A DNA stretch of 64,000 nucleotides from Candidatus Udaeobacter sp. GTDB taxonomy: Bacteria > Patescibacteriota > Patescibacteriia > Magasanikbacterales > GWA2-37-8. The notes under the pieces are model-generated. The model was not told the origin of the DNA. It worked only from the letters and a program-made list of their open reading frames with translations, and ran no database searches. Within the stretch, counting starts at the first letter, position 1. Each line of letters begins with the position of its first letter. The translations under genes were made by a program, and so were the position numbers. The stretch is from positions 461-64,460 of the forward strand of contig DATION010000001.1 of assembly GCA_035473115.1 (NCBI GenBank), read 5' to 3'. Positions 1 to 64,000 of this stretch are shown here, one piece after another.

Positions 1-515
1 CCAGCTACTGCCCACCAGCGTCCTACCACCAAAGCTTTACTCGCGCGTAGAGCGTTTAATCCTTTGGCTCCGTCAAGTATTACTGCATAAGAAGCAAAGG
101 TGTACCAAACAGCAAAAATTATTCCGGGAATAATCAGCAGTAGTGTGCCGCCGATTACGCTTAGGGTAATAAGAAGAGAAACAAGTATCACTGGCCAGAT
201 TAGAGCGCTGGAAGTGGAGAATGTTTCCTTCCATTTTATTTGATTGCCAACCAAGGAGTCAAGAATAGTTCTGGCTAAAGCGGTCGTTACCCAGATAGCA
301 AATACCATGCTGGCAGCAAAGACAAGCATGATAATTATATTGCTAAATAAAGCAGCTGAAGGCAGATAGACAGACAGGTAAAGACTAATTGTGCCAATAG
401 CTGACAAAATAAGTGTTGGTAAAAATAGCATTATGATAAATGGCAGAAATCCTCGCCAGTTTTTTTTGTATAAATTCCAACTATCGACGATTATTTCCGT
501 AGGACTCTTGAGCAT
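1..515 (-). CDS. Integral membrane protein, C-terminus runs off the window
   Basis: Minus-strand ORF with ATG at 513-515, read by eye (MLKSPTEIIVDSWNLYKKNWRGF...). Several hydrophobic segments. Absent from the ORF track because it has no in-window stop. Confidence 0.4.
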   Translation of the reverse strand, partial: MLKSPTEIIVDSWNLYKKNWRGFLPFIIMLFLPTLILSAIGTISLYLSVYLPSAALFSNIIIMLVFAASMVFAIWVTTALARTILDSLVGNQIKWKETFSTSSALIWPVILVSLLITLSVIGGTLLLIIPGIIFAVWYTFASYAVILDGAKGLNALRASKALVVGRWWAVA

Positions 516-558
516 ACAATTGTAAATTACAAGGTTAAATTTTAAGGTAAAGGAAGGA

Positions 559-1266
559 TTATTGTTTAATAATACTTTTAAGAAGTTCCGTACCTTCTTG
601 TTTCATTATACCAATTTCAGATTCAGCGTTCAAGTAATGAACTTCTGTGCCTCGGTCGGTAAATATTTTTTGGTACTGGGCGGAGTTAAAGTTTTCTGTC
701 GCTTTTTTGAGAAAATCTATTTTTTCAAAAATAGCGTTGTCATTCTTATCAAAACGGGAACTTATTCGTGCGGCCGCTTTTTCGGCAGGGATTTTGGCAA
801 TGATCAAATGATCTGGCCTGTTCTCCAGAGCTAGCTGGTTGCCCGGGAATTGGGCAATTTTATCATAGGTAAATTCTGAATTTTGTAAGCTTTGATAGGC
901 TAGCGAAGTGCTGACGCCGCGATCTTGGATAACAATTTTGCCGTTAGCGAGCAGGGGAATTATTATTTTGGTGTATAAAACTAATCGGTCTAGAGAGAAG
1001 GCTTCGATAATAGCGCGAGGCGGGTAGTTGGTGCCGGTTTTAACCAGTTCTTCGCGAATGACTTTGCCCACACCGGCATAAGTTGGTTCACAGCTAAAAA
1101 TAAAATCATAAGATTTTAGTTCATGAAGTTCCGGGTATTTCCCGTTGGTTTGCCAGTATTCTTTTAAATCAAAAATAGCATTGCCTTGAGCAGTAAGATA
1201 ATCTTTCCAAGCTTGAACAATAGTGCTCTTGCCGCTGCCATCAATGCCGTCGATCATGATGAACAT
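559..1266 (-). CDS. tmk: Thymidylate (dTMP) kinase
   Basis: N-terminal P-loop IDGIDGSGKST and a DRxxxSSLAYQ LID-like region typical of Tmk. Confidence 0.85.
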   Translation of the reverse strand: MFIMIDGIDGSGKSTIVQAWKDYLTAQGNAIFDLKEYWQTNGKYPELHELKSYDFIFSCEPTYAGVGKVIREELVKTGTNYPPRAIIEAFSLDRLVLYTKIIIPLLANGKIVIQDRGVSTSLAYQSLQNSEFTYDKIAQFPGNQLALENRPDHLIIAKIPAEKAAARISSRFDKNDNAIFEKIDFLKKATENFNSAQYQKIFTDRGTEVHYLNAESEIGIMKQEGTELLKSIIKQ

Positions 1267-1270
1267 AGTT

Positions 1271-1747
1271 CTAAAGTTTTTCGTATTTTACAAATGAAAA
1301 TCCGTCATGGTCTTCACGCCAAGTTTCCTGCCAGATGGTTTTGTCTATTTCCGGAAAAAAAACATCGCCGTCAGGCTCTTGGTTAATAAGGGTGATGTAC
1401 AAAACATCGGCTCGGTTTATGGTTTGTCTATAAATACTGGCTCCGCCACAGATAAAAACATCTTCGTCTTTTAGTTTATCCCAAACTTCATCTAAAGAAT
1501 AAAAAACCCGCACGCCTTCGGGGGCTTTAAAGTTTTTGTCTAAAGTAATCACTGCGGTTTGGCGTCCAGGTAATGGCTTGCCTAGATAGCCGAGAATAGA
1601 CTCAAAAGTTGCTTGGCCCATCAAGCAAGTTTTTCCTAGAGTCATTTTTTTAAAATACTGAAAATCCTCCGGGACATCCCAAGGAATTTTGTTATTTTTG
1701 CCAATGCAGTTATTTTTGGCAACGGCGGCGATTAGGGAAAAACTCAT
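1271..1747 (-). CDS. folA: Dihydrofolate reductase
   Basis: 158 aa. LIAAVAKNNCIGKNNKIPW N-terminus and a GG(A)SIY motif are typical of DHFR. Confidence 0.85.
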   Translation of the reverse strand: MSFSLIAAVAKNNCIGKNNKIPWDVPEDFQYFKKMTLGKTCLMGQATFESILGYLGKPLPGRQTAVITLDKNFKAPEGVRVFYSLDEVWDKLKDEDVFICGGASIYRQTINRADVLYITLINQEPDGDVFFPEIDKTIWQETWREDHDGFSFVKYEKL

Positions 1748-1750
1748 AAT

Positions 1751-2623
1751 TTATATTGCGATTGGGAATTCAATTTTTGGATAGCTTTGATAATTTAAAA
1801 CTACACTATCTTCGCATTTCCAGTCAAAAATTGAAGTAAAATTTTTAGTTTCAATTGTTGGTAGGGGGTAAGTATTTGGATCTCTAGTAATCTGTTCTTT
1901 GGCGCCAGCGATGTGATCGACATAAATATGAGTATCTGCCAAAAATCCTACCAGTTTGCCTTCCTGTAAGCCGGTTTCTTTGGCCAGTAAATGTAGGAGC
2001 AGAGCATAGCTAGAAATATTAAAGGGCAAACCAAGCATAGTATCTACCGAACGTTGGTTCCATAGCAGATTTAGTTTGCCGTTTATTACCGTAACTTGGT
2101 AACAGTAGTGGCAAGGAGGCAAGCCCATTTGACTCAGCATGGATGGATTCCAGGAATTAACGATCATGCGGCGGTCGTTGGGATTGGTTTTTAAAGTCTC
2201 AACTAATTTTTTTAATTGGTCTATGCCTTGGCCGGTATAGTCGCTGTCGTAATTTTTATATTCAGCATTAAAATGCCGCCATTGGAATCCATAAATTGGA
2301 CCAAGATCTCTTTCACTTTTCATTTTTTCTTTAGCCGCTTCGTCGTGTCCATAAGGCGCTTTTTTTGGATTAGCCCATTCGTCCCAAATATGATTATTAT
2401 GGTCTTGCAGCCATTGTTTGTCGGTAATACCTTTGATAAAGAATTCTAATTCTGAAGCCACGGCTTTGAAGGGCACTTTTTTGGTAGTAAGCATGGGGAA
2501 GCCTTTGCTCATATCGTGCTCAAAAATAGTGCCGGCAATAGCGATAGTATCTGTGCCGGTACGATTTTCTTTACGTTCACCGTTTTCTAAAACGTTGCGA
2601 ACAATATCCAAATACGCGCGCAT
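1751..2623 (-). CDS. thyA: Thymidylate synthase
   Basis: MRAYLDIVRNVLENGERKENRTGTDT, FPMLTTKKV, and the catalytic LPPCH motif. Confidence 0.9.
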   Translation of the reverse strand: MRAYLDIVRNVLENGERKENRTGTDTIAIAGTIFEHDMSKGFPMLTTKKVPFKAVASELEFFIKGITDKQWLQDHNNHIWDEWANPKKAPYGHDEAAKEKMKSERDLGPIYGFQWRHFNAEYKNYDSDYTGQGIDQLKKLVETLKTNPNDRRMIVNSWNPSMLSQMGLPPCHYCYQVTVINGKLNLLWNQRSVDTMLGLPFNISSYALLLHLLAKETGLQEGKLVGFLADTHIYVDHIAGAKEQITRDPNTYPLPTIETKNFTSIFDWKCEDSVVLNYQSYPKIEFPIAI

Positions 2624-2665
2624 AGGTTAAGAAAAATTTATTCTAATTATATTTGTTAATTTTTA

Positions 2666-2875
2666 TTAAGCTACATTCTCTAAATCTTCTTCCTCAAGTT
2701 CTATTTCTTCATCAGCTCCATTTGTTATTTTTTTAAAGGCAGTGTCAACTTCAGTATTAATTTTTTTTGCTTCGTCCTTTCGTTTTAGCATGGGTATGTC
2801 TTGTTCTGAATGTACCCCAGGTAAATATCCTTCTGGTTTTCTTGGTCTTGATGATTCAAACATTCCTTTTGCCAT
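2666..2875 (-). CDS. Small acidic hypothetical protein
   Basis: 69-aa ORF between thyA and dut on the same strand. No recognisable motif. Confidence 0.3.
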   Translation of the reverse strand: MAKGMFESSRPRKPEGYLPGVHSEQDIPMLKRKDEAKKINTEVDTAFKKITNGADEEIELEEEDLENVA

Positions 2876-2911
2876 AAATTTTTAAATTAATAATAAGTTA
2901 TTTAATATATT

Positions 2912-3340
2912 CTATCCCGTACTGCCAAACCCGCCGCGGCTGTCTATGTTCATTTCATCTACTTCTTGCCATTCTCCTTTATCTACCCGAACAAAAGCGG
3001 CTTGGCCAACTCGTTCGCCGCGAGCTATAGCCACTTCTTGGTCAGTAAAGTTGTAAACCTGCAGCATTATTTCATCTTTTTCACCATGGTAATCTTGGTC
3101 AATTATACCAATTCCATGTGGCACCAGCAAGCCCTTTTTTTTGGGTGTACTGGAGCGAGTTACGACTGTTAACATGTAGTCTTTTGGAGTTTCAATAATT
3201 AGATTTGTGGGAATTAGAGCAATTGTTTTTGGGGCAATAGTCATATCTGTTCGGCTATATAAATCAAAAGCAACCGCGCCGCTAGTTTGGTATTCTGGTA
3301 GGGGTAGAGAAGTGTCTAGGCGTTTTATTTTAACTTGCAT
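2912..3340 (-). CDS. dut: dUTP diphosphatase
   Basis: 142 aa with C-terminal SRGGFGSTG motif. Confidence 0.9.
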   Translation of the reverse strand: MQVKIKRLDTSLPLPEYQTSGAVAFDLYSRTDMTIAPKTIALIPTNLIIETPKDYMLTVVTRSSTPKKKGLLVPHGIGIIDQDYHGEKDEIMLQVYNFTDQEVAIARGERVGQAAFVRVDKGEWQEVDEMNIDSRGGFGSTG

Positions 3341-3893
3341 GGTATTTGTTGATTAAATCGTCGAGCTGTTTATAGAGCTGCTCAGGAGTGCCGTTGTTGT
3401 CTATATGTTCGGTGGCGTGGCCGGCAACTTCTGGAATAGACATTTCCGTAGAGCGTTTATGGTCTTCCATGAATTGCTCAAAAGTTTTAGTTTTATCATC
3501 AGATTTTTCGGAACGTTTAACTATTCTTTCGTATCTGGTGCGCGGCTGCGCAAAAATTTCTATTAAAACAAAATTTGGCAAGCGGGAAAGATATTCTATG
3601 TCAGCCATACGACGAATGCCTTCAACAACAATAAGTTTGTTTTCATCGGTCTCTGCGTCTTTAGCCATTACTTTAGCCATTGTGTCTTCGCCAAAAGTAC
3701 TGCGGATAGCCTCGGACATTTTAATCAGATTATCTCGGTTAGCTTCCAAATAAATTCTTTGCAGCAGATCAAATAGCATGGTAGAGAAACGGTATGTGCT
3801 CGCTCCGTATTTTTTTTGGTAATATTCAGCAGAAGCCCCTTTGCCGCTGGCTGGTAAGCCGACAAATCCTAGAATTATTTTAGTATTTTGCAT
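3330..3893 (-). CDS. P-loop nucleoside/nucleotide kinase family protein (possible dNMP kinase)
   Basis: Walker A GLPASGKG. Sits inside the nucleotide-metabolism cluster. The exact family is not resolvable by eye. Confidence 0.45.
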   Translation of the reverse strand: MQNTKIILGFVGLPASGKGASAEYYQKKYGASTYRFSTMLFDLLQRIYLEANRDNLIKMSEAIRSTFGEDTMAKVMAKDAETDENKLIVVEGIRRMADIEYLSRLPNFVLIEIFAQPRTRYERIVKRSEKSDDKTKTFEQFMEDHKRSTEMSIPEVAGHATEHIDNNGTPEQLYKQLDDLINKYHAS

Positions 3894-3954
3894 ATAAAGT
3901 GAGAGAAATAAAATTTATTTTAATTTCCGAGCGTATATACAAAATACCTTAGTA

Positions 3955-4458
3955 TTATTTGGCATAATCACAAATATATTGTCGGTATTTAATTTTTGCT
4001 CCATCTAACAATCGGCGAGCTGCGACCCAGATGTCAGCATCATGATACTTATCGCTTTCAAAGATAACTTCGGTGATGCCGTTTTGAATCATGGCTTTGA
4101 CGCATTCATTACAAGGAAAAAGAGTGGAGTAAATTTTGCCTTCTTTTACCGAGGCGTTGGCGTTGTAGATGGCGTTTTCTTCAGCATGGCAAACATAAGC
4201 GTATTTGGTATCTAAAAAACCACCTTCTCGTTCCCAAGGAAATTTTTCGTTATCAATTCCACGCGGAAAACCGTTGTAGCCGATGCCCACAACAACATTA
4301 TTTTGATTGGCTATAACAGCCCCTACCTGAGAAGACGGATCTTTGGAGCGTTCGGCAATGACATGGGCCATACGCATAAAACATTCGTCCCAAGATATAT
4401 AGTTATTTCTGGCTAGTTGCATATAATTTAGAGCTAGTTTATAACTCAAGTTTAACAA
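3955..4458 (-). CDS. dCMP deaminase
   Basis: Zinc-binding HAEENAI and PCNECVK motifs of the cytidine/dCMP deaminase family. Confidence 0.85.
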   Translation of the reverse strand: MLNLSYKLALNYMQLARNNYISWDECFMRMAHVIAERSKDPSSQVGAVIANQNNVVVGIGYNGFPRGIDNEKFPWEREGGFLDTKYAYVCHAEENAIYNANASVKEGKIYSTLFPCNECVKAMIQNGITEVIFESDKYHDADIWVAARRLLDGAKIKYRQYICDYAK

Positions 4459-4478
4459 AAAGTATTTTTTATTGCAAC

Positions 4479-5534
4479 TTAAAAACCGTGGCTTTTCTTG
4501 TATTTTTCCGTTTCCAAAATTATTTTTTTGGCTACCGAAAGAGTATAGGCTGGCCGGGCGCTTAGAGCAGTTTCATTGCACAACATTATGCCATCAGCTC
4601 CATCTAAAACAATATTGGTCAGATCCAAAATATCTGAGCGTAGCGGAATATAATTATAGATACTGCCTTCCAAAATTTGGGAAGAAATAATAACCTGTTT
4701 TTTATATTTTTTAACCATGGCAATAGCTTCTTTTTGGAAAATTCCCAGTCTTTCAAAAGGCATATCCAAGCCCAGTTTGCCGCGGTTCAAAAGTATCAAA
4801 TCATAAAAATCATCTTGGCAGATTTTTTCTAAATTATCCATGGCTATCCGGTTTTCGATGCGGCAGATTTTTTTTGGCTGCCAGCTAAAATCAGATAGTT
4901 TTTTAATTTTTTCATTTACAGCCGGAGATATAAAAGGTATGGCCAGATAATCTGGAGCGACCTCTTCCAGCTTAGATAAAATTTCGCTTAAGCGGTTAAG
5001 GTAGGCTTCATTTTCGGTGTTTTGGGCGATATGAATGCTCAAGCCCGACTGCAAAGTTCCTTCATTGAGAGCTCGGACCCCCACAGTTTCGTTATTTATA
5101 ATTTCCGTTACCTGCAAGGCAATTTTGCCATGGTCAATGGTAGTAATTTGATTGATATAAACTTGATTGCCTAGTTCGGCAATATGAATACAGATATTTT
5201 CTTTAGGCAGTGGTTCGTCTTCAACATCAGAAGTAATTTTTTTTGGGCAATGATCTGCAGAAGCTGATTTTAAAATTATTTCTTCGTTTTCTAGTACTTT
5301 ACGCGGAGTATCAGGTCCGGCAAGACGAACCTGGTTGGATGGCAGGTTAACTATAATTTTGGCGGAAGAATTTAATTCATCAATAATTTTTGCACTGCTG
5401 TTGATGCGGTCAATGGTGTCTTGAATTGGTCCATAGGAAAAACTATAGCGCAAAGCATCGGCGCCAGCCAAAATAATTTTTCTGATTTTTTCTTCCGAGA
5501 ATTTATCAAAACCGACGGAAGCAATAATGAACAT
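4479..5534 (-). CDS. pyk: Pyruvate kinase, short form lacking the C-terminal regulatory domain
   Basis: N-terminal barrel resembles PK. VLDGADGIMLCNETALSARP matches the PK motif ILDGTDAVMLSGESAKG. Only 351 aa. Confidence 0.65.
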   Translation of the reverse strand: MFIIASVGFDKFSEEKIRKIILAGADALRYSFSYGPIQDTIDRINSSAKIIDELNSSAKIIVNLPSNQVRLAGPDTPRKVLENEEIILKSASADHCPKKITSDVEDEPLPKENICIHIAELGNQVYINQITTIDHGKIALQVTEIINNETVGVRALNEGTLQSGLSIHIAQNTENEAYLNRLSEILSKLEEVAPDYLAIPFISPAVNEKIKKLSDFSWQPKKICRIENRIAMDNLEKICQDDFYDLILLNRGKLGLDMPFERLGIFQKEAIAMVKKYKKQVIISSQILEGSIYNYIPLRSDILDLTNIVLDGADGIMLCNETALSARPAYTLSVAKKIILETEKYKKSHGF

Positions 5535-5590
5535 ATAATTAGTTAGAAAATATTAATTTATTATTGATGTTCATGCTATATGTATAATTA

Positions 5591-5627
5591 CAAATCCCGC
5601 CTTGGCGGGCGGGATTTGGTTTTTAGG
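5591..5627 (-). terminator. Hairpin after the rplA stop
   Basis: Stem AAATCCCGCC / GGCGGGATTT flanked by A/T-rich runs on both strands. Confidence 0.45.
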
Positions 5628-6297
5628 CGGAGATTTTTATAGCCGGACCCATAGTTGAGCAAAGGGTAACATTTTTTAGGAATGTGCCTTTGGATGTGGC
5701 CGGTTTAGCTTTTTTAAGAGCTTCCAGTAAGGCGTTGATGTTTTCTTTTAGGTTAGCTTCGCCAAAACTCAGTTTGCCTACAACCTGATGAACATTGCCA
5801 CCATCATCGTTTTTAAAAGTTATTTTACCTTTTTTAAGTTCTTCAATCATCTTTTTGATGTTGGTTCCAACCGTATCTGTTTTTGGGTTAGGCATTAAAC
5901 CTTTTGGACCCAAAACTTTGGCAATTGAAGCCAGCTTAGGCATCATATCCGGAGTAGTGACAGCGATTTCAAAGGGAATCTTGCCGGTGTCTTTAATTTT
6001 TTTGATTTCTTCTTCACCATAAATAAAATCAGCGCCGGCTTCTTTGGCTTCCTTTTCTTTGTCAGCCGAAACAAAAGCCGCTATAGTTTTGGTTTTTCCG
6101 GTTCCGTGCGGTAATACCACGGTAGCGCGAACTTGCTGTTCAGTTTTTTTGGTATCAATACCAAGATTAGCGTGAATCTCTACGCTGGCGTCGAATTTTA
6201 CGCCGCTAGTTTCATTCAAAAGTTTAACCGCTTCTTCCAGAGAATAGGTTTTACTTTTGTCCACTTTTGCCTTTAAGGCAGCCATCCGTTTTGACAT
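5623..6297 (-). CDS. rplA: 50S ribosomal protein L1
   Basis: The ORF track starts at 6321. The canonical L1 N-terminus MSKRMAALKAKVD begins at 6297. Confidence 0.9.
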   Translation of the reverse strand: MSKRMAALKAKVDKSKTYSLEEAVKLLNETSGVKFDASVEIHANLGIDTKKTEQQVRATVVLPHGTGKTKTIAAFVSADKEKEAKEAGADFIYGEEEIKKIKDTGKIPFEIAVTTPDMMPKLASIAKVLGPKGLMPNPKTDTVGTNIKKMIEELKKGKITFKNDDGGNVHQVVGKLSFGEANLKENINALLEALKKAKPATSKGTFLKNVTLCSTMGPAIKISA

Positions 6298-6356
6298 ATT
6301 TTTTAAATTTAGGTGGTGCAAACCCCTAGGTTGGCTAGGGTCCCACTTATGTGGCC

Positions 6357-6385
6357 AGTATATTATAAGTAGGCTATTTTGTCAA
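6357..6385 (-). promoter_or_regulatory. Sigma-70-type promoter for rplA
   Basis: Minus strand: TTGACA, 17-nt spacer, TATACT. A small hairpin (CCCTAG...CTAGGG) follows in the leader. Confidence 0.5.
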
Positions 6386-6401
6386 TGCTAAAACCGGCCA
6401 A

Positions 6402-6472
6402 TAAAAAACCACCCGGTCTCTATAAGTACAAATTATATTTTTATACTTATAGAGACAGATCGGGCGGTTTTT
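6402..6472 (-). terminator. Long imperfect hairpin terminator after the sigma-54 activator gene
   Basis: CCACCCGGTCTCTATAAGTA ... TACTTATAGAGACAGATCGGGCGG, flanked by an A-run and a T-run. Confidence 0.5.
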
Positions 6473-6492
6473 AAGCTATGTGCTGAGGATTT

Positions 6493-7455
6493 TTAGTTAA
6501 TCGTTCGGCTAGTACTTCTAAAATCATCGGGGTTGATCTCGTTTGATACCATAATTCGAACTAGACTCGTTCTATTCATCCCCAGGGATCTGGCGGCTTT
6601 TGATACATTGCCCTTGGCCTGTATAAGAGCCTCTCTTACTTGGTTAGCCTTGATTTGTCTGGTTGCAGCTTTAAGATCATTTTTAATGAGCGCAGGCGGC
6701 GGTTCCATTAGAAGTGGCATATCAGCAACGCCAGCCTCTGTTCCTTCACAGGCAATAACCATGCGCTCTACCACGTTGCGCAATTCGCGAATATTTCCCG
6801 GCCACGAATATTGGCGAAGCTTCGTTCGCGCTTCGGAGCTGATGCTGGTGACGATTGAAGATGGGTTTTCTCTTTTTACCTGACCCAGCAGGTGGTCAGT
6901 TATAGAGTCAATATCTTCTCTGCGTTCGCGCAGTGGCGGTAAACGCACACTTACTACGTTAAGACGATAAAACAGATCTTGGCGGAAGCGCTTCAGTTGT
7001 ACTAACTCCTCAAGGTTAGCATTGGTGGCGCAAACAATTCGAACGTCAATCGGAATTTCTTTGGTTGCTCCGATCCGACGCACTAGTCTTTTTTCTGCAA
7101 CTCGCAACAGCTTAGCCTGAGCGGCTTCTGACATCTCTCCTATCTCATCCAGGAAGACTGTTCCTGCGTAAGCTTGCTCAAATACTCCAGGATGTGCCGC
7201 GAATGCACCGGTAAAGGCGCCTCGCTCATGGCCAAACAGCTCGCTTTCAATAAGATGCTGGTTGAGTGCGGAGCAGTTGATAGCCACTAGCGGACCAGTC
7301 TTGCCACGAGGGCTTCGAGTATGGATATACTCCGCTAGCAGCTCTTTGCCCGTGCCGGTTTCTCCGGTTATTACTACCGAACAATTTCCTTGCTCGGCAG
7401 CTTTGGTTGCTATTGCCATGAGATCCAACATCGCTCTAGTCTTTCCAATAATCAT
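6493..7455 (-). CDS. Sigma-54-dependent transcriptional activator, PspF-like (AAA+ plus HTH, no sensor domain)
   Basis: Walker A GETGTGKE and the GAFTGA sigma-54 contact motif. C-terminal Fis-type HTH. 320 aa, with GC visibly above its neighbours. Confidence 0.8.
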   Translation of the reverse strand: MIIGKTRAMLDLMAIATKAAEQGNCSVVITGETGTGKELLAEYIHTRSPRGKTGPLVAINCSALNQHLIESELFGHERGAFTGAFAAHPGVFEQAYAGTVFLDEIGEMSEAAQAKLLRVAEKRLVRRIGATKEIPIDVRIVCATNANLEELVQLKRFRQDLFYRLNVVSVRLPPLRERREDIDSITDHLLGQVKRENPSSIVTSISSEARTKLRQYSWPGNIRELRNVVERMVIACEGTEAGVADMPLLMEPPPALIKNDLKAATRQIKANQVREALIQAKGNVSKAARSLGMNRTSLVRIMVSNEINPDDFRSTSRTIN

Positions 7456-7542
7456 TTGGACCTCCTTTGTTGAGAACGTATTTTATTTTAACTGCAAATT
7501 TAACGGTTTGTCAATGTAAAAAAAGAAGTTTTTTGCCAGTGT

Positions 7543-8727
7543 TTAAAAAGCCGATTCTTTTTTTATGCCCGGACGAAGAACTTTAAAAGATAAGAAGAAA
7601 CAAACCAAAAGCAAAAGACCGCCAACTAGGAAAGTCACAGGAATAGAAATAGCGGTAGCAATAACTCCGCCTAGGATTGGGCCCAGTATCATGCCAATAC
7701 TTTGATATGATGTGTTTAGACCCATAATTGAACCCTGAGATTTTTCATCAGCTTCTTGAGAAAGAATAGTAGGGATAAGAGTTTGAGACAGGCTGTTGAA
7801 AAGAGCCAGGCCGATTATGGTAATTACAAAAACGATAATAGAATGGGATAAAGACATTATTATGAGTGATAAGGCAGTAAAGAATATGCCGGTGCTGAAT
7901 GATTTTTTTGTGCCTAATTTTTTGGCTACTCGTCCAACCAAAAATGTTTGCGCGATCAGTCCAATAGCTCCAAAAAGAGTAAACAGTAGCGCGTTTTGTG
8001 ACTGAGTGATATGCAAAATATTTAAAGTAAATGGCTGGAAGCCGTAAATGATTGAACAGGCAAAGGCTAAAAAGAAAAAGAAAGATATCAGAAAGGTGGC
8101 GCCGACATTGGGGTCAAATAAAGTTTTCCAGATGAGTTTAAAATCAAAAAGTTTGCCATTTTTGACTTCGCCCATGTGCTTGTTTGTTTCCGGCAAATAA
8201 AGCGCTGTAAGTATAGCGGCAATAGTGGTAATCACACCAGCAATAATAAAAGGTAAAGCTGGATGTAGAGCGATCGTAAGGGCGGCAATAGCCGGACCAA
8301 AAACAAAACCAAAATTAAAAGCCGAGCTGATCAAGCCAAAGGCTTTGGCGCGCTCTTCTGGTTTAGTTGAATCAGAAATAACGGCAAAAGCTACCGGGAT
8401 ATTGCCGGCAGTTAAACCATCCAGAGCGCGGGATAATAATAAAAATAGTGCGCTGGGCGCAAAAGCCATCATAAAAAACGATAGAGCTGTACCGATAATT
8501 GAGATCAGCAGCATTGGCCGGCGGCCATATTTATCCGATAGTCGGCCGATTATGGGAGTGGAAAAAAATTGGCAAATGGAATAAGTGGCGAACAATAAGC
8601 CATTTTGAAAATCGGATAAACCAAATTTTTTGGAATAGGAATAAAGCAGGGGAATAATAATTCCATAGCCAAGCATATTCACCAGCGCGATCAGAGCGAT
8701 GATTAATAGGTTTTTATTTTTTATCAT
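7543..8727 (-). CDS. MFS transporter (DHA1/TetA-like)
   Basis: About 12 predicted TM helices. MFS signature GRLSDKYGRRP. Confidence 0.85.
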   Translation of the reverse strand: MIKNKNLLIIALIALVNMLGYGIIIPLLYSYSKKFGLSDFQNGLLFATYSICQFFSTPIIGRLSDKYGRRPMLLISIIGTALSFFMMAFAPSALFLLLSRALDGLTAGNIPVAFAVISDSTKPEERAKAFGLISSAFNFGFVFGPAIAALTIALHPALPFIIAGVITTIAAILTALYLPETNKHMGEVKNGKLFDFKLIWKTLFDPNVGATFLISFFFFLAFACSIIYGFQPFTLNILHITQSQNALLFTLFGAIGLIAQTFLVGRVAKKLGTKKSFSTGIFFTALSLIIMSLSHSIIVFVITIIGLALFNSLSQTLIPTILSQEADEKSQGSIMGLNTSYQSIGMILGPILGGVIATAISIPVTFLVGGLLLLVCFFLSFKVLRPGIKKESAF

Positions 8728-8741
8728 ATTAGCTATCTAAT

Positions 8742-9359
8742 TTATAAAAGTATTCCAAAATTTTGTAAATCCTTTTTGAGTTGTTCGTTATCTTGAAACA
8801 AAATTGGATGATAGCCAATTTCAGCGGCTTTTTCCAAACTTTTACTAGCATCATCTATAAAAATTGTTTCTTGAGGCAATACGTTTAGCTTTTCAAATAG
8901 GTGCAGAAACGCTTCTTTATGAGGTTTTTGAAAGCCAATCTCGGAAGAAATAACAATCACGTCGGTTAGGTTATGTATTCCTTGAGCTTCGATTTCTTGT
9001 CTAAGTTTTGAAGTATTATTGCTTAAAATACCAACTTTGAATCCTTGCTGTTTTAAAACTGTAAACCAAGACAAAAGCTCGGTATTTAATTTTTTGCTGG
9101 TACTCCATTTATGGATCAGGGCTCTGACAGCACTTTCGGTTTCAGTGTTATCGCTAAAAGTTTTAACTGCTTTAATAATTATTTCTTCCCAGTTTTGATT
9201 GCCGATATTTGTTAAATGATTATGTTTAAAGTATTCGGCGCGAAAGTCGGCTAAAGGCACATTTAACAGTTCGGCAATTTTTGGCAATATTTTGCCGTAT
9301 TCGTAGAGTTCAATAACTCCGCCAAAATCAAAACAGACAGCTTTAATATCGGGTATCAT
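8742..9359 (-). CDS. HAD-superfamily hydrolase
   Basis: Motif I CFDFGGV and a motif IV-like FIDD. Confidence 0.75.
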   Translation of the reverse strand: MIPDIKAVCFDFGGVIELYEYGKILPKIAELLNVPLADFRAEYFKHNHLTNIGNQNWEEIIIKAVKTFSDNTETESAVRALIHKWSTSKKLNTELLSWFTVLKQQGFKVGILSNNTSKLRQEIEAQGIHNLTDVIVISSEIGFQKPHKEAFLHLFEKLNVLPQETIFIDDASKSLEKAAEIGYHPILFQDNEQLKKDLQNFGILL

Positions 9360-9385
9360 TAGGGAGTGTTAATTATTTATGACGA

Positions 9386-10189
9386 TTATTTTTGCGGGTA
9401 CCAGTTTAGCTGAACAACTTCTATATTTGGATCAGCGGCGTTTACTAGTTGTTTAAATTTAGCTACATCAGCCAGTTCGTTTGGATGGCCATTATTATAG
9501 CCATAATGGTATGGATAAACCTGTTTTGGTTTAAATGCTAAGACAGCATCAGCTGCTTGCTCTATACTCATAGTATATGGCAAGTTCATAGGGACAAAAG
9601 CGATATCTATATTTTTTAGGGCGCGCATTTCCGGAACATCTTCAGTATCACCGGCAATATAGACGCGAGTGCCGCTAGATTCTAAAACATAGCCATTACC
9701 ATTTCCTTTCGGATGTTTATCTAGGTCTGCCGAGCGTAAGTTATAAGCTGGAACAGCTTGGATATTAATATTTTTTTGGCTGGTAGTGTCGTTATTTTTT
9801 AGAACAATCAAGTTGTGGGTCAGAGTTTTAGGCAGTTTAGCAGCAATTACTGACGGCACTATTAAAACAGTATTAGGCTGCATTATTTTTGCTAAAGTAT
9901 CAGGACTAAAATGATCTGGGTGTTCATGAGTTATCACTATAATATCTGGTTTTGGCACATTGGCGTAGCTTTCCGGAGCTCCGACCGGATCAGCATAAAC
10001 AACGGCAGTTTTCCAATCAAGCACCACAGACGCGTGGGAGATAGGAGTTATTTTTATATTAGGATTAGTTGTTATAGGAGAGCCGGCCATAGAGTTTTGG
10101 GTTTGTTTTTGGCGAGTAAAATTTTTTAAGATTAATAATCCCGCTGCCAAGACAACGACTGTGATTAAAAGTAGTAGTTTAGTTTTCAT
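9386..10189 (-). CDS. MBL-fold metallo-hydrolase, membrane-anchored or secreted
   Basis: N-terminal TM or signal segment. HEHPDH metallo-beta-lactamase motif. Confidence 0.8.
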   Translation of the reverse strand: MKTKLLLLITVVVLAAGLLILKNFTRQKQTQNSMAGSPITTNPNIKITPISHASVVLDWKTAVVYADPVGAPESYANVPKPDIIVITHEHPDHFSPDTLAKIMQPNTVLIVPSVIAAKLPKTLTHNLIVLKNNDTTSQKNINIQAVPAYNLRSADLDKHPKGNGNGYVLESSGTRVYIAGDTEDVPEMRALKNIDIAFVPMNLPYTMSIEQAADAVLAFKPKQVYPYHYGYNNGHPNELADVAKFKQLVNAADPNIEVVQLNWYPQK

Positions 10190-10260
10190 ATTTGATTAAA
10201 ATTGTTTTATTAAAAACTTATCAAAGTATAACATACAATCTAGAGTTTATAAAGTCGGAA

Positions 10261-11352
10261 TTATTTTTGATAATATTGTTTTCTTTTTAGTAAAGAAGTG
10301 TTGCAGGCTGGCTGATTGGCCGCCTCTAAAGAAGCGCAAAATGTTTCTGTTTTTTCGATGGAGTTATAGTTTACCAGATGATATGAAACGAGTCCGTCAA
10401 TACAGGCTGATTTAACAGCTTGATTATCAATTTGCTCGCAAATACTTTCTGCTTTTTTTGGATTGTTCAGGTTGGTAGCCATAATATAGCTGCCCATACC
10501 GCTAACGCATTGATTTATATATCCCGATTCGGAAAAGTTGCAGGCAGAAAATAAATCAGTATTTGTTTTTAAGTTTTGTTTGGCTAAATAAGCGCCGGCA
10601 TAAAGATAGCAGGCAGGCTTAAAGTGTGTTTCCGTTCGGCAGATTTTTAGCGGATCATTAGGGAAAAAATAAGGTGTAGCGTACATCTGTAGTTCACTGC
10701 TTTCAAAATTTTGCATAAATACTCCTTCGGAACAGCGAGTTTGATGTTCGTTTGTATCTAGTGTCAGACAGTAGTTGGCAGAGTCGGGCACATTATTTTT
10801 GGTATAGAACATTAGTCCGTGGCCAATGCCGTGATAACAAAAACCGTCCATGCCATCGCACAAAGAATGGATAGTGTCGGTTGGGTTGGCAGAAGCATTA
10901 AGTACATTTATGGCTAATCCGTGCACATAACCCGAACCGCAGATATCGTCGTTAAATTTTATCGCCTCTTTGAAGTTTTTGTATTTTATAAAAGCTGATT
11001 CGCCGATTGTATGCGCAAGCAGATGGCAGCGGCTGGCGACATTATCATCGGCCATTAATCGGCGCAGCTGGGCGAAGGCTGCTGCTGGGTTTTGGTTTTT
11101 TACAATCTCGTCTAGTTGTTGGTCAATCATGGGGATAGTAGAGCTTGTCATCTGTCCAATCCGTATTATATTTGAAGTATCATTATGAGCCGCCATTAAA
11201 ATTCTTTGGTTGTTTGCTGGTTTAGATTGTAGCCATGATAAATTTAGAGGGAATAAATTTTTTGTATTTAAGCAAAATGAAATAATCAGGATGATTATGA
11301 CAGCAAATAAAAAAATACCGTACTTATGTTTTTTAAGTAACACCGGAACCAT
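10261..11352 (-). CDS. Cys-rich exported hypothetical protein
   Basis: N-terminal TM anchor, at least 20 Cys, and a CYHGIGHG motif. No family recognised. Confidence 0.4.
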   Translation of the reverse strand: MVPVLLKKHKYGIFLFAVIIILIISFCLNTKNLFPLNLSWLQSKPANNQRILMAAHNDTSNIIRIGQMTSSTIPMIDQQLDEIVKNQNPAAAFAQLRRLMADDNVASRCHLLAHTIGESAFIKYKNFKEAIKFNDDICGSGYVHGLAINVLNASANPTDTIHSLCDGMDGFCYHGIGHGLMFYTKNNVPDSANYCLTLDTNEHQTRCSEGVFMQNFESSELQMYATPYFFPNDPLKICRTETHFKPACYLYAGAYLAKQNLKTNTDLFSACNFSESGYINQCVSGMGSYIMATNLNNPKKAESICEQIDNQAVKSACIDGLVSYHLVNYNSIEKTETFCASLEAANQPACNTSLLKRKQYYQK

Positions 11353-11359
11353 GAAGTTA

Positions 11360-11482
11360 TTATCTTCTTTTCTTAGAAGCTTTTTTGGCCAGCATCTGTT
11401 TTTTGATTTCCAAGCGCTTTTTTGTTTTTGGAGAATGTTTGGATTTAGTTTTCTTGCGTAGGCTGTTTGGTCTTTTTGCCAT
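11360..11482 (-). CDS. Small highly basic 40-aa ORF (MAKRPNSLRKKTKSKHSPKTKKRLEIKKQMLAKKASKKRR)
   Basis: Read by eye. Below the ORF-track size cutoff. Lies 8 nt upstream of the next gene on the same strand. Confidence 0.25.
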   Translation of the reverse strand: MAKRPNSLRKKTKSKHSPKTKKRLEIKKQMLAKKASKKRR

Positions 11483-11612
11483 ATATTATAAAAATAATAA
11501 ATTAAGTTTAAGATATTTTAGCACAACTCTGGTAATATAGCCAGAGATAAACATTTTTGTTTGTTATTATGTGTGGTATAATTTAATAGGAGTAAATAAT
11601 TAACTTAATAAT

Positions 11613-12461
11613 ATGGATAAAGCTAAAGTGGAAAGAATATTCAATTCGGTCACATTGTTTTTTATCAACGCAGCTATTATTATCATAGCTGAAAGTACCG
11701 GGCAATTATTTTTCCGCATGGGGTTAATACATATTATCGCGCTCTTGTTTATCGCCCTATCAGTTATCAGAATATTTGTCCGTTATTATTCCTATGATTC
11801 TGTCTTAGAGAAATTTTTCCAAGCCAGTTTAGCCGCTTTGTTCGTTTTTACCATTGCCCATATTGTGGAGTACTTTAATATGACTATGGGTATGTCTGCT
11901 TATTATTCCGATGCAGCCTTGGTTAATACGGCTAACTTTTACTTAATCAGTTTAATAATTATTATAATTGGAGCTGACGCTTTTTTGCGCATTTACGATA
12001 ATCGTTCCCGAGCCAGAATAAATTTTTTAATCGGTTTGATTGCCGCTCTGGTTGTTTTGATTTTTGTATTTACCGCCAAGAAAGATTTGGCTTCATTGGA
12101 ACTTGATGAACCGATGCCTTATGTATATCTGGCAGCAGTATTTACTTTTGGCTTGCTAGCCTTAAGAAAGGTTCGTTTAATTGGCAAGCGAGTAGGTATC
12201 TCTACCGCCTTTGCCAAGTTGCTTTCAGCTTCTATTATTTTGCTAATGCTTTCAACAGTTCCATATATTCTTTATGATTTATTAGAAGAACATTTTGGTT
12301 TCCCTCTTTATCAAATAATGTATTTGAGCCACTTTATTTTTTACGCTTCTTTAAGTCTGTTATTTTTAGCTTTTGGCAGGGTTAAAATTATGGGCGGGGT
12401 TTATGAAGATTTAAACAAAAATTCTTCAGACAAACCTGATTCAAAAGTTTGTTTATCTTAA
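11613..12461 (+). CDS. Integral membrane protein
   Basis: 282 aa with multiple hydrophobic helices. No motif recognised. Confidence 0.5.
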   Translation: MDKAKVERIFNSVTLFFINAAIIIIAESTGQLFFRMGLIHIIALLFIALSVIRIFVRYYSYDSVLEKFFQASLAALFVFTIAHIVEYFNMTMGMSAYYSDAALVNTANFYLISLIIIIIGADAFLRIYDNRSRARINFLIGLIAALVVLIFVFTAKKDLASLELDEPMPYVYLAAVFTFGLLALRKVRLIGKRVGISTAFAKLLSASIILLMLSTVPYILYDLLEEHFGFPLYQIMYLSHFIFYASLSLLFLAFGRVKIMGGVYEDLNKNSSDKPDSKVCLS

Positions 12462-12465
12462 AATT

Positions 12466-12541
12466 AAAAGCACCGACCCCCTTCTTGCGAAAAAGGTCGG
12501 CTTGACTAGCGCATAGTCACGAGACTGCTGTCTGCAGTCTC
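12466..12541 (-). terminator. Two hairpins after the RCC1 gene
   Basis: Perfect 9-bp stem CGAGACTGC/GCAGTCTCG. Then a CCGACC/GGTCGG stem followed on the minus strand by a T-rich run. Confidence 0.45.
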
Positions 12542-12557
12542 GGTTCGGTCTCCTGTA

Positions 12558-13883
12558 CTACTGGAAGATCACCGAGATGATCTTGGCCGGATTGTTCTGG
12601 GGGAGGAACGTCCCGTTGCCCACTTGGCCGGAAGATCCGTTGCCTTCACACCAGACACTCGTTTCCCAGTTCACCGGAGACGTGCTGGTGAGAGCATCGC
12701 TCAATTCGGAGCACTGAGTGTGGCCGCCACCAGAGACTGCGACGTAGCCTCTGTTTTGAGTCGCCGGCAAGGGCGGCATGCCCGAAGCCAGCGTGGCGGA
12801 AGTCTTGTCGATCATCGTCAGGTCTCCGAGCTGACGATTGTTATTGTAACCCCAGCACCACAAGTGCGGAGGAAACTTGGGAGAAACCGGATCCTGCTTC
12901 GAAACGCAGGAGTGGTTCTGGCCCAGTTTGTCACCCACCCGCGCGAGAGACGTGCCACTGGGCAGTCCCAACACGAGCGCCGGCGAGGTCTGATCAACTC
13001 TGTTGCCATTGCCGACCTGTCCATAGAAATTGTAGCCCCAGCAGCGCAGAAGGTCATCTGAGAAGCCCAGCCCGCAGGTATGCGATCCGCCTGCGGAAAT
13101 TGAGATGAAGTTCTGCAGAACTCTGGTCGGCCGTGGCTGGGACACAAAGCCGCCGATTCCGAGCTGGCCATGGTCATTGTCTCCCCAGCAGTACGTTACC
13201 CCGGTGGCAAGATCCATGACCACGCATGCGTGCTGTGGACCTGCCGTCCAACTGTAGAAGCCGCCCTGAACGGTGGTGGTAAGATTGCCAACTCCGTTCG
13301 GGTTCACGACAGGCGTCGGCAGGTTCTTCAGGCCGCTGAAGGTGCCGATGCCAAGCTGGCCGTTGGTGTTCTCACCCCAACAACGGAGTTGGTAGGTGAT
13401 CGGGTTCACCGTGGATGTCACGATCTCGGCGCAGGTGTAGTTGCCGGCGGCGGTAACCCAGACCACATTGCTCATGACCCGGGTCGGGGTAGCCTGGTTG
13501 GTAAAGTTACCAATCCCGAGCTGCCCTTCGAGGTTCCGGCCCCAGCAGTAGAGGTCCTGGTTCCCGATGCCGCTGGGATCCTTGAGTCCGCAGGCGTGTT
13601 CGGCACCGACCGACACCCACGTCCAGACCAGGGTTGGCGTGGCTGGGATCGTCGCCAGTCCAGCAGCTACAGGCACAGAAGAAGGGCTGAACCCTCCCGT
13701 TCCGAGCTGTCCCTTGTCGTTGCTGCCCCAGCAGAGCATCTTGCCTGCCAGGCTACCCAGTCGAGTAGTCTGTTTGTACACATAGCATCCGCTCGTATCC
13801 CCCACGGATAGGCGGGATGCCTCTGCCGTGCTGGCAGAGAGCATCAGGAATAGACCGAGAATGATGTACAAGAGCCTTTGCAT
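12558..13883 (-). CDS. Secreted RCC1-repeat (beta-propeller) protein, GC-rich
   Basis: Signal peptide. Repeated CWGxNxxGQLG RCC1 motifs. GC visibly about 60% against roughly 37% flanks. Confidence 0.8.
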   Translation of the reverse strand: MQRLLYIILGLFLMLSASTAEASRLSVGDTSGCYVYKQTTRLGSLAGKMLCWGSNDKGQLGTGGFSPSSVPVAAGLATIPATPTLVWTWVSVGAEHACGLKDPSGIGNQDLYCWGRNLEGQLGIGNFTNQATPTRVMSNVVWVTAAGNYTCAEIVTSTVNPITYQLRCWGENTNGQLGIGTFSGLKNLPTPVVNPNGVGNLTTTVQGGFYSWTAGPQHACVVMDLATGVTYCWGDNDHGQLGIGGFVSQPRPTRVLQNFISISAGGSHTCGLGFSDDLLRCWGYNFYGQVGNGNRVDQTSPALVLGLPSGTSLARVGDKLGQNHSCVSKQDPVSPKFPPHLWCWGYNNNRQLGDLTMIDKTSATLASGMPPLPATQNRGYVAVSGGGHTQCSELSDALTSTSPVNWETSVWCEGNGSSGQVGNGTFLPQNNPAKIISVIFQ

Positions 13884-13946
13884 TTGTTTCCCTTTCAGTC
13901 GTAACTCTACGTGTCTGTATCAGCCATCCGAATTGATGGCGGCGCA

Positions 13947-13975
13947 ATCTTAGCAGATAGGCCAAAAAATGTCAA
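13947..13975 (-). promoter_or_regulatory. Sigma-70-type promoter for the RCC1 gene
   Basis: Minus strand: TTGACA, 17-nt spacer, TAAGAT. The same style of element recurs at the other GC-rich ORFs. Confidence 0.5.
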
Positions 13976-14037
13976 TGGGAGTATCAACGTTCTTTCAGAT
14001 TGACATTGGCCGAATTTAGGTCTATCATAATATAACT

Positions 14038-14427
14038 ATGAATAAAAACTCTTACTTTAACCTATTTTTTTGGCTAATAATCGGCCTAAGTCTAGCTTTT
14101 TATGCTAACTCAACAGCTTTAGCTGCAACTGCCAAGACTTCTGAAGCTAAACATATTGTTAAGCCTCAAGTTCAAAGTACTGCCAAAAAAACTGTTGTGA
14201 CTCAATTAAAAGACAAAACAGTTGCCTCGCCAGCCAAAAATACTTCCGTTGTTTCAACAAATAAGCCGGCAGATACTTGTATGCAAGCTATTGCTAAGGC
14301 TAATAAAGAATGCAAAGCTATTTCGCAAGGCTGCCACTCTTTTAGCGAAACTCCTCGCTGTAAATCGGCCGATCAAACTTGTGCCGATAAGCAGCAGGCT
14401 GCTATGGAGCTTTGCGGGGTTAAGTAG
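14038..14427 (+). CDS. Small secreted Cys-containing hypothetical protein
   Basis: Signal peptide, Lys/Thr-rich linker, C-terminal part with 6 Cys. Confidence 0.5.
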   Translation: MNKNSYFNLFFWLIIGLSLAFYANSTALAATAKTSEAKHIVKPQVQSTAKKTVVTQLKDKTVASPAKNTSVVSTNKPADTCMQAIAKANKECKAISQGCHSFSETPRCKSADQTCADKQQAAMELCGVK

Positions 14428-14482
14428 TCAAAGTTTAATAGTGAATAATTGGTTAGCCTGTCGTCATAAAATTAAATAATAA

Positions 14483-14518
14483 TAAAAAACAGCTCGTCTA
14501 GTAACGAGCTGTTTTTTA
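14483..14518. terminator. Bidirectional rho-independent terminator
   Basis: Perfect hairpin AACAGCTCGT ... ACGAGCTGTT with A6 and T6 flanks, between convergent genes. Confidence 0.7.
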
Positions 14519-14920
14519 TTATCTTTTGTAAGGATGCTTTTTCATGGCCTTTTTTGCTGTAGTTCCTGGTGGCGCGTTTCTGGTAAATACATCCTGGCCA
14601 ATAAGCATTGATTCCCAATTGTCGGCCGGATTAGTCGTTTGATTTAAAAGCCACATGGTAGTTAGAGTCTCCTGGCCGTTTATCATTTGTAACTGACCGC
14701 ACCAGGCAGTGGTTGATTGCAGATCCGAGGTGCTGTTGTTCCATACTACCACCATGCCGAAAGTTTGCCCGGCGGCTTGCACTGGATCAACCATGCCAGT
14801 CATTTGAAAAACACCTTGACCTCCGACCGCGCTTTGGTAGGTGCCGGTAAGCATCTGACCGCTGGCTTTAATGATTACTTTTGAACCAAGTTCGTTGTAC
14901 CACACGCCATTAATATTCAT
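14519..14920 (-). CDS. Avidin/streptavidin-family biotin-binding protein
   Basis: Alignable by eye to the streptavidin core: [51 protein letters not shown] versus [52 protein letters not shown]. Confidence 0.8.
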   Translation of the reverse strand: [133 protein letters not shown]

Positions 14921-15031
14921 AATTTTTTTAAAAATTAATTAAGTACGACAAAAACTAAATTAAATTAATATAAAATATAATTTTAGATCATAGCCCTCCT
15001 TTCTTAGTCAATTTTTGATAAATTTATAGAC

Positions 15032-15463
15032 TTATCTTTTTGGTTGCAGCATGGAAAATCGGTTGCCCTCGGTGTCCATAGCCGAAATCCAAAGCCCAAC
15101 ACCCGGTATATCTTGCGGCTCGTCGCTATGCTGGCCTGCTTCGTTCATTGTGCCAAGGATTTTCCCGCCAGCAGTTTTGACGTCAGTCATTGCTTGGTTA
15201 ATATCTTCAACGGCAATGACAACCGACGGAGCGTGTGATGAAGGGTTATCTGTTTTTTGATAAAATCCGCCGTTAATGTTACCTGGATTTTTTATCATTC
15301 CTTTGTCATCAGTTTCGGTGGTTTGCGCAACTACATAACTGCCCATGTCTAGCCCCATCATTTGGGTTTGCCAGCCAAAGACATTGGTATAAAAATCAAC
15401 CATCCGTTGCTTATCTTGGTAGCCCATTTCAAAATGGACTACTGGGCTCATTTTTTTGTGCAT
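15032..15463 (-). CDS. VOC (glyoxalase/bleomycin-resistance) family protein
   Basis: VHFEMGY...FYTNVFGW N-terminus typical of the VOC/PhnB-like fold. Confidence 0.7.
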   Translation of the reverse strand: MHKKMSPVVHFEMGYQDKQRMVDFYTNVFGWQTQMMGLDMGSYVVAQTTETDDKGMIKNPGNINGGFYQKTDNPSSHAPSVVIAVEDINQAMTDVKTAGGKILGTMNEAGQHSDEPQDIPGVGLWISAMDTEGNRFSMLQPKR

Positions 15464-15511
15464 AAATTTTATTTAAAATTAATTAAAGTTTATTTTATTA
15501 TAGCAAAAGAA

Positions 15512-15940
15512 TTAGGAATGCGCCTTCTTCATATATTGATACGATCTCTTGATAAGAGACGCAAGCACTTTTTCATCAACATCAGATAGTTTGTTGATAT
15601 ACAAACAGCCACCGATGCCAGCACTTGTTTTATATTTTCCCAGTTTGCCAAGTAACTCGTGGCTATCCTTATTGCCGTGCATGATATAAAGTGTAAGGTT
15701 TTGTTTTCGTGGAGAGAAACCAGTTAACATCCAGTCTCCTTCTTGGGCGCTTCTGTCGGATTTATAATGATACTTGCCGAAACCAACAATACTTGTTCCC
15801 CAGATGACCGCTTTTTCACCGGTAACCTGCTCAAATATTTTAAGCAGCGCAAAACCATCTGTCCGTTTTTCTTTGGGTCCAATGGAGTTGAGAAATTTTT
15901 TAACGCTTGTTTTAGTTGCTTTGGTTTTTAATTCAGCCAT
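15512..15940 (-). CDS. DUF1801 (YdhG-like) domain protein
   Basis: Overall pattern including FGKYHY is typical of DUF1801. Confidence 0.6.
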   Translation of the reverse strand: MAELKTKATKTSVKKFLNSIGPKEKRTDGFALLKIFEQVTGEKAVIWGTSIVGFGKYHYKSDRSAQEGDWMLTGFSPRKQNLTLYIMHGNKDSHELLGKLGKYKTSAGIGGCLYINKLSDVDEKVLASLIKRSYQYMKKAHS

Positions 15941-15946
15941 ATAATT

Positions 15947-16237
15947 TTAACGATGAGGGCAGCCTGCCCAACAACAGGGTCGACGCATACCTTTACGCAT
16001 CTTATCAAGACCAACTGTTATACGCCGGTCTCTGGTTTCAGCTTGCTTGGCAGATGTCACCCAACAAATCCATTCATTGCGGGCAAGCGGCGTAATATCA
16101 TCCCACACCGACAGCGCCTTGGGGTCAGAAGCAAGGGCTTTCCGAAAATCTGGTGGGAGTTTATGCTTGCTTGTTCGTAACTCTCCATGGCGAGCGGAGG
16201 CGGATGGTACACTGATAGAAATTTCTTTTTTGATCAT
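15947..16237 (-). CDS. YdeI/OmpD-associated family protein
   Basis: C-terminal WICWVTSAKQAETRDRRI matches the family pattern W(I)xxAKrxETRxrRI. Confidence 0.6.
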   Translation of the reverse strand: MIKKEISISVPSASARHGELRTSKHKLPPDFRKALASDPKALSVWDDITPLARNEWICWVTSAKQAETRDRRITVGLDKMRKGMRRPCCWAGCPHR

Positions 16238-16247
16238 ATGTTTATCA

Positions 16248-16514
16248 TTATCTTTTGTTCCGCCCGTATAAAAACCATCCTATTAAAATGATAGCTGATA
16301 TTATAGCGCCAATAATATTAGGTATGATTATAGGGGTGTTTTTTATCTCAAACCCGTACAGTATCCAGATAAATGATCCAATAGTTGTTATAAAGTAGGT
16401 AGTAGCAGAAACGTCTCCGGCGCTTTTATTTCTGAATATTTTTATTGCTTGAGGAAGAGCTCCGAAGCCTAAAAAAATACCCGAGATTGTAGCCAAAATA
16501 GAAAGTATTGTCAT
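16248..16514 (-). CDS. SemiSWEET (PQ-loop) sugar transporter
   Basis: 88 aa, three TM helices, PQ motif (GALPQAIKIF). Confidence 0.8.
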   Translation of the reverse strand: MTILSILATISGIFLGFGALPQAIKIFRNKSAGDVSATTYFITTIGSFIWILYGFEIKNTPIIIPNIIGAIISAIILIGWFLYGRNKR

Positions 16515-16630
16515 ATTTAATTTATTATATCATATACAAAAAATAAACCTATAATAGGGTTTATTTTTGTTTTTGGCTCGCATACACGGACAGCTTCCGA
16601 ACTTTTTTATCTAAGAATTTAAACCTCCTT

Positions 16631-17116
16631 CTATCTCAGGTTTAAATTTTTCAGTCGCCACATCATTGCTTCGCGGCTCACCTGATATTGTTCAGACAAT
16701 TCTATCAACCGATCTTCATAAGAACCATCTAATTTTCTAAAGTCGTTTAATAGTAGTTGTTTGGGCATAAGTAAATTCGCAGCAAAATCATCCGCTCTTT
16801 TTTCAAAAATAGTTTTATCCGGACGATTATTGTTATCCCTATAGTCAATGGAGACGGCTGTAGTACTTTCTAAAAAGAAGTGGCCGAGTTCGTGGGCGAT
16901 AGTGAAGCGGCGTCTCGCCGGAGACTCCTCAGTATTAATACCCATAAGAGCGCCACCATTTTTGCGTATTAAAATACCAGAATATTCAACGCTGGGAGCG
17001 TAGCTGATCTGAATATTCATTTTTTCTGCAATCTGTTCGACAGGTACCGGTGCCTCAGTTACCTTAAAGTGGGTAAGAATTTTCCGAACTTTCGCTTGTA
17101 TAATTTGACTGGACAT
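16631..17116 (-). CDS. ImmA/IrrE-family metallopeptidase
   Basis: HEXXH motif (HELGHF). Confidence 0.8.
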   Translation of the reverse strand: MSSQIIQAKVRKILTHFKVTEAPVPVEQIAEKMNIQISYAPSVEYSGILIRKNGGALMGINTEESPARRRFTIAHELGHFFLESTTAVSIDYRDNNNRPDKTIFEKRADDFAANLLMPKQLLLNDFRKLDGSYEDRLIELSEQYQVSREAMMWRLKNLNLR

Positions 17117-17118
17117 AA

Positions 17119-17529
17119 CTATTTATTTACTTTACCAAAAATTTTCTCCGCCCACTCTGCCGCGTTCTCATCTTTCTTTTTTATATTTTCAACGTCTATT
17201 TGGCTAAGTTCATAGCCCTTTGGAATGTCTGGAAAAAAATCTTTAACTTCACACCCCAGGATTGTGGCAAGTTTCCAGAGAGTGACAGCATTAACATGAT
17301 TTTGGCCGTTTTCAAGCTGAGTCAAAGCGACACGGCTCACACCTAATTTATGAGCCACCACTTCGGCGGTCAGAAAACCACGAGAATTTCTGCGTATTTT
17401 TTTTATCTTCGCCCCGATCTCTTCTTTGACCGTTTGTTCAATGTCTTTCTTAACGTTAATTATAGCCGATCGATCAAGATTGGACAACTTGGGGACAGGA
17501 AGTATTGCAGGGTTACTTTTTGTTTTCAT
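17119..17529 (-). CDS. XRE-family HTH transcriptional regulator
   Basis: HTH_3 region (LTAEVVAHKLGVSRVALTQLENGQ). Co-oriented with, and immediately upstream of, the ImmA peptidase. Confidence 0.8.
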   Translation of the reverse strand: MKTKSNPAILPVPKLSNLDRSAIINVKKDIEQTVKEEIGAKIKKIRRNSRGFLTAEVVAHKLGVSRVALTQLENGQNHVNAVTLWKLATILGCEVKDFFPDIPKGYELSQIDVENIKKKDENAAEWAEKIFGKVNK

Positions 17530-17530
17530 A

Positions 17531-17577
17531 GCTTACATATGTAAGCACAGATTACAGTACTGTAAAGTACAGCTTAC
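17531..17577. promoter_or_regulatory. Palindromic operator cluster upstream of the XRE gene
   Basis: Perfect 16-bp palindrome GCTTACATATGTAAGC (17531-17546). Perfect 12-bp palindrome TACAGTACTGTA (17553-17564). Another GCTTAC half-site at 17572. Confidence 0.55.
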
Positions 17578-17719
17578 ACAATTATAGTATAATCTATCAT
17601 TTGCAATTTGTCAAGATGTATGGTAGACTTAAGGTCTAGAAGGGAAATACCTTTAAAGATTTATTACTTTACGTGGCATCCTCGCCAACCGAGGGTCACG
17701 CTATACCTAAGCTAAAAAT

Positions 17720-17953
17720 ATGGCAAGGAATCAACAACACGTTGTACGACGCGATGAAGGGTGGGCGGTAAGAGGCGCTGGAAACTCCAGAGATACTGCG
17801 CATACCAAAACTCAAGGCAAAGCAATTGATATTGCACGAAACATTGCGATTAACCAAAAGGCGGAAGTGGTCATTCACGATCGGCACGGTAAAATTCGCG
17901 ATTCAGATTCTTACGGAAATGACCCAAGCAATATCAAGGATACTAAATTTTAA
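17720..17953 (+). CDS. DUF2188 family protein
   Basis: 77 aa with VVRRDEGWAVRGAGNSRDTAHTKTQGKAIDIARNIA...VVIHDRHGKIRDSDSYGNDP, the typical DUF2188 pattern. Confidence 0.65.
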   Translation: MARNQQHVVRRDEGWAVRGAGNSRDTAHTKTQGKAIDIARNIAINQKAEVVIHDRHGKIRDSDSYGNDPSNIKDTKF

Positions 17954-18067
17954 TCATTTAAACAAGCCGTCCAATGAAACGATGTAATGCGCCAGCGCTT
18001 CAATCGTGGCACTCTTTATTCTACCAGGCTTCGGTTACGAAGCCGGCTACTAAAACATTCTATCTAT

Positions 18068-18301
18068 ATGGCAAACGATAAAAAACCAATCGTGGAAATA
18101 ACGATAAATAATACACACTACAGCATTGAGCGTGGAAATTACTCTGTAGAGCAAATTAAAAATCTTGGACATGTGCCACTTGCCGACGATCTGCTTGAAA
18201 TTTTAGATAAAAAACTTAAAACTTTAAATGATAATGCTCACGTCGAGATTAAAGGCGGCGAAGTATTTGTTAGCCATCCAAAGGGTAGCGCATCCTCCTA
18301 A
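18068..18301 (+). CDS. Small ubiquitin-like (beta-grasp) protein
   Basis: 77 aa from the internal ATG at 18068 (MANDKKPIVEITINN...EIKGGEVFVSHPKGSASS). First gene of an operon with E2-like, JAB and E1 genes. Stop overlaps the next start (TAATATG). Confidence 0.5.
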   Translation: MANDKKPIVEITINNTHYSIERGNYSVEQIKNLGHVPLADDLLEILDKKLKTLNDNAHVEIKGGEVFVSHPKGSASS

Positions 18302-18302
18302 T

Positions 18303-18653
18303 ATGCGCGACCTTCCTTTGGACGAACTGGACGAGCTCAAGCTGGTTTGTGTATCGTTGAGTATAGCAGAGGAGGCTGGTCTCAGGTATATTCTTCTTCA
18401 AGGGTTGAATCTTCCAGTTGGCTGCCTCCCGGATAGAACAGATGCGTTGTTTTGCCCGATGCCACGCGACGGCTACTTGTCGAGATTATTTTTCGCAGAG
18501 AAGGTTAAGTTTCCAGGTGTTGAAAATCCCAACTGGAACGCAACTGACGTTCGGATACTTGAACGAAACTGGCACGCTATTTCATGGAAAGTACCCAGGG
18601 AGGATTTGCGCCTGGCTCAAATACTTTCAGATCATCTAAATCCACACATGTGA
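18303..18653 (+). CDS. Putative E2-like conjugating protein (divergent)
   Basis: 116 aa from the ATG overlapping the upstream stop. Conserved Cys residues (VGCLPD, FCPMP). Assigned mainly from operon position. Confidence 0.35.
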   Translation: MRDLPLDELDELKLVCVSLSIAEEAGLRYILLQGLNLPVGCLPDRTDALFCPMPRDGYLSRLFFAEKVKFPGVENPNWNATDVRILERNWHAISWKVPREDLRLAQILSDHLNPHM

Positions 18654-19147
18654 AAATCATAGTACGTATTAATGAAACACTTTATAAGCGCATGCTCGCT
18701 GATTTGAAGCGCTCACATCCAACCGCCTTTGAGCGAGTGGGTTTTGCTTTTGCAAAACAAGGCAAGGTGTCTAAAGAAGAGGTCCTTATCTTGTTTTGCG
18801 ACTACCTGTCATTACCAGATGGCTGTTATGTGGCTGATGAAAATGTAGGAGCGCAGATAAATTCAACCGGAATCAATATGGCGATGCAAAAAATTCTTGA
18901 CGAGCAGCAAGGCGCCTTCCATGTTCACCTGCATGATTGGCCGGGCAAGCCCAATTTGAGCTTAACTGATGTCGGCGGTATTTTACCTCTAATCCCAGGG
19001 TTTCAGGCTGTAGGGCCGCAACTGCCGCACGGTGTCCTTCTTCTTAGTCGAGACAGTGTAATTTGTTATGTTTGGCTTCCTGGTTCGGGCCAGCTATTGG
19101 CAGAAAAAATTACGATTGTAGGCAAACAAATGAAATTTTATGCTTGA
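18650..19147 (+). CDS. JAB/JAMM-family metalloprotease (deubiquitinase-like)
   Basis: HVHLHDWPGKPNLSLTD fits the JAMM HxH-x(7-8)-S-xx-D signature. Probable GTG start overlapping the upstream stop; start uncertain. Confidence 0.65.
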   Translation: MKIIVRINETLYKRMLADLKRSHPTAFERVGFAFAKQGKVSKEEVLILFCDYLSLPDGCYVADENVGAQINSTGINMAMQKILDEQQGAFHVHLHDWPGKPNLSLTDVGGILPLIPGFQAVGPQLPHGVLLLSRDSVICYVWLPGSGQLLAEKITIVGKQMKFYA

Positions 19148-19943
19148 TGAACAATATTCACGACAATCATTCCTGGGGGGTAGTGTTCAAAAAAGATTCC
19201 AGGCTGTCAAGGTTGCGATAATCGGTCTTGGGGGTGGCGGTTCGCATATAGCGCAACAATTAGCGCACTTGGGAATTTTGAATTATGTTTTATACGATCC
19301 GCAAACTATCGAACTATCCAACTTAAACAGGATGGTCGGAGCGCGCCGTTCTGATGTCGGTGCTTTAAAAATTTTAGTCGCACAAAGAATAATTTTAGAT
19401 ATTCAACCCAAGGCAAATGTCTATGTTGTTGCCGATCGTTGGCAAAAAATGCCTGAGCTTTTACGTGGATGTGATATTATTTTTGGATGCGTAGACACTT
19501 TTAAAGATAGGAATGAATTAGAAGCTAGCGCGAGGCGTTATCTCATTCCATACATTGATATCGGAATGGATATTTTTAAAATTGGCAATGAGCTTCCGCG
19601 AATGGTTGGGCAAGTAATTTTGTCATTACCTGGATCTCATTGTTTACGGTGTCTGGATTTTATTACCGAACAAAATTTGGGAAACGAGGCAAGTAACTAC
19701 GGGGCTGCTGGTGGTCGTCCGCAGGTCGTTTGGCCAAATGGTATCCTAGCTTCGTCGGCTGTGGGTCTTGCAGTGAGCATGATAACAGGGTGGAATGAAA
19801 CAAATAATTTTCCAATATATTTATCTTATGACGGTAACAGTATGTGCGTTACCCGACACATACGATTAGATTATGAGTTGCCAGAAAAATGTGAGCACTT
19901 TCCTCCCAGTAAGGTCGGTGAACCAGAATATAAGAATGTTTAG
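19140..19943 (+). CDS. E1-like ThiF/MoeB-family adenylyltransferase
   Basis: YSRQ...VAIIGLGGGGSHIAQQLAHLG Rossmann motif. CxxC (HCLRC). Overlaps the JAB gene stop. Confidence 0.8.
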   Translation: MLDEQYSRQSFLGGSVQKRFQAVKVAIIGLGGGGSHIAQQLAHLGILNYVLYDPQTIELSNLNRMVGARRSDVGALKILVAQRIILDIQPKANVYVVADRWQKMPELLRGCDIIFGCVDTFKDRNELEASARRYLIPYIDIGMDIFKIGNELPRMVGQVILSLPGSHCLRCLDFITEQNLGNEASNYGAAGGRPQVVWPNGILASSAVGLAVSMITGWNETNNFPIYLSYDGNSMCVTRHIRLDYELPEKCEHFPPSKVGEPEYKNV

Positions 19944-20004
19944 ATGTTTTAATCAAAAGAAAACTGACCGTAGGGGGGGTCGTTGGCTATACAGAATAAA
20001 TTTG

Positions 20005-20076
20005 CTCCGGGGGCTGGACTCGAACCAGCGAAATCCACGTTAACAGCGTGGCGTTGTACCACTCAACTACCCCGGA
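20005..20076 (-). tRNA. tRNA-Asn (anticodon GTT)
   Basis: Manual cloverleaf: acceptor TCCGGGG/CCCCGGA, D-stem GTTG/CAAC, anticodon stem CCACG/CGTGG with loop CTGTTAA, T-arm GCTGG-TTCGAGT-CCAGC. CCA not encoded. Confidence 0.85.
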
Positions 20077-20089
20077 ATAAAATGCAAAA

Positions 20090-20115
20090 GCCCACTTTCG
20101 TGGGCATAGTTTTTA
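20090..20115 (+). terminator. Hairpin with T-run next to the tRNA
   Basis: GCCCAC-TTTC-GTGGGC followed by ATAGTTTTTA. Confidence 0.4.
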
Positions 20116-20293
20116 TATTAAAACTACACCTGTCTCAGCAGTTATTATTATTCACCAAATTATTGTTAATTATTTTCATATAGTTTATCTTAAATCTTTT
20201 GAGTTTTTCTGTCAATTTATTCTCAGTATTTTATCTATTAAAATTTGCAATTAACGTCTTTTATGATAGTTTATAGAGAAAGCGAGGCATCCG

Positions 20294-20770
20294 ATGGCGA
20301 ATCAAAAAGTTGTCGAGATCTGCATTTCTCCTGTAAAGGGAGAACCCATGCAAAGTGTAGAGCAAGTTTTGGCTGTGGCCGGACGCGGCCTTAAAGGAGA
20401 TCGTTACTTCGCAGGTGAAGGCAGCTATAGTCAAGGAAAGGTAGGAAAGCGTCAGGTGACCCTGATGAATGCGAGGTTTTTCAGGACTACAGACAAGGCT
20501 GCCAATTTTACCTTTGCTGATAGTCGGCGGAATATTTTTACTGATGGAGTAGAGTTGATGTGGTTGATTGGGCGTGAGTTTTATATTGGTGCGGCTGGTT
20601 TTAGAGGGATAAAGTATTGCGATCCTTGCAAGCGCCCTAGCCATTTGGCAGGTCTGAATGATAATTTTGCGGATGTTTTTCATGATGTAGGAGGCTTGGT
20701 AGCCGAGGTTGTGGTTACAGGATTGATTCGAGTTAATGATTCAATCATTACTCCGCCAAAAGGCTATTGA
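20294..20770 (+). CDS. MOSC-domain protein
   Basis: 158 aa with GDRYF...RQVTLM, typical of MOSC/YiiM. Confidence 0.65.
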   Translation: MANQKVVEICISPVKGEPMQSVEQVLAVAGRGLKGDRYFAGEGSYSQGKVGKRQVTLMNARFFRTTDKAANFTFADSRRNIFTDGVELMWLIGREFYIGAAGFRGIKYCDPCKRPSHLAGLNDNFADVFHDVGGLVAEVVVTGLIRVNDSIITPPKGY

Positions 20771-20789
20771 AATACAAGAAGGAGAGCTA

Positions 20790-20930
20790 ATGTGGAACAT
20801 TGTTCTAGCTGTTTTTGCAGGGCTAGGCGTGATCGGAGCCTTTTATTCTATCCTAGGGCTGATCCGCCGTGAGCGCGCAATGCGTAACTTGCATCGCCAG
20901 GTCGCAGAAGCTGGCCGTAAGAAAACGTAG
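20790..20930 (+). CDS. Small single-TM protein
   Basis: 46 aa from the internal ATG (MWNIVLAVFAGLGVIGAFYSILGLIRRER...). A hairpin with T-run follows at 20955-20988. Confidence 0.3.
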   Translation: MWNIVLAVFAGLGVIGAFYSILGLIRRERAMRNLHRQVAEAGRKKT

Positions 20931-21059
20931 CCTGTTTGTTCTTTATTCGGCGAGGTAAGCAGACGATGCTGCCTCTTTGTTTTTTTAAATTCAAACTTGT
21001 CATTATCATATTTTATTGCTAATCTATTAGAATAGTTCGATATTTATATTTGAGGATGT

Positions 21060-22298
21060 ATGCAATATTCAAATCTTTTCGGTAAAACTACTAAAAATGT
21101 TCAGGCAGATGCCGATAGCGCCAATGCCAAACTGCTTACTCAGGGCGGATTTGTGGATCAAGAAATGGCTGGTGTTTATACCTGGCTGCCTTTGGGTTTA
21201 AATGTTTTGCGCAAAGTAGAGCAGATTGTGCGTGAAGAAATGAATGCGCTGGGAGCTTTAGAAGTATTTATGCCAAGTTTGCAACCAAAAGAGTACTGGG
21301 AAAAAACCAAACGTTGGGAAAACGTAGATATTCTTTTTAAAATAAAATCACAAACTGAAAAAGATTATGCTTTGGGCTGTTCTCACGAAGAAGTGGTGAC
21401 TCCGCTCGTACAAAAATTTATTCATTCCTATAAAGAATTGCCGCTGGCTGTTTATCAGATAAACACTAAATTTAGAGATGAGCTGCGGGCAAAATCCGGC
21501 GTGTTGCGCGGACGAGAATTTCGGATGAAGGACATGTATAGCTTTCATACCACTCAGGAAGATTTAAATAATTTTTATCAGCGCACTTTGCAGGCTTATG
21601 TAAAAGTTTTTTCTCGCTGTGGTATAGAAGTCAAAGTTGTTCAGGCCAGCGGCGGCATATTTACTTCCAATATTAGTCATGAATTTCAAGCCATTACTCC
21701 GGCCGGCGAAGACGTATTGTTGGCTTGTGAAAAATGTTCCTTTGGTCAAAATATAGAAGTGGCCACTGTTAAAGAAGGCGACGCCTGTCCACAGTGCGGC
21801 GGAAAAATTATTAAAACCAAAGGCATTGAAGTCGGTAATATTTTTGATTTGGGAACTAAGTATAGTGACTCTTTTAAATTTGAAGTAAATAATGCGGAAG
21901 GAAAAACTCAAAGATTAATTATGGGTTGCTATGGAATCGGCACATCTCGTTTGGTCGGAGCAGTTGTGGAAACATTCCATGATGAAAAAGGAATTATCTG
22001 GCCAAAATCCGTAGCTCCATATCAAGTTCATTTGGTTTCTTTGGGAGCAGATGAGAACGTGCAGGTGGAAGCGGAAAAATTATATAACCAATTGTTAGAA
22101 AAAGGCATAGAAGTTTTGTGGGATGATCGAGACGCTTCAGCCGGAGCCAAATTAGCGGATGCGGATTTAATTGGTGTTCCAACCCGGCTGGTTATTTCCA
22201 AAAAAACTTTGGCCGATGACAGTGTTGAATTAAAAGAGAGAAATAAAAATGAAGCAGAGATGATAAAGATAAGCGAGTTGATGGAAAAGTTAAAATAA
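21060..22298 (+). CDS. proS: Proline--tRNA ligase (short form, no INS editing domain)
   Basis: Class II aaRS motifs and an anticodon-binding domain. 412 aa. Confidence 0.9.
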   Translation: MQYSNLFGKTTKNVQADADSANAKLLTQGGFVDQEMAGVYTWLPLGLNVLRKVEQIVREEMNALGALEVFMPSLQPKEYWEKTKRWENVDILFKIKSQTEKDYALGCSHEEVVTPLVQKFIHSYKELPLAVYQINTKFRDELRAKSGVLRGREFRMKDMYSFHTTQEDLNNFYQRTLQAYVKVFSRCGIEVKVVQASGGIFTSNISHEFQAITPAGEDVLLACEKCSFGQNIEVATVKEGDACPQCGGKIIKTKGIEVGNIFDLGTKYSDSFKFEVNNAEGKTQRLIMGCYGIGTSRLVGAVVETFHDEKGIIWPKSVAPYQVHLVSLGADENVQVEAEKLYNQLLEKGIEVLWDDRDASAGAKLADADLIGVPTRLVISKKTLADDSVELKERNKNEAEMIKISELMEKLK

Positions 22299-22320
22299 AA
22301 TTTTAAATAAAAATTAAAAC

Positions 22321-22355
22321 AAAAAACAGCCTTTGATTAAAACGCTGTTTTTTGT
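22321..22355. repeat. 35-bp perfect direct repeat, copy 1 (also the bidirectional terminator of proS and of the gene at 22462-23244)
   Basis: AAAAAACAGCCTTTGATTAAAACGCTGTTTTTTGT, identical to 23482-23516. Hairpin AACAGC/GCTGTT with A/T flanks. Confidence 0.8.
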
Positions 22356-22461
22356 TTTTGTCCCGACCCATGCTTCACAGCTTTGGTCAGGACGAGTTGA
22401 GTATCCGCTTCACTTCAGGAGAACGATTTCGTTCTCAGTGAAGTAGAAGTCGGATCTTCTG

Positions 22462-23244
22462 TCAGTAGGCGACTCGCCACCTATTCCAGTGGCGGTGCTT
22501 CTTGTACTGATCACCATCATGACCACGGCGCATTTTGCGAACGCCGTGGTATTTAGATTCGATAGCGATCATCTCATCTTTGGTCATACGGTAGTAGCGG
22601 TCAGCGAAGTCGCCGTACCGCTCCTCGATCTTGTCCATCTCCACCTGCCTGATCCAGGCCTCTTCCAGCTGATCACCCTGTAGCTCGGTGATCATGCCGT
22701 ACTCGATCAGCCCAGCGGTGGCACTGATCAGTACTGCATCGATCAGAGGCATGAATCCATGACGGAGAGCGTACAGCGCCTGCAGCGCCGAATCGAGGTA
22801 CTTCTTCTTGAAATCCTCGATCTGCATCTGGCGCAGTGTCTCCTTCCTGAACTCTTCCTCTGCTTGGCGCTCTCGCTCAGCCCGCTGCTTGCGATCTTCC
22901 ACCTCAGCCTTGAGTGTGGAGATCAGCAGCGGCATTTGGTTCACCCACCGCTCGAGCCCGTCCACTTGCGTGGGGATGGGTCGGGCGGCGAGCGCGCGAA
23001 CCTGATCTCGGAACTCGCTGTCTGCGTCCGTTCCGTGCGGACAGTGCGAAGCCAGGTTGAGAACCTGCTCCTTGAACTGTTCCGCCGATCGGACGAGTTC
23101 ACGGCGACGCAGTTCGCCGCTTCGCTCCAGTTCCTGGAGCTGTTGAGCGGCTTCAGCTGCAGCCCGTGCCTGTTGGGCGCGGAGGTGGGTGGTCGTGTAT
23201 GACGACGACCGGCTGCTGACGATGACTTCGACCTTGCGTGGCAT
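22462..23244 (-). CDS. GC-rich hypothetical protein, predicted coiled-coil
   Basis: 260 aa, GC visibly about 60%. AGGAG SD (ACAGGAGACATCAG) before the ATG. Consensus promoter upstream. Confidence 0.5.
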   Translation of the reverse strand: MPRKVEVIVSSRSSSYTTTHLRAQQARAAAEAAQQLQELERSGELRRRELVRSAEQFKEQVLNLASHCPHGTDADSEFRDQVRALAARPIPTQVDGLERWVNQMPLLISTLKAEVEDRKQRAERERQAEEEFRKETLRQMQIEDFKKKYLDSALQALYALRHGFMPLIDAVLISATAGLIEYGMITELQGDQLEEAWIRQVEMDKIEERYGDFADRYYRMTKDEMIAIESKYHGVRKMRRGHDGDQYKKHRHWNRWRVAY

Positions 23245-23444
23245 CTGATGTCTCCTGTTGAAGTTGCGGTTGCCCGCACTTCTTCAGGTTGAACACCATT
23301 TGCCATGACGTTGACGTGCGGGGGAAATTGTCTTTTGTACTTCCCCTTTATAACTTCCAGATCATGTTGGTTTTCTCCTTCTCGGGTGGTTTTCCCGCAA
23401 AAAATAGTTATGGATAATTAGCTTTTGCAGAAAAACAACTGTAA

Positions 23445-23473
23445 ATCTTAGCAGGAATATAGTTTTTTGTCAA
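23445..23473 (-). promoter_or_regulatory. Sigma-70-type promoter for the gene at 22462-23244
   Basis: Minus strand: TTGACA, 17-nt spacer, TAAGAT. Lies immediately downstream of repeat copy 2. Confidence 0.5.
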
Positions 23474-23481
23474 GATGGAAC

Positions 23482-23516
23482 AAAAAACAGCCTTTGATTA
23501 AAACGCTGTTTTTTGT
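23482..23516. repeat. 35-bp perfect direct repeat, copy 2 (terminator of the gene at 23566-24258)
   Basis: Identical 35-mer to 22321-22355. The flanks differ. Confidence 0.8.
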
Positions 23517-23565
23517 GTTGGCCACGACTCCCTCCGTGAGTCATGGCGGATGTTGTACAACTACT

Positions 23566-24258
23566 TCAGCCGCCCTTTTTTCCTCGGCCCCCGCGCGCTG
23601 CCGCGCGGTGAACTTTGGCTCTCGCTGCCTTGTAGGCAGCGTGGGCCTTGGCCCCCGCGCTTGTGCCCGTGCTGGACTGCTTCGGCTGGTTCTCCTCGAG
23701 CCACTTCTCGTCCTGACAGCCATCGGCCATGCAGAACTTGAAGGAGACGGGGATCACTGCCTGGCAGCCCTGGCCAGAGCATCGGTGTCCGCAGTCCGAA
23801 CAGTAGTTCGGACCTTCGACTGGGAGTTCCGCGCCGCATCCATTCCCTTTGCAGAGTTTGGTAGTTGGCGCGAAGCTCTTGCATCCTTGGCAGAGCGGGT
23901 ACCATGTCGGGATCTGCCGACCACATCCACCCTTGCATGGGTGAATGCAGTCGTCACAGAGACCGAATCGTTTCCCGACCCGCACCTGGTTGGTGCATTG
24001 AGTGCCAGTTTCCGGATGTTCCCGGTTGCGGCACTGCTGGGTCTGGACAACGACTCGATCGGCCTTGGGTGGCGGTGCAGACTTCATGATGGTTGGTTCG
24101 GGCGTTGTTGCATCGCCCTCCTCCATCACAGCCGTGTGGATGGTCGCCTGTGGCGAGGCCGCTGGCGCCTCGCAGTTGGCGACTGCCTGGACAGGCTGGG
24201 TCTGCATGAGCACAGCAGAGAGAACTTCTTCCAGAACGTTGACGAGATCAGTGAGCAT
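23566..24258 (-). CDS. GC-rich Cys-rich hypothetical protein (multiple CxxC pairs)
   Basis: Start placed at MLTDL (24258), which has an AGGAGA SD 6 nt upstream. The ORF track extends it to 24303. CDDC, CQGC, CSDC and related pairs suggest zinc-ribbon-like modules. Confidence 0.45.
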   Translation of the reverse strand: MLTDLVNVLEEVLSAVLMQTQPVQAVANCEAPAASPQATIHTAVMEEGDATTPEPTIMKSAPPPKADRVVVQTQQCRNREHPETGTQCTNQVRVGKRFGLCDDCIHPCKGGCGRQIPTWYPLCQGCKSFAPTTKLCKGNGCGAELPVEGPNYCSDCGHRCSGQGCQAVIPVSFKFCMADGCQDEKWLEENQPKQSSTGTSAGAKAHAAYKAARAKVHRAAARGGRGKKGG

Positions 24259-24516
24259 GAGAATCTCCTCGTGGGATGTAGTGAACGGGAATGAACCGCA
24301 CACTACTTCCCTGAGAGATCATCTCGTGATCACTAGGTTGATGTGCGGTAGATATTCACAAGCATAAAGCTTCAACGAAAATTTGGTTGTCGTTCCATGA
24401 TCCCCTCCGTAGGTAATTGTACAATGAACGCGGAAACGGCCGTCCGAAGGACAGTTATTCCGACGGAAAGAATTTTTTCCTTTCCCTAGGAACAACTTTC
24501 ATATGAGTAATAAAAG

Positions 24517-24545
24517 AGCATACTATAAAAAAGTATTTTTGTCAA
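24517..24545 (-). promoter_or_regulatory. Sigma-70-type promoter for the gene at 23566-24258
   Basis: Minus strand: TTGACA, 17-nt spacer, TATGCT. Followed by a roughly 280-nt 5' UTR. Confidence 0.45.
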
Positions 24546-24561
24546 GTATGGGCTGGAGAAT

Positions 24562-24589
24562 AAAAAACTGCCATTTCAGGCAGTTTTTT
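24562..24589. terminator. Bidirectional hairpin terminator
   Basis: AAAAAACTGCC-ATTTC-AGGCAGTTTTTT. Confidence 0.6.
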
Positions 24590-24610
24590 AATTTTTATTT
24601 TGATTTATAT

Positions 24611-25027
24611 TTAAAGATTTTCATCCTTTCGGCGCAGTATTCTCCAGTGAAATATAAATAAAGGGATGGCAACTACAATCAGGGAAATATCACGAACTAC
24701 GCTCATCTGTTTTTGCGCCAAGCGGCTGGCTTCTTGCTGCTTAGCATTGATCTCATTTTGTTTTTCGCATTGCTCTTTAGGCATTGTGGTAATGGTATTG
24801 TCCGGGCCAGGTCTAACAGCTACGGTGGTAGTTGTTAGATCTGCGCAGACCATAGGAATCGAGTAGTATATATTTTTGTCTGCCTGAGTAAACACCCAAG
24901 TTTTTAAAGCGATATTTATAATATCGGAAGTAGAAAATACCAGGATCATTAAGGCTACAAAAGATACCAAATAAAAGTATAAATTTTTTATAGTTTTTCC
25001 GGTTGATGCTGTAGGTTGATTATCCAT
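24611..25027 (-). CDS. Small membrane protein (2 TM)
   Basis: 138 aa. Hydrophobic helices near both termini. Confidence 0.45.
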   Translation of the reverse strand: MDNQPTASTGKTIKNLYFYLVSFVALMILVFSTSDIINIALKTWVFTQADKNIYYSIPMVCADLTTTTVAVRPGPDNTITTMPKEQCEKQNEINAKQQEASRLAQKQMSVVRDISLIVVAIPLFIFHWRILRRKDENL

Positions 25028-25201
25028 ATTTATATTTTTGACAGGAATAGTTTAGACTGCTTTTGGTTTATTTGTTCCATTTTTAATTTCATCAAGCGCG
25101 GCTTTAAGGTTTTTAATTTCATTTTTCATTTCCTTTAGAAATACCAAGTTTACAATTGTCAGGGCCAAAATTGCGATTGTCATATTTTTTATAATTTTTT
25201 T

Positions 25202-26176
25202 TTAAATTAAACCAATTTTTGTTTTTACTTCTTCCGTTTTTTTCCGAGCGATTATTTCGGCTTTCTTGGCGCCATCGGCCAAAATAGCTTGGACTTTAGT
25301 GTCATCCAAAGCATTAAATTTTGTTTGGAAATTAGCCGTAAATTCCATAATTACTGCGGATAGACCTTTTTTAAAATCCGCGTAACCTTTGCCATTATAT
25401 TCTTTCTCTATATTTTTTATAGTTTGGCCGGAGAGAAGGGAATAGATGGTAAGCAAATTGGTTAATGCTGGTCGGTCGGCGCCAGACTCAATGGTTGAGC
25501 CGGAATCGGTCACGGCACGGCTGATTTTTTTGGCAATAACTTCCGGAGAATCAAGTAGGGCAATAAAATTATTTGGGCTGGTGGCACTTTTGCTCATTTT
25601 TTTACTTGCGTCATCCAGGCCCATGATGCGCGCCCCTTCTTTTTTGATTAATGGTTCTGGTTCAATAAAAGTTTTGCCATAAAGAGAATTAAAACGAGCC
25701 GCCAAATCACGAGTTAGTTCGACATGTTGTTTTTGATCTTCACCGACTGGCACAACTTGCGTGTCATAAAGCAAAATATCTGCGGCCATTAGGGCAGGGT
25801 AAGCAAATAATCCTAGATTAATATTTTCTTTATGTTGTTTGGCCTTATCTTTAAACTGAGTCATTCGTTCCAATTCAGACATTTTCGCAATCGTATTCAA
25901 AACCCAAGCCAATTCAGTATGTTGTGGCACATGCGACTGCACAAAAATAGTTGATTTGTTTGGATCAAGCCCCAAAGCTAAATAAGTTTTGGCGGTATTT
26001 AAAATATTTTGGCGGAGCTGTTTGGGATCTTGTTTGATGGTAATGGCATGCAGGTCAACCACGCAATAAAAAGAATCATAGGAGTTTTGCAGTTCAACCC
26101 AATTTTTAATGGCGCCCAAGTAGTTGCCCAGATGTATATTATTGGTTGGTTGGATGCCGGAGAAAATTCGTTGCAT
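25202..26176 (-). CDS. trpS: Tryptophan--tRNA ligase
   Basis: Class I aaRS with a KMSKS motif (KMSKSATSP) and an HIGH-like region. Confidence 0.9.
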   Translation of the reverse strand: MQRIFSGIQPTNNIHLGNYLGAIKNWVELQNSYDSFYCVVDLHAITIKQDPKQLRQNILNTAKTYLALGLDPNKSTIFVQSHVPQHTELAWVLNTIAKMSELERMTQFKDKAKQHKENINLGLFAYPALMAADILLYDTQVVPVGEDQKQHVELTRDLAARFNSLYGKTFIEPEPLIKKEGARIMGLDDASKKMSKSATSPNNFIALLDSPEVIAKKISRAVTDSGSTIESGADRPALTNLLTIYSLLSGQTIKNIEKEYNGKGYADFKKGLSAVIMEFTANFQTKFNALDDTKVQAILADGAKKAEIIARKKTEEVKTKIGLI

Positions 26177-26236
26177 AGAGTTTCATTTTCAGAGAGTGTT
26201 TATTATAGGGATAGTTTACAGAATTTAACTTAGATT

Positions 26237-26615
26237 GTAAACAATATTTAAAAAATTGAACCCCGCGATGCCGGAGCATGCGGGGGCGGGCGGGAGAGGG
26301 TGGCCAAGTTAGTTGTACCTATGCCGCCTTCTTCGGTGATTGTGCTGGAAGTTACGAGGTTTGTTCCTGCCGCGTTGTGCGCGTTGTGAAATTTTCCAGC
26401 GTTTGGTTCCCGGGTAGAACACTTCAGACCGGGGAATGAAACCGTGTCCGGTTATCATGGTTCTATGTGGAGCTCGTTGCCCCATCATAATCCACCAGCA
26501 GGCGAAAGCCGGAATAAAATTAATGAACATTTACTCTCCTTTGCAGAGAAGTTGTTGTGTTTTTTACTCTCCGTTTGATGACACAATTTTAACAGGTTTT
26601 TGTAAGCAGTCAAGC
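26237..26615 (-). other. GC-elevated noncoding region between tgt and trpS (candidate structured RNA or leader). A GC-rich terminator ends about 60 nt upstream of the trpS start.
   Basis: GC visibly about 50-55% against mid-30s flanks. Minus-strand hairpin CCCCGC...GCGGGG followed by TTCAATTTTTT at about 26238-26275. The embedded 73-aa ORF (26309-26530) has an Arg-rich tail typical of a spurious reading frame. Confidence 0.3.
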
Positions 26616-27779
<1,164 letters not shown>

Positions 27780-27841
27780 CTATCTTAGACGATTTTGTCT
27801 AAACAATCAAGCTGTGGTACTATCTTTCACATACTATTAAT

Positions 27842-29866
27842 ATGATAAATTTTTCTGCGGAATTAAACCCGGAACAGCTAGAAGTTGTTTTGCACGGTGA
27901 TGGACCGTGTTTAGTTTTGGCTGGCGCGGGCAGCGGCAAGACCAGAGTCATTACCTACCGAGTGGCTTATCTTTTAGAAAAAGGAGTTAGCCCAGAAAAT
28001 GTTTTGCTGGTTACTTTTACCAATAAAGCGGCTGATGAAATGATTCGCCGTATGCAGCAGCTTACAGGTGTAGAAGAAAAATTGCCTTGGGCGGGAACTT
28101 TTCACCACATTGCCTACAGAATTTTGCGGCAATATGCTCCGCTATTGGGTCATAAAAATAATTTTTCCGTATTGGATAGCGATGACAGTGAAGCGTTAGT
28201 CAAGTTATGTGCCAAACCATTTAAATCAGAAGACAAAAGAAAATTTCCTTCCGCTTCTATTTTACAAAATATTATTAGTTACAGCCGTAACTCTCAGTCG
28301 AGTATAAATGATGTTTTGGAATCAAAATATCCGCAGTGGCTAATTATTGAAGATCAGATAAAAAGTATTGCTCATGAGTATGGCTTAAAAAAGAAAGAAG
28401 CTAATGCCATGGACTTTGATGATCTGCTGGTTAATTTTTTATTATTGCTCAATAGTCAATCAGTTTTGCAAAAATATGCCGAGCAGTTCAAATATATTTT
28501 GGTGGATGAATATCAAGATACGAATAAAATTCAGGCTTCCATAATAAAAAAATTAGCCTCGGTTCATAATAATATTTTGGTGGTAGGCGATGATGCGCAA
28601 AGTATTTATTCTTTTCGCGCGGCCGATGTGCAAAATATTCTTGAGTTCGAAAAAGATTATCCGAACGCCAAAATTTTTAAATTGGAAACCAATTATCGTT
28701 CCAGCCAGGAAATTTTGGATGTGGCCAATGAAGTCATCTCTTTTAATTTGAAGCAGTATAAAAAAGAATTAAAAACTTTGTCTAAAAGCGGATTGAAACC
28801 AAGCTTGCATCCGCAGATGGATGCGGCCGGAGAAGCTGAGTTTGTGACCAGTAAAATTTTGGAATTAATAGATGGCGGTACGCCGGAAAACGAAATTGCC
28901 GTTTTGTTTCGCGCCGCTTATCATTCGCAGATGCTCGAAATGGAATTAGTCAAAGCTGGAATTAGTTATGATTATCGAGGGGGCTTAAGATTTTTTGAAC
29001 GTGCCCATGTCAAAGACGTTTTGGCTTATATGCGCATCTTAAATAATTTTGCTGATACTGCCGCTTGGATGCGGGTCTTGATGCATGAAGAAGGCATTGG
29101 TCCGGCCGCGGCTGGCAAAATTGTTGAAGCGCTAAAGAGCGCCACCAATGTGGAAGATGTGAAAACTATTGGCCAAAAAGTTTTGGGAGAAAAAGCCAAG
29201 AATGGTTGGTATAGTTTTGTGCGGATTTGGGAAGCGATGCTGGGAAATAGCAAAACCGATGCAGCTGCTTTAATTGACGCAATTATAAATTCTCCGTACA
29301 AAGATTATTTGGAGTCAGAATTTTTGGATAGCAAAGATAGACTGGAAGACTTGGTGCAGCTGCAAGTTTTTGCCAAAAAATATAATGAACTGGAACAATT
29401 TTTGGCCGAAGCGACTCTGCAAGAATCTTTTAATATCAAAAATAATCAAAGCAAAAATCATCATGGCCCGAAAGTTGTTCTTTCAACTATTCATCAAGCC
29501 AAAGGTTTGGAATGGTCGGCCGTATTTATTATTAATTTATCCAGTGGCGCTTTTCCTAGCGATCGATCTTTTCGCGAACCCAATGGTTTGGAAGAAGAGC
29601 GCCGTTTGTTTTATGTGGCCATCACCCGCGCCAAAAAATATTTACATTTGACTTATCCCATGGCTGGCGGCGGATTTGGCGACTCTATGTCCGGCCCAAG
29701 TTTGTTTTTGGGAGAAATTAGTTCGGATTTAATTGAAGACCATTCTTTATTATCGGGCAATGGCTTGGTTTTAAATGATGAAGAAGCGGGAGTGACTTAT
29801 GAATCGGAAGACAAGCCTTTACAGATTAAACCAGGCAGTTTTTTGCGCAGTTTGGATGATTTATAG
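27842..29866 (+). CDS. UvrD/PcrA-family ATP-dependent DNA helicase
   Basis: Walker A GAGSGKTRV. Motifs II (VDEYQD) and VI. Confidence 0.85.
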   Translation: MINFSAELNPEQLEVVLHGDGPCLVLAGAGSGKTRVITYRVAYLLEKGVSPENVLLVTFTNKAADEMIRRMQQLTGVEEKLPWAGTFHHIAYRILRQYAPLLGHKNNFSVLDSDDSEALVKLCAKPFKSEDKRKFPSASILQNIISYSRNSQSSINDVLESKYPQWLIIEDQIKSIAHEYGLKKKEANAMDFDDLLVNFLLLLNSQSVLQKYAEQFKYILVDEYQDTNKIQASIIKKLASVHNNILVVGDDAQSIYSFRAADVQNILEFEKDYPNAKIFKLETNYRSSQEILDVANEVISFNLKQYKKELKTLSKSGLKPSLHPQMDAAGEAEFVTSKILELIDGGTPENEIAVLFRAAYHSQMLEMELVKAGISYDYRGGLRFFERAHVKDVLAYMRILNNFADTAAWMRVLMHEEGIGPAAAGKIVEALKSATNVEDVKTIGQKVLGEKAKNGWYSFVRIWEAMLGNSKTDAAALIDAIINSPYKDYLESEFLDSKDRLEDLVQLQVFAKKYNELEQFLAEATLQESFNIKNNQSKNHHGPKVVLSTIHQAKGLEWSAVFIINLSSGAFPSDRSFREPNGLEEERRLFYVAITRAKKYLHLTYPMAGGGFGDSMSGPSLFLGEISSDLIEDHSLLSGNGLVLNDEEAGVTYESEDKPLQIKPGSFLRSLDDL

Positions 29867-29930
29867 GTTGACTTTTGAGTGATTTTTTGGTATAATATAT
29901 AGGTAAGATTTTTATTTTTTAAATTAAAAT

Positions 29931-30587
29931 ATGCCAGATGAAAGAGGTGGAAGATATTTTGGCGGTAAAAGAATAGATGAAAAATTAGGAACTACCGTCG
30001 GTGGAGAAATTGAGCCTACAGAAGTGGTAAATGCGGAACCTTTTGCTCAAGCAAGCTCTATTGATGAGATGATAGCCATTTTAAGACAATTGCCTGAAAC
30101 GACATTTATAGACAATTATAACAAACCTGCTGGAGAATCTTATAGAAAAGTTCTAGAGGTTATAAAAGAAGGAATAGGTAGAGGGATTGTCTTACCAAAG
30201 GAAGTATTCCGTTTGGTTTCTGGTAAATTTGGCTTGCGAGAGTCTGTTGTTAGGGTAATGTCTCCTAGCTTTATACAGGACAATACATTTGCTGATGTTA
30301 TGCCAAAATTGCGCAGAGCTGAAGAGCAAAATCAAGAGCTCGTGGCTTTCCGTGATATTACCGGTAAACCTCTATCTTTACTAAAAAATACCAGTGGTGA
30401 TGCTATAGATATAGCAAACTATATTAAAACTTTAGAGAATATTATAGGAAGTTTCGGTAATCAGTATCCTCCTGATCGCGACTCTCTTCATGCTGTGGCA
30501 GAGAAATTTACTAGCTCACAGGGGTTTAGAGGAGCGGTAAAAAGAAGCATAGAGAATGCTTTAGCGGCGTATCAAAGAAATCCTTGA
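29931..30587 (+). CDS. Hypothetical protein
   Basis: 218-aa ORF. No motif recognised. Confidence 0.4.
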   Translation: MPDERGGRYFGGKRIDEKLGTTVGGEIEPTEVVNAEPFAQASSIDEMIAILRQLPETTFIDNYNKPAGESYRKVLEVIKEGIGRGIVLPKEVFRLVSGKFGLRESVVRVMSPSFIQDNTFADVMPKLRRAEEQNQELVAFRDITGKPLSLLKNTSGDAIDIANYIKTLENIIGSFGNQYPPDRDSLHAVAEKFTSSQGFRGAVKRSIENALAAYQRNP

Positions 30588-30612
30588 CATTTTTTTGATT
30601 TTAATTTATACT
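30584..30612 (+). promoter_or_regulatory. Sigma-70-type promoter for the str operon
   Basis: TTGACA, 17-nt spacer, TATACT, about 220 nt upstream of rpsL. Leader hairpins follow. Confidence 0.5.
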
Positions 30613-30833
30613 CATACCTAGAACGCAAATAACACTCGTGGCTGAGCAACTTCCGTTCAGTTTTTTTGTTACTGGCTCGAAATTTATAGCTTAAGCTAAT
30701 AAATTTCATTAGCAGTAACAATCCGCCGAGTTTGCTGATACCCAGAGCCGAATGGTTGTGCGGTGGAGCGAGAGGGGGATATCTAACATTAAATTTAAGA
30801 CTTATTAATTTAACTCAAAGAAATTAGCAGACT

Positions 30834-31262
30834 ATGCCTACAATAAATCAGCTTATCCGCAAAGGTAGACACAGCAAGGTACGCAAAAGCAAAGTACCTG
30901 CTTTGCAGTTTACCATCGACAACTTGCACAGACGCAAAACTATTTTTGCCAAAGGAACTTCTTTTAAGAGAGGTGTTTGTACCAAGGTATATACCACTAC
31001 TCCAAAAAAACCAAACTCTGCTTTGCGTAAAGTAGCCAAGGTTCGTCTTTCCAACGGTATGGAAGTTATCGCTTATATTCCTGGAGAAGGACACAATTTA
31101 CAGGAACACTCCATCGTATTATTACGCGGCGGCCGTGTAAAAGATTTACCAGGTGTGCGTTATCATATCGTACGCGGTGTTTATGATGCTCAGGGTGTGG
31201 AAGGCAGAAAAAAGGGTCGCAGTTTGTATGGCGCCAAGAGACCAAAGGCAGCTAAGAAATAG
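30834..31262 (+). CDS. rpsL: 30S ribosomal protein S12
   Basis: [13 protein letters not shown]-terminus and overall S12 sequence. Confidence 0.95.
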
Positions 31263-31295
31263 TAATTCCTAAATCATTTATCATCATAAAATAAT

Positions 31296-31772
31296 ATGCG
31301 CGGTGGAAAAAAAGATTACTTAAGAGTGATAGCTCCGGACCCAAAATACGGCAGTGTATCTCTGGCTAAATTTATCAATCATATAATGAAAGGCGGAAAG
31401 AAAACAGTTGCGCAAACAATTGTTTATTCTGCTTTTGACAAAATTGCGGCAGCCAAAAAAGATCCGATGAAAACTTTTGAGGATGCCATCAAAACTGTGC
31501 AGCCTCAAGTAGAAGTTCGTTCTCGCCGAGTTGGCGGAGCCAACTACCAGGTGCCGATGCCGGTTAGCGCCAGCCGCCAAAATGCTCTAACTTTCCGTTG
31601 GATTGTAGATGCAGCTCGCAGCAAAAAAGGCCAGGCTATGGCCGATAAATTAGCTGCAGTTTTAATGGACAGCGCCCAAGGCGTTGGTGATGCAATTAAA
31701 AAACGCGATGATGTTCACAGAATGGCTGAAGCCAACAAGGCCTTTGCTCATTTTGCGAGATTTGCTAAGTAA
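31296..31772 (+). CDS. rpsG: 30S ribosomal protein S7
   Basis: S7 family. Conserved operon position after rpsL. Confidence 0.9.
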   Translation: MRGGKKDYLRVIAPDPKYGSVSLAKFINHIMKGGKKTVAQTIVYSAFDKIAAAKKDPMKTFEDAIKTVQPQVEVRSRRVGGANYQVPMPVSASRQNALTFRWIVDAARSKKGQAMADKLAAVLMDSAQGVGDAIKKRDDVHRMAEANKAFAHFARFAK

Positions 31773-31784
31773 AAATTAAATTTT

Positions 31785-33860
31785 ATGCCACGTGAATTTG
31801 CTTTGGATAAATCGAGAAATATCGGCATCATGGCTCACATTGATGCAGGTAAAACTACTACTACTGAGCGTGTTTTGTTTTATACAGGTAAAAAACATAA
31901 GATCGGTGAAGTGCATGAAGGTGCTGCCGAAATGGACTGGATGGAACAAGAAAAAGAACGCGGTATTACTATTACTTCCGCGGCTACTACCTGTTTTTGG
32001 AAAGGTTTTCGTATCAATATCATTGATACTCCGGGCCACGTAGATTTTACCGTAGAAGTAGAGCGTTCTCTGCGCGTTTTAGACGGCGCGGTTGCTTTAT
32101 TTGATAGTTCTCAGGGTGTGGAACCACAATCAGAAACTGTTTGGCACCAAGCGGATAAATATAATGTTTCCCGCATTGCTTTTGTAAATAAAATGGATAA
32201 ACTTGGAGCTGACTTCTTTATGAGTTTAGCTTCCATTAATGAAAGATTATCCAAAGATGCTGTGGCTGTACAGTTGCCGATTGGCGCAGATAGCACATTT
32301 TCTGGATTAATTGATTTAATCGAAGAAAAGGCTTTTAAATTTGAAGGCCAGCACGGAGAAAATATCGTTGAAATTCCTATTCCGGAAGACATGAAAGAAA
32401 TGGTAAAAGAATACAGAGGAAAAATGATTGAAAAAGTTTCCGAAGCTTCCGATGAATTAATGGACAAGTATCTTAACGGTCAATCTTTGACAGTTGAAGA
32501 AATTAAAAAAGCGATCAGAGTTTTGGTTTTGCAAAGTAAAATGTACCCAGTTCTTTGCGGATCTGCTTTGTCCAATATCGGTGTGCAGTTCATGCTTGAT
32601 GCTGTAACTGCTTATCTGCCTTCTCCTTTGGATATGCCACCGGTCAAAGGTGTTAATCCGGATTCCGAAGCTGAAGAAACTCGTCAGGCCGATGATAATC
32701 AGCCATTCTCCGCTTTAGCTTTTAAAATTGCTACTGATCCGTTTGTTGGTAAATTAATTTTCTTCCGTGTTTATTCCGGCCATGTTTCCGCTGGTAGTTA
32801 TGTTTACAACAGCACCAATGGCACCAAAGAACGCTTGGGCAGAATCGTGCGTATGCATGCTAACCACCGTGAAGATGTAACTGATGTTTATGCCGGAGAA
32901 ATCGCGGCAGCCATTGGTTTAAAATCGACTTTTACCGGTGATACTCTTTGCTCTGAAGATAATCCAGTAATTTTGGAAAAAATTGTTTTCCCAGAGCCGG
33001 TTATCTCTATTGCTATTGAACCAAAAACAAAAGCTGACCAAGAAAGAATTGGTATGGCTCTGCAAAAAATGACTGAAGAAGATCCAACCTTCCGCGTACG
33101 CACCGATGAAGAAACATTGCAGACTATTATTTCCGGCATGGGTGAATTGCACTTAGATATTATCGTTGATCGCATGCGTCGTGAATTTAAAGTTGAAGCT
33201 AATGTTGGTAAACCTCAAGTTGCTTATAAAGAAACAATTAAAACTTCGGCTGAAGCTGAAGGTAAATATGTTAAGCAGTCTGGTGGTAAGGGTCAGTATG
33301 GTCATTGTTGGATTAAAGTTGAGCCGATGGAACAAGGAGCTGGCTACGAATTTATTGATGAAGTAAAAGGCGGTTCTATTCCAAAAGAATTTATTCCAGC
33401 TATTGAAAAAGGTGTTAAAGCATCTTTGACCCGCGGTATTCAAGCAGGGTTCCCGGTAGTAGATGTCAAAGTTACTGTTTATGATGGTTCTTACCATGAA
33501 GTTGATTCTTCCGAACAAGCCTTTAAGATGGCCGGTTCAATGGCTTTCCAAGCAGCTTGTAAGAGAGCCAATCCAATGATTATGGAACCGATAATGAAAG
33601 TAGAAACTGTCACTCCGGAAAGTTTCATGGGTGATGTGATTGGTGACTTGAATTCCAAACGCGGACAGATTCAAGAAATGTTTGATCGCGGAACAATGAA
33701 AGTTGTGAAAGCAATTGTACCGTTGGCCAACATGTTCGGTTATGCCACCACCTTGCGCAGTATCAGTCAGGGCCGCGCCAGCTATAGTATGGAATTTGGT
33801 CATTACTCCGAAGTTCCAAGTAATGTGGCTGCAACTATTATTGCCGGTAGTCAAAAATAA
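31785..33860 (+). CDS. fusA: Elongation factor G
   Basis: GTPase G1 AHIDAGKTT and DTPGHVDF. 691 aa. Confidence 0.95.
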
Positions 33861-33889
33861 TTTTAAGGGTATTTAAGCCCAAATAAACT

Positions 33890-33920
33890 AAAAATCCAGT
33901 CTAATTAGACTGGATTTTTA
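33890..33920 (+). terminator. Rho-independent terminator after fusA
   Basis: AAAAATCCAGTCT-AATT-AGACTGGATTTTT. Confidence 0.7.
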
Positions 33921-34007
33921 GTTTAAGTAAAATTTACCTAAAACTAAGTGCATCGTTTTATTTTTTATGGTATAATAAAAACCAATAAAGAAAGCCACTT
34001 TATTTTT

Positions 34008-37000
34008 ATGAAGAGGGGACAAATTTTTAGTTTATACCCAGTTCTCTTCAAGAGAAAATTAAAGAGATTATTTTTGTTGTTTAAAGAAAAATATAATCCG
34101 CATTTAATAATTATAAAAAAGAAATTTCATGTTACGGTGGCGGTAATTTTACTGACAGTAATTTTGGTAAATTTATTTCAATTTTGGTCAGTGCCGATAG
34201 TTCAGGGTGCTACCTATACTTTTGTGCAAAGAGATTGGAGCGGAGGAGTTAGTAATTCTGTAATTGTTCATCCTGATAATCAAACCGGTTGGAATAGTTT
34301 TTCTACCAGCACAAATACCTTTACATCAGGAACCACCACAGTCTCTATCGCCAGCAGCACATACAGTTCTACTGACGACGGCACTTTTTCATCCACTGGC
34401 AGCGCAACTGGCGGCGGTTTTAGCAACGGTGCAACTTCCACTACTTCTATATCAGGCAGCGGCAGCTCTGCCTCCATTAAATTATCCGGTAGCACTACAG
34501 CGGTAAATCGTGTTACTGCCACAACTACAATGACTGGTGCTTTTTATCACGGAGGTGGTCAGATGGTTGGTGCTGCTGGATCTGATTATTTATATATTAT
34601 TGAAGGAGGTAATCGAGCTGCCCCACTGCGTCGTTTGACTATCTCAACTGCTGCTACTTCCAGTTTGGCCACTTATACCTATGCGTATTTTGGCGCTCAA
34701 TTGCTTTGGAATGGCAGTGATGATTATATTTATTTAGCTGAAGGGCAAAATGATAAATTTGATCGTTATTCAATATCAGGTAATTCATGGACTTCAATGG
34801 CTAATTTTCCGGCATCTTTACCAACTGATGTTTCAGAAACTGCTGCTTTACGTTACAACACAGAAGATTACATTTATTTTTTTAGAGGCAGCAGATTTGC
34901 TGATTTTTACCGTTACTCAATCAGCGGCAACAGTTGGTCTTCACTAACCTCATTACCAATAGTAGCTGGTTATGGTATTCAGGCAACAAGAGATGCAAAC
35001 AGCGATAGTATATATGTTTTACCTGCCAATGGTACTAATTTTTATCGCTATTCTATCGCTGGAGATTCGTGGACATCTATGGCAGCTGTTCCTTTATCTT
35101 TTGGTACTACTACAAATGCCGGTATTTTGCATGATGAAGGCAGTGATTATATTTATCTTTTAGTCGGAGATCATCTGTATAGGTATTCAATTAGTGGTAA
35201 CTCCTGGACAACTATGGCTGACGCTTCGTCGGTAAATCCTGATTTTGGTACAACATTATTGCATACTGCCGGCGAAGACACAATTTATGTGACTGGCCAA
35301 TGGGATTGTTGTGCTTCTGTGAGGGTATGGGCATATTCTATTAGCGGCGACAGCTGGACACAGTATGCTATAGTTTCAAACCATAGTGGTGGTTATGGTT
35401 CGCCAAATAAAACAGCTTTTCGTCGTACTTCTGATGAGTCTTTTTATTTTATTACGGCTGCTGGTGGAGATAGTGAAGTGTTCAAATATACAATTAGTCA
35501 AACGATATATAATTCTTCTGGCAACTTTACATCTGCCAGCCTGGATTTAGGGGTTGCCAAAATGAATTCTTTGTCTTGGACCAGCACAACTCCGTCCGGA
35601 GTTGGGAGTAATTCAATCCAATTCCAACTAGCTGCCAATAATGATAACAGTACTTGGAATTATGTTGGTCCGGATGGCACAAATTCTACATTTTTTACTA
35701 GTAACGGCACAACTTCTTTTCCTTCATCTCTGCTAAACAAAAGATATTGGCGGTATAAAGCATTTTTAACTACTGCTGATACCACTGTTTCGCCATCGTT
35801 AGACAGCGTTACTTTTTCTTATTCCTCTTACGCAACCTCTAGCTCTTTAATTTCCTCTATATACGATACGGTTGATCCAACAAATGTTTTGGCCAGCATT
35901 GGTTGGAGCCCATTTTTGCCAACTAGCACTACTATTAAATTTCAACTGCGCACCGGATCTAGCACCTCCAGTATAAACTCGGCCACCTGGGTTGGTCCGG
36001 ATGGTACAGCCTCCACTTTTTTTACTAATAGTTCCGGAGAGACTACCACTTCCACTATGCGTGATGGATCCGGTGATAGATATTTCCAGTACAAGGCTTT
36101 CTTACAAACCACAAATCCTGCATTTACGCCGGTCCTTTCCAGCGTTACTAGCACCTATGTAGTTAATGCTAATCCGGAAATTCAAAATGTTTCCGCCAGT
36201 GAAAATGGTAGTGGTGTAGTAACTATTACTTATCAAGCCAGAGATCCTGATACTAGCACAGGTACTGTTAATCCGGGCTTTGTCAGCTCCACGTTTGAAT
36301 ACTTAGACGCCAACGGCGCTTATCAAACTATACCTGCCAATCAGCTTTCAGCCGGAGCAAATAGTAATTTGGCTGTTCAAGGAGTTAACTGGACTACCTC
36401 TACTGTTAGTTGGACATTGCCGTCCGGGCTTAATATTGCCGCTAGTCGGATAAGAGTAACGGTAAATGATAATGAAGCGGCGAATAACACCGCTGCCTCT
36501 TCTTCGCCTACCTTTCAGATAGATAGCGTTGCTCCATCGGCAACATCAGTAATTGTGGATGGTTCCCAAACACCAGCTCTGCTTACTTTTAATGTCAGTG
36601 ATAGTTCTACTTTATTCATGAAAGTTTCGGAAAATAGTACCTTATCAGATGTTTCTACCTGGTCAGCTTTTACAGCCACTACCACATTTACACTGAGTTC
36701 TAATCCAGATACAGTTTATGCTCAGTTTAAAGATGTTTATGGTAATACCTCAACTATTGTTCATGCCACGACACCGCAAACCCCAAATAGTTTTATCGTT
36801 CAGGATAATTCCAATGTTTTAAATGGCGCTACTGATTATCGTCTTTTTGTAGCTTGGAGAGTAGTGGCTACTCCTAGTCCGGGCTTTGGCAGCTATAAAG
36901 TTTATCGATCTGAGGATCAATCCACCTGGACTTTAATTTCAACCATTAGTTCTATCAGTGATAATTTCGTTACTGACAATACCACTGTTTCAAATACTCT

Positions 37001-40000
37001 TTACTATTATAAAGTAAAAACTGTTGATGCGGATGGCAACACTTCAGTTTTTTCTTCCATTGTAAATGGGCGCGCTAATGGCGCCCAAGATGCTGGTGAA
37101 GGTGGAGGCGGGTCAGGTGTAGGCAGCGATCCGGTTATTACTTCGGTCGCCACTTCTTCACCTACTCCATCTTCTATCACCATTACTTGGGATACGGATG
37201 CTTTATCTAATTCTGTTGTTGGTTTTTCTACTACCCCAGGAAATTTTACCGATAATACCGTGACGGTTAATTCCATGGTAAATAATTCTTCCGGAGTAGG
37301 AAATCACAATGTGGTTTTGGGAGGACTTGTTCCAAATACTACTTATTATTTTAATGTAAAATCTGTTTCCGCCAGCAACGCTTCTTCAACCGATAGTAAT
37401 GGCGGTAATGGTTATATTTTTACCACTCCTTCCGGCCCGACTATTACCGGGGTTTCGGCCGTAGAAGTTAATAATACTTTTGCCAGAGTAGTTTGGAGTA
37501 CTTCAGAAAATTCTAACAGTTCAGTAATTTATTCCACTTCCACAAGCTTAACCAACTCTGTAACCACCAGTTCTGTTCAAATGGGCACTGCCCATGATAT
37601 GACTTTAACTGGTTTAACAGCCGGTACGAGATATTATTTTTACGTTCAATCGGTCAACGGATCCGGAGTAACTTCCACAGATAAAAATTTAGTAGGTGGC
37701 ATACTTCAATATTTTAATTTGGCGACTACTCTAGACAGCACCGGTCCGACAATTTCTTCCATTGCCACCACTACCAGCGATAACTCGGCTAACATTACTT
37801 GGAACACAAACGAAAGCGCCGATTCGCAAATTATTTATGGTCTTACGACTAGTTATGGCTCCACTACTACTTTAGATAGTACTTTTACTACTCAACATTT
37901 AATGACTCTCTCGGGACTTAGTTCTTCAACAGCTTATCATTTCAAAATATTATCCAGAGATAAAAATAATAATTTAACAGCTTCAGCTGATCAATTAATA
38001 ATTACTTCCGCTACTCCCGATACTACCGCGCCAATTATTACTAGTGTTGCCACCTCTAGCGTATCTCTGACCGGCGCCACTGTTACTTGGACAACAGACG
38101 AGTTAGCTTCCTCAATTGTTGAATACGGTATTACCACTTCTTCATATAGCAGTCTGGCTGGTTCAAATTCCGATTCAGTCACTTCGCATTCTGTTTCTTT
38201 AGCTAGTCTGAGCGGCAATACTGCTTATTATTTTAGAGTTAGATCAGCTGATTCGGCCGGCAATTCGGCCATGAGTGATAATAGCGGCCAGGGCTGGCAA
38301 TTTGTTACCGTAGCCGATACCACTGGTCCGGTAATTTCGGATGTAAATCTTTTGGTCAATGATACTTCGGTAGCAATTTCTTGGACAACCAATGAGCCGG
38401 CTAGTTCAGAAGTTGATTATGATACAACTTCCAGTACATTCGGTTTTTCTAGCTCCACTGCTTCACTCGTTACCAACCATACAATTACTATTACCGGTTT
38501 AACAACTAATGTTACTTATTTCTTCCGCCTAAAATCCACGGATAGTGCTGGTAATACTACTATAGATAATAATGGCGGTGCTGCTTATAGCTTTACTACT
38601 CAACAGACTCCGGGCTTGGTTAGAGTAGGTGGCGGCGGTGGCGGAGCGCCAAGAGATACCGATCCTCCGGAAATTAGCAATCTTAGCATAACCGATATTG
38701 CTCCTAGCTCAGCTAGTGTTATTTGGCAAACCAGTGAAGATGGTAATTCTTTGGTACGGTTTGGATCAAGTATTAAATATGGAACTTTAACCGGTAATGA
38801 TTCAGAACTGCTTACTTCCAAACATAATGTCAGTCTGTTTGATTTAAAACCAGGACAAACCTATCATCTAAGAGCCGTAACTTATGATGCTGCCGGTAAT
38901 CGCGCCGAATCAATCGATAAAACTTTTTCAACTTTGAATTCAGACGGTTCGGAAGTTACCCCAAGCACTAGCACCGAAAAGACACCGGAAGAAGAGGTGA
39001 CTCCGGAAACCCAATTTATATCCGATTCTTTGCAGAAGGCTTCAAGTCAATCTTTGCAAAAGTTCCTAGCTGATATAGCTTCTAATCCATTCTTGAAAAA
39101 TATTCCTGAAGATAAGTTTATTCAAGCTATTTTCGAAATGACCAGTAAAGTAGTTGAAGCTCCGACCATCGTTGGAGTTAAACCGACAGTAGAAGTAAAA
39201 GGAACCTCCGCTCTTATTAGGTGGTCGACAGATAAAAAATCTTCCTCTGAGTTAAACTATGCCAGAGATGTTGATTATAAGCCTGCTTCTAATAACGCTT
39301 ACACTAACGCAGCTGTTAATCCGGATGAATTTAGTGTTAACCATTCTGTACAATTAACTGGTCTTGATCCGGGAGTCTTATATCACTTTAAAGTAAGTTC
39401 AAAAGGCTTAATTGGTCCGGCAGCTGTCAGCGGTGACTATACTTTCTTAACCACCGGTGATCTGCCGATAATTTCCAATATTAAAGTGGCCAGACCAACT
39501 GAATCGCAGTCTTCTATCATAGTTGATTGGAGAACCAATATTCCGACTGCCGGTACCGTAGAATATAAGAATGTTAAATCCGGACAATCCTTGACCCAAG
39601 GAGACGAAACATTGCTCGTTAATCATGAAGTTGCTCTCAAAGGTTTGGAGGGCGGCGTAAATTATACTTTAGTTATCAAAGCTAGAGATGAATTCAAAAA
39701 CGAAGTTGCCAGTTTGCCGATAACATTCTCCACTCTTTTAGATAAGATAAGTCCGGTAATAACTAAACTTTCTTCCGAATCAACTTTATACCCGGGTAAA
39801 GATTCTAAAGTTCAAACTATTATTTCTTGGGAGACAGATGAGCCGGCTACTTCTCAAGTGTTCTATCAGGAAGGTTTGGCTGGTGATAATGTAATTTCGT
39901 TGCCGCTAGACACCTCGCTTAATACTCGCCACGTGGTGGTAATAACCAAATTTAAACCTGGCACAGTTTATAAATATTGGGTAGAATCAAAGGATCTGGC

Positions 40001-40124
40001 AGGCAATAATGGAAAGTCAGAAATATTTTCTATTCTTACGCCGCAGCAAAAAGAAACGATTGTTGATATTATTATTAATAATTTCCAATCAGTGTTTGGC
40101 TGGACAAAGAATATAGGTTTGTAG
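34008..40124 (+). CDS. Giant (about 2,038 aa) cell-surface protein: N-terminal TM anchor, Kelch-like beta-propeller repeats, then an array of fibronectin-III-like domains
   Basis: Start at the ATG downstream of an extended -10 (TGGTATAAT, about 33963-33971). Repeated YRYSISGNSWT blades. Many FN3-like units (VTWTTDE...S.VEYG..., ARVVWSTSENS...). Gly runs. Ser/Thr-rich. Confidence 0.7.
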   Translation: MKRGQIFSLYPVLFKRKLKRLFLLFKEKYNPHLIIIKKKFHVTVAVILLTVILVNLFQFWSVPIVQGATYTFVQRDWSGGVSNSVIVHPDNQTGWNSFSTSTNTFTSGTTTVSIASSTYSSTDDGTFSSTGSATGGGFSNGATSTTSISGSGSSASIKLSGSTTAVNRVTATTTMTGAFYHGGGQMVGAAGSDYLYIIEGGNRAAPLRRLTISTAATSSLATYTYAYFGAQLLWNGSDDYIYLAEGQNDKFDRYSISGNSWTSMANFPASLPTDVSETAALRYNTEDYIYFFRGSRFADFYRYSISGNSWSSLTSLPIVAGYGIQATRDANSDSIYVLPANGTNFYRYSIAGDSWTSMAAVPLSFGTTTNAGILHDEGSDYIYLLVGDHLYRYSISGNSWTTMADASSVNPDFGTTLLHTAGEDTIYVTGQWDCCASVRVWAYSISGDSWTQYAIVSNHSGGYGSPNKTAFRRTSDESFYFITAAGGDSEVFKYTISQTIYNSSGNFTSASLDLGVAKMNSLSWTSTTPSGVGSNSIQFQLAANNDNSTWNYVGPDGTNSTFFTSNGTTSFPSSLLNKRYWRYKAFLTTADTTVSPSLDSVTFSYSSYATSSSLISSIYDTVDPTNVLASIGWSPFLPTSTTIKFQLRTGSSTSSINSATWVGPDGTASTFFTNSSGETTTSTMRDGSGDRYFQYKAFLQTTNPAFTPVLSSVTSTYVVNANPEIQNVSASENGSGVVTITYQARDPDTSTGTVNPGFVSSTFEYLDANGAYQTIPANQLSAGANSNLAVQGVNWTTSTVSWTLPSGLNIAASRIRVTVNDNEAANNTAASSSPTFQIDSVAPSATSVIVDGSQTPALLTFNVSDSSTLFMKVSENSTLSDVSTWSAFTATTTFTLSSNPDTVYAQFKDVYGNTSTIVHATTPQTPNSFIVQDNSNVLNGATDYRLFVAWRVVATPSPGFGSYKVYRSEDQSTWTLISTISSISDNFVTDNTTVSNTLYYYKVKTVDADGNTSVFSSIVNGRANGAQDAGEGGGGSGVGSDPVITSVATSSPTPSSITITWDTDALSNSVVGFSTTPGNFTDNTVTVNSMVNNSSGVGNHNVVLGGLVPNTTYYFNVKSVSASNASSTDSNGGNGYIFTTPSGPTITGVSAVEVNNTFARVVWSTSENSNSSVIYSTSTSLTNSVTTSSVQMGTAHDMTLTGLTAGTRYYFYVQSVNGSGVTSTDKNLVGGILQYFNLATTLDSTGPTISSIATTTSDNSANITWNTNESADSQIIYGLTTSYGSTTTLDSTFTTQHLMTLSGLSSSTAYHFKILSRDKNNNLTASADQLIITSATPDTTAPIITSVATSSVSLTGATVTWTTDELASSIVEYGITTSSYSSLAGSNSDSVTSHSVSLASLSGNTAYYFRVRSADSAGNSAMSDNSGQGWQFVTVADTTGPVISDVNLLVNDTSVAISWTTNEPASSEVDYDTTSSTFGFSSSTASLVTNHTITITGLTTNVTYFFRLKSTDSAGNTTIDNNGGAAYSFTTQQTPGLVRVGGGGGGAPRDTDPPEISNLSITDIAPSSASVIWQTSEDGNSLVRFGSSIKYGTLTGNDSELLTSKHNVSLFDLKPGQTYHLRAVTYDAAGNRAESIDKTFSTLNSDGSEVTPSTSTEKTPEEEVTPETQFISDSLQKASSQSLQKFLADIASNPFLKNIPEDKFIQAIFEMTSKVVEAPTIVGVKPTVEVKGTSALIRWSTDKKSSSELNYARDVDYKPASNNAYTNAAVNPDEFSVNHSVQLTGLDPGVLYHFKVSSKGLIGPAAVSGDYTFLTTGDLPIISNIKVARPTESQSSIIVDWRTNIPTAGTVEYKNVKSGQSLTQGDETLLVNHEVALKGLEGGVNYTLVIKARDEFKNEVASLPITFSTLLDKISPVITKLSSESTLYPGKDSKVQTIISWETDEPATSQVFYQEGLAGDNVISLPLDTSLNTRHVVVITKFKPGTVYKYWVESKDLAGNNGKSEIFSILTPQQKETIVDIIINNFQSVFGWTKNIGL

Positions 40125-40158
40125 ATATGAAAATTTTTGGCTATATAAATTTTTTAGC

Positions 40159-41496
40159 ATGGATCCGATTATTAAAACAGAAAACATTAAAGTTATTTAT
40201 AATAGAGGGCAGGATAATGAATATATCGCTCTTAATGATATAAGTATTGAGGTGTTTCCCCAGGAGTATACAATTTTTTTTGGACCTTCCGGCTGCGGGA
40301 AATCGACTTTGCTTTATACAATTCTTGGACTGCAAAGACTAAGCGAAGGAAAATTGTATATCCAGGGCCGGGATAGCGCCTCTTTTACAGAGGAAGAAAA
40401 GAGCAAGATGAGTTCACAGTTTTTTGGGATAGTTTTCCAAAATTTTAACTTGATATATTCTTTAAATGTTATTGATAATATCGCTCTGCCCCAGGTGTTT
40501 ATTGAAGCTAATCAGGAAGAAAGGCTGGCCAAAGCTCAAAGCCTGCTCACTCGTTTTGGCATAGCAACCAGAGCCAAGAATTTACCGGCATCTCTTTCGG
40601 GTGGTCAGCAGCAAAGAGTAGCCATTTGTCGATCTTTGATTAATGACCCTTTGATCCTTTTGGCTGATGAACCGGTTGGAAATTTGGATAGTGAATCTGC
40701 TAGAATAGTAATGCAATCGCTTTATGATATTAATAAGAAAGATAAAAAAACGGTAATTCTGGTTACTCACGATCCGAGCTATCTGCCATATGCCGACCGA
40801 GTCTATTATTTTAAAGATGCTAAGTTTGAAAAAGTTGTGCAAAATAGAAATCCTAAAAAAATGGTCAATGGCGGTATTGAAATTAAACCTAAGGGCAAAG
40901 AAGATGAAAACGGTGAATCTGATCTTTTGGGTGAATTAGAAAAATTAGCGCGAGTGCATCATTTTATGACCGTGCCTCAGTTAAAGGCTTGGAGCATAAC
41001 CAATTATCTGATCGATGATTTTACTATTAATCAGGTAGAAAGACTGGAACAATTTATGGAAGAAATGTTGGCTGGAAAATTAAGTCAGCATGCATTTTTT
41101 GAAAATCTAAATACCCCGTATAATGAAGGAGGCGTAGGTTTGTACAAAGGCACTGCTATCAGGTTCGTTAAAGAAACGGCCGCTATCTTAAAACAAGTCA
41201 ATGAATTTTTGGCAGAGGTAAAAAAGCATAATAATTCGGATAATAATATAAAAATATTGAGCATGTTAAGCAGATTCTTATTACAAGAACACCGGGGCAA
41301 TCTGAAAGCGGAAGAGATCGAAAGATTTGAAGCCGGCATCAGAGATCGTTTAAATGGCAGTATGAACTCTGTCCAGTTTAGTAAATTATTACATAAGCAT
41401 TTTGCAGATGGCGGCGTGGGGTTAAGCGTAACAACGGCCGAACATTTATCGGAGAGGCTGCAGATTATCCTGACCCAAGCTTATGAAGTACATTGA
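40159..41496 (+). CDS. ABC transporter ATP-binding protein (MacB/LolD-like) with a C-terminal extension of about 215 aa
   Basis: Walker A GPSGCGKST, signature LSGGQQQRV, Walker B LLADEP. Residues after about 230 have no recognised domain. Confidence 0.8.
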   Translation: MDPIIKTENIKVIYNRGQDNEYIALNDISIEVFPQEYTIFFGPSGCGKSTLLYTILGLQRLSEGKLYIQGRDSASFTEEEKSKMSSQFFGIVFQNFNLIYSLNVIDNIALPQVFIEANQEERLAKAQSLLTRFGIATRAKNLPASLSGGQQQRVAICRSLINDPLILLADEPVGNLDSESARIVMQSLYDINKKDKKTVILVTHDPSYLPYADRVYYFKDAKFEKVVQNRNPKKMVNGGIEIKPKGKEDENGESDLLGELEKLARVHHFMTVPQLKAWSITNYLIDDFTINQVERLEQFMEEMLAGKLSQHAFFENLNTPYNEGGVGLYKGTAIRFVKETAAILKQVNEFLAEVKKHNNSDNNIKILSMLSRFLLQEHRGNLKAEEIERFEAGIRDRLNGSMNSVQFSKLLHKHFADGGVGLSVTTAEHLSERLQIILTQAYEVH

Positions 41497-42682
41497 TCTG
41501 TTTTCTTTATCAACCAGAATGTTTCGCACTAATCCGTCACGTACCTGGCTGACAGTTTTAGGTATCAGTGTTGGAATTTCAGCAGTTTTATTTCTGGTCT
41601 CTTTTGGCTATGGGTTGCAGAATATTATTTTGCAAAAAATAGTTTTTAACCAGGCTTTGCTTAGTGTAGTGGTTACTCCCAGCAGTGACTTGATTGTTTT
41701 AGACGACCAGGCTTTGGCTGATATTGGTAAAATAAAAAATGTTGTTGATGTGGCCGGTTTGGCAAAATTTACAGGGCAGGTATCTCTGGACGGAATAAAT
41801 GGCACAGTCGATATGAGAGCGGTTAGCGCTTCTTTTTTGGCCTATGCCGGCACAATGGTAAAGTATGGAAATTTATACGAGGAAAAGGATCAAAATCAGA
41901 TTTTGATTTCTGACGCTGTTTTAAAATTATTTGGTATTACCGATGCCAGCACGGTGCTGGGAAAAAAAGTTAGTTTAAAAATTTTTGCCAATAAAAGCGG
42001 CGCCGATCAGTCGCAATTAGAAATTGTTGATATACCGGGCAGTTATACCATCAAAGGTGTTATAGAAGACAGCCAAGAGAGTTATATTTTTTTACCGCTT
42101 AAAGAAGTGACTCAGTATGTAAAAGTGGATCGTTATGAACAGGCACGGGTAAAAGTAAATAATAGTACTGATCTGGCGGGAGTCAAAGAAGAAGCTATAG
42201 CCAAAGGCTACCAAACCCAATCGCTATCGGAAACAATTGATCAAGCCAATAAAATCTTTCATGTGATCCAGATAGTCTTGGGTTTGTTTGGGGCCGTGGC
42301 TTTGATAGTTTCTTCTATCGGCATGTTTAATACGATGACTGTAACTTTGCTTGAACGTACCAATGAAATTGGTATTATGCGCGCTTTGGGAGCCAGCAAA
42401 TCAAATTTACGCAATTTATTTTTGGCTGAATCGGTAATCATTGGTTTTTTGGGCGGGTTGGTCGGCACGGCCTTGGGTATTATCGCCGGTCAAATTTTTA
42501 ATTTAATTATCAATGGTTTGGCTGCTAAGTTTGGCGGAGCCAAAATATCTTTATTTGTTTATCCAATTTCTTTTTTGTTAATAATTGTTTTCCTTTCATT
42601 ATTTATTGGTTTTTTGTCAGGAATATTTCCGGCGCGCCGGGCTGCAGGTATGGATCCGTTGGAAGCTTTGCGCTATAAGTAA
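41483..42682 (+). CDS. ABC transporter permease, FtsX/MacB family
   Basis: N-terminal TM, large periplasmic domain, C-terminal FtsX 3-TM bundle. Confidence 0.8.
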   Translation: MKYIDLFSLSTRMFRTNPSRTWLTVLGISVGISAVLFLVSFGYGLQNIILQKIVFNQALLSVVVTPSSDLIVLDDQALADIGKIKNVVDVAGLAKFTGQVSLDGINGTVDMRAVSASFLAYAGTMVKYGNLYEEKDQNQILISDAVLKLFGITDASTVLGKKVSLKIFANKSGADQSQLEIVDIPGSYTIKGVIEDSQESYIFLPLKEVTQYVKVDRYEQARVKVNNSTDLAGVKEEAIAKGYQTQSLSETIDQANKIFHVIQIVLGLFGAVALIVSSIGMFNTMTVTLLERTNEIGIMRALGASKSNLRNLFLAESVIIGFLGGLVGTALGIIAGQIFNLIINGLAAKFGGAKISLFVYPISFLLIIVFLSLFIGFLSGIFPARRAAGMDPLEALRYK

Positions 42683-42690
42683 AACACCCC

Positions 42691-42797
42691 TTGACAATAA
42701 AACTAGCTGTGCTATACTTAAACCAAGTTAGGAAGCGGTAAGCAATTATTCGCTTTCAGCAATACAGGACTCCTTCGGGAGTCTTTTTGCTTTTTTA
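42691..42797 (+). ncRNA. Candidate short transcript: consensus promoter, about 70 nt, then a UUCG-loop terminator
   Basis: TTGACA, 16-nt spacer, TATACT (42691-42718). Hairpin AGGACTCC-TTCG-GGAGTCT (42766-42784) followed by TTTTTGCTTTTTT. No ORF. Confidence 0.35.
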
Positions 42798-42813
42798 AGC
42801 TTAGATTAAGGGG

Positions 42814-42841
42814 TTGACTTTAAATTTTCCAGTGGTAAGAT
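42814..42841 (+). promoter_or_regulatory. Sigma-70-type promoter for the gene at 42866
   Basis: TTGACT, 16-nt spacer, TAAGAT. Confidence 0.45.
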
Positions 42842-42865
42842 ATATAAAATAATGTTTCTTAAAAT

Positions 42866-43321
42866 ATGCAAAATTCTCAACTTAATAGAATTATTAAATT
42901 GATCAAAAGAACCGGAGAGAAAACTGTGATTATGGACAATGAGTCTGACGCTGTTATGATGTTGATGGATTTAGGTGTTTACGAAAAAATGTTGGATCGC
43001 TCTCAGGGCGTAGAAAAATTGACTGAAGAAGAACTACTAGAAAAAATCAATCGTGATGTGGCTATTTGGCGAGCTTCTAATAACGACAAAAACGAGATTG
43101 ATTTAGAGGATGAAATAGTAGAGAAGCCTCAAAGCGTCAAACCGCTTACCTCAAGCGAAACATTCGTAGAAAAAAATAAATCCGAAAATCAAACAGCACC
43201 TCAGGATAATACAATTACCATTAATAAATACCCAAATATTAATGCGGAACAGGAGCACTCAGCTGCTGATATTATCGCCGAAGAAGAGGAAGAGAAGTTC
43301 TATCTAGAACCAGTAGAATAA
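42866..43321 (+). CDS. Acidic hypothetical protein; N-terminus weakly resembles Phd/YefM antitoxins
   Basis: GEKTVIMDNESDAVMMLMDLGVYEKML resembles the Phd/YefM N-terminal pattern. Long Glu-rich tail. Low confidence. Confidence 0.3.
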   Translation: MQNSQLNRIIKLIKRTGEKTVIMDNESDAVMMLMDLGVYEKMLDRSQGVEKLTEEELLEKINRDVAIWRASNNDKNEIDLEDEIVEKPQSVKPLTSSETFVEKNKSENQTAPQDNTITINKYPNINAEQEHSAADIIAEEEEEKFYLEPVE

Positions 43322-43394
43322 GGAGTTTTTCCCGAAGAGGTCCCGTTGGGATTGGTTGTCCACAGTTTTTCCCAGCTAGTTTAGGGTAGGGGGC

Positions 43395-43422
43395 TTGCAT
43401 TTTTTTTTGTTTCTGATATAAT
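43395..43422 (+). promoter_or_regulatory. Sigma-70-type promoter for tuf
   Basis: TTGCAT, 16-nt spacer, TATAAT. Confidence 0.5.
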
Positions 43423-43520
43423 GGTAAAACTTAAATTTGTATATTTATATATAACAAAAAACGGCTGGAACAAAATCTACCACCGACCACTCGGTGTAGT
43501 GCCGTGTAAGGATTAAATTT

Positions 43521-44708
43521 ATGGCTGAGTTTATACGAAACAAGCCACACTTGAACATTGGTACTATCGGTCACGTTGACCATGGTAAAACAACCTTGAC
43601 TGCTGCTATTTTGGCAGTTTTACGCTCTCGCGGAGGCGCTGCTTCCAATAAGGGTGTTGATGATTTAGATAAATCTCCAGAATCTAAAGCTCGCGGTATC
43701 ACTATCTCCACCGCTCACGTAGAATACGAAACTGACGCTAGACACTACGCTCACGTAGACTGTCCTGGTCATGCCGATTATGTTAAAAACATGATTACTG
43801 GTGCTGCTCAAATGGATGGCGCCATCTTAGTTGTTTCTGCAGCTGACGGCCCAATGCCTCAGACCAGAGAACACATCTTGTTAGCTCGCCAGGTTGGTGT
43901 GCCTTACATTGTTGTATTCTTAAACAAAGTTGACCAAGTTTCTGATCCAGAGTTAGTAGATTTAGTTGAAGACGAAGTTCGTGATCTATTAAAGAAATAT
44001 GGCTTCCCTGGAGATACTACCACTATAATCCGTGGTTCCGCTTTGCAAGCTTTACAAAATCCTACCGATGAAGCTGCTGCCAAACCAGTTATGGATTTAA
44101 TGGCTGCTTGTGACGCAATTCCTCAGCCTACTCGTGATATTGATAAACCTTTCTTAATGCCTATCGAAGACGTATTCTCTATTGAAGGCCGCGGTACAGT
44201 AGTTACCGGTCGTTTAGAGAGAGGTATTATCCGCATCAATGATGAAGCGGAAATCGTAGGTATGGCTGAAACTACATCAAAAACCGTTGTTACTGGTGTA
44301 GAAATGTTTAATAAACAATTAAAAGAAGGCCAAGCTGGTGATAACGTTGGTTTATTGCTCCGCGGTACCAAGAAAGAAGATGTAGAACGCGGTATGGTTA
44401 TTGCTAAACCTGGCAGTATTACTCCTCACACTGAATTTGATGCTCAAGTTTATATCTTAACTAAAGAAGAAGGCGGCAGACATAAACCTTTCTTCAAAGG
44501 TTATAAACCTCAATTCTATATCCGCACTACAGATGTAACCGGAGAAGTAGAATTAGCAGCCGGTACCGAAATGGTTATGCCTGGCGACACAGTTTCTTTC
44601 AAAGTTAAATTGATTACTCCGGTTGCGATGGAAGAAAAAATGAACTTTGCTATCCGCGAAGGTGGCAAAACTGTAGGTTCAGGAGTAGTAACTTCAATCA
44701 CAAAATAA
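43521..44708 (+). CDS. tuf: Elongation factor Tu
   Basis: [25 protein letters not shown] motifs. 395 aa. Confidence 0.95.
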
Positions 44709-44716
44709 TCTTAAAA

Positions 44717-44757
44717 GATCTCTCACCGCCTCGTAACGCGGGGCGGTGAATAGATCT
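44717..44757 (+). terminator. Long inverted repeat after tuf (terminator or attenuator)
   Basis: AGATCTCTCACCGCC ... GGCGGTGAATAGATCT. No strong T-run follows. Confidence 0.35.
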
Positions 44758-44785
44758 AATAATATAATAGTTCTTTATATAATGT

Positions 44786-45160
44786 ATGACTGCAACTCAG
44801 ACACAAAAGAAAACTGAACGCGCTCCGCACAAAGTCGTAGCTGCTGCCGTAGAAGTTATTAGCCGAATCAGAATCAAGATTCGAGCTTATGATAACAAAA
44901 TTATAGATTTGGCTACCAAATATATAATTGAAACTGCCGAAAGACATGGCGCGCAGGTAGTTGGCCCAATTCCTTTGCCAACTGAAAAGACAAAATTTAC
45001 CGTTAATCGATCTACTTTTGTGCACAAAGACGCTCGCGAACAATACGAAATGCGCGTTCATAAAAGATTGATAGATATCGTTAATGCTAACCCAAAAACA
45101 GTAGATGCGTTAATGAGTCTACAGTTGCCAGCCGGTGTAGATATCGAAATTAAAATGTAA
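44786..45160 (+). CDS. rpsJ: 30S ribosomal protein S10 with an N-terminal extension of about 25 aa
   Basis: Core [20 protein letters not shown]... matches S10. Confidence 0.85.
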
Positions 45161-45183
45161 ATTCTTGTCCCCATTGTGGGGGC

Positions 45184-45212
45184 TTGACAGGAAGCTGTAA
45201 GTATAGTATTAT
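45184..45212 (+). promoter_or_regulatory. Sigma-70-type promoter at the head of a 380-nt structured leader before rplC
   Basis: TTGACA, 17-nt spacer, TATTAT. The leader contains CTGCTTCT...AGAAGCAG and ACCGCC-GCGA-GGCGGT hairpins. Confidence 0.4.
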
Positions 45213-45538
45213 TTGCTTAGAAAAATTCGTTGATTTTGATCCAGTAAATAAGATCCAAGTTTGCCTAGCATAGCGAAGCAAAATATGGAAAACATTTATC
45301 AGATCTTAAGAAACATTAGGAGAAAAAGTTATTAAAAATTTATTAAAATAAAAGCCAAACTAAGTTAATCTGCCTCTGCTTCTTTGAAGCTATGGCGAGA
45401 CGAAGAAGGCTAGAAACAAAAGCAGGTTTTTCACCGCCGCGAGGCGGTATCACGCTGCGGCGTAGAAGCAGTAGTGAAAAACAGGTTGTTGTTTCTAGTT
45501 TTTTAAATCAAAAAATCCACAGCTTGTTATCTTTAATT

Positions 45539-46246
45539 ATGAAATTCATTTTAGGTAAAAAAATCGGCATGACTCAAGTGTTCTTGCCAAACGGAGTGGT
45601 AGTGCCAGTAACCAAAGTTCAGGCTGGACCTTGCCAAATTGTTGAAGTTAAAGAAAACGTTAATAAGAACGGACTAAAAGCCGTTCAGATTGGTTTTGAT
45701 GAAACAAAAGAGGCTCGTTTAGCTCGTCCTCAAGTTGGTCATCTCAAAGATTTGGATAAAGTTAGAAACTTAAAAGATTTTAAGATCGAAACTAAAGCCG
45801 AAGTTAAACGCGGCGATACTATTACTGTAGAAACATTTGTTACCGGAGATAAGGTTGTGGTAGTTGGCGAGTCCAAAGGTAAAGGTTTTGCCGGTGTAGT
45901 TAAACGCCACCACTTCCGCGGTGGTCCTGCTTCTCATGGTCATAAAGATAACTTACGCATGCCTGGTACTATTGGTGCCGGCGGTGTACAAAGAGTTTTT
46001 AAAGGCCAAAAAATGGGCGGACGCATGGGTGGTGAAAGAATTACCGTAAAGAATTTAGAAATTATCGAAGTTCACCCAGAAGTAAATGAAATTTATATTA
46101 AAGGCGCAGTACCGGGCGGACGTAATGCTTTATTGTTGATCAGCGGCGAGGGAGAATTGAAATTACAAACAAATAAAGCAGCTGAAACAGCCATAGCTCC
46201 AGAAGCAGCTCCTGAATTAGTAGTGGCTGAACAAGTAGCCCAATAA
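45539..46246 (+). CDS. rplC: 50S ribosomal protein L3
   Basis: True start at MKFILGKKIGMTQVF. The ORF track's upstream extension translates the leader. Confidence 0.9.
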   Translation: MKFILGKKIGMTQVFLPNGVVVPVTKVQAGPCQIVEVKENVNKNGLKAVQIGFDETKEARLARPQVGHLKDLDKVRNLKDFKIETKAEVKRGDTITVETFVTGDKVVVVGESKGKGFAGVVKRHHFRGGPASHGHKDNLRMPGTIGAGGVQRVFKGQKMGGRMGGERITVKNLEIIEVHPEVNEIYIKGAVPGGRNALLLISGEGELKLQTNKAAETAIAPEAAPELVVAEQVAQ

Positions 46247-46256
46247 TTTTAAAACT

Positions 46257-46886
46257 ATGAAAGTTAAAGTTTACAATCTAGAAGGAAAAGAAACTGGCGA
46301 GATGAATCTTTCCGAAAGTATTTTTGGAGTTAAAGTAAAACCGGAAGTTGTTCACGGAGTTTTTACCGCGCAAAATAATAACCAAAGAGAACCTTGGGCT
46401 GATACCAAAAGCAAAGGCGAAGTAAGAGGCGGCGGCAAGAAACCTTGGGCTCAAAAAGGCACAGGCCGAGCTCGCCATGGTTCTATTCGCTCACCAATTT
46501 GGAAGGGCGGCGGCGTAACTTTTGGTCCATTATCAATCAGAAATTACAAAACAAAAATCAACAAGAAAACCAAACGCTTGGCTCTGAAAATGTGCTTAAG
46601 TGATAGATTGGCCAGTAAAGCCTTGTTGGTAATTGAAGATTTTAATTTTGCCGAACCAAAAACAAAATTGTTTGTTAATTTTATCAAAGCATTGCCGGTT
46701 AAAGCCAAATCATTCTTGCTGCTTACCCCTGGTAAAAACGAAACAGTTTTACGCATGACTAAAAATTTAAAGTCAGTAAAAACTGTTAGAGCCGAAGATA
46801 TTAGTGTAATGGATTTATTGTCAAAATCAACTGTTTTAATCAGCAAAGCCGGCGTAGAAACTGTTGAAAAAGTTTTTAATAAATAA
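46257..46886 (+). CDS. rplD: 50S ribosomal protein L4
   Basis: L4 family sequence and operon position. Confidence 0.9.
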   Translation: MKVKVYNLEGKETGEMNLSESIFGVKVKPEVVHGVFTAQNNNQREPWADTKSKGEVRGGGKKPWAQKGTGRARHGSIRSPIWKGGGVTFGPLSIRNYKTKINKKTKRLALKMCLSDRLASKALLVIEDFNFAEPKTKLFVNFIKALPVKAKSFLLLTPGKNETVLRMTKNLKSVKTVRAEDISVMDLLSKSTVLISKAGVETVEKVFNK

Positions 46887-46887
46887 T

Positions 46888-47391
46888 ATGGGATTGCTAA
46901 ATAATTTTTTGGGAAAAAAACAGACAAAAGAACAGTTAAACAAGATTGGTGAAAAACAATCCACTGCTGTTGTGGCTGCTAAAGAAAAAAAAGTAAAAGC
47001 AAAAAAAGAAACCGCTAAAGAAGTTAAGGCGCATGACCATAACCACGATCATAAGCATGATCATTCTGAAACTGAATCTAAACCAAAAGCTAAATTATCT
47101 GTTCATAGTGTAGCTTTCAAGGTTTTGGTAAAACCGCTTGTTACCGAAAAAAGCGCGGTAGCGGAAAGTAAAAATAAATATAGTTTTGTGGTAGCTAAAT
47201 CCGCTAACAAAGATCAGATCAAAAAAGCTATTGAAGAAGTTTACGGTGTTAAGCCATCCAATGTAAATGTAGCCAATATTGAAGGACGCCGGGTCCGTTT
47301 TGGCCGCAGCATGGGACGACGCAGTGATTATAAAAAAGCTATCATTACTTTGCCTCAAGGCAAAACAATTGATATCCATACAGGAGTTTAA
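46888..47391 (+). CDS. rplW: 50S ribosomal protein L23 with a Lys/His-rich N-terminal extension of about 70 aa
   Basis: C-terminal 95 aa match L23 (LVKPLVTEKS...). The extension contains HDHNHDHKHDH. The ORF-track start at 46864 overlaps L4; the ATG at 46888 is preferred. Confidence 0.8.
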   Translation: MGLLNNFLGKKQTKEQLNKIGEKQSTAVVAAKEKKVKAKKETAKEVKAHDHNHDHKHDHSETESKPKAKLSVHSVAFKVLVKPLVTEKSAVAESKNKYSFVVAKSANKDQIKKAIEEVYGVKPSNVNVANIEGRRVRFGRSMGRRSDYKKAIITLPQGKTIDIHTGV

Positions 47392-47399
47392 TCAAATTT

Positions 47400-48245
47400 A
47401 TGCCTATTAAGATTTACAAACCAACCAGCGACGGACGACGCCACTCAAGTGTGGATGCTTTTGCCGATATTACTAAAACAAAACCAGAGAAGTCTTTGAT
47501 TGTTTTCTTAACTCCAAATTCCGGAAGAAACAATCAGGGTGTTCTAACCGTTAGACATCAAGGCGGGGGCGTAAAAAAGTTTTATCGCTTAGTTGATTTT
47601 AAATTAGATAAATTTGATGTTGAAGCAACTGTTTTAGCTATTGAATATGATCCTAATCGCGGTCCGCGCATTGCTTTGGTACAATATACTGATGGTGTAA
47701 AATCTTATGTTCTGGCTCCGGAAGGATTAAAAGTAGGTGATAAGATTTTATCTTCAAAAAAAGCTATCGAAGCTAAAACAGGTAATCGCATGCCATTAGA
47801 ATTTATTCCAGTTGGTATGTTTGTCCATAACTTGGAATTAACTCCGGGTAAAGGCGGACAGTTGGTTCGTGGTGCCGGTATGGCTGCTCAGTTGGTAGGT
47901 ATGGAAGAAGGTTATGCTTTGGTAAAATTGCCATCTGGTGAAATTAGAAAAATCTTAAAAGAATGCACTGCTACTATCGGTACAATGGGAAATGCTGATT
48001 ACAGACTGATCCGCTGGGGAAAAGCTGGCAGAAACCGCATGCGCGGTATTCGTCCAAGAGTAAACGGCAAGAACATGAACCCGGTAGATCACCCACATGG
48101 TGGTGGTGAAGGTCACAACCCGATTGGTCAAAAACGTGGTCCGCAAACTATTTATGGTAAGCCGGCTAGAGGAGTTAAGACTCGCAAGCCAAGCAAGTGG
48201 AGTGATAAGTTTGTGGTTAAATCACGCCGAGTTAAATCAGAATAA
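47400..48245 (+). CDS. rplB: 50S ribosomal protein L2
   Basis: L2 family sequence; conserved position after rplW. Confidence 0.95.
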   Translation: MPIKIYKPTSDGRRHSSVDAFADITKTKPEKSLIVFLTPNSGRNNQGVLTVRHQGGGVKKFYRLVDFKLDKFDVEATVLAIEYDPNRGPRIALVQYTDGVKSYVLAPEGLKVGDKILSSKKAIEAKTGNRMPLEFIPVGMFVHNLELTPGKGGQLVRGAGMAAQLVGMEEGYALVKLPSGEIRKILKECTATIGTMGNADYRLIRWGKAGRNRMRGIRPRVNGKNMNPVDHPHGGGEGHNPIGQKRGPQTIYGKPARGVKTRKPSKWSDKFVVKSRRVKSE

Positions 48246-48261
48246 TTAGAAATTTACCAAT

Positions 48262-48612
48262 ATGTCCAGAAGTTTAAAAAAAGGCCCTTATGTTGATCCG
48301 AGAGTATTGAACAAAGTTAAGAATATGAAGGCCGGAGGAAAAAGACAACCGATAAAAACTTGGTCTAGAGCCTGTGTTATTTCTCCGGAAATGGTGGCTC
48401 AAACTTTTTTGGTACATAACGGTAAAGATTTTATTTCCGTTCTGGTTGATGAAAATATGGTTGGCCATCGTTTAGGAGAATTTTCTCCTACCAAGAAGTT
48501 TATCCGCCACGGTGGTAAGATGGCTAAAGAACAAGAGGCAGGCGCCGCTGCCGGCCCAGCAGCCGATGCTGGCAAAGGAGCTGCTGCAGGTAAGGATGAA
48601 AAAAAGAAATAG
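48262..48612 (+). CDS. rpsS: 30S ribosomal protein S19 with an Ala/Gly/Lys-rich C-terminal tail of about 25 aa
   Basis: [12 protein letters not shown]...HNGK S19 core. Confidence 0.9.
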
Positions 48613-48631
48613 AGAATTATAACAATAATAT

Positions 48632-49051
48632 ATGCAAGAAGTAACAGCCAAATTAAGATTTCTGAGAATCGGTCCGCGCAAGGTCCGGCTTATTGCTGAT
48701 ATGGTTCGAGGTAAAAAAGTAACCAAAGCCTTGGATATTTTATCGGTAATGCCAAAAAGAGCAGCGCGACCAGTTTTAAAGCTTTTAAATTCTGCTGTTG
48801 CTAATGCTAGACATAATCATTCTTTAGCTGTAGAAGATCTAAAAGTAGCTCAAATTTATGTTGATGGCGGTCCAGTATTAAAGCGTTGGATGCCAAAAGC
48901 GCACGGCCGAGCTACCCCGATTAGAGAAAGAACCAGTCATATCAATTTAGTTTTGGGAACTATGGGTGAGAAAGCTAAAAAAGAAGAACCGGTTGAAACA
49001 ATAAAAACAGTTACTGCTAAACCTAAGAAATCTAAAAAGACAGATAAATAA
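48632..49051 (+). CDS. rplV: 50S ribosomal protein L22
   Basis: L22 family; conserved position after rpsS. Confidence 0.9.
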   Translation: MQEVTAKLRFLRIGPRKVRLIADMVRGKKVTKALDILSVMPKRAARPVLKLLNSAVANARHNHSLAVEDLKVAQIYVDGGPVLKRWMPKAHGRATPIRERTSHINLVLGTMGEKAKKEEPVETIKTVTAKPKKSKKTDK

Positions 49052-49060
49052 TATACTATT

Positions 49061-49810
49061 ATGGGTCATAAAGTTCATCCGAAAATTCACCGCATTCCAA
49101 CCATTTATTCTTGGGACTCAAAATGGTTTGCTAAAAGAAAATCAATGCCTTTATTTTTAGAGCAAGAAGTTGGCATTAGAGATTTTTTAGTAAAAAAATT
49201 AAAGGAATCTTTGATTGATGGCATTAGCGTTGAAAGAACTCCTAAAGATTTGACCGTGTATATTTTATCCGCCAAACCGGGCACTATTATCGGCCGCGGC
49301 GGACAAGGTTTAGAAGATTTACGAAAACATATTGAAAGAAAAATTTTACAACAAAGTTTAAAAGTTAAGATAAATATTTTAGAAGTCCGCAATCCGGCTT
49401 TATCAGCTCAGATCGTGGCAAATAACGCCGCTAATGATATTGAAAAGCGTTTTCCTTTCCGCCGCGTGATGAAACAGTTAATTGAAAGAGTAATGAGTGC
49501 CGGCGCTCAGGGAGTTAAGGTTTGCATGAGCGGCCGTTTGAATGGTGTAGAAATTGCCAGAACTGAAAAATTAAGTGCTGGAAAAATGTCGCTAATTACT
49601 TTACGCAGCGATGTAGATTATGCGATTGCGGAAGCTCATACTTTGTACGGAAAAATCGGCATAAAAGTTTGGATCTATAAAGGAGAAGCTTTTAGCCGCC
49701 GTGATAAATTTGCGCAAAAAGAAGAAGATTCAAAAACAGCTGGAGCTGCTAAAGAGCCGGTAAAACACGAAAGAGCAGTCCGCAAAGCGGTGGCTGTAAA
49801 AGCAAAGTAA
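49061..49810 (+). CDS. rpsC: 30S ribosomal protein S3
   Basis: MGHKVHPKIHRI N-terminus, KH domain. Confidence 0.95.
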   Translation: MGHKVHPKIHRIPTIYSWDSKWFAKRKSMPLFLEQEVGIRDFLVKKLKESLIDGISVERTPKDLTVYILSAKPGTIIGRGGQGLEDLRKHIERKILQQSLKVKINILEVRNPALSAQIVANNAANDIEKRFPFRRVMKQLIERVMSAGAQGVKVCMSGRLNGVEIARTEKLSAGKMSLITLRSDVDYAIAEAHTLYGKIGIKVWIYKGEAFSRRDKFAQKEEDSKTAGAAKEPVKHERAVRKAVAVKAK

Positions 49811-49819
49811 AATAATTTT

Positions 49820-50233
49820 ATGTTGTTACCAAAAAAAGTATTACATAGAAAATGGCATAAGGGCCGACGCAGACAGTTGGGTGTAGCTACTCGTTCTAAT
49901 TTTGTCGCTTTTGGCGATTACGGAATTAAAAGCCAAGAGCACGGATGGATCAGCAGCCGCCAAATTGAAGCTGCTCGCCGAGTACTCACTCGTTATGTAA
50001 AAAAGGGTGGAAAGATTTGGATCCGCGTGTTTCCAGATAAGCCAATTACTAAAAAAGGCAATGAAACCCCGATGGGTGGAGGAAAAGGTTCTCCAGATCA
50101 TTATGTAACAGTAGTTAAGCCGGGTACAGTAATGTTTGAAATGGGTGGTCTACCGGAAGAAACTGCCAAAGAAGCCATCAGATTAGCCGCTTTCAAGATC
50201 GGAGTTCGTACTAAATTTGTTACTAAACACTAG
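49820..50233 (+). CDS. rplP: 50S ribosomal protein L16
   Basis: [16 protein letters not shown]. Confidence 0.95.
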
Positions 50234-50234
50234 T

Positions 50235-50459
50235 ATGCAATGGGAAGATTTAAAAAATAAAAGTGTCGCCGAGCTAAAAGAATTGTTGTCTGAAAACAGA
50301 CAGGAATTGCAGAATTTGTATTTTCAAGCTCATGGCCGACAGTTAAAGCAAGTGCATAAGATTGGCTCAATTAAAAAAGTGATTGCGCAAGTTTCTATGC
50401 TTTTACAGCAAGCTCAAAAGAGTTTGGTTAGCAAACAAGAAGTAAAGCCACGTAAATAA
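50235..50459 (+). CDS. rpmC: 50S ribosomal protein L29
   Basis: Start at the internal ATG (MQWEDLKNKSVAELKELL). Confidence 0.85.
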   Translation: MQWEDLKNKSVAELKELLSENRQELQNLYFQAHGRQLKQVHKIGSIKKVIAQVSMLLQQAQKSLVSKQEVKPRK

Positions 50460-50542
50460 TTTTAATATATGAGAAGCATATATTCTCATTCACTCGGAAA
50501 TAGTTAAATAAATTTAACAATTTCACTCAATTCATTTCGAAT

Positions 50543-50803
50543 ATGGAAACAAAACAACCTAGTTTGAATAAAAGAAAATTTGAAGGAGAAGTAGTCTCCG
50601 TCGCCATGAGCAAAACCGTGGTTGTTCGAGTTGAAACTCTTAAAATGAATTCAAAGTACGGCAAGAGCTATAAAGTAAGCAGCCGCTACCCTGTACATGA
50701 TGAAAAAGGTGAAGCCAAATTAGGAGATAAGGTTGTATTTGTAGAATCCCGCCCAATTTCAAAAACAAAAAAATGGAGATTAGTAGAGGTTATTAAAAAG
50801 TAA
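50543..50803 (+). CDS. rpsQ: 30S ribosomal protein S17
   Basis: S17 OB-fold sequence. Confidence 0.9.
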   Translation: METKQPSLNKRKFEGEVVSVAMSKTVVVRVETLKMNSKYGKSYKVSSRYPVHDEKGEAKLGDKVVFVESRPISKTKKWRLVEVIKK

Positions 50804-50812
50804 TTACAGAAT

Positions 50813-51184
50813 ATGATTCAACATCGCTCAATGTTACAAGTCGCAGATAATACTGGTGCAAAGAAATTACAATGCATCCGTGTTTTGGGTGGCTACAAGA
50901 AGAGATATGCCCGTCTTGGCGATATTGTTACTTGTTCTGTAAAAGAAGCTGCGCCTCACGGTTTGGTAAAGAAAGGTGAAGTTGTTCATGTGGTTCTGGT
51001 AAGAATACATAAGGAAACCCGCAGACCAGACGGCACTTATATTCGTTTTGATGACAATGCCGGTGTAATTATTGATAGAAAATCAAAAGAACCAAAAGGT
51101 ACCCGTATTTTGGGCCCGGTATCCAGAGAATTACGCACTATGGGATTTCAAAAAATTATTTCTTTAGCGCCGGAAGTGCTGTAA
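50813..51184 (+). CDS. rplN: 50S ribosomal protein L14
   Basis: [17 protein letters not shown]. Confidence 0.95.
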
Positions 51185-51196
51185 ATTGTAAATATT

Positions 51197-51505
51197 ATGA
51201 AAATCAAATTAAAAGATAAAGTAAAGGTAACTAGTGGAAAATATGCTGGCAAGGTTGGTCCAATTGTTCAGGTTTTTCCAAAAGAAGAGAAAGTAGTTGT
51301 TGAAGGTGTTAATATCATGAAGAAAAATTTAAAATCTGGCAAGAAAGGCGAAAAAGGCCAGTTGATAGAATTAGCCGCTCCGATGCACGTAAGCAAAGTA
51401 GCTTTGATTTGTCCAAAATGCAATTTAGAAACCAGAGTTGGTTATAAAATAGAAGGAAAAGACAAAAAGAGAATTTGCCGAAAATGTAAAGAAATAATTG
51501 ATTAG
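51197..51505 (+). CDS. rplX: 50S ribosomal protein L24 (with CPKC...CRKC zinc-ribbon tail)
   Basis: KOW motif. C-terminal CxxC pair. Confidence 0.9.
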   Translation: MKIKLKDKVKVTSGKYAGKVGPIVQVFPKEEKVVVEGVNIMKKNLKSGKKGEKGQLIELAAPMHVSKVALICPKCNLETRVGYKIEGKDKKRICRKCKEIID

Positions 51506-51515
51506 CAATCATTGT

Positions 51516-52058
51516 ATGAAAGTAAACTTATACGAAAAATATAAAAAAGAAATAGTTCCTGCTTTGCAAAAAGAGTTGGGCTATAAAAACATAATGCAAG
51601 TGCCAAAGATCAAGAAGGTTGTTATTAATGCCGGTATCGGCCGTTTTGTGAAAGAGCCTCGTTATATTGATAACGTAGAAAACACTTTAAGCAAAATTAC
51701 CGGTCAAAAGCCAATGCGCACAAAATCCAAGAAATCAATTTCCAATTTTAAAATTCGTGAAGGCATGGAAATTGGTGTCGCTGTCACTTTGCGCGGCGCC
51801 AGAATGTATCAGTTCTTAGAAAAACTTGTTTCTATTACCTTGCCTCGCGTTCGCGATTTTAGAGGTTTATCCGAAAAAAGTTTTGATAAAAACGGCAATT
51901 ACACAATCGGTTTTAAAGAAAATTTAGCTTTCCCGGAAATTAAAGCGGAAGAGCTGGAAAAAATTCATGGTTTACAAATTATTATAAATACCAGTGTAAA
52001 TAATAAAGCGGAAGGAAAAGCTTTGCTAACTCATATGGGCTTTCCCTTTGTTAAATAA
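51516..52058 (+). CDS. rplE: 50S ribosomal protein L5
   Basis: Start at the internal ATG (MKVNLYEKYKKEIVP). Confidence 0.9.
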   Translation: MKVNLYEKYKKEIVPALQKELGYKNIMQVPKIKKVVINAGIGRFVKEPRYIDNVENTLSKITGQKPMRTKSKKSISNFKIREGMEIGVAVTLRGARMYQFLEKLVSITLPRVRDFRGLSEKSFDKNGNYTIGFKENLAFPEIKAEELEKIHGLQIIINTSVNNKAEGKALLTHMGFPFVK

Positions 52059-52061
52059 TTT

Positions 52062-52247
52062 ATGGCTACCCAATCACAAATCGCAAAATCAAACAGAAAA
52101 CCAAAGTTTACCACTAGAATCGTTAGACGCTGCTGGAAATGCGGCCGTAACAGAGGCTATATGGGCGAGTTTGGATTGTGCAGAATTTGTTTCCGCGAAC
52201 TAGCTAATCAGGGCAAGATTCCAGGAATCAGAAAAGCTAGCTGGTAA
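52062..52247 (+). CDS. rpsZ: 30S ribosomal protein S14 type Z (zinc-binding)
   Basis: 61 aa, CWKC...CRIC. Confidence 0.9.
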   Translation: MATQSQIAKSNRKPKFTTRIVRRCWKCGRNRGYMGEFGLCRICFRELANQGKIPGIRKASW

Positions 52248-52330
52248 TTTAAAATTTTATTTAATAAGTTAATAACTAATAAGACTACACCTGCCTGCCG
52301 GTAGGCAGGAGCTAATAAGCTAATATCTCT

Positions 52331-52720
52331 ATGATGACGGATCCAATCGCTGACATGTTAACTAGAATACGCAATGCCTCCTTGATATATAAGAAAGAGG
52401 TGTCTCTTCCTTATTCTAAGATAAAGCTGGGTATTGCCAATATTTTGGTTAAGCACGGATATTTGGAAAAAGCGGAAGAAAAGAAAGATATTCATCCTTA
52501 TATTTTGTTGACCTTAAAATTCAACAGCGGCATGCCGGCTATAACCGAAATTAAGAGAATTAGTAAACCTGGTCATAGAAAATATATCAAGAAGGATGAT
52601 ATTGATGCTGTTTTGAGTGGATTTGGCGTAGCGATTTTATCAACTCCTAAAGGATTGCTTACTAATGATGAAGCCAGAAAGCAGCAAGTAGGAGGAGAGT
52701 TAATTTGCGAGGTATATTAA
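52331..52720 (+). CDS. rpsH: 30S ribosomal protein S8
   Basis: MMTDPIADMLTRIRNA. Preceded by a CCTGCC...GGCAGG hairpin in an 83-nt spacer. Confidence 0.9.
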   Translation: MMTDPIADMLTRIRNASLIYKKEVSLPYSKIKLGIANILVKHGYLEKAEEKKDIHPYILLTLKFNSGMPAITEIKRISKPGHRKYIKKDDIDAVLSGFGVAILSTPKGLLTNDEARKQQVGGELICEVY

Positions 52721-52748
52721 TCTTTGATGAAGTGATAAAATAAACTAT

Positions 52749-53300
52749 ATGTCCAGAATAGGTAAAAAAAATATAACTATCCCAGCCGGTGTTACCGCTG
52801 GAGTAGAAAAAAACGAAGTTTATGTTAAGGGTCCAAAGGGCGAATTAAGATTGGCTTTGCATCCTAGAGTTACGGTTGCTTTTGAACAAAATGTAATTAC
52901 TGTTTCTGTAATCAGCGAAAACAACAAGCAGGATCGTTCTCTATGGGGAACTTTTTCCAGCTTGATTGCCAGTATGGTAAAGGGTGTTACCGAAGGATTT
53001 AAAAAACAATTGGAAATAAACGGAGTTGGTTATAAAGCCGGCATGAAAGGAACTAACCTTATTTTGGAAGTTGGTTTTTCTCACCCGGTAGAAGTTAAAC
53101 CAGTAGCCGGAGTAAAATTTGCGGTAGAAAAAAATGTCATTACAGTTGAAGGAGCCGACAAACAGCTGGTTGGTGAGATGGCCGCTCAGATTAGAAAAGT
53201 GAAAAAACCAGAACCTTATAAAGGCAAAGGTATTAAATATATAACCGAAGTTGTGCGTCGCAAAGCTGGTAAGACAGCTGCTAAGGGCGCTGCGGCTTAA
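52749..53300 (+). CDS. rplF: 50S ribosomal protein L6
   Basis: L6 family; conserved position after rpsH. Confidence 0.9.
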   Translation: MSRIGKKNITIPAGVTAGVEKNEVYVKGPKGELRLALHPRVTVAFEQNVITVSVISENNKQDRSLWGTFSSLIASMVKGVTEGFKKQLEINGVGYKAGMKGTNLILEVGFSHPVEVKPVAGVKFAVEKNVITVEGADKQLVGEMAAQIRKVKKPEPYKGKGIKYITEVVRRKAGKTAAKGAAA

Positions 53301-53314
53301 AATTATCCACTTAT

Positions 53315-53689
53315 ATGAAAAGATTGTTTAATAAAAACAAAAGCACCTTGCGTCAAATTAGACATATTCGGGTTCGCAAAACTTTGATTGGCACAGCCGC
53401 TGAACCAAGACTGTCTGTTTTTCGCAGTTTAAAAGGCATGACTGTTCAGTTGATTGATGATAACACTGGCAAGACTTTGTGCGCCGCCAATGCTCAGGAA
53501 ATAAAAGAAAAGAAATCAGCTGATAAAACTCATAAAGTAGCGGTCAGTTATTTGTTGGGTAAATTATTGGCTGAAAAAGCAAAAACTAAAGGAATTAGTC
53601 AGGTAAAGTTTGATCGCGGCGGTTATAAATATCATGGACGCGTAAAAGCTTTGGCTGATGGCGCTCGTGAAGGCGGTTTAGTTTTTTAA
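53315..53689 (+). CDS. rplR: 50S ribosomal protein L18
   Basis: L18 family; conserved position after rplF. Confidence 0.9.
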   Translation: MKRLFNKNKSTLRQIRHIRVRKTLIGTAAEPRLSVFRSLKGMTVQLIDDNTGKTLCAANAQEIKEKKSADKTHKVAVSYLLGKLLAEKAKTKGISQVKFDRGGYKYHGRVKALADGAREGGLVF

Positions 53690-53712
53690 ACTAATATTAA
53701 GCAATTTGTAGT

Positions 53713-54198
53713 ATGAGTAAACCAATGGGAAGAAGAAATGATAAGCCGAAAGAAAAACCTGAATTTGATCAGTATGTTTTAGATTTGGCTCGTGTTACCA
53801 GAGTAACTAAGGGCGGAAAGCATATGAGTTTCCGCGCTTGTATTATTTTAGGTGATCGTCGCGGCCGAGTTGGCTTTGGTTTAGCCAAAGGAAAAGATGT
53901 GCAGATCGGTGTAGAAAAAGCTGTTCATCAAGCCAAAAAGCATATGATCACAGTACCGATTGTGAATGGAACTATTCCTCATGCTATTATTTACAAATTT
54001 AAAGCAGCTACTGTATTTTTGAAGCCAGCGCCGCAAGGATCCGGTATTATTGCCGGCGGAGCTGTTCGCGCTATGTTGGAATTAGCCGGCATACCAAATG
54101 TCTCTTCTAAAATTTTAGGTAAAACAAAAAATAAAGTTACTATTGTTAAAGCCGCTTTCAACGCTTTGCAATTATTTAAAAAAGGATCAGAAAAATAG
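53713..54198 (+). CDS. rpsE: 30S ribosomal protein S5
   Basis: S5 family; conserved position after rplR. Confidence 0.9.
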   Translation: MSKPMGRRNDKPKEKPEFDQYVLDLARVTRVTKGGKHMSFRACIILGDRRGRVGFGLAKGKDVQIGVEKAVHQAKKHMITVPIVNGTIPHAIIYKFKAATVFLKPAPQGSGIIAGGAVRAMLELAGIPNVSSKILGKTKNKVTIVKAAFNALQLFKKGSEK

Positions 54199-54233
54199 AT
54201 TGTTTATAGCGTACCGTTTAATTAAAAATTCTT

Positions 54234-54674
54234 ATGACTCTACACGTACACACAATTAAACCGGCCAAAGGCTCAAAAAAACCAAAGAAAATTTTGGGCA
54301 GAGGCAACGCGTCTGGACACGGTACTACCGCCACTAGAGGTGGAAAGGGTCAAACCGCCAGATCCGGAGGCAGCCAGGGAACTCGCCGCCGCGGTTTTAA
54401 ATTCCAATTGCAATCAACTCCAAAATTACGCGGCTTTACCAGCTTAGAGAACAAGCCGGCCGAAGTATACTTAACCGACTTAGAACAGTCTTTTCAAGCC
54501 GGTGAAGTTGTCAATTTAGCTTCCTTAAAAGAAAAGAAATTGATCAGCGCCAGAGCCAAAGCAGCCAAAATTTTGTCAACCGGAGAAATAACTAAAAAAT
54601 TGGTTATTGAAGGAGTTGCTAGTTCTGCTAGCGCTGCCGACAAAATTAAAGCTGTAGGCGGAGAAATAAAATAG
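54234..54674 (+). CDS. rplO: 50S ribosomal protein L15 (follows S5 directly; no L30 gene)
   Basis: Gly/Arg-rich L15 N-terminus. Only 35 nt separate it from rpsE. Confidence 0.9.
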   Translation: MTLHVHTIKPAKGSKKPKKILGRGNASGHGTTATRGGKGQTARSGGSQGTRRRGFKFQLQSTPKLRGFTSLENKPAEVYLTDLEQSFQAGEVVNLASLKEKKLISARAKAAKILSTGEITKKLVIEGVASSASAADKIKAVGGEIK

Positions 54675-54703
54675 CTTTCTTAATTAGCTGTTAATCCTTT
54701 ACT

Positions 54704-55978
54704 ATGTTGGAAAAATTGCAGCAAGTTTGGGGGATAAAAGAGATTAGAAATAAAATTTTGTATGTACTGGGAATGCTGGTAATTTTTAGATTAACCGCTC
54801 ATATTCCTATTCCTGGAATTAACTTAAATAATTTACGACAATTTTTGGCTGGTAATCAGATATTCGGTTTGTTAGATGTTTTTTCCGGCGGCACAATGAA
54901 GAATTTTTCCATCGTCATGTTAGGTGTCGGTCCATATATTACTTCTTCCATTATATTTCAATTGTTAGCCATGATTGTACCAAAATTAGAGGAGCTCTCT
55001 AAAGAAGGCGAGTCAGGACAGCAAAAAATAAATACTTACACCAGATTGCTTACCGTACCATTGGCATTTTTACAGTCTTACGGCACTATAAAATTATTAA
55101 ATAGATCATCTTTGCCAATTATTACCGATTTGTCAGCATTCCGCTTAATCGCGATCATGATGACTATCACTGCCGGCACAATGTTTTTAATGTGGATCGG
55201 TGAGCTTATTTCTGAACAGAAAGTCGGCAACGGTGTTTCCCTTTTGATCTTTGCCGGTATTGCTGCCAGTTTGCCAGGTGGTTTGCGCAATCTTTTGTTG
55301 AATTATAATTCAGCTGATTTCTTTACCTTTGTTTTATTTGCCGGCGTGGCTATTTTAACAATAGTGGGAGTTGTATTTATCAATGAAGGCCAGAGAAATA
55401 TTCCGGTAAATTACGCCAAACAAGTCAGAGGCAATCACATCCAAGGCGGTGGCAGTACTCATTTGCCATTACGCGTAAATATGTCCGGTGTTATACCTAT
55501 CATCTTCGCCATTTCTTTGATTTTATTTCCATCACTGATCGCTCAATTTTTTACTCAAGCTAGAACTCCTTGGTTGGCAAATTTGGCGGTTCATGTTATT
55601 AGTTTGTTCCAGAATCAGTTATTCTATGGAATACTGTACTTCTTGTTAGTGTTTGGCTTTACTTATTTTTATACCGCCGTCATCTTCCATCCGCAAAAAA
55701 TGGCCGAGAATTTACAGAAACAGGGCGGTTTTATTCCTGGTATTCGTCCGGGTACAGAAACCGAAAAGTATCTTGGTCAAACCATGAATAGAATTAATCT
55801 TACTGGCGCATTATTTTTGGGGGTTATCGCTATCTTGCCATTACTGGTTCAATATTTTATGGGTACCAAAAGTTTGGCTATTGGTGGTACCAGCTTACTA
55901 ATCGTAGTATCGGTTGCCATAGAAACAGCTAAACAGATAGATGCTCAGATAACAATGCATGCTTACGATACGGTCTAG
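54704..55978 (+). CDS. secY: Preprotein translocase SecY
   Basis: Ten TM helices, SecY family sequence. Confidence 0.95.
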   Translation: MLEKLQQVWGIKEIRNKILYVLGMLVIFRLTAHIPIPGINLNNLRQFLAGNQIFGLLDVFSGGTMKNFSIVMLGVGPYITSSIIFQLLAMIVPKLEELSKEGESGQQKINTYTRLLTVPLAFLQSYGTIKLLNRSSLPIITDLSAFRLIAIMMTITAGTMFLMWIGELISEQKVGNGVSLLIFAGIAASLPGGLRNLLLNYNSADFFTFVLFAGVAILTIVGVVFINEGQRNIPVNYAKQVRGNHIQGGGSTHLPLRVNMSGVIPIIFAISLILFPSLIAQFFTQARTPWLANLAVHVISLFQNQLFYGILYFLLVFGFTYFYTAVIFHPQKMAENLQKQGGFIPGIRPGTETEKYLGQTMNRINLTGALFLGVIAILPLLVQYFMGTKSLAIGGTSLLIVVSVAIETAKQIDAQITMHAYDTV

Positions 55979-56106
55979 TGTAGATTTTCATTTCTCTCGC
56001 TTTATGATGCAAAATAAAAAAATTACAACTTGGTCTGGCTTTACTTCTTCTGCCTTTTCGTTCCGATCGAGAGGGTAGGCTTTGAAATTCTTCAAGTCTT
56101 CGAAAT

Positions 56107-56131
56107 CTGCCCTGCTCGGGCGGATTTTTTG
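56107..56131 (+). terminator. Terminator after secY
   Basis: CTGCCC-TGCTC-GGGCGG followed by ATTTTTTG. Confidence 0.55.
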
Positions 56132-56156
56132 TTACCAACAACCAAAGAGGTGTGTC

Positions 56157-56933
56157 ATGCCAGATATGCTATCTCTCACTGATTATAGATGGACTAGCAG
56201 AGATTTTAGTTGGGTATTTGAGTTTTTGCCTGGGTCTCCAGTAATTATGACTGTACCGCACGATCGGGGTTTTTCTCATTTTGATTTGCTTGGTTTTCTA
56301 GAACCTAGAAAAGATGGTGTTAAAGGTAGAGATAAGCATGTTTGGCCAATAGCAAAAGATATAATGTCAAAATTTGGTATTAATGCTGTGCGAGGACTTT
56401 TTCCACGTCATTTTATAGATTATAATCGTTCCCCACAAGGTATTAATTATTACCCACTTTCGCAAAAGAAAGCGCAAACTGCTTTTGATGACGAGTCATT
56501 ACAGCCGATTTATGATGTTTATCATGAAGCAGTGGCTGATCTTATTATGAAATCTATATTAAAGTATGGAAAAGAAAGATGCTTGCTAATTGATCTGCAT
56601 GGGTTTACTACTCAGCCTCCATATGGAGATTATGATCTTATTTTTGGAACTGGCAATCGAGTTACCATTAATAATTCAAGTATCGATCAGCTGCTAGCTG
56701 ATTTCTTTTCAGCTCGAGGTTATAAGGTTTTTTTGCCTTTGCCAGCCTCTATGGGGCCTCTAGAGGATTGGTATAGTGCAGACTTTACAACTCGGCATTA
56801 TGCGCAAAGATTTGGTATTGATGCTATCCAAATTGAGGTAGCTAAAAGATTTAGAACAGAAGAGGGGGTAGATGCCGGTCGAAGATTATCAGTTGATTTT
56901 GCTGAGTTTTTTAGGTCTAATTTTAATCTATAA
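56157..56933 (+). CDS. Putative N-formylglutamate amidohydrolase-like zinc hydrolase
   Basis: Start at MPDMLSL; the ORF-track start overlaps the terminator. CLLIDLHG resembles the metal-binding motif of the FGase/AstE-AspA-like fold. Low confidence. Confidence 0.35.
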   Translation: MPDMLSLTDYRWTSRDFSWVFEFLPGSPVIMTVPHDRGFSHFDLLGFLEPRKDGVKGRDKHVWPIAKDIMSKFGINAVRGLFPRHFIDYNRSPQGINYYPLSQKKAQTAFDDESLQPIYDVYHEAVADLIMKSILKYGKERCLLIDLHGFTTQPPYGDYDLIFGTGNRVTINNSSIDQLLADFFSARGYKVFLPLPASMGPLEDWYSADFTTRHYAQRFGIDAIQIEVAKRFRTEEGVDAGRRLSVDFAEFFRSNFNL

Positions 56934-57170
56934 ATTGTTCTTTTATTTAATTAGGTCCAATGTTAGTAATCCATTGGACCTTCTAGTTGATTTTTAGGTA
57001 GTAACATCAAAAGCATGAGGGGGATTGAAAAAAGTTTGGTAAAATGTTAGTATAGCAAGCGCTATTATTTGTTTTTATATAGATTTATTATATGGGCTAA
57101 AAAGCCCATATAAACTTATTCGTTCGAAAATATCTTGGCAAGCCAGATATTTCCCTCACTCATTTCGTTT

Positions 57171-57833
57171 ATGAAAAAGATAATTATCATGATTGGTCCG
57201 CCCGGTTCTGGCAAGGGAACTCAGGCTAAAAAGATTGCTGCTAAGTATGGCTATCAGCATATTTCTACCGGTGATTTATTGCGCGCTTTGACCAAAAAAA
57301 CCGATCTCAGTGCCTTGGAAAAAGAAGCTGCCGACAAGATGAAATCAGGAGAACTTGTATCTGATAGTTTGATTTATAAATTAGCTTTCAGCGAGATTGA
57401 AAAAAGTTTAGCTAAAGGAATGGGAGTAGTGCTGGATGGAGCAATCCGCAATTTAGAGCAGGCGCAAAATTTTCAAAATTTTTTTAAAGAAAAAGATTTG
57501 AGTGAAGAAGTTTTAGCTTTAGAAATTAGTTTAAGTGATGAAGATTCTTTTAATAGACTAACTAAGCGTCGCATTTGTACAGCTTGCGGAGAAATAGTTC
57601 CTTGGCTGCCTAGTACAGAAAGTTTAACAGCTTGTCCAAAATGCGGAGGAAAATTAGAGACCAGACATGATGATGATCCAAAAGTTATCAAAGAAAGAAT
57701 TAAAAAACAAGGCAACGATGCTCTGAGTCCGATAATAAATTTTTATCAGGATTTAGGCGTATTAAAAAAAGTTGATGGCAACCAAACGATTGAAGATGTA
57801 GAAAAGGGTATTACGGATATTTTACAATTTTAA
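57171..57833 (+). CDS. adk: Adenylate kinase (with zinc-ribbon lid)
   Basis: GPPGSGKGTQA. LID has CTACGE...CPKCGG. Start at the internal ATG. Confidence 0.9.
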   Translation: MKKIIIMIGPPGSGKGTQAKKIAAKYGYQHISTGDLLRALTKKTDLSALEKEAADKMKSGELVSDSLIYKLAFSEIEKSLAKGMGVVLDGAIRNLEQAQNFQNFFKEKDLSEEVLALEISLSDEDSFNRLTKRRICTACGEIVPWLPSTESLTACPKCGGKLETRHDDDPKVIKERIKKQGNDALSPIINFYQDLGVLKKVDGNQTIEDVEKGITDILQF

Positions 57834-57837
57834 ATTT

Positions 57838-58644
57838 ATGTTAATAAAAACCCCTCAGGAAATAAAATTAATAAAAGAAGGCGGCCAAATTATGGGCCGT
57901 ATTTTGGATGATTTGGCAAAAATGGTCCGACCGGGGATGTCTACTTGGGAAGTAGATCAAGCGGCTGAAAAAATGATTATTGAAGCTGGCGGTCGGCCAG
58001 CGTTTAAGGGTTATAAAAGCAGACCATCAGATGTTCCTTTTCCAAGCACAATTTGCGCCTCAGTGAATGAAGAGTTGGTGCATGGTATTGCCAAAAAAGA
58101 TAAAATTTTAAAAAATGGCGATATTTTTACAATTGATATTGGTATGGAGTGGCCGTACAAAGGTAAAAAAGAAGCCGAAGGTTATTATACTGATACTGCC
58201 CTGACAATTCCAATTGGCAAAGTTGCGCCCAAAACAATGGAACTTTTACAGGTTACGCATGACTCTTTAGAAGCCGGAATTAAAGCTATTAAACCGGGCA
58301 ATACTATTGCTGATATAGGCAAGGCGATTGAAGATTATATTAAATCTCATGGTAAATATGGTATTGTGAGAGATTTGGTTGGTCATGGTGTTGGCCACGC
58401 GGTTCATGAAGAGCCAAGGATACCAAATTTTTATGATCGAAGTTTGGACTATATTGTTATTAAACCGGGAATGGTTTTGGCTATTGAACCAATGGTTTCT
58501 TTGGGCGGCTGGAGAGTAGTAACCGCTAATGATGGCTGGACAATTTCTATGGCTGATAACTCTTTGTCAGCTCACTTTGAGCATACAATTGTGGTAACAA
58601 AAAGCGGCAATGTGGTGGTTACCAGAAGACCGAGCGAATTATAA
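57838..58644 (+). CDS. map: Methionine aminopeptidase type I
   Basis: 268 aa. Pita-bread fold with conserved metal-ligand residues. Confidence 0.9.
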   Translation: MLIKTPQEIKLIKEGGQIMGRILDDLAKMVRPGMSTWEVDQAAEKMIIEAGGRPAFKGYKSRPSDVPFPSTICASVNEELVHGIAKKDKILKNGDIFTIDIGMEWPYKGKKEAEGYYTDTALTIPIGKVAPKTMELLQVTHDSLEAGIKAIKPGNTIADIGKAIEDYIKSHGKYGIVRDLVGHGVGHAVHEEPRIPNFYDRSLDYIVIKPGMVLAIEPMVSLGGWRVVTANDGWTISMADNSLSAHFEHTIVVTKSGNVVVTRRPSEL

Positions 58645-58661
58645 AGTTTATAAAGAGCGGT

Positions 58662-59042
58662 ATGAATATTTTGGCCATAGATTATGGCAGTAAAAATATT
58701 GGTTTGGCGCGTACTTCGACCAGTGTCGACGTGGTACTACCTTTTGGTAGGCTTGAAAATAAAAACGCAGATTTTGTTAAACAAAAATTAATTGAGACGA
58801 TAACTAAAGAAAAAATAGATAAACTGGTGGTTGGTTTGCCATTTGGTTTAGATGGGACTGAAAATAAAAATACGGAACGGATAAGAGATTTTATTGATGA
58901 TCTGAAAAAACAAATTGATATTCCAATTGAGTTTGTGACTGAAGTTTTTTCTTCTCAAGCCGGAGATAGAATGGGTGCGGGTGTAAGCCGAGACGAAAAA
59001 GCTGCCATGATAATTTTGCAAAATTATTTGGTTAAAAGATGA
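58662..59042 (+). CDS. ruvX: Holliday-junction resolvase-like YqgF/RuvX
   Basis: ILAIDYGSKNIGLA N-terminus. Confidence 0.8.
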   Translation: MNILAIDYGSKNIGLARTSTSVDVVLPFGRLENKNADFVKQKLIETITKEKIDKLVVGLPFGLDGTENKNTERIRDFIDDLKKQIDIPIEFVTEVFSSQAGDRMGAGVSRDEKAAMIILQNYLVKR

Positions 59043-59045
59043 AAT

Positions 59046-59654
59046 ATGCTAGCTGTTGTTTTGGCCAGAAAAAATTGGCGCGAATTTGATCAGATGATTT
59101 CGCTATATACTCAGCAGCAAGGGAAGATTGAAGTTTTGGCCAAAGGAATCAAAAAAATTATCAGTAAAAATTCTTCTAATTTAGAAATTTTATCTTTAGT
59201 TGAAGCGGAGTTTGCTCAAGGCAAAGAAATAGACTATTTGACCAAAGTTCAGCCTGTAAAAATTTTTAAAAATATTTATTCTTATGCCGATAAAATGTTT
59301 ATCGCTAGTTTTGTGGTAAAAATTATTGATACTAATACTTTGCCCCAAGAAAAAGACGAAAATATTTTTAATTTACTATTAAGTTTTTTAGAGTTTTTAA
59401 ATTCAGCGGCAGCAGTTAATCCTTTAAATTTGGCGATCGGATTTATTTTTAAATTTTGGCAATGTTTGGGTTTTGGTACTGAGCAAGCAGATAAAGATAT
59501 TTGGCTGCGAGGGAATTGGCTGGAAATAAACGAGCTTCCACAAACAAAAAATGAACAGTTGAAAACATATGAGTTTGCCAAAAATTTTGCTGTAGCTAAT
59601 GGCGGCAAGATTTTAACTGATTGGTCGATTGTGAATAAAATATTTGACTTCTAA
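59046..59654 (+). CDS. recO: DNA repair protein RecO (probable)
   Basis: RecO-like N-terminal OB-fold pattern. 202 aa. Confidence 0.55.
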   Translation: MLAVVLARKNWREFDQMISLYTQQQGKIEVLAKGIKKIISKNSSNLEILSLVEAEFAQGKEIDYLTKVQPVKIFKNIYSYADKMFIASFVVKIIDTNTLPQEKDENIFNLLLSFLEFLNSAAAVNPLNLAIGFIFKFWQCLGFGTEQADKDIWLRGNWLEINELPQTKNEQLKTYEFAKNFAVANGGKILTDWSIVNKIFDF

Positions 59655-59718
59655 TTATAACAGTGTTATCATTTTGAGAATTTGGGGCAAAAACAACTTG
59701 CTTTAGGATGGCAAAAAG

Positions 59719-60012
59719 ATGAACGCTCAAACTTTTCAAAAAGCTGTCGCAGCCTACATTCGTTACCGGCCATATACTGAACCTGAATGTGACAGATTTG
59801 ATCTTGAGAGAGTGCTTCAGTTATGTGCAATTCTTGCTGGTCCAGAAACCAAGGAGCAAAAGATCATCAAGATCAAAAGTTGGGCAGCAGACCCAGTTCA
59901 ACCTTGGTATGAGACCAAGCAAGGTGAAAAAAAGATCGCTCACCAAGCTGAGCGTGAGCAAGTTCTTCGTTATATAGAAGAACAGCTCCAGGAGGTAAAG
60001 TATGCGTCTTAG
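59719..60012 (+). CDS. Hypothetical protein
   Basis: 97 aa. Followed by a CCTTGC...GCAAGG hairpin with T-run. Confidence 0.4.
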   Translation: MNAQTFQKAVAAYIRYRPYTEPECDRFDLERVLQLCAILAGPETKEQKIIKIKSWAADPVQPWYETKQGEKKIAHQAEREQVLRYIEEQLQEVKYAS

Positions 60013-60158
60013 CAGATTTTTGTCACCCCCGCCCAAGCGGAAGATAGGCAAAAATTGCCGGCGCGACCCTTGCTCCAGAAATGGCGCAAGGTTTTCTTTT
60101 TCACTTGCTATTTTTAGGCAAAATGATAAGATAAAATGGTTATAAGCTAATCATTATT

Positions 60159-61451
60159 ATGCAAGTTTTTATTAAAAATTTGATGGATTTGGTGGGTCAG
60201 GAGGTAGAAATTAAAGGCTGGTTATATAATAAACGATCTTCCGGGCCGATCTCTTTTTTGGAGTTGCGTGATGGCACGGGCTGGATACAGGCAGTAGCGG
60301 TAAAATCTGGTTTAAGTGAAGAAGTATGGGCTTTGGTAGACAAAGCTAGTCAGGAGTCTTCAGTGGTAGTTGTGGGAACTGTCAGCAAGCATCCAAAAAA
60401 AGAAAATGTTTATGAATTACAGGTAAAAGATTTTAAGATTATTCAATTAGCCCAAGAATACCCAATTGCTCACAAAGAGCACGGGCCAGATTTTTTGATG
60501 GATAATCGCCATTTATGGCTGCGCAGCAAAAGGCAGTGGGCAATTTTGCGCGTCCGTGACGCCATCATCACCGCCATAGGCGAATACTTGCATCAGCAAA
60601 ATTTTATTAAAGTTGATTCGCCAGTGTTTACTCCTAATGCTTGTGAAGGTACTTCTACGCTTTTTCCGGTTCCATATTTTGATATCGGCACTGCTTACTT
60701 GTCTCAATCCGGTCAACTATATATAGAAGCAGCTATTGCTTCGGTTGGCCGATGTTATGATTTTGGTCCGGTATTTAGAGCGGAAAAGAGTAAAACCAAA
60801 CGCCACTTAACAGAATTTTGGATGATGGATGCCGAAGCGGCTTTTGTAGAGCATGCAGAAAATTTAAAAATTCAAGAAGGATTAGTACGGCATATTATTC
60901 GTTACTGTTTAAAAAATTGTTTGGAAGAATTACAAATTTTAGAACGCAATCTTGAGCCTTTGCAAAAAGCTGATCAGCCGTTTACTCATTATACTTATGA
61001 TCAGGCGATTGCTAAATTGCATGAAGTTGGTTCGGATATTAAGTATGGCGAAGATTTGGGCAATGATGACGAAGGTTTGCTTACCAAAGACTCGGCTGTA
61101 CCGGTATTTATTACCAAGTGGCCAAAAACAATCAAGCCTTTTTATATGAAGCGTGATCCGGAAAATACCGAGCTCGTCTTAAATGATGATTTGATTGCTA
61201 CCGAAGGCGCTGGTGAGCTGATTGGCGGTAGTCAGCGTGAAGATGATTTTGATTTATTGTTATCTAGAATAAAAGCTGAAGGTCTGGACGAGTCTGATTA
61301 TGATTGGTATCTGGATTTACGCAAATATGGCAGTGTGCCGCATTCTGGTTTTGGTATTGGTCTAGAGCGCACGGTGCGTTGGATTACGGGCGTAGAACAT
61401 ATTCGAGAATGTATTCCTTTTCCTCGGACTATTGGTAGGTTGAGACCATAA
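60159..61451 (+). CDS. asnS: Asparagine--tRNA ligase
   Basis: Class IIb. GGSQRE and VPHSGFGIGLER...IPFPR closely match AsnRS motif 3. Confidence 0.8.
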   Translation: MQVFIKNLMDLVGQEVEIKGWLYNKRSSGPISFLELRDGTGWIQAVAVKSGLSEEVWALVDKASQESSVVVVGTVSKHPKKENVYELQVKDFKIIQLAQEYPIAHKEHGPDFLMDNRHLWLRSKRQWAILRVRDAIITAIGEYLHQQNFIKVDSPVFTPNACEGTSTLFPVPYFDIGTAYLSQSGQLYIEAAIASVGRCYDFGPVFRAEKSKTKRHLTEFWMMDAEAAFVEHAENLKIQEGLVRHIIRYCLKNCLEELQILERNLEPLQKADQPFTHYTYDQAIAKLHEVGSDIKYGEDLGNDDEGLLTKDSAVPVFITKWPKTIKPFYMKRDPENTELVLNDDLIATEGAGELIGGSQREDDFDLLLSRIKAEGLDESDYDWYLDLRKYGSVPHSGFGIGLERTVRWITGVEHIRECIPFPRTIGRLRP

Positions 61452-61483
61452 AAGAGGTCAAAGAAAATCAAGTTAAACAAAAA

Positions 61484-61557
61484 AACCGCTAATCTTAGCG
61501 GTTTTTTTGTTTTATAACAATAGGAGTATTGACTAAAAGTTAAAAGTAGTATATATT
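61484..61557 (+). promoter_or_regulatory. Cassette 1 terminator-promoter unit
   Basis: Hairpin ACCGCTAA-TCT-TAGCGGT with A6/T7 flanks (also the asnS terminator). Then TTGACT (61529), 17-nt spacer, TATATT (61552). Confidence 0.6.
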
Positions 61558-61602
61558 TGTGGCGCATGGCAACACGCCATGAATGCTAACAAGGAGATAT
61601 AG

Positions 61603-62124
61603 ATGAAGACCCTTCTGTTGACACTGGCATTCCTCCTCCCGATGGTAGCCCCTGGCTGTGCCATAGAGCCCGAAGGAGGCAGTGCCCCACCCGATGCGAG
61701 TGCGGCTCCGGCTCCGACTGCTGACAAGCCGACGGCCAGTACTCGTACGTCAGATCCCGATGAGGGGTTTCGCCAGGACTGCGACTGGTTTCCAGATCAG
61801 CAGGTCTGCGGGGAAGATGGCGGAGGCGGTGGTGGTGGAGGTGGCGGCGGAGGCGGTGGTTCGTCATGCTGGATGAGCTGCTCACCTTACACGTGTTGGC
61901 TCTACCTGGATGGTGCCCTTCATTGGACGTTCCAGTGTACTACTGGTTCGGGAAACAGCACCTGCTCAAGTTCGGGGTGCGGTTCATGTCCGGCTCAGGG
62001 CGTGACCCCAGGATGCATCACCGGTTGTGGCAATGGTGGGGGGGACGACTACGCTCTGGCATTGTGCCGAGCTACTTGCTGGATCAATTCAACCTCTACA
62101 TGCTCAGGTGGCTACACGTCATAG
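61603..62124 (+). CDS. GC-rich secreted Cys-rich protein with a poly-Gly tract (paralog of 63218-63724)
   Basis: Signal peptide ending APGC. Pro/Ala-rich linker. G16 run. C-terminal domain with about 14 Cys. AGGAG SD. Confidence 0.6.
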   Translation: MKTLLLTLAFLLPMVAPGCAIEPEGGSAPPDASAAPAPTADKPTASTRTSDPDEGFRQDCDWFPDQQVCGEDGGGGGGGGGGGGGGSSCWMSCSPYTCWLYLDGALHWTFQCTTGSGNSTCSSSGCGSCPAQGVTPGCITGCGNGGGDDYALALCRATCWINSTSTCSGGYTS

Positions 62125-62189
62125 TAACTTAGTGTATTAGTAGAACCGCACCGCGCAAGTGGTGACGCTTCTCCGATACTAGATGGCCC

Positions 62190-62235
62190 GGACCCGGTGC
62201 AGCACGAAGTGCAGCCCGGGTCCTTTGTTTTATTG
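62190..62235 (+). terminator. GC-rich terminator of cassette 1
   Basis: GGACCCGG...CCGGGTCC followed by TTTGTTTTATT. Confidence 0.55.
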
Positions 62236-62286
62236 ATCAATTTTAAAATAATTTCTAAGATTTTTATAAAAAATTAAATTTAATGT

Positions 62287-62367
62287 ATAGAAAAATCGCT
62301 AATTTTAGCGATTTTTTTGTATTTTTTACAAAAGGGTATTGACAAAAAAATTAAAATAGTGTATATT
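62287..62367 (+). promoter_or_regulatory. Cassette 2 terminator-promoter unit
   Basis: Hairpin ATCGCTAA-TTT-TAGCGAT with A/T flanks. Then TTGACA (62339), 17-nt spacer, TATATT (62362): a perfect consensus -35. Confidence 0.6.
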
Positions 62368-62437
62368 TCTTTTCGCCTGGCAATTAGTTGTCGGGTACGC
62401 GGCGATCATGCCGTGGTTACAGGAGGTTCTAGTAAGA

Positions 62438-62623
62438 ATGAAGAAGGCAATCAAGACGTCGCTCACGTTGAACAGCGAGACCGTTCGGCAGCTCGGCACC
62501 ACCGAGCTGAAGGGGGTCGTCGGCGGTTACCAAACCGCCACCCGTGGCAACACGGACTGTGCCTCCGAAGCGACGGGGTGCTACACGACCGAATGGTCGT
62601 GTCCGGGCTGGAGCTGCTGGTAG
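62438..62623 (+). CDS. Double-glycine-leader peptide precursor (bacteriocin- or RiPP-like), 61 aa
   Basis: AGGAGG SD 10 nt upstream. Leader MKKAIKTSLTLNSETVRQLGTTELKGVVGG fits the LxxxELxxVxGG motif. The 31-aa core is Thr/Ser-rich with 4 Cys (...EWSCPGWSCW). Confidence 0.55.
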   Translation: MKKAIKTSLTLNSETVRQLGTTELKGVVGGYQTATRGNTDCASEATGCYTTEWSCPGWSCW

Positions 62624-62948
62624 CAGCCACACCCCTTGATTCCATCACCGAATGGAAACCACCAACAATGGGAGGGCATAATATGCGAACATCGAACCAG
62701 TGACCTTTGGCTATCGTCGCACGAGATCCGTTCGTTTCGAGAAGTTTGGCGACTGTTGGTCGCCTGGTTACATGGTTACGAAAATCGCTGACCTTCCGCA
62801 AGGATCAGTCAGCACCGCTGCCCATCACTGATGGGCAAACACACGAACGGAGCTCCGCAAGAGCTCCGAAACAGTGAGGACAACTGAGTGTGTCCGGAGA
62901 AGCTCGGCCGCGCAAGCAGCAGTACTTCTCCGACACCACACGACCCCG

Positions 62949-62983
62949 ACCCGGTGCACGAGCACCGGGTTCTCTGTTTTTAT
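62949..62983 (+). terminator. GC-rich terminator of cassette 2
   Basis: CCCGGTGC-ACGA-GCACCGGG followed by TTCTCTGTTTTTATT. Confidence 0.55.
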
Positions 62984-63081
62984 TAAGGAGTTGTTAAGAT
63001 TAAATCGGCCTTTTATTTTATTTATTATTTTCAATAATTTTTGATATTTTAGTAAAAAATTAAATTTGACTTGGAGAAAAA

Positions 63082-63159
63082 ACTGCTAGCTCTAGTGGTT
63101 TTTTTGGTTTTATAAAAATGGAGAGGGGTATTGACCGAAAGTCAAAAGTAGTGTATATT
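63082..63159 (+). promoter_or_regulatory. Cassette 3 terminator-promoter unit
   Basis: Hairpin ACTGCTAG-CTC-TAGTGGT with A6/T7 flanks. Then TTGACC (63131), 17-nt spacer, TATATT (63154). Confidence 0.55.
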
Positions 63160-63217
63160 TGCTCCGCCCAACAATTTTGTTTGGGTACAGTAACCTCCCC
63201 CCGTATAGGAGATACAA

Positions 63218-63724
63218 GTGCAGAATAGTGTCAAGAAGAAGTTTGAGATCATGAAGACGGCAGCGTTCGTTCTGGCTCTGGCCTCAGGCTCCGCCTGTGC
63301 CATTCCCGACGGACCCAACACCTCAGATGCGGGTACCGATCCCACTGGGAGTTCCACGGTGTCGTTGCAAGAGCAGCAGGACTGCAATGCCGACCCATCA
63401 TCATGTTGGGGAGGTGGCGGTGACCCCAGTGGTGGAGGAGGTGGTGGCGGCGGAGGAGGTGCGGTGTGCGTTGCAGATACATGTTACCCCAAACTGTGTT
63501 CGTACGATCAGGATACGCACGGAAATTGGGGGTATTGGTGCATTAAGCACCCAGCTGCCGACGCGGGCTGCTATTCGAGTGGGTGCAACAAGTGCGCGCC
63601 TGCAGCTGCGGGTGCGAACAAGCCCTGTTTTGATCACTGCTACACCCTTCCTACTCAATACCAATGGGCGGTGTGCGCGGCAGGTTGCGGAAACTCAACT
63701 CCCAGCGTCTGTGTCAGCATTTGA
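63218..63724 (+). CDS. GC-rich secreted Cys-rich protein with a poly-Gly tract (paralog of 61603-62124)
   Basis: GTG start 5 nt after an AGGAGA SD. Signal peptide ...LALASGSAC. G-rich run. C-terminal domain with about 14 Cys. Confidence 0.55.
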   Translation: MQNSVKKKFEIMKTAAFVLALASGSACAIPDGPNTSDAGTDPTGSSTVSLQEQQDCNADPSSCWGGGGDPSGGGGGGGGGGAVCVADTCYPKLCSYDQDTHGNWGYWCIKHPAADAGCYSSGCNKCAPAAAGANKPCFDHCYTLPTQYQWAVCAAGCGNSTPSVCVSI

Positions 63725-63911
63725 GACGCTGGCCCCTTTCGATCCTATGGCATGACATAGTCAGCTAGGCTCGTCCTAGCTGGCGCCCACACTGGATGGG
63801 CAAATCACACGCGTTCTTCGGAGCGCGCGAACAAGTGAGAACAACTGAACGGTCGTTCGGAGGAGTGCCACGCGCAAGCGATTGGCGTTGCTCCGACACC
63901 AGATGACCCCG

Positions 63912-63950
63912 ACCCGGCGCAGCACCAAGAGTGTAGCGCCGGGTCTCTGT
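63912..63950 (+). terminator. GC-rich terminator of cassette 3
   Basis: ACCCGGCGC...GCGCCGGGT followed by CTCTGTATTTAT. Confidence 0.5.
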
Positions 63951-64000
63951 ATTTATAGGCATATTCAATTGACAAAGACTTATCGTTCAACTATACTGCT

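Follow-up and report, generated by a model that had tools for sequence, protein, structure and literature searches.

Gene content of the fusA-tuf interval

In the window (the whole 64,000-nucleotide stretch of DNA analyzed here), the canonical contiguous, co-transcribed rpsL-rpsG-fusA-tuf str operon is absent. The genes fusA and tuf lie 9.66 kb apart, and rpsL-rpsG-fusA is followed by the genes for a 2,038-aa Kelch/FN3 protein, a 445-aa ABC ATPase, and a MacB/FtsX-type permease, and then by small ORF-tuf-rpsJ. The three intervening genes are called the trio below. The original prediction described an 8.7-kb, three-part insert between fusA and tuf, and every gene was found where it had been placed; a 151-aa ORF, which is part of the tuf unit and outside the insert, had been overlooked. 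The features of the interval are as follows.

30834-31262, rpsL
31296-31772, rpsG
31785-33860, fusA
33886-33923, + strand, intrinsic terminator after fusA
33948-40124, + strand, giant ORF as mechanically called from GTG 33948
33968-33976, + strand, extended −10 promoter of the trio, TGGTATAAT, identified by sequence and conservation
34008-40124, + strand, giant partner protein, 2,038 aa from ATG 34008
40159-41496, + strand, ABC ATPase gene, 445 aa
41483-42682, + strand, permease gene, 399 aa, overlapping the ATPase gene by 14 nt
42766-42797, + strand, strong intrinsic terminator 3′ of the permease gene (GGACTCC-TTCG-GGAGTCT plus a T-run)
42866-43321, small ORF of 151 aa between the permease gene and tuf
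43521-44708, tuf

The GTG at 33948 was rejected as the start of the giant gene because it sits 5′ of the promoter; the true start is ATG 34008. The terminator after fusA is a perfect 17-bp hairpin between an A-run and a U-run (−22.1 kcal/mol, z = −9.8), hairpins are also present at this position in the related loci L001 and L092, and it insulates the trio from rpsL-rpsG-fusA. The giant gene had been credited with its own extended −10 promoter directly after this terminator, and the promoter was borne out as a conserved element: T.TG.TATAAT is invariant in the window, L001, L003, L005, and L092, where the surrounding intergenic region averages 48% identity. The TGnTATAAT box lies ∼32 nt 5′ of ATG 34008 and is conserved in five relatives, as is the context of the start codon (ATGAAAAGGGG). 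The giant gene, the small ORF, and tuf each have an extended −10 promoter of their own. With terminators on both sides and a promoter to itself, the trio is probably not part of the str transcript and would be transcribed from its own extended −10 promoter. A candidate small RNA also has its 3′ end at the terminator at 42766-42797.

Domain organization of the giant protein

Counted from ATG 34008, the giant protein is exactly 2,038 aa, the approximate length first given for it. Its regions are as follows.

34008-34247, + strand, N-terminal region with a basic tail, a hydrophobic segment (aa 39-60), the AxA-like site VQG↓A, and the motif ATYTFVQRDWSGG
34578-35567, + strand, putative Kelch-type beta-propeller (aa ∼191-520) of about 7 blade units
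35505-36161, + strand, beta-sandwich module in two copies, non-FN3 (aa ∼500-718)
36798-38570, + strand, six FN3 domains of the N-terminal extension (aa 931-1521)
38640-40121, + strand, family-defining core (aa ∼1545-2038) with FN3a, helical linker, FN3b, FN3c, FN3d, and tail KETIVDIIINNFQSVFGWTKNIGL

In a hydropathy scan, the only hydrophobic segment was N-terminal (aa 39-60), with none at the C-terminus, so the anticipated TM anchor corresponds to one N-terminal TM or signal segment. Directly after this segment, most giant forms, distant ones included, carry the motif (A/G)x(A/G)↓xTYxFxQxDWSGG. The propeller appears to consist of Kelch-type repeats, as proposed at the outset, with ∼7 blade units countable by eye in the translation rather than about 8; four are exact Y(R/A)YSI(S/A)G(N/D)SW motifs in a motif scan. 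Only Kelch_4 scored above its Pfam cut-off (26.9; cut-off, 21.6), with Kelch_6 (24.5; cut-off, 25.3) and Kelch_1 (19.7; cut-off, 20.1) slightly under theirs, and homologues bear Kelch and Beta-prop_ATRN-LZTR1 domains. The propeller is 26-66% identical to those of five relatives and varies more than any other large folded domain. When compared by BLASTP with CPR prepilin-type proteins, the beta-sandwich module was 50% identical over 110 aa to P0402 and 34% identical to P0406, both of which bear the N_methyl prepilin motif.

An FN3 array is present, as indicated by Pfam matches to fn3 and Pur_ac_phosph_N (145 and 175 bits, respectively, with cut-offs of 25 and 30) and by an HMM trained iteratively on repeats taken from the protein itself, to which each domain matched with E = 1e-20 to 1e-31. 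This HMM delimited 10 clear FN3 domains; the more than 12 first proposed are nearly reached if the two non-FN3 beta-sandwich copies and the region at aa 719-930 are included. The giant protein is predicted to be extracytoplasmic on the basis of its N-terminal TM/signal segment and the beta-sandwich modules common to CPR prepilin-type proteins, consistent with its earlier reading as a surface protein, and it may act as an adhesin.

A conserved C-terminal core defines the family

The core lies C-terminal to a Gly-rich junction (GLVRVGGGGGGAPRDTDPPEIS) and combines four FN3 domains with a helical linker and a tail that ends in FGW; FGWT is invariant across alignment A3. At most loci with a complete gene, the whole protein is the core plus a cleavable signal peptide (∼470-550 aa), and these proteins align end to end with residues 1545-2038 of the window protein. 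The window protein is such a core with a 1,500-aa N-terminal extension. Partner proteins span 467 to 2,958 aa, and the part beyond the core ranges from nothing to about 2,400 aa. The ∼470- to 550-aa partners have AxA signal peptides, with no lipobox and no Cys at +1.

FN3d and the ∼25-residue FGW tail form the most conserved part of the protein (76-91% in four closer relatives and 57-67% in the more distant L007). Several residues of the tail are charged, its mean hydrophobicity is low, and its amphipathicity is only moderate and not distinguishable from that of shuffled sequences (p about 0.11). A fourth conserved secreted protein is present in 13 core-type loci and absent from the window.

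The ATPase and permease resemble type VII ABC systems

Alignment and AlphaFold models divide the ATPase into a nucleotide-binding domain (NBD; aa 1-235), a low-confidence linker (aa 238-270), and a helical extension (aa 271-445). The NBD belongs to the MacB/LolD/FtsE clade, and its Walker A, Q-loop, LSGGQ signature, Walker B-E171, and H-loop H204 are intact and invariant in 44 homologues (alignment A1), as in type VII ABC systems. Its best PDB sequence matches are 5xu1_A (E = 3e-47), MJ0796, and MacB, and Foldseek returned a target-normalised TM-score of 0.94 to the MacB NBD. An unexplained C-terminal extension of about 215 aa had been noted beforehand; the extension is real, and its helical part is confined to the ∼175 aa that follow the linker.

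40969-41493, + strand, orphan C-terminal domain of the ATPase (aa 271-445), two homologous helical units

Each unit has a P..xGGVGLxxxTA motif right before its last helix, and the two align with each other (hhalign, 99.5%, E = 4e-22), which identifies the extension as a tandem duplicated helical domain. It gave no Pfam match and no PDB match by sequence or fold. Conserved over its full length in more than 120 homologues, it is represented by 351 clusters among 1.84 billion representatives and follows an ABC cassette in 9/9 complete longer members checked; it thus seems to occur only behind this ABC cassette.

The permease comprises TM1, a MacB-like periplasmic core domain (MacB_PCD, aa 21-238; 61 bits with a cut-off of 27), and an FtsX domain (aa 268-392; 71 bits with a cut-off of 25.5), which corresponds to the N-terminal TM, large extracytoplasmic domain, and three-TM C-terminal FtsX domain of type VII permeases. 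Its PDB sequence matches are YtrF, Spr0695, MacB, and LolC/E/F, with 9o9x_C at E = 6.5e-27, and the nearest solved structures to the pair are YtrEF, Spr0694/0695, MacB, LolCDE, and FtsE. Pfam, PDB, and NCBIfam matches agree with the original prediction of a MacB-type ABC pair with an FtsX/MacB permease, and at the level of sequence the two proteins are identified as a type VII (MacB/LolCDE/FtsEX-like) pair.

The pair does not fall within any curated subfamily of this class that was searched. The best NCBIfam matches of the permease are ADOP, LolCE, and MacB, every one far under its cut-off. Scores were 169 and 84 bits for the MacB equivalog (cut-off, 966), 88.8 for lolCE (362.45), 174.9 for LolD (307.75), 51.8 for FtsX_Gpos (225), 44.4 for FtsX_Gneg (255), 44.3 for FtsX_actino (250), and 160.6 for FtsE (264.85). 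A MacAB-TolC arrangement is not seen, as the ATPase and permease are separate genes, and no HlyD/MFP domain is present in the trio or its neighbors across seven contexts. Nor is the partner of the FtsEX type (a peptidoglycan hydrolase, or a hydrolase activator with a coiled coil): Pfam and NCBIfam gave just FN3-type, other Ig-like, and Kelch-type matches, with no LytM, CHAP, or NlpC/P60 domain.

The trio is conserved in Patescibacteria

The order giant FN3 protein-ATPase-permease was found in all six contexts of ATPase homologues looked up (73, 71, 61, 52, 50, and 44% identity), and the product of the gene directly before the ATPase gene is always an FN3 protein targeted to Sec. For a larger set, a search with just the C-terminal 115 aa of the giant protein yielded 80 metagenome loci, 40 of which had at least 3.2 kb downstream. 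The NBD and permease lay directly downstream in 37/40, with a median gap of 38 nt, and most of these 37 had a tblastn match to the C-terminal extension; the other three lacked a downstream ABC pair. The surface protein and the ABC pair are strongly coupled, in agreement with the earlier suggestion of a functional unit with a dedicated ABC pair.

Source names of the homologues (Magasanikbacteria, Moranbacteria, Pacebacteria, Parcubacteria, Saccharibacteria, and Patescibacteria group) indicate that the trio is conserved in the ultra-small Patescibacteria (CPR). We found no description of it in the literature and no evident orthologue in the Southlakia Tn-seq tables. It is recognizable from sequence in several CPR lineages by the FN3 core with FGW tail, the ATPase with its unique tandem helical domain, and the MacB-type permease. 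With the trio as a marker, hundreds of genes now listed as "hypothetical" or as generic "ABC transporter" could be annotated.

A putative mechanotransmission complex

We propose that the trio forms one envelope machine, a type VII ABC mechanotransmission complex that would hold or actuate the FN3 stalk protein by its C-terminus, a reading that we judge to be evenly poised between right and wrong. Attachment by the C-terminus is suggested because FN3d and the FGW tail are the most conserved part of the protein and the N-terminal part is free to vary. The FN3 protein would be exported by Sec and would dock to the permease's extracytoplasmic domain via FN3d and the tail, possibly also via the helical linker. 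Cytoplasmic ATP binding and hydrolysis would then be transmitted mechanically through the permease to the FN3 partner; FtsEX acts mechanically on EnvC, PcsB, and RipC. The complex would hold and switch, or position, a wall-spanning FN3 stalk, with the orphan tandem helical domain, of which each complex would have four copies, serving regulation or docking in the cytoplasm. Such a system would add to the type VII ABC "mechanotransmitters" both an extracytoplasmic partner of a new kind and a cytoplasmic domain not seen in them before. Against mechanotransmission, the FN3 protein lacks any domain that is enzymatic or activates a hydrolase. Further points against the proposal are the only moderate amphipathicity of the tail, the three loci that lack a downstream ABC pair, and the fourth secreted protein of 13 core-type loci, which is missing from the window.

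In the clade of the window, the stalk would have grown to 10 FN3 domains and further beta-sandwich modules, with the fast-evolving Kelch propeller and the pilin-type beta-sandwich modules farthest out, in keeping with a tip that binds a ligand or host. A conserved base with a variable tip would yield clear predictions. However, giant forms keep the conserved motif right after the N-terminal TM segment, so the N-terminus may also be anchored or functional, placing the propeller near the membrane rather than at a distal tip.

A bolder and rather improbable extension of this proposal is that the trio is a CPR-wide ATP-powered surface appendage, in which an ABC motor with an orphan regulatory domain would actuate the FN3 stalk via the MacB-type permease (by extending, retracting, tilting, or unlocking it) and, in some lineages, a Kelch tip would seize host cells or substrates. 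If true, this appendage would be a new adhesion or contact machine of episymbiotic ultra-small bacteria, distinct from type IV pili. Patescibacteria account for a large share of bacterial diversity, and their few cultured members live attached to other cells; to our knowledge, almost nothing is known of CPR surface machines apart from type IV pili.

The FN3 protein could instead be a substrate rather than a permanent partner of the ABC machine. Stuck to the outer face of the membrane after Sec export, and held there by the C-terminal tail or an uncleaved N-terminal segment, it would be pulled out to the wall or S-layer, or released. Type VII ABC systems act on Sec-exported substrates (lipoproteins for LolCDE and enterotoxin STII for MacAB), the permease has a full MacB periplasmic core domain instead of the reduced FtsX one, and ADOP, LolCE, and MacB are its best NCBIfam matches. 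The conservation of the C-terminal tail also speaks for this reading, and the synteny is identical to that backing the mechanotransmission proposal. We nevertheless consider extraction or release unlikely, if conceivable. The protein offers neither a lipobox nor a hydrophobic C-terminal segment on which extraction could act, the tail is charged at several positions and of low mean hydrophobicity, and the LolCE and LolD scores all fall far under curated cut-offs; moreover, one substrate gene per transporter, conserved domain for domain, looks more like a stoichiometric partner.

The relatives of the pair also suggest a conventional MacB-type pump that exports a small molecule or peptide or provides immunity to it, with the FN3 protein as an extracytoplasmic accessory that replaces the diderm membrane-fusion adaptor and bridges the pump to the wall. 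The nearest sequence relatives include exporters and resistance pumps (MacB, DarD, DevA, BceA, and Spr0694/0695), with YtrEF also among them, and the trio has no MFP gene of its own. This explanation is improbable, as an FN3 array is no conduit, an accessory of 470 to nearly 3,000 aa with a fast-evolving propeller is hard to fit with an adaptor, and no bacteriocin, lantibiotic, or regulator genes are linked to the trio in the contexts seen.

The position between fusA and tuf

It was originally suggested that placement in the most highly expressed operon neighborhood points to a major surface adhesin or host-attachment protein, and the insertion could in principle serve co-expression of the surface protein with ribosomal genes. 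The fusA-tuf placement is kept in each examined contig with an ATPase at least 61% identical (L001, L003/L004/L090, and L005; also L091 and L092), and in the more distant L007 the trio again adjoins str genes, just upstream of rpsL. However, tuf is downstream in only 3 of the 33 metagenome loci with at least 5 kb downstream (absent in 30/33), no str genes occur within 10 kb of the trio in L008 and L009, the terminator after fusA and the trio's own conserved promoter separate it from the preceding genes, and the next units have separate promoters. Coupling to translation is therefore very unlikely.

The original prediction had also stated that the same protein elsewhere in related genomes, with the str order intact, would point to a recent local rearrangement without functional coupling. 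L007, L008, and L009 do have the trio elsewhere while fusA-(small ORF)-tuf stay together, which argues against functional coupling; a recent rearrangement does not follow, since the position is common to all examined contigs with at least 61% ATPase identity. The str-operon placement has little functional meaning: the fusA-tuf location is a clade-specific accident of genome history and a clade marker only.

Comparison with known systems

FtsEX systems (with EnvC in Escherichia coli, PcsB in Streptococcus pneumoniae, CwlO in Bacillus subtilis, and RipC in Mycobacterium tuberculosis) likewise have a separate ATPase, FtsE being among the NBD matches, a four-TM permease with a large outside domain, and a dedicated secreted partner that would be moved by ATP-driven mechanotransmission instead of being a transported substrate. 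The trio differs in its full MacB periplasmic core domain (44-52 bits against FtsX cut-offs of 225-255), its strict gene adjacency, the ∼175-aa orphan domain of its ATPase, and its partner, an FN3 array whose C-terminal FN3 and tail are conserved, instead of a coiled-coil hydrolase or activator.

The monoderm MacB-family pumps of S. pneumoniae (Spr0693-0695; PDB 5xu1) and B. subtilis (YtrEF; PDB 9o9x) are the best solved sequence matches for both subunits and have the same domain order. Their ATPase chains (245 and 251 aa) align just to the NBD of the trio, with no counterpart of the C-terminal extension, and the Spr and Ytr chains are absent from the PDB searches made with that extension. We know of no FN3 partner with this C-terminus in either system; Spr0693 is an MFP-like adaptor, a gene that the trio lacks. 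LolCDE, whose targets are proteins that Sec has delivered to the outer face of the membrane, shares the MacB-type fold, with LolD, LolC, LolE, and LolF among the matches; unlike in LolCDE, the partner has no lipobox or acylation site and there is one permease gene, not two.

The giant adhesins of type I secretion systems (SiiE, LapA, and MpIBP) also combine very long beta-sandwich arrays, a distinct ligand-binding region, and adjacent ABC genes, whereas the trio has a Sec signal instead of a T1SS signal at the C-terminus, a MacB-type ABC pair, no MFP/OMF, and FN3 rather than BIg/RTX repeats. The dedicated export machine of the original prediction is unlikely in this sense, and we know of no MacB-type transporter that passes proteins across the cytoplasmic membrane. 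Export of the giant adhesin by the adjacent ABC genes, with the conserved C-terminus as secretion signal as for RTX adhesins, has the superficial likeness of a giant repeat protein with a conserved C-terminus beside ABC genes but next to no likelihood, being already contradicted by the Sec-type N-terminal signal (a textbook cleavable signal peptide in core forms), the four-helix MacB/FtsX-type permease in place of an HlyB-type exporter, and the missing MFP and OMF genes.

CPR prepilin-type proteins with N_methyl and CarboxypepD_reg domains (P0402 and P0406), from the same phylum, share the ∼105-aa beta-sandwich module with the giant protein at up to 50% identity. They differ from it in having a type IV prepilin leader and no FN3 core or FGW tail. 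The QxDWSGG motif is common to P0406 and the giant protein.

A conserved gene trio between fusA and tuf

The ORF map and a Pfam scan bore out the original prediction of a giant Kelch/FN3 protein, an ABC ATPase and a MacB-type permease encoded between fusA and tuf, and added a small ORF absent from that description. No second copies of the module or of the str genes were present in the window.

Genes of the str region (window coordinates, from the ORF map)
30834-31262, rpsL
31296-31772, rpsG
31785-33860, fusA
34008 (ATG)-40124, giant ORF, 2,038 aa
40159-41496, ABC ATPase, 445 aa
41483-42682, permease (MacB_PCD and FtsX domains); its gene shares 14 nt with the ATPase gene
42866-43321 (+), small ORF, 151 aa
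43521-44708, tuf, followed by rpsJ

The ABC cassette and permease follow the C terminus of the giant protein on the same strand in 37/40 loci with at least 3.2 kb of downstream sequence, at a median gap of 38 nt, and the C-terminal extension of the ATPase was matched by tblastn in most of these 37. Trio adjacency was also concordant in all six context look-ups. Thus, the giant partner, the ATPase, and the permease form one unit. In loci encoding only a short partner (L101, L102, L108, L110, L115, L119, L125, L129, L131, L132, L142, L143, and L144), a fourth conserved gene lies right after the permease gene and encodes a Cys- and Thr-rich secreted protein of 590 to 705 aa that matches no Pfam family and does not resemble the giant protein of the window; the window's clade does not carry this gene.

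A conserved promoter of its own precedes the trio, and terminators bound it on both sides. A perfect 17-bp terminator hairpin (-22.1 kcal/mol, z = -9.8) lies 3′ of fusA. The GTG at 33948, the mechanical ORF start of the giant gene, is 5′ of the promoter, and the ATG at 34008 was taken as the start; five relatives show no change in its context or in a TGnTATAAT box ∼32 nt before it, the remaining spacer being 48% identical. The small ORF is served by one extended -10 promoter and tuf by another. All promoter-like sites of the region (33968-33976, 42708-42718, 42831-42841, and 43414-43422) are of the extended -10 type (TGnTATAAT-like), with a weak -35 element at the promoters of the giant gene and tuf and a good one (TTGACA, TTGACT) at the other two. 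This lineage may generally use promoters of that form.

A candidate small RNA unit occupies 42691-42797 (+), between the permease gene and the small ORF. Its near-consensus promoter (TTGACA-16-TGcTATACT, 42691-42718) precedes a predicted two-hairpin transcript of ∼74 nt that ends in a strong terminator (minimum free energy, -26.3 kcal/mol; z = -5.6). Two relatives (L003 and L091) keep the unit, with both sides of the terminator stem changed; it is missing in L001, L005, and L092 and had no Rfam match.

Position among the str genes

Context was looked up for ATPase homologs at decreasing identity to that of the window. At 73% (L001), 71% (L003/L004), and 61% (L005/L006), the gene order is that of the window. 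At 52% (L007), the trio lies immediately 5′ of rpsL, with fusA, the small ORF, and tuf kept together, and at 50% and 44% (L008 and L009), no str genes were found within 10 kb. A metagenome scan, for which the C-terminal 115 aa of the giant protein served as the sole query, yielded 80 loci; tuf was downstream in only 3 of the 33 that had at least 5 kb of downstream sequence. These two results mark the str placement as long established in a single clade; it did not arise by a recent accident, nor does it belong to the system as such. The insertion on which the original prediction rested its functional argument is real, but carries little functional weight.

The small ORF (MQNSQLNR...EEEEKFYLEPVE) has a conserved N terminus (MQNSQLNRIIKLIKRTGEK...), an invariant acidic C terminus (EE.EE[KR]FYLEPVE), and a conserved extended -10 promoter of its own; it matched nothing in Pfam or NCBIfam. 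Wherever tuf was in view in a relative, the small ORF lay directly 5′ of it; this holds also for L007, whose module sits elsewhere, and rules the small ORF out as a further gene of the module. In L007, fusA and the small ORF are 1.3 kb apart, and this interval contained no convincing ORF and no Rfam match.

A partner protein with a constant base and a variable tip

The architecture of the giant partner, numbered from the ATG at 34008, is listed below.

Features of the giant partner protein (residues)
∼1-38, basic tail
39-60, sole hydrophobic segment
∼66-80, AxA-like site VQG/A (possible cleavage at the slash), then ATYTFVQRDWSGG
67-190, stretch rich in Ser and Thr
∼191-520, about 7 Kelch-like blades
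∼500-718, beta-sandwich module of ∼105 aa, in two copies
719-930, putative Ig-like region
931-1521, six FN3 domains
1522-1552, Gly-rich junction
1553-1636, FN3a
1637-1717, ∼80-aa linker, partly helical
1718-2005, FN3b, FN3c, and FN3d
2006-2038, tail KETIVDIIINNFQSVFGWTKNIGL

Partner sizes were obtained by our own ORF extraction from the metagenome loci because homology searches with the ends of the giant protein returned only short proteins (<1,000 aa; ≤202 aa). Proteins with this C terminus range from 467 to 2,958 aa. The majority of complete partners measure 470 to 550 aa and comprise four FN3 domains, the linker, and the tail behind a signal peptide of textbook cleavable type. Because the alignment of these short partners to window residues ∼1545-2038 runs from end to end, the giant protein reads as a conserved core preceded by a 1,500-aa N-terminal extension; the signal-peptide cleavage site of the short partners coincides exactly with the Gly-rich junction of the window's protein. 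FN3d and the tail are 76 to 91% identical in the four closer relatives, and the propeller is 26 to 66% identical in all five. The motif FGWT is invariant in the alignment of partner C termini, and tails of the FGW type recur in the metagenome loci. An amphipathic helix in the tail is only a suggestion because its helical hydrophobic moment was not significantly above that of shuffled sequences.

The extension is built from modules typical of surface proteins of the Patescibacteria (CPR). Its beta-sandwich module shares 50% identity with one in patescibacterial prepilin-type proteins, which also contain QxDWSGG, and xTYxFxQxDWSGG directly follows the transmembrane segment in most giant forms, distant ones included. 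In the distant giant forms L009, L106, L107, L109, and L122, the cytoplasmic N terminus before the transmembrane segment is ∼100 to 135 aa long and includes a putative excisionase/MerR-type helix-turn-helix-like stretch (e.g., NIKELQAVLKKNGFSSSYSYILKLIKEKKIQGKKV).

A duplicated helical domain on the ATPase

More than 120 homologs, down to 41% identity, have the complete C-terminal extension of the ATPase (aa 271-445). The extension comprises two homologous helical units of ∼80 aa each (hhalign probability, 99.5%; E = 4e-22), with P..xGGVGLxxxTA just before the last helix of each; a dimeric complex would therefore carry four units. AlphaFold models predict nine helices (pLDDT 78) and a low-confidence linker to the nucleotide-binding domain (NBD). 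No match was found in PDB sequences, in Pfam (27 members checked), or in NCBIfam, and the best Foldseek hit to the PDB had an E value of 1.5; a helix-hairpin-helix reading of GGVGLxxxTA was left unsupported by these searches. Searching 1.84 billion representative proteins with a profile recovered 351 members, and the domain lay behind an ABC cassette in 9/9 complete longer members checked. On these data, the extension is an orphan domain exclusive to the trio's transporter family. Its alignment was too variable for building a search pattern; Walker-type patterns from the full ATPase alignment, scanned against genome contigs, retrieved generic ABC cassettes of unrelated phyla and nothing from this family.

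The module is not described in the literature covered by full-text searches. The Southlakia Tn-seq tables (PMC10633639), the sole genome-wide genetic data set located for Patescibacteria, hold no evident ortholog: the FN3 gene mentioned in them, SEML1_0890, encodes 195 aa with no adjoining MacB-type pair, and two MacB-type ATPases, of 215 and 311 aa, are too short for the C-terminal extension. The module adds to the type VII ABC superfamily a dedicated partner family and an ATPase domain, both of them new.

A model for the trio and its alternatives

The catalytic motifs of the NBD are complete and invariant in 44 homologs, and the ATPase is predicted to be a competent member of the mechanotransmitter superfamily. 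The NBD falls in the MacB/LolD/FtsE clade; the permease is nearest to YtrF, Spr0695, MacB, and LolC/E/F. Among curated NCBIfam models, none came near its cutoff for either protein, and the FtsX and FtsE models failed clearly. The pair is therefore classed, on sequence, as a type VII ABC system distinct from FtsEX, LolCDE, and MacB proper.

The trio is conserved, and its partner is Sec targeted, conserved at the base and variable at the tip. Because all size variation lies N terminal to the constant core, the C terminus is taken as the attached end. We infer that the partner would dock via this end on the permease's outside domain and that the ATP cycle would hold or actuate it, the likeness proposed here being to FtsEX with its secreted partners EnvC or PcsB. 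Short forms, ∼4 FN3 domains long, would span the wall, and giant forms would project the Kelch propeller and pilin-type modules past it. We hold this model of a docked, ATP-actuated partner with moderate confidence.

LolCDE-like extraction or release of the partner, with LolC/E/F among the permease's closest matches and the LolCDE assignment falling short of the cutoffs, is unlikely. An efflux pump with the FN3 protein as its accessory is more doubtful still. Coupling to translation, given that no str genes lie within 10 kb of the trio in L008 and L009, is highly improbable, and type I-like secretion, contradicted by the signal peptide and the permease type, is barely conceivable.

Lineage and other features of the window

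All close relatives are Patescibacteria, mostly Magasanikbacteria, and those of the window's str genes and module are Magasanikbacteria or other Patescibacteria. Identity to the magasanikbacterial locus L001 is 97% for rpsL and 92% for tuf. By these comparisons, the window is treated as part of a CPR genome, and the label "Candidatus Udaeobacter sp." (Verrucomicrobiota) is probably a binning or classification error.

ARAGORN placed a 91-nt tRNA-Ser(GCT) at 13672-13762 (-), inside a GC-rich RCC1-repeat ORF. It is probably a false positive; the Rfam tRNA model, which detects tRNA-Asn at 20005-20076, missed it. The G+C content of the contig is ∼39%, with islands of ∼60% at 12500-13900 and 22400-24300 and ∼51% at 62000-64000. 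The first holds the RCC1-repeat beta-propeller ORF (12558-13883, -) and the second two ORFs with no Pfam matches; the islands are possibly foreign DNA or assembly chimeras.

Follow-up and report, generated by a model that had tools for sequence, protein, structure and literature searches.

The locus described here raises the question of how three GC-rich, self-contained gene cassettes came to stand in tandem between asnS and tRNA-Leu(CAA) in an AT-rich CPR bacterium, and why their non-coding ends resemble one another more closely than the genes they enclose. We addressed it in a 64,000-nucleotide (64-kb) stretch of DNA, hereafter the window.

The asnS to tRNA-Leu(CAA) interval

The host is a Magasanikbacteria-like CPR bacterium. 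Its AsnRS is 89–95% identical to proteins from Magasanikbacteria and Parcubacteria MAGs, and the neighbors of the cassettes in the window are ribosomal-protein, aminoacyl-tRNA synthetase and repair genes that are syntenic with other CPR genomes. The genes upstream of the cassettes encode SecY, FGase, Adk, MAP, RuvX, RecO, and AsnRS, the last of these (asparaginyl-tRNA synthetase, asnS, 60159–61451, forward strand; Pfam tRNA-synt_2 and OB fold) forming the conserved left flank of the site. The cassettes sit in the cellular chromosome among housekeeping genes and not in a prophage. Their composition is foreign to the host, with ~60% GC and a GC3 of 0.57–0.85 vs. 38% GC for the genome and a GC3 of 0.30–0.34 for host genes. 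The window stops short of the genes downstream of the cassettes and includes, as the right flank of the site, the promoter of the next gene (TTGACA-17-TATACT, 63969–63997, forward strand; promoter scan), which we infer to be tRNA-Leu(CAA) because the same promoter precedes tRNA-Leu(CAA) in seven relatives.

Across relatives, the interval is a hypervariable hot spot, with tRNA-Leu(CAA) downstream of it in all of L009, L010, L011, L036, L038, L040, and L042. In L011 and L038 the site is empty and the tRNA-Leu promoter directly follows the asnS stop; L009 holds a minimal promoter and hairpin; and L010, L036, L040, and L042 each carry one different, non-coding GC-rich body bounded by a promoter and a terminator. 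The nearest relative genome (95% AsnRS identity) does not have the cassettes. The relatives' inserts form long GC-rich stretches between genes; they contain covarying hairpins and lack a long ORF, and a search of them against Rfam returned nothing at the gathering threshold and only terminator-like noise at E up to 10. They resemble the GC-rich intergenic structured RNAs of AT-rich genomes that are the target class of GC-IGR pipelines such as DIMPL (PMC8723152), unlike the window units, which are clearly protein-coding. A 3′ module related to that of the window units is weakly suggested in these non-coding bodies, at a level short of establishing homology (4.6–11.6 bits; motif p 0.02 and 0.21).

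No Phage_integrase domain was found within ±10 kb of the site in relatives, where tRNA-Leu, ParA, and ParB lie downstream, and neither an integrase nor a transposase was seen among the syntenic neighbors, which were covered to about 10 kb in relatives and, in the window, on the upstream side. Our searches found no mobility gene and no cassette donor of high identity.

Architecture and products of the three units

The three units have one layout, as had been reported in an earlier note on this DNA. An AT-rich hairpin comes first and is followed by a sigma-70 promoter close to consensus, a hairpin in the 5′ leader and a strong SD; the GC-rich ORF comes next, and the unit closes with the 3′ block that all three share. 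The first AT-rich hairpin (A-run/hairpin/T-run, 61478–61509), a terminator-like site in our scan, may serve as both asnS terminator and unit 1 insulator; it is homologous to the hairpin that follows asnS in relatives (nhmmer E 2.3e-5), and hairpins of this type are absent from the empty sites of L011 and L038. Its counterparts lie at 62285–62322 in unit 2, again a terminator-like site, and at 63077–63106 in unit 3, an A-run/hairpin/T-run as well. The AT hairpin and promoter of the window units are homologous to those of the relatives (blastn E down to 5e-11), the best match to the relatives' hairpin and promoter being that of unit 2 (nhmmer E 1.8e-8). An AT-rich spacer (repeat family D14) occurs at 62242–62295 and, 78% identical, at 63028–63081.

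The predicted promoters, on the forward strand like all of the unit features below, have 10–11 of the 12 sigma-70 consensus positions and read TTGACT-17-TATATT in unit 1 (61529–61557, part of repeat family D3), TTGACA-17-TATATT in unit 2 (62339–62367; 11/12), and TTGACC-17-TATATT in unit 3 (63131–63159); the scan returned 7 promoter-like sites vs. 2.2 expected. RNAfold predicts a 5′-terminal hairpin in unit 1 (catggc-aacac-gccatg, 61565–61581; SD aaggag, 61591–61596), two hairpins in the 5′ UTR of unit 2 (cctggcaa..ttgtcggg and cgcggc..gccgtg, 62376–62415; SD aggagg, 62421–62426) and a 5′-terminal hairpin in unit 3 (63167–63186; SD aggag, 63207–63211). The first unit 2 hairpin covaries with a unit 3 hairpin (cccaacaa..ttgtttggg), and the counterpart of the unit 1 hairpin on L045, an unrelated metagenomic contig from another sample, keeps its pairing with an A-U to G-C change (gtggc-gatcct-gccac). 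The promoters and terminators, and the stabilizing role proposed below, are predictions from consensus.

The payloads are exported products, comprising two divergent Cys-rich lipoproteins and one GG-leader RiPP-like peptide. The unit 1 ORF (61603–62124, 173 aa) has a predicted lipoprotein-type signal, a Pro/Ala/Thr linker, a poly-Gly tract and a Cys-rich domain, and the unit 3 ORF (63218–63724) has a predicted lipoprotein signal, poly-Gly and a Cys-rich domain in 168 aa when read from a GTG (157 aa from the ATG at 63251). This GTG, located behind GGAGATA, aligns with the ATG of unit 1 and that of L045. The two proteins were taken to be paralogs in the earlier note, and they are, weakly in direct comparison (31% identity, E 0.013–0.035) and firmly by family membership. 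As judged from sequence, they belong to a tiny, rare and unannotated family of Cys-rich lipoproteins, in whose six members 12 Cys are invariant. The unit 1 protein had no match in Pfam, NCBIfam, PHROG, or PADLOC, and none of the payload proteins matched PHROG. To call the units tandem paralogous cassettes is nevertheless too simple: the unit 1 and unit 3 proteins each match proteins from other samples (P0241 and P0243; E 1e-10 to 1e-15) better than they match one another (E 0.035), and the relative with 95% AsnRS identity is without the cassettes. A further member, P0242, is encoded in the tail module of a 185-kb, 69% GC T4-like phage contig that is listed as a UViG in IMG/VR.

The Cys that closes the signal-peptide h-region is invariant in all six family members, and the predicted lipobox is canonical in P0241 (LTGC), P0243 (LIGC), and P0244 (LTAC), acceptable in unit 3 (GSAC) and atypical at position −2 in unit 1 (APGC). 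The lipoprotein type of the unit 1 and unit 3 signal peptides had previously been missed.

Unit 2 encodes a 61-aa peptide (62438–62623) that we consider a putative RiPP (lanthipeptide-like) precursor, with a GG leader (…ELKGVVGG) and a Ser/Thr/Cys-rich core of 31 aa. The double-Gly leader, recognized earlier from the sequence, was confirmed as of GG type, with model scores short of the cut-off (NF038153 lant_leader_L1a, cut-off 22 bits, scored 21.1 bits over residues 1–30 with E 2.6e-4; TIGR04149, 17.6 bits). The peptide resembles the class I lanthipeptide and GG-leader RiPP precursors that these models describe in its terminal GG and its core composition, and is unlike them in scoring just under the curated cut-offs and in having no LanB/LanC, rSAM enzyme, other maturase, or C39-peptidase/leader-cleaving transporter among the window ORFs scanned. 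A proposed kinship of its core with the Cys domain of units 1 and 3 did not hold up (no significant similarity, best E 0.36), and the upstream part of its 3′ UTR (62624–62877) contains no Cys-rich ORF remnant.

The shared 3′ block

The 3′ block opens with a long hairpin capped by GCAA, continues with a conserved linker and closes with a GC-rich terminator. In unit 1 (62126–62234) the long hairpin has an CGCGCAAG cap (GCAA tetraloop) and is followed by the linker CUCCGAUACUAGAUGG and a GC-rich terminator hairpin with a U-run; in unit 2 (62878–62979) the corresponding hairpin, H4, precedes the linker and an intrinsic terminator identified by the scan (hairpin 62948–62971, then CTCTGTTTTT); and the unit 3 copy lies at 63839–63952. 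In units 1 and 3, the predicted terminator has a GC stem of 8–10 bp and then a U-run with interruptions (CCTTTGTTTTATT, CTCTGTATTTAT). Upstream of the block, RNAfold predicts three further hairpins in unit 2 (H1 62787–62813, H2 62820–62836, and H3 62849–62867 with a GCAA-type loop) and three in unit 3 (upstream 3′ UTR 63725–63838; H1 63762–63782, H2 63785–63801, and H3 63810–63827 with a UUCG loop).

That the three 3′ UTRs have sequence blocks in common, as previously claimed, was confirmed by repeat family D4 and alignment A6 (78% mean column identity). A covariance model (R1) scores all three copies at 95–109 bits (109, 96.8, and 95.4 for units 1, 2, and 3), the model and alignment having been built from the same three window copies that they score. 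The blocks fold much better than shuffled sequences (z −4.6 to −5.1; −4.6 in unit 1 and −4.9 in unit 3). Pairing is held in 83% of cells vs. 30–42% in slid controls, and five pairs are changed on both sides (4/500 shuffles), covariation statistics that are weak in resting on four sequences. The hairpin for which compensatory changes had been suggested (GCCCATCACTGATGGGC vs. GCCCACACTGGATGGGC) has an identical stem, GCCCA/TGGGC, and differs only around its loop. It is H3 that covaries, as the unit 2 (ggagctc-cgcaa-gagctcc) and unit 3 (cgcgttc-ttcg-gagcgcg) forms are wholly different in sequence and both are perfect 7-bp tetraloop hairpins. No Rfam family matched the units at the gathering threshold, with terminator-like noise only at E up to 10, and there are no further copies of the block elsewhere in the 64-kb window.

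The block was found next to a homologous ORF on the independent contig L045, which carries P0241 and whose SD, start region (GGAGATAT(A/C)GATGAAGACC) and 3′ block are the same as those in the window. The covariance model scores this block at 23.8 bits (E 4.9e-5), and blastn gives 90% identity over 30 nt (E 5e-6). The element therefore recurs outside this locus, contrary to the outcome that the earlier note had named as refuting it. In the L045 block the terminator arm has partly degenerated, and another terminator lies behind it. Scans with a strict pattern, one that would miss L045-like variants, gave chance matches only in GTDB genomes, JGI metagenomes, and IMG/VR.

From unit to unit, the promoter module and 3′ block are 65–82% identical (z 5–9), whereas identity in the ORFs and 5′ UTRs is about what chance would give, with 37% at third codon positions; with the ORFs near saturation and the flanks so well conserved, neutral drift after duplication is disfavored. 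Selection on a structured 3′ UTR element is supported by this flank conservation, the held pairing and the recurrence on L045, across only four sequences. The block would fit among intrinsic terminators and 3′ stem-loop stabilizers (REP-like elements, tandem-hairpin 3′ UTRs) in its GC-rich hairpins and U-run at the end of a monocistronic mRNA and in its very stable folds (z about −5). It is unlike them in a sequence that is conserved across paralogs and genomes beyond the need of a generic terminator, and in its GNRA-capped long hairpin and conserved linker upstream of the terminator, with no Rfam family.

Alternatively, the block could be the body of a 3′-UTR-derived trans-acting small RNA, or a protein-binding regulatory RNA, with the linker CUCCGAYACYAGAUGRCCC(C/G)GA as seed or binding site. 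Small RNAs of this origin usually have a hairpin, a conserved stretch and a terminator, the order seen here, and the linker and terminator 5′ arm are the most conserved part of the block; over 30 nt they match L045 at 90% identity, despite the change in the L045 3′ arm. We think such a role rather unlikely, as the 64-kb window contains no complementary target, the linker is predicted to be partly paired within the long hairpin, and Rfam holds no relative. The reading we carry forward is that of a block acting in cis, on termination and mRNA stability.

Origin and meaning of the cassettes

Morons are defined by their own promoter and terminator and by a GC content unlike that of their neighbors, and those of phages (e.g., HK97 gene 15) are inserted between genes that are adjacent in relatives and often encode a membrane or surface protein (PMC3594210). 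The cassettes are similar in lying between features that adjoin in L011 and L038 (the asnS stop and the tRNA-Leu promoter), in having, by consensus scan and folding, a promoter and factor-independent terminator in each unit, and in a base composition that departs from their surroundings (~60 vs. 38% GC); moreover, one member of the Cys-rich family really does reside in a phage tail module. They differ in that three are stacked in a CPR cellular chromosome, outside any phage or prophage, so that we use the term moron for them as an analogy, and in having a common shell, including a structured 3′ UTR, that is better conserved here than the payloads.

We consider it somewhat probable that the three units are moron-like expression cassettes, each self-contained and horizontally acquired, that are stacked in the asnS/tRNA-Leu(CAA) hot spot, with the 3′ block a cis-acting terminator and mRNA stabilizer. 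Each cassette would bring, or re-use, one common regulatory shell, in which the AT-rich hairpin would shield the unit from upstream read-through. Transcription would end at the 3′ block, acting in cis on the RNA, and the stacked stable hairpins left behind would guard the mRNA 3′ end, so that 5′ hairpin and 3′ stack together may make the monocistronic mRNA long-lived and highly expressed. Payloads could also be swapped by recombination through the homology that the conserved shell provides.

Plain tandem duplication followed by neutral drift, in which a single ancestral unit gave rise to all three where they stand and the promoter and 3′ block are what has decayed least, would account for the adjacency and common orientation of the units, for the AT spacers they have in common (78% identical, D14) and for the homology of the unit 1 and unit 3 proteins. 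We find it quite improbable, as neutral drift would not spare non-coding flanks around near-random ORFs and 5′ UTRs; in addition, the unit 1 and unit 3 proteins have closer kin in other samples, the shell of unit 2 encloses an ORF unrelated to the others, the 3′ block is conserved in another genome (L045), and the closest relative is devoid of cassettes.

We also see only a slim chance that the 3′ block, alone or together with the AT hairpin, serves at the DNA level as a recombination or mobilization site for cassette capture and movement, resembling attC or the hairpin ends recognized by HUH transposases. Such a site would suit the conserved ends around variable payloads and different ORF types, the stacking of units at one hot spot beside a tRNA gene, the presence and absence of inserts among close relatives with no AT hairpin at empty sites, and the different genomic context of the shell on L045. 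The units are also like integron cassettes in being small, tandem, single-ORF and each closed by a structured imperfect palindrome. The attC analogy raised in the earlier note is not supported, in that every cassette comes with a promoter of its own, the 3′ element finishes like a terminator in a U-run, no GTTRRRY/RYYYAAC cores lie at the junctions (GTTRRRY occurs only at 61472 and 62467, with none at the 3′ blocks), and no intI or attI was found among the upstream window genes or within ±10 kb in relatives. The lack of integrase and transposase among the syntenic neighbors argues against mobilization in general, as do the two unrelated ends (AT hairpin vs. GC hairpins), unlike those of IS200/IS605, and the absence of more copies from the 64-kb window.

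The minimal mobile elements of Neisseria are cassettes, flanked by conserved genes, that are exchanged through transformation and homologous recombination. As in Neisseria, a single intergenic site between conserved genes here contains different inserts or none from strain to strain, without mobility genes; unlike those elements, the inserts in the window have a promoter module and a 3′ block as conserved ends within them, as well as a foreign composition, and exchange by transformation is only inferred.

It is scarcely credible that GC-rich pieces of another organism were wrongly joined to a CPR contig, despite the deposition of the contig in a MAG named Candidatus Udaeobacter sp. and its sharp GC switches, as the six switches in the window coincide with promoter/terminator boundaries, L045 (an independent assembly of another run) joins the same AT-type promoter to a GC-rich ORF, GC-rich bodies occupy the site in relatives from several NCBI, JGI, and ENA assemblies, and an RCC1 cluster member also turns up on a Logan contig apart from this one. 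What looks wrong is the binning and not the contig.

The account of stacked, moron-like cassettes can be extended, in a form we regard as unlikely, to a portable shell (promoter/5′-hairpin module plus 3′ block) that accompanies, and is re-used for, unrelated genes of secreted products (Cys-rich lipoproteins, a RiPP precursor) and passes from GC-rich phages or bacteria to AT-rich CPR genomes and back, arriving at a dedicated hot spot by tRNA-Leu, with the 3′ block more than a terminator, being needed for cassette capture or exchange or giving rise to a trans-acting RNA, and with the GC-rich non-coding bodies of the relatives part of the same system.

CPR bacteria are host-dependent cells with tiny genomes, and to our knowledge little is known of how they acquire and express accessory surface or secreted factors. 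The locus is a recurrent insertion hot spot holding individually promoted genes of foreign composition for exported products, at least one payload family of which is common to a large phage of a GC-rich host, and its regulatory shell is under stronger constraint than the proteins it wraps. It also offers three candidates in a new RNA motif (the 3′ block), the unannotated Cys-rich lipoprotein family and the covarying GC-rich RNA-like element of the relatives. If the shell is a general vehicle, it would represent a new route of gene flow into CPR genomes and a ready-made strong expression cassette for uncultivated CPR organisms.

Layout and payloads of the three units

Downstream of asnS (60159-61451) there are three head-to-tail units, each with a hairpin, promoter, 5' hairpin, SD, ORF and 3' block in the same order, and the common layout proposed in the earlier note was therefore borne out. 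The AT-rich A-run/hairpin/T-run elements of units 1, 2 and 3 are at ~61478-61509, 62285-62322 and 63077-63106, and a promoter scan identified near-consensus sigma-70 promoters, TTGAC(T/A/C)-17-TATATT, at 61529-61557, 62339-62367 and 63131-63159 (seven promoter-like sites were found versus 2.2 expected). The predicted transcript of each unit opens with a hairpin, followed by the SD, the ORFs occupy 61603-62124, 62438-62623 and 63218-63724, and a shared 3' block of ~105 nt is located at the end of each GC-rich 3' UTR (62126-62234, 62878-62979 and 63839-63952). The fourth promoter, at the window end (63969-63997), matches the tRNA-Leu(CAA) promoter of relatives. The GC content of the units is ~60% versus a background of 38%, and their GC3 is 0.57-0.85 versus 0.30-0.34 for host genes.

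The proteins of units 1 and 3 had no match in Pfam, NCBIfam, PHROG or PADLOC, and a word-indexed protein search with both found nothing. Searches of GenBank phages, PLSDB plasmids, PHROGs and PADLOC gave no informative matches for the payloads, and exact look-up of the unit 1, AsnRS and RCC1 proteins matched no record. When 1.84 billion representatives were searched exhaustively with HMMER, four true homologs were identified (P0241-P0244, E 8.7e-21 to 2.4e-7). All six proteins of the family share three features: a signal peptide that closes with an invariant, lipobox-like Cys; a Gly-rich tract; and a C-terminal domain. Across them 12 Cys are invariant; AlphaFold2 produced no usable model of the family (pLDDT 38). 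P0242 (L043 10001-10717) is encoded on a 185,486-bp, 69% GC T4-like phage contig that IMG/VR lists as IMGVR_UViG_3300018089_000001, in the tail module between the tail-tube (gp19-like) and baseplate genes, with two tRNA genes after it. This Cys-rich lipoprotein family is new, and is common to the cassettes and phage. P0242 has a PTH2-like ORF before it, and the tRNAs, which begin 35 nt after it, are tRNA-Pro(tgg) and a tRNA-Asn(att) call.

P0241 is encoded on L045, a contig of 1,178 bp that comes from an unrelated run, where its neighbors are unlike those in the window (downstream is a Polysacc_synt gene whose GC3 is 0.86). Upstream of P0241 there is an AT-type promoter and a 5' hairpin that keeps its pairing through an A-U to G-C change, and the start region GGAGATAT(A/C)GATGAAGACC is common to L045 and the window.

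Residues 1-30 of the 61-aa peptide encoded by unit 2 reach 21.1 bits with the class I lanthipeptide leader model NF038153, for which the cut-off is 22, and 17.6 bits with TIGR04149. Ser, Thr and Cys are abundant in the core of the peptide, and the resemblance to the Cys domain of units 1 and 3 that had been suggested from the sequence was not significant (best E 0.36). Neither a maturase nor an exporter turned up among the window ORFs that were scanned. The long 3' UTR of unit 2 was also tested for a hidden, decayed Cys-rich ORF, with no evidence for one.

Structure and recurrence of the 3' block

The 3' block consists, in order, of a long hairpin (capped by CGCGCAAG, with a GCAA tetraloop), a conserved linker (CUCCGAYACYAGAUGRCCC(C/G)GA), a GC-rich hairpin and an interrupted U-run. 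Its three copies fold much more stably than dinucleotide shuffles (z -4.6, -5.1 and -4.9). Upstream of the block, three further hairpins are common to units 2 and 3. One of the hairpin pairs, GCCCATCACTGATGGGC and GCCCACACTGGATGGGC, had been considered compensatory, but its stem, GCCCA/TGGGC, is identical in both units and the differences are around the loop only. The convincing case of covariation is the next hairpin (H3), which reads ggagctc-cgcaa-gagctcc at 62849-62867 in unit 2 and cgcgttc-ttcg-gagcgcg at 63810-63827 in unit 3, as the two are wholly different in sequence yet have perfect 7-bp stems, stable tetraloops and conserved linear flanks. The possibility of an antisense ORF running through the 3' blocks was dismissed, as the frames differ between units and hairpin H3 changes sequence wholly with its pairing kept.

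A covariance model (R1) built from the three window copies of the block produced significant scores at those copies and on L045 only. The L045 block is directly past the P0241 stop codon (23.8 bits, E 4.9e-5), and blastn aligned it with each of the three window blocks (90% identity over 30 nt, E 5e-6), establishing recurrence outside the locus. Past this block, at 832-890, a further ~60 nt are present, along with another copy of linker plus terminator (CCACGACCC-GUGCCGUUCCGGCGCGGGUC-UUUUU). As that copy is similar to the linker and terminator of unit 2, a partial duplication of the block seems to have taken place there. When the four sequences were aligned to a structure derived from three of them, 83% of cells were standard pairs, versus 30-42% with the partners slid, and five pairs were changed on both sides, a number reached by 4 of 500 shuffles. 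Excess pairing, double-sided changes and recurrence on L045 are thus on the side of the selected structure that the earlier note had proposed for the 3' UTR, and at four sequences the pairing statistics are supportive but thin. In a scan of the window, Rfam had no match in the units at the gathering threshold, and at E up to 10 the units gave terminator-like noise only; the conserved structured 3' UTR is absent from Rfam.

Searches with the pattern CTCCGAYAC(Y)N6-7CCCNGACCCGG yielded eight matches in GTDB genomes, 24 in JGI metagenomes and none in IMG/VR, all attributable to chance in GC-rich DNA. The pattern was too strict, missing the L045 variant, and a lack of recurrence is valid for that pattern alone. 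In IMG/VR the core CCCSGACCCGGYGCAGCAC had 15 chance matches, none confirmed by the model, and AACCAGAGAGGATCTAGT had no matches. Six JGI contigs of 42-46% GC (L019, L020, L024, L026, L028 and L035) have a near-identical stretch matching the pattern (…GGGCTCCGACACCCACGGCCCCTGACCCGG…), which is apparently coding, is without the CGCGCAAG hairpin and terminator, and was treated as unrelated.

It is feasible that the 3' block may be the source of a 3'-UTR-derived sRNA, since the linker and 5' terminator arm are its best conserved parts, including in L045 with its altered 3' arm; against this, a target complementary to the linker was sought in the window and none was found.

The host and the asnS/tRNA-Leu site

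Magasanikbacteria/Parcubacteria (CPR) MAGs encode proteins with 89-95% identity to the AsnRS, and synteny with these genomes extends to the upstream genes SecY-FGase-Adk-MAP-RuvX-RecO. The window RCC1-repeat protein (e.g., 12558-13883) is 100% identical to NCBI HSR88786.1 (VLK22_00090), from a 65,041-bp contig in a MAG labeled "Candidatus Udaeobacter sp.". That deposition could be taken to favor the GC-rich units being an assembly chimera, however L045 and the many relatives speak against this and we consider it unlikely; based on its Magasanikbacteria-like housekeeping genes, the contig was probably mis-binned.

There are three more GC-rich (58-62%) monocistronic islands in the window (12480-13960, 22360-23330 and 23520-24560, all minus strand), with AT-type promoters and hairpin terminators. 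Their products are the secreted RCC1-repeat protein (441 aa; best outside matches only 28-35% identical), a 260-aa coiled-coil protein and a 231-aa CxxC-rich protein. The latter two islands are in tandem, with 92% identity between their copies of a 50-nt AT-rich hairpin (22318-22367 and 23479-23528). An ARAGORN call of tRNA-Ser(gct) within the RCC1 ORF (13672-13762, minus strand) was not seen by Rfam and is likely a false positive, while tRNA-Asn (20004-20076, minus strand) was confirmed by both. On the plus strand there is a 2,058-aa protein (33948-40124) that contains Kelch motifs as well as numerous FN3 and purple-acid-phosphatase-N-like repeats; after it come an ABC ATPase and MacB/FtsX-type permease (40159-42682).

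In seven contigs from relatives, tRNA-Leu(CAA), under a promoter of its own, comes after asnS and precedes parA and parB, and the asnS-tRNA space is hypervariable among these relatives. In L011 and L038 it is empty, the tRNA promoter being 3-20 nt past the stop codon with no AT hairpin; in L009, the closest relative (95% AsnRS identity), it has a promoter and bare hairpin only. The remainder have one unit, composed of an AT hairpin, consensus promoter, 350-550 nt body and GGCCCGGCG…CGCCGGGC terminator, with bodies of 53-58% GC and stops in all frames (L010 11330-11775; L036/37, L036 11325-11825; L040/41, L040 2690-3125; L042 7235-7865). The AT hairpin and promoter account for all the detectable homology between these units and those of the window (E as low as 5e-11 by blastn, and 1.8e-8, 2.3e-5 and 0.18 by nhmmer). 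This homology, and the absence of the hairpin from empty sites, lead us to conclude that the hairpin belongs to the insert and that whole transcription units are gained and lost at the site. Homology of the window 3' UTRs to the relatives' bodies is only hinted at, as R1 scored a non-significant 4.6-11.6 bits at the right place and a motif test was weak.

The relatives' GC-rich body may be a new structured RNA; alternatively, it may harbor tiny ORFs (M..RNT(R/W)(F/I/L)E..) overlapping its hairpin. That conserved hairpin, CGYAACA-[6 bp stem, loop UCGAG]-GCUNGURCG, has 97.7% of cells paired and four pairs changed on both sides. The body also has a conserved GAACCAGAGAGGATCTAGTG motif, and Rfam had no match in the relatives' inserts. 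A T-loop or tRNA-like reading of the GGTTCGAGACC hairpin was rejected, as the covariation of positions 54 and 60 is that of a Watson-Crick pair and neither ARAGORN nor Rfam registered anything there. The relatives have a second variable slot between relA and gyrA (L011 15200-16100; L036 15870-16170; L010 15270-15390), whose GC-rich inserts are, respectively, a ~290-aa gene on the minus strand, a 97-aa membrane protein and a short hairpin region.

Between the window units, the hairpin-plus-promoter module has 69-82% identity (z 5-9 versus shuffles) and the 3' block 65-68% (z 5-6.6), while in the 5' UTRs and ORFs identity is random or close to it (units 1 versus 3 ORFs, z 3.4, with 37% of third codon positions identical). 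The unit 1 and unit 3 proteins match one another at E 0.035 and the outside homologs at E 1e-10 to 1e-15, making the outside proteins closer. Simple duplication of the units in place, with subsequent drift, is argued against by the flanks having outlasted the coding sequence, the unrelated unit 2 ORF inside the same flanks, the absence of the cassettes from the nearest relative, and units 1 and 3 not being mutual closest relatives. For these same reasons we favor constraint on the shell, that is, the parts surrounding each ORF. The suggested analogy of the 3' block with an integron attC, or any other recombination site, is not supported, there being no core sites at the junctions, no integrase among syntenic neighbors, a promoter in every unit and two ends unlike each other.

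Moron-like cassettes

Phage morons carry a promoter and terminator of their own and a GC content unlike that of their neighbors (PMC3594210). The window units are similar in having predicted promoters and terminators of their own, deviant GC and a location between genes that relatives have side by side, and one member of the payload family, P0242, is really in a phage tail module. Unlike phage morons, the units are in a cellular chromosome, and we use the term "moron" for them by analogy.

The most economical function of the 3' block would be in cis, as a terminator and stack of stable hairpins protecting the 3' end. Together with the 5'-terminal hairpin, strong promoter and SD, it would provide for high, insulated expression of exported products, and the shell may further be reused as homology for payload exchange. 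The stacked, foreign, moron-like cassettes in this CPR hot spot are a real and non-trivial feature.

Follow-up and report, generated by a model that had tools for sequence, protein, structure and literature searches.

A 2.5-kb insert in the genome of a member of the Magasanikbacteria (CPR), a tiny-genome groundwater bacterium, encodes two Cys-rich proteins, P1 and P2, that may be horizontally acquired cell-surface lipoproteins carried in moron-like cassettes, probably for phage or cell-surface conflict. We place the probability of this reading at about 0.45. The insert fills the gap between asnS and tRNA-Leu in the window, meaning here the whole 64,000-nucleotide stretch of DNA that was analyzed. 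P1, a small peptide with a double-glycine (GG) leader, and P2 each lie in a cassette of their own, made up of a hairpin, a consensus sigma-70 promoter, a 5' stem-loop, a Shine-Dalgarno (SD) site, the open reading frame (ORF), and a GC-rich 3' RNA module with a terminator. The noncoding features of the array and its right flank are as follows.

61457-63960, + strand: the inserted array, with its three homologous expression cassettes, bounded on the left by the asnS stop and on the right by the promoter found ahead of tRNA-Leu in the nearest relative
61475-61512, no strand: perfect AT-flanked hairpin of cassette 1 (inverted repeat I3, 18-nt arms, 100% complementary; terminator scan)
61529-61557, + strand: promoter of cassette 1, TTGACT-17-TATATT
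61562-61586, + strand: 5' stem-loop of cassette 1 at the predicted transcript start (-10.5 kcal/mol, z = -2.3), then the unpaired SD AAGGAG (61591-61596)
62125-62233, + strand: GC-rich 3' RNA module of cassette 1, a GCAA-capped hairpin followed by the intrinsic terminator GGACCCGG..CCGGGTCC and a T-run (repeat family D2)
62285-62322, no strand: upstream hairpin of cassette 2
62339-62367, + strand: promoter of cassette 2, TTGACA-17-TATATT (11/12 consensus positions)
62624-62870, + strand: cassette 2 3' UTR, GC-rich and highly structured, made of successive hairpins whose loops are of the CGCAAG type
62871-62982, + strand: conserved 3' module and terminator of cassette 2 (stem 62948-62971)
63077-63109, no strand: upstream hairpin of cassette 3 (I2, D3)
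63131-63159, + strand: promoter of cassette 3, TTGACC-17-TATATT
63832-63955, + strand: conserved 3' module and terminator of cassette 3 (arms 63911-63925 and 63931-63945; I6, D2)
62186-62228, 62948-62971, and 63911-63945: terminator hairpins of the array
63969-63997, + strand: host promoter of the right flank, TTGACA-17-TATACT, counterpart of the tRNA-Leu promoter in the nearest relative and outside the insert

The hairpin at 61475-61512 is a predicted bidirectional terminator, acting both as the terminator of asnS and as the upstream hairpin of the first cassette, and is repeated at 62285-62322 and 63077-63109 (D3/D4). A conserved 33-nt promoter block (GTATTGAC..TAGTRTATATTT) occurs three times in the window versus 0 expected, and the pattern of the 3' module likewise gave 3 finds versus 0 expected. 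The same cassette, flanks included, surrounds a homolog of P1 and P2 (P0001) on an independent 1.2-kb metagenomic contig, L081, where the downstream gene has a GC3 of 0.86. Cassettes 2 and 3 and L081 have an equivalent 5' stem-loop that differs in sequence. The region 62621-62985 folds at -141.6 kcal/mol (z = -5.4). With covariance model R1, the 3' modules of cassettes 1, 2, and 3 scored 117.9, 112.4, and 114.7 bits. The model detected no additional copy elsewhere in the window or in 35 related CPR loci, 5 P-homolog loci besides L081, and 80 viral loci. Rfam, at gathering and permissive thresholds, returned terminator-like noise only and no family for the cassette RNAs. Exact-pattern scans of viral contigs for the 3' module gave chance matches in GC-rich phages; two of these loci also carry homologs of the GG-leader peptide, and the match there is treated as a coincidence because it is not accompanied by extended UTR similarity.

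Nucleotide synteny with the nearest relative (L001) runs up to 61456, is lost, and picks up again at the tRNA promoter. In that relative, asnS is followed by about 12 nt, the promoter TTGACAaag..17..TATACTg, and then tRNA-Leu. Neither cassette DNA nor cassette protein was found in 80 related CPR loci. As judged by this comparison, the array is a lineage-specific insertion. The coding sequences of its three genes have a GC content of 0.58-0.63 versus ~0.39 for the genome, and their GC3 is 0.57-0.85 versus ~0.3 for the host. No phage gene (no integrase, no repressor) was found within 61457-63960, which is flanked by asnS and the tRNA-Leu promoter in a window that ends at 64000. The window has other GC-rich islands, among them one with the gene for an exported RCC1-repeat protein (12558-13883); the island proteins I2a and I2b gave no close viral relatives.

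The two P genes and the parts of their products are the following.

61603-62124, + strand: P1 gene, 173 aa (profile matches, motifs, Cys-spacing signature)
residues 1-18: P1 signal peptide
61657-61659: P1 lipobox-position Cys19
residues 20-57: P1 acidic Pro/Ala linker
61774-61818: P1 QDC..C module
61819-61860: P1 Gly14 run
61861-62121: P1 12-Cys domain
63218-63724, + strand: P2 gene, 168 aa from GTG 63218
63296-63298: P2 lipobox Cys27
residues 28-53: P2 linker
63377-63409: P2 QDC..C module
63410-63460: P2 Gly tract
63461-63721: P2 12-Cys domain

A first-pass annotation had described secreted proteins of common architecture at 61603-62124 and 63218-63724, and both ORFs and their motifs were verified in place. 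From N to C terminus, the two proteins comprise a signal peptide, an acidic Pro/Ala/Ser/Thr linker, a small Cys module, a Gly run, and a domain of ~85 aa with 12 aligned Cys. The Cys-Ala-Ile endings that it had noted close the hydrophobic signal regions as APGC-AI (P1) and GSAC-AI (P2), and its QDC(D/N) block is present as both QDCD and QDCN. Mature P1 and mature P2 each have 14 Cys beyond the signal-region Cys, 12 of which fall in the final ~80 residues and align column for column. The poly-Gly tract amounts to 14 residues in one run in P1 and to 4+10 in P2 (63410-63421, 63431-63460). The possibility that this tract is a poly-G sequencing artefact fails because the codons are mixed (GGC/GGA/GGT) and no homopolymer exceeds 2 nt; a Gly-rich tract lies at the equivalent position in the homologs.

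The SD of P1 listed above has its counterpart for P2 in AGGAG at 63208-63212. Downstream of a common GGAGAT motif, the GTG start of P2 occupies the position taken by ATG in cassette 1 and in L081, and an alternative in-frame ATG at 63251 would give a product of 157 aa beginning MKT. Each ORF comes with a separate promoter and terminator, and P1 and P2 are genuine genes.

Direct comparison of P1 with P2 by BLASTP is weak (31% identity, E = 0.006). A two-sequence profile of P1 and P2, run against 1.84e9 proteins, recovered four relatives with E values of 3.6e-18, 6.1e-12, 2.7e-10, and 4.9e-7. These outside members (P0001 to P0004) all have the 12 Cys and the overall architecture, and each forms a singleton cluster in a set of ~15e9 sequences; they bring the family to six. 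The number of Cys beyond the lipobox Cys is even (14 or 16) in every member, and a signature of Cys spacing derived from all six matched the six-frame translation of the window at P1 and P2 only. Two further word-indexed profile searches returned P0002 and P0004 only; the first used the full-length alignment A5, and it scored only the 8,000 candidates with the most words in common, probably owing to the Gly run. A word-indexed homology search with P1 alone gave nothing, exact-sequence look-ups turned up no record of P1, P2 (from either start), or asnS, and tblastn of GenBank phages with P0003 and P2 gave no match. The P family is very rare and previously undescribed.

Within the domain, P1 and P2 are 29% identical, or 17% once the invariant Cys are left out, and each is 39% identical to P0001. 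The term "paralogous" used in the first-pass annotation was therefore too strong: the two proteins belong to one family, yet each is nearer to an outside member than to the other. A recent tandem duplication of their coding regions was rejected because they are near the most distant relatives of each other within the family. The loops between the Cys diverge very fast against a conserved Cys framework and conserved regulatory flanks.

P0003 is encoded on a 185-kb T4-like phage contig (69% GC), between gp19/sheath genes and baseplate genes and adjoining tRNAs. This contig was the sole return of scans of IMG/VR and JGI metagenomes with the family alignment, and it is the one contig among those of the four outside members that is certainly phage. 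P0004 lies among phage-type ORFs, with neighbors that match PHROGs 20427 and 464. The phage-borne copies of the family sit outside recognizable lysogeny modules.

Phage relatives were also found for the product of the middle cassette.

62438-62623, + strand: GG-leader peptide gene, 61 aa (NCBIfam near-matches, phage homologs)

The peptide has the leader MKKAIKTSLTLNSETVRQLGTTELKGVVGG and a 31-aa core with 4 Cys, and its gene has a GC3 of 0.85. It falls just short of the NCBIfam model lant_leader_L1a (NF038153; 21.1 bits, cut-off 22) and also below TIGR04149 (17.6 bits, cut-off 25). Its homologs in four 69%-GC phage contigs are 43-44% identical, share an invariant C-x-SEATGC-x-T, and lie beside tRNA-Met and near a major-head gene. 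The first-pass annotation had foreseen neither these phage-borne relatives of both cargo families nor the three homologous cassettes, the lineage-specific insertion, and the lack of homologs in the 80 CPR loci.

The signal regions support the export of P1 and P2. All six family members retain the Cys that closes the signal peptide. As a lipoprotein signal we took an n-region that is short and basic, followed by a hydrophobic h-region and the motif [LVI][ASTVI][GAS]-C, its Cys lying at roughly position 15-35, and counted the family as carrying one. The PS51257 core pattern was passed by P2 (FVLALASGSAC), P0001 (LTGC), P0003 (LASGC), and P0004 (LTAC) and failed in its strict form by P1 (VAPGC, with Pro at -2) and by P0002 (LIGC, with the Cys too near the N terminus). 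The Cys-Ala-Ile site had been read as either lipobox-like or a signal-peptidase-I site. Lipidation is the better reading, given the invariant Cys and the passes of P2 and three of the four outside members, with the failure of P1 counting against it; for P1, a signal-peptidase-I cut (GCA|I, ACA|I) is possible. The architecture also fits the earlier suggestion of a surface-anchored protein with a flexible Gly tether. Pfam scans of 20 window ORFs revealed no lgt, lspA, or disulfide-forming enzyme.

The domain itself has no recognizable relative in the collections searched. Searched with all six members, Pfam and PHROGs gave no match at E<=1, NCBIfam gave none at that threshold for P1 or P2, PADLOC held no family for the P proteins, and a sequence-profile search of the PDB found nothing significant (best E = 5.1). 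AlphaFold was useless for the full-length protein (pLDDT 35) and for the domain alone reached a pLDDT of 67.8 in one of five models only. Foldseek with this domain model found nothing below E = 1 (best E = 3.9 in the PDB and 1.5 in BFVD), and absence at the fold level is weak evidence because the model is of only moderate quality. The bacteriocin-like, defensin-like, or chitin-binding-like fold proposed from the first inspection thus found no backing in sequence or structure searches, and structure prediction gave a weak model with no fold match. The Cys spacing includes CxxC and Cx3C, with a single CxxC knuckle and no conserved His, and two Cx3C pairs lie on or beside two predicted helical segments. 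The 12 invariant Cys most likely form six disulfides.

Several other explanations were weighed against that of surface lipoproteins for phage or cell-surface conflict. It is unlikely that P1 and P2 are adhesins or host-interaction factors with which an episymbiotic CPR cell, drawing on the mobile gene pool of a GC-rich host, binds or mimics host surface structures. A surface tether on a long flexible linker, fast evolution, and a GC-rich foreign origin common to other GC-rich islands of the window, including the RCC1-repeat one, would all suit such a role, but no adhesin domain was detected, the family was not found in the 80 other CPR loci, and the homolog with the clearest context lies in a lytic-type T4-like phage. 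Release as toxins or antimicrobials, with the Cys-rich domain freed by signal peptidase I or by cleavage at the Gly run, is quite unlikely. The domain is small, acidic, and disulfide-rich, with the fixed Cys framework and hypervariable loops typical of toxins and defense peptides; AxA-like sites (GCA|I and ACA|I) are present and the promoters are strong. Against this stand the invariant signal-end Cys with textbook lipoboxes in three of the four outside homologs, the lack of a bacteriocin, defensin, or knottin family or fold match, and the failure to identify a protease or Gly-Gly endopeptidase partner. It is also quite unlikely that P1 and P2 are NisI/SpaI-like immunity lipoproteins against the GG-leader peptide, the cassettes then forming a bacteriocin-plus-immunity set. 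Lipoprotein immunity factors are known for lantibiotics, the leader of the middle gene is close to lanthipeptide and RiPP leader models, and co-expression of the three cassettes is suggested because promoter and 3' module are common to all. However, the peptide gene is absent near all four outside P homologs, a P-family gene is absent at all four phage peptide loci, and no similarity to known immunity families was found. The first-pass annotation had proposed a secreted antimicrobial or effector arsenal at this locus; neither a C39/ABC exporter nor a peptide-modifying enzyme was found in the insert or among 20 other window ORFs scanned with Pfam. The sole ABC-type find in those ORFs was a MacB/FtsX-type pair at 40159-42682.

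Metal-binding lipoproteins, in which the 12 Cys would coordinate metals or clusters instead of forming disulfides, would suit an anaerobe, as CPR bacteria mostly are, and 12 invariant Cys could make three Cys4 sites with the CxxC and Cx3C spacings present. This is nevertheless very improbable in view of the lone CxxC knuckle and lack of a conserved His, an exported and acidic protein, a spacing that resembles disulfide frameworks with its Cx3C pairs at predicted helices, and the lack of a metal-binding family match. That the ORFs are chance frames in GC-rich noncoding or misassembled DNA is scarcely credible. GC-rich DNA in an AT-rich genome does give long ORFs in several frames (e.g., 63297-63755 and 61586-61885), but four independent metagenomic proteins keep the frame with identical Cys spacing, every ORF comes with an SD, promoter, and terminator, the promoters between the GC-rich ORFs are AT-rich, and an independent contig carries the same cassette. 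Spurious ORFs are effectively refuted because the frame is conserved.

On the preferred reading of surface lipoproteins in moron-like cassettes, P1 and P2 would be exported through Sec, lipid-modified on the invariant signal-end Cys, as the lipobox suggests, and held on the outer face of the membrane, where the compact domain of ~85 residues would be displayed at the tip of a long, flexible acidic linker ending in the Gly run. The cassette would be a self-contained unit of sigma-70 promoter, stabilizing 5' stem-loop, strong SD, GC-rich ORF, 3' RNA module, and intrinsic terminator, three of which would have been inserted into a variable asnS/tRNA-Leu gap. Their cargo may derive from, or be common to, the phage accessory-gene pool, because GC-rich phages carry relatives of both families. 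By analogy, the most likely function would be that of a surface-tethered binding module in phage-bacterium or cell-cell surface conflict, for example one that, like the Ltp-type superinfection-exclusion lipoproteins, would keep phages from adsorbing or their DNA from entering. A bolder version, which we consider rather unlikely, has the cassette as a portable expression unit that moves between phages, high-GC bacteria, and CPR and swaps its cargo (fast-evolving disulfide-rich lipoproteins and RiPP-like peptides) by recombination in the flanks; the P family would then be a new class of phage-derived module with which a minimal-genome episymbiont defends its surface or interacts with its host.

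Few defense or interaction systems have been recognized in the tiny genomes of CPR bacteria. Here, one such genome gives a strongly promoted 2.5-kb insert to three predicted exported products whose sole known relatives lie in or next to GC-rich phages. If the P lipoproteins act at the surface against phages or neighbors, they would constitute a new disulfide-rich family, known from six sequences in about 15 billion, and an example of episymbionts borrowing phage accessory genes. A promoter and 3' RNA module common to three cargos, with flanks recurring on an unrelated contig, also hint at a reusable "plug-and-play" expression unit that can be searched for systematically.

Among known systems, Ltp of the Streptococcus thermophilus phage TP-J34, with its lipid anchor, Ser-rich spacer, and effector domain, is phage-borne and scattered among bacteria, and the P proteins resemble it in their three parts (lipid anchor, low-complexity flexible spacer, compact effector domain), in occurring on phage with scattered bacterial copies, and in predicted exposure on the outside of the cytoplasmic membrane (PMC3952083). 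In contrast to Ltp, whose effector is a repeat domain, the P proteins carry a 12-Cys domain, and no sequence or fold similarity to Ltp, or to any other family, emerged from Pfam, NCBIfam, and PHROGs at E<=1 or from PADLOC. The P1 and P2 genes also lie outside any prophage lysogeny module, and an exclusion role is proposed for them by analogy. T5 Llp and phi80/N15 Cor are small receptor-blocking phage lipoproteins in the outer membrane of diderm hosts; they are phage-encoded and act at the cell surface, as the P proteins would, but they are much shorter and no similarity was detected. Phage morons (lambda bor, HK97-type) are single accessory genes with their own sigma-70 promoter and intrinsic terminator. 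The cassettes share with them a promoter and a factor-independent terminator for each single accessory gene, a base composition unlike that of the surroundings, and a position between conserved genes, but they lie in a bacterial chromosome away from phage genes, as three tandem units with near-identical flanks and with one outside copy (L081) that has the same flanks. Integron gene cassettes, which are promoterless, bounded by attC, and next to an intI integrase, were rejected because each unit here has its own promoter and no integrase ORF occurs in or beside the array. The LanI-type immunity lipoproteins NisI and SpaI are likewise encoded beside a leader-peptide gene, but they show no similarity to P1 or P2, no lanB/C/T lies near the array, and the association with a peptide is not conserved at other loci. 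Finally, the pattern of divergence, with signal region, untranslated flanks, and Cys scaffold conserved and the residues between the Cys changing very fast, recalls the conotoxin and defensin superfamilies; those are soluble eukaryotic peptides, whereas the P domain is tethered by a predicted lipid anchor.

The array that carries the two Cys-rich proteins, P1 and P2, lies in an AT-rich genome (~39% GC). The protein encoded by asnS (60159-61451) shares 90% identity with its counterpart in a "Parcubacteria group" MAG and 63-84% with those of many Candidatus Magasanikbacteria MAGs, which places the organism in that lineage of CPR/Patescibacteria bacteria. GC content rises to 55-63% between 61457 and about 63960, in three blocks with spacers of ~30% GC between them. 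The first-pass annotation had located the genes of P1 and P2 exactly:

61457-63960 (+), array of three cassettes
61603-62124 (+), P1, 173 aa (cassette 1)
62438-62623 (+), peptide with a double-glycine leader (GG-leader peptide), 61 aa (cassette 2)
63218-63724 (+), P2, 168 aa (cassette 3)

Nucleotide synteny with the nearest relative, L001, ends at 61456. In L001, the site TTGACAaag-17-TATACTg is found ~12 nt past the asnS stop and is followed by tRNA-Leu(CAA). The same promoter-like site occurs at 63969-63997 of the window, directly after cassette 3. The right boundary of the insert likely lies before this tRNA-Leu promoter, a placement given as likely because the tRNA itself would fall past the window end. 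Neither cassette DNA nor homologs of the three proteins were found in 80 related loci, and an ORF survey of the 2.5-kb insert revealed no integrase or other phage gene. The array is a lineage-specific insertion, and the gap between asnS and tRNA-Leu is a recurrent variable spot, with 50 bp to 4.8 kb of differing content between asnS and the downstream tRNA in 11 relatives. tRNA-Leu(CAA) follows asnS, on either strand, in all 11 relatives checked (L001-L012 region); their gap often holds a gene for a ~320-aa membrane metallophosphoesterase-like protein and sometimes one for a 290-aa protein starting MPPDKYTATW. Two further stretches of the window do not align to L001 and are additional small lineage-specific indels: 55978-57177, which contains an N-formylglutamate-amidohydrolase-like gene (56082-56933), and 59476-60166, which contains a 97-aa ORF (59719-60012; 44% GC) with no family match.

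The common layout previously proposed for P1 and P2 was confirmed. Both have a basic and hydrophobic signal region with Cys-Ala-Ile at its end, an acidic Pro/Ala/Ser/Thr linker, a short QDC...C module, a glycine run (14 residues in P1, 4+10 in P2), and a C-terminal region of ~85 residues whose 12 Cys align column for column. A sequencing artefact as the source of the poly-Gly tract was rejected, the codons being mixed (GGC/GGA/GGT) and homopolymers not exceeding 2 nt. Direct BLASTP comparison of P1 with P2 gave only a weak match (31% identity, E=0.006). A profile built from the two proteins and searched against 1.84 billion representative proteins retrieved four relatives (E=3.6e-18, 6.1e-12, 2.7e-10, and 4.9e-7), all with identical architecture and the same 12 Cys. 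In a clustering of about 15 billion sequences, each of these, P0001 to P0004, stands alone as a singleton. The Cys-spacing signature built from the six sequences, C-x(3,4)-C-x-P-x(2)-C-x(13)-C-x(8,9)-C-x(2)-S-G-x(0,2)-C-x(2)-C-x(8,10)-C-x(3)-C-x(11,15)-C-x(3)-C-x(7)-C, matches only the P1 and P2 sites in a six-frame translation of the window. The P family is real but extremely rare. The genes of P1 and P2 are genuine and of foreign composition, and the possibility that their ORFs are spurious is effectively excluded.

All four relatives reside on contigs of 58-69% GC. P0003 is encoded on a 185-kb, 69%-GC contig in IMG/VR, between tail-sheath/gp19 tube genes and T4-type baseplate genes and immediately upstream of two phage tRNAs; the sheath of this contig is 40% identical to that of the nearest cultured phage. 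P0004 lies among a series of short ORFs that overlap; two of them match PHROGs and one is DUF4326. P0002 and the closest relative, P0001, are found on contigs of 1.6 kb and 1.2 kb (L081), respectively. A search of 50,697 GenBank phages returned no P-family relatives.

The Cys that ends the signal region does not vary among the six P-family proteins. The PS51257 core pattern is passed by P2 and by three outside members (LTGC, LASGC, and LTAC); P0002 (LIGC) fails it through a Cys too near the N terminus and P1 (VAPGC) through a Pro at -2. The number of Cys that follow the signal-end Cys is even in every member (14 or 16). Taken together, the invariant Cys, the pattern matches, and the even counts point to lipid-anchored proteins with a disulfide-rich head: P-family proteins would be attached through a lipid, the Cys of their domain probably form disulfides, and P1 and P2 may act at the cell surface. 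No lgt or lspA was found among the 20 other window ORFs scanned.

P1 and P2 matched no Pfam, NCBIfam, PHROG, or PADLOC family, the six members gave no match to Pfam, PHROGs, or PADLOC at E<=1, and the family profile found nothing better than E=5 among all PDB sequences. AlphaFold2 with the six-sequence alignment performed poorly on the full-length protein (pLDDT 35) and moderately on the Cys domain alone (pLDDT 67.8, pTM 0.54, in one of five models only). This domain model contains a beta-hairpin followed by helical segments, with two Cx3C pairs on or beside the last two, and a Foldseek search against PDB and BFVD gave no match below E=1. With no family, PDB-sequence, or fold match, the defensin-, chitin-binding-, and bacteriocin-like folds suggested initially are therefore unsupported; the Cys domain is undescribed.

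Each gene of the array sits in an autonomous cassette, which consists, from 5' to 3', of an AT-flanked perfect hairpin, a promoter, a 5' stem-loop, a strong SD, the GC-rich ORF, and a 3' module. The promoter is near-consensus sigma-70 (TTGACn-17-TATATT) and is embedded in a 33-nt conserved block with three copies in the window versus zero expected. All cassettes have a stem-loop where the transcript is predicted to begin; its position is conserved, its sequence is not. The conserved GC-rich 3' module combines a GCAA-capped hairpin with an intrinsic terminator. Its covariance model, R1, scores 112-118 bits on the three window modules and detected no additional module elsewhere in the window or in a search of 35 related CPR loci. 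Expression of the cassettes would be high. In L081, P0001 is surrounded by the same promoter block, 5' stem-loop, GGAGAT-start spacing, and 3' module (R1, 75.8 bits). There, GC3 is 0.86 in the downstream gene, and GC content is 45% in the ~200 nt that precede P0001 and include the promoter. The composition of the cassette is thus retained against two genomic backgrounds that differ greatly, as is expected for a unit that moves as a whole.

P2 has two in-frame start candidates (63208-63253), each after a GGAGAT/GAGAT-like motif: GTG at 63218, which lines up with the starts of cassette 1 and L081, and ATG at 63251, giving MKT... as in other members. The RBS/start region seems to have undergone a small duplication. 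The 3' UTR after the GG-leader peptide gene (62624-62985) is a GC-rich RNA of about 360 nt whose predicted fold is a series of stable hairpins capped by CGCAAG-type loops (-141.6 kcal/mol, z=-5.4). It matches no Rfam family, shares its last ~180 nt with the 3' UTR of cassette 3, and may act as a 3'-UTR stabiliser or represent an independent small RNA.

DNA-level likeness among cassettes is limited to the flanks, the lipobox codons, and the Gly run. The Cys domains of P1 and P2 are 29% identical (17% without the invariant Cys), versus 39% for each of them with P0001. The phylogenies of flanks and cargo conflict, the flanks being clearly alike among the window cassettes and more weakly similar to those of L081. 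Two histories could account for this: duplication followed by extremely fast divergence of the coding regions, with the flanks retained, or the insertion of different cargos into homologous flanks or their gene conversion between such flanks. Cargo exchange in one form or another is favoured, because the cargo of the middle cassette is unrelated although its flanks are shared.

This middle cargo, the GG-leader peptide, is encoded by a gene with a GC3 of 0.85, and its leader scores slightly under the cut-offs of two curated GG-leader models. Two viral loci retrieved by a loose 3'-module pattern carried homologs of it; the pattern match itself was dismissed as coincidence, being inside an opposite-strand coding region with no extended similarity. 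A targeted scan turned up a 63-aa homolog, at 43-44% identity, in four phage contigs of 69% GC, two of which are ~64 kb long; all four homologs share the leader pattern and an invariant C-x-SEATGC-x-T core. The phage genes are as follows:

L209, 6001-6192
L212, 6001-6192
L210/L122, 11752-11943
L211/L148, 5271-5462

In all four contigs the gene is divergent beside a phage tRNA-Met, near the major-head gene, and a promoter-like site and then variable genes are found downstream. Such GG-leader/RiPP-like precursors do not seem to have been described from phages before. The portions of the window that were scanned yielded neither an exporter nor a modification enzyme.

Several other features of the window were observed:

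6493-7455 (-), 320-aa ORF with a complete sigma-54 interaction domain plus Fis-type HTH (E=4e-63)
12558-13883 (-), signal-peptide RCC1-repeat protein
22462-23244 (-), 260-aa charged protein
23566-24303 (-), CxxC-rich protein
33948-40124 (+), 2058-aa ORF with many FN3/purple-acid-phosphatase-N-type repeats and Kelch motifs
40159-42682, MacB-type ABC ATPase and FtsX permease, after the 2058-aa ORF

The genes of the RCC1-repeat, charged, and CxxC-rich proteins are three more GC-rich islands in the AT-rich genome (~60% GC, GC3 0.69-0.73), each with its own TTGACA-17-TAxxxT promoter; a 34-nt terminator of identical sequence lies behind each of the latter two (22320-22353 and 23481-23514). The 91-nt tRNA-Ser(GCT) called by ARAGORN at 13672-13762 (-), within the RCC1-repeat ORF, was not reported by the Rfam tRNA model at its gathering threshold and is probably a false positive. 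The sigma-54 activator, in a slightly GC-richer stretch, is unexpected for a minimal CPR genome, and the 2058-aa product is likely a giant surface protein.

P1 and P2 could alternatively be immunity proteins for the neighbouring GG-leader peptide. The peptide gene is absent from the other P-family loci and no P-family gene was found in the four phage peptide loci; the two families are therefore no obligate pair. Further rivals are that P1 and P2 are released antimicrobial domains, that they are adhesins serving an episymbiotic life style, or that they bind metal. Members of the P family conserve the lipobox Cys as well as the 12-Cys framework, and both cargo families have phage relatives.

The feature is genuine and well delimited. 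As judged from sequence, the P family is a new, very rare family of predicted disulfide-rich lipoproteins with a phage connection, and the genes of P1, P2, and the phage-type GG-leader peptide occupy three moron-like cassettes inserted beside a tRNA gene in a CPR genome. The closest functional analogy for P1 and P2 is Ltp, a phage lipoprotein whose lipid anchor, Ser-rich spacer, and effector domain stop DNA entry of superinfecting phage, and whose relatives are scattered across bacteria and phages (PMC3952083). The likeness is in architecture and context only, and by sequence P1 and P2 fall outside the Ltp type. The array thereby resembles a kind already known, phage-type accessory surface lipoproteins or morons, rather than anything categorically new; its most unusual aspect is that promoter and 3' RNA flanks are common to different cargos and genomes.
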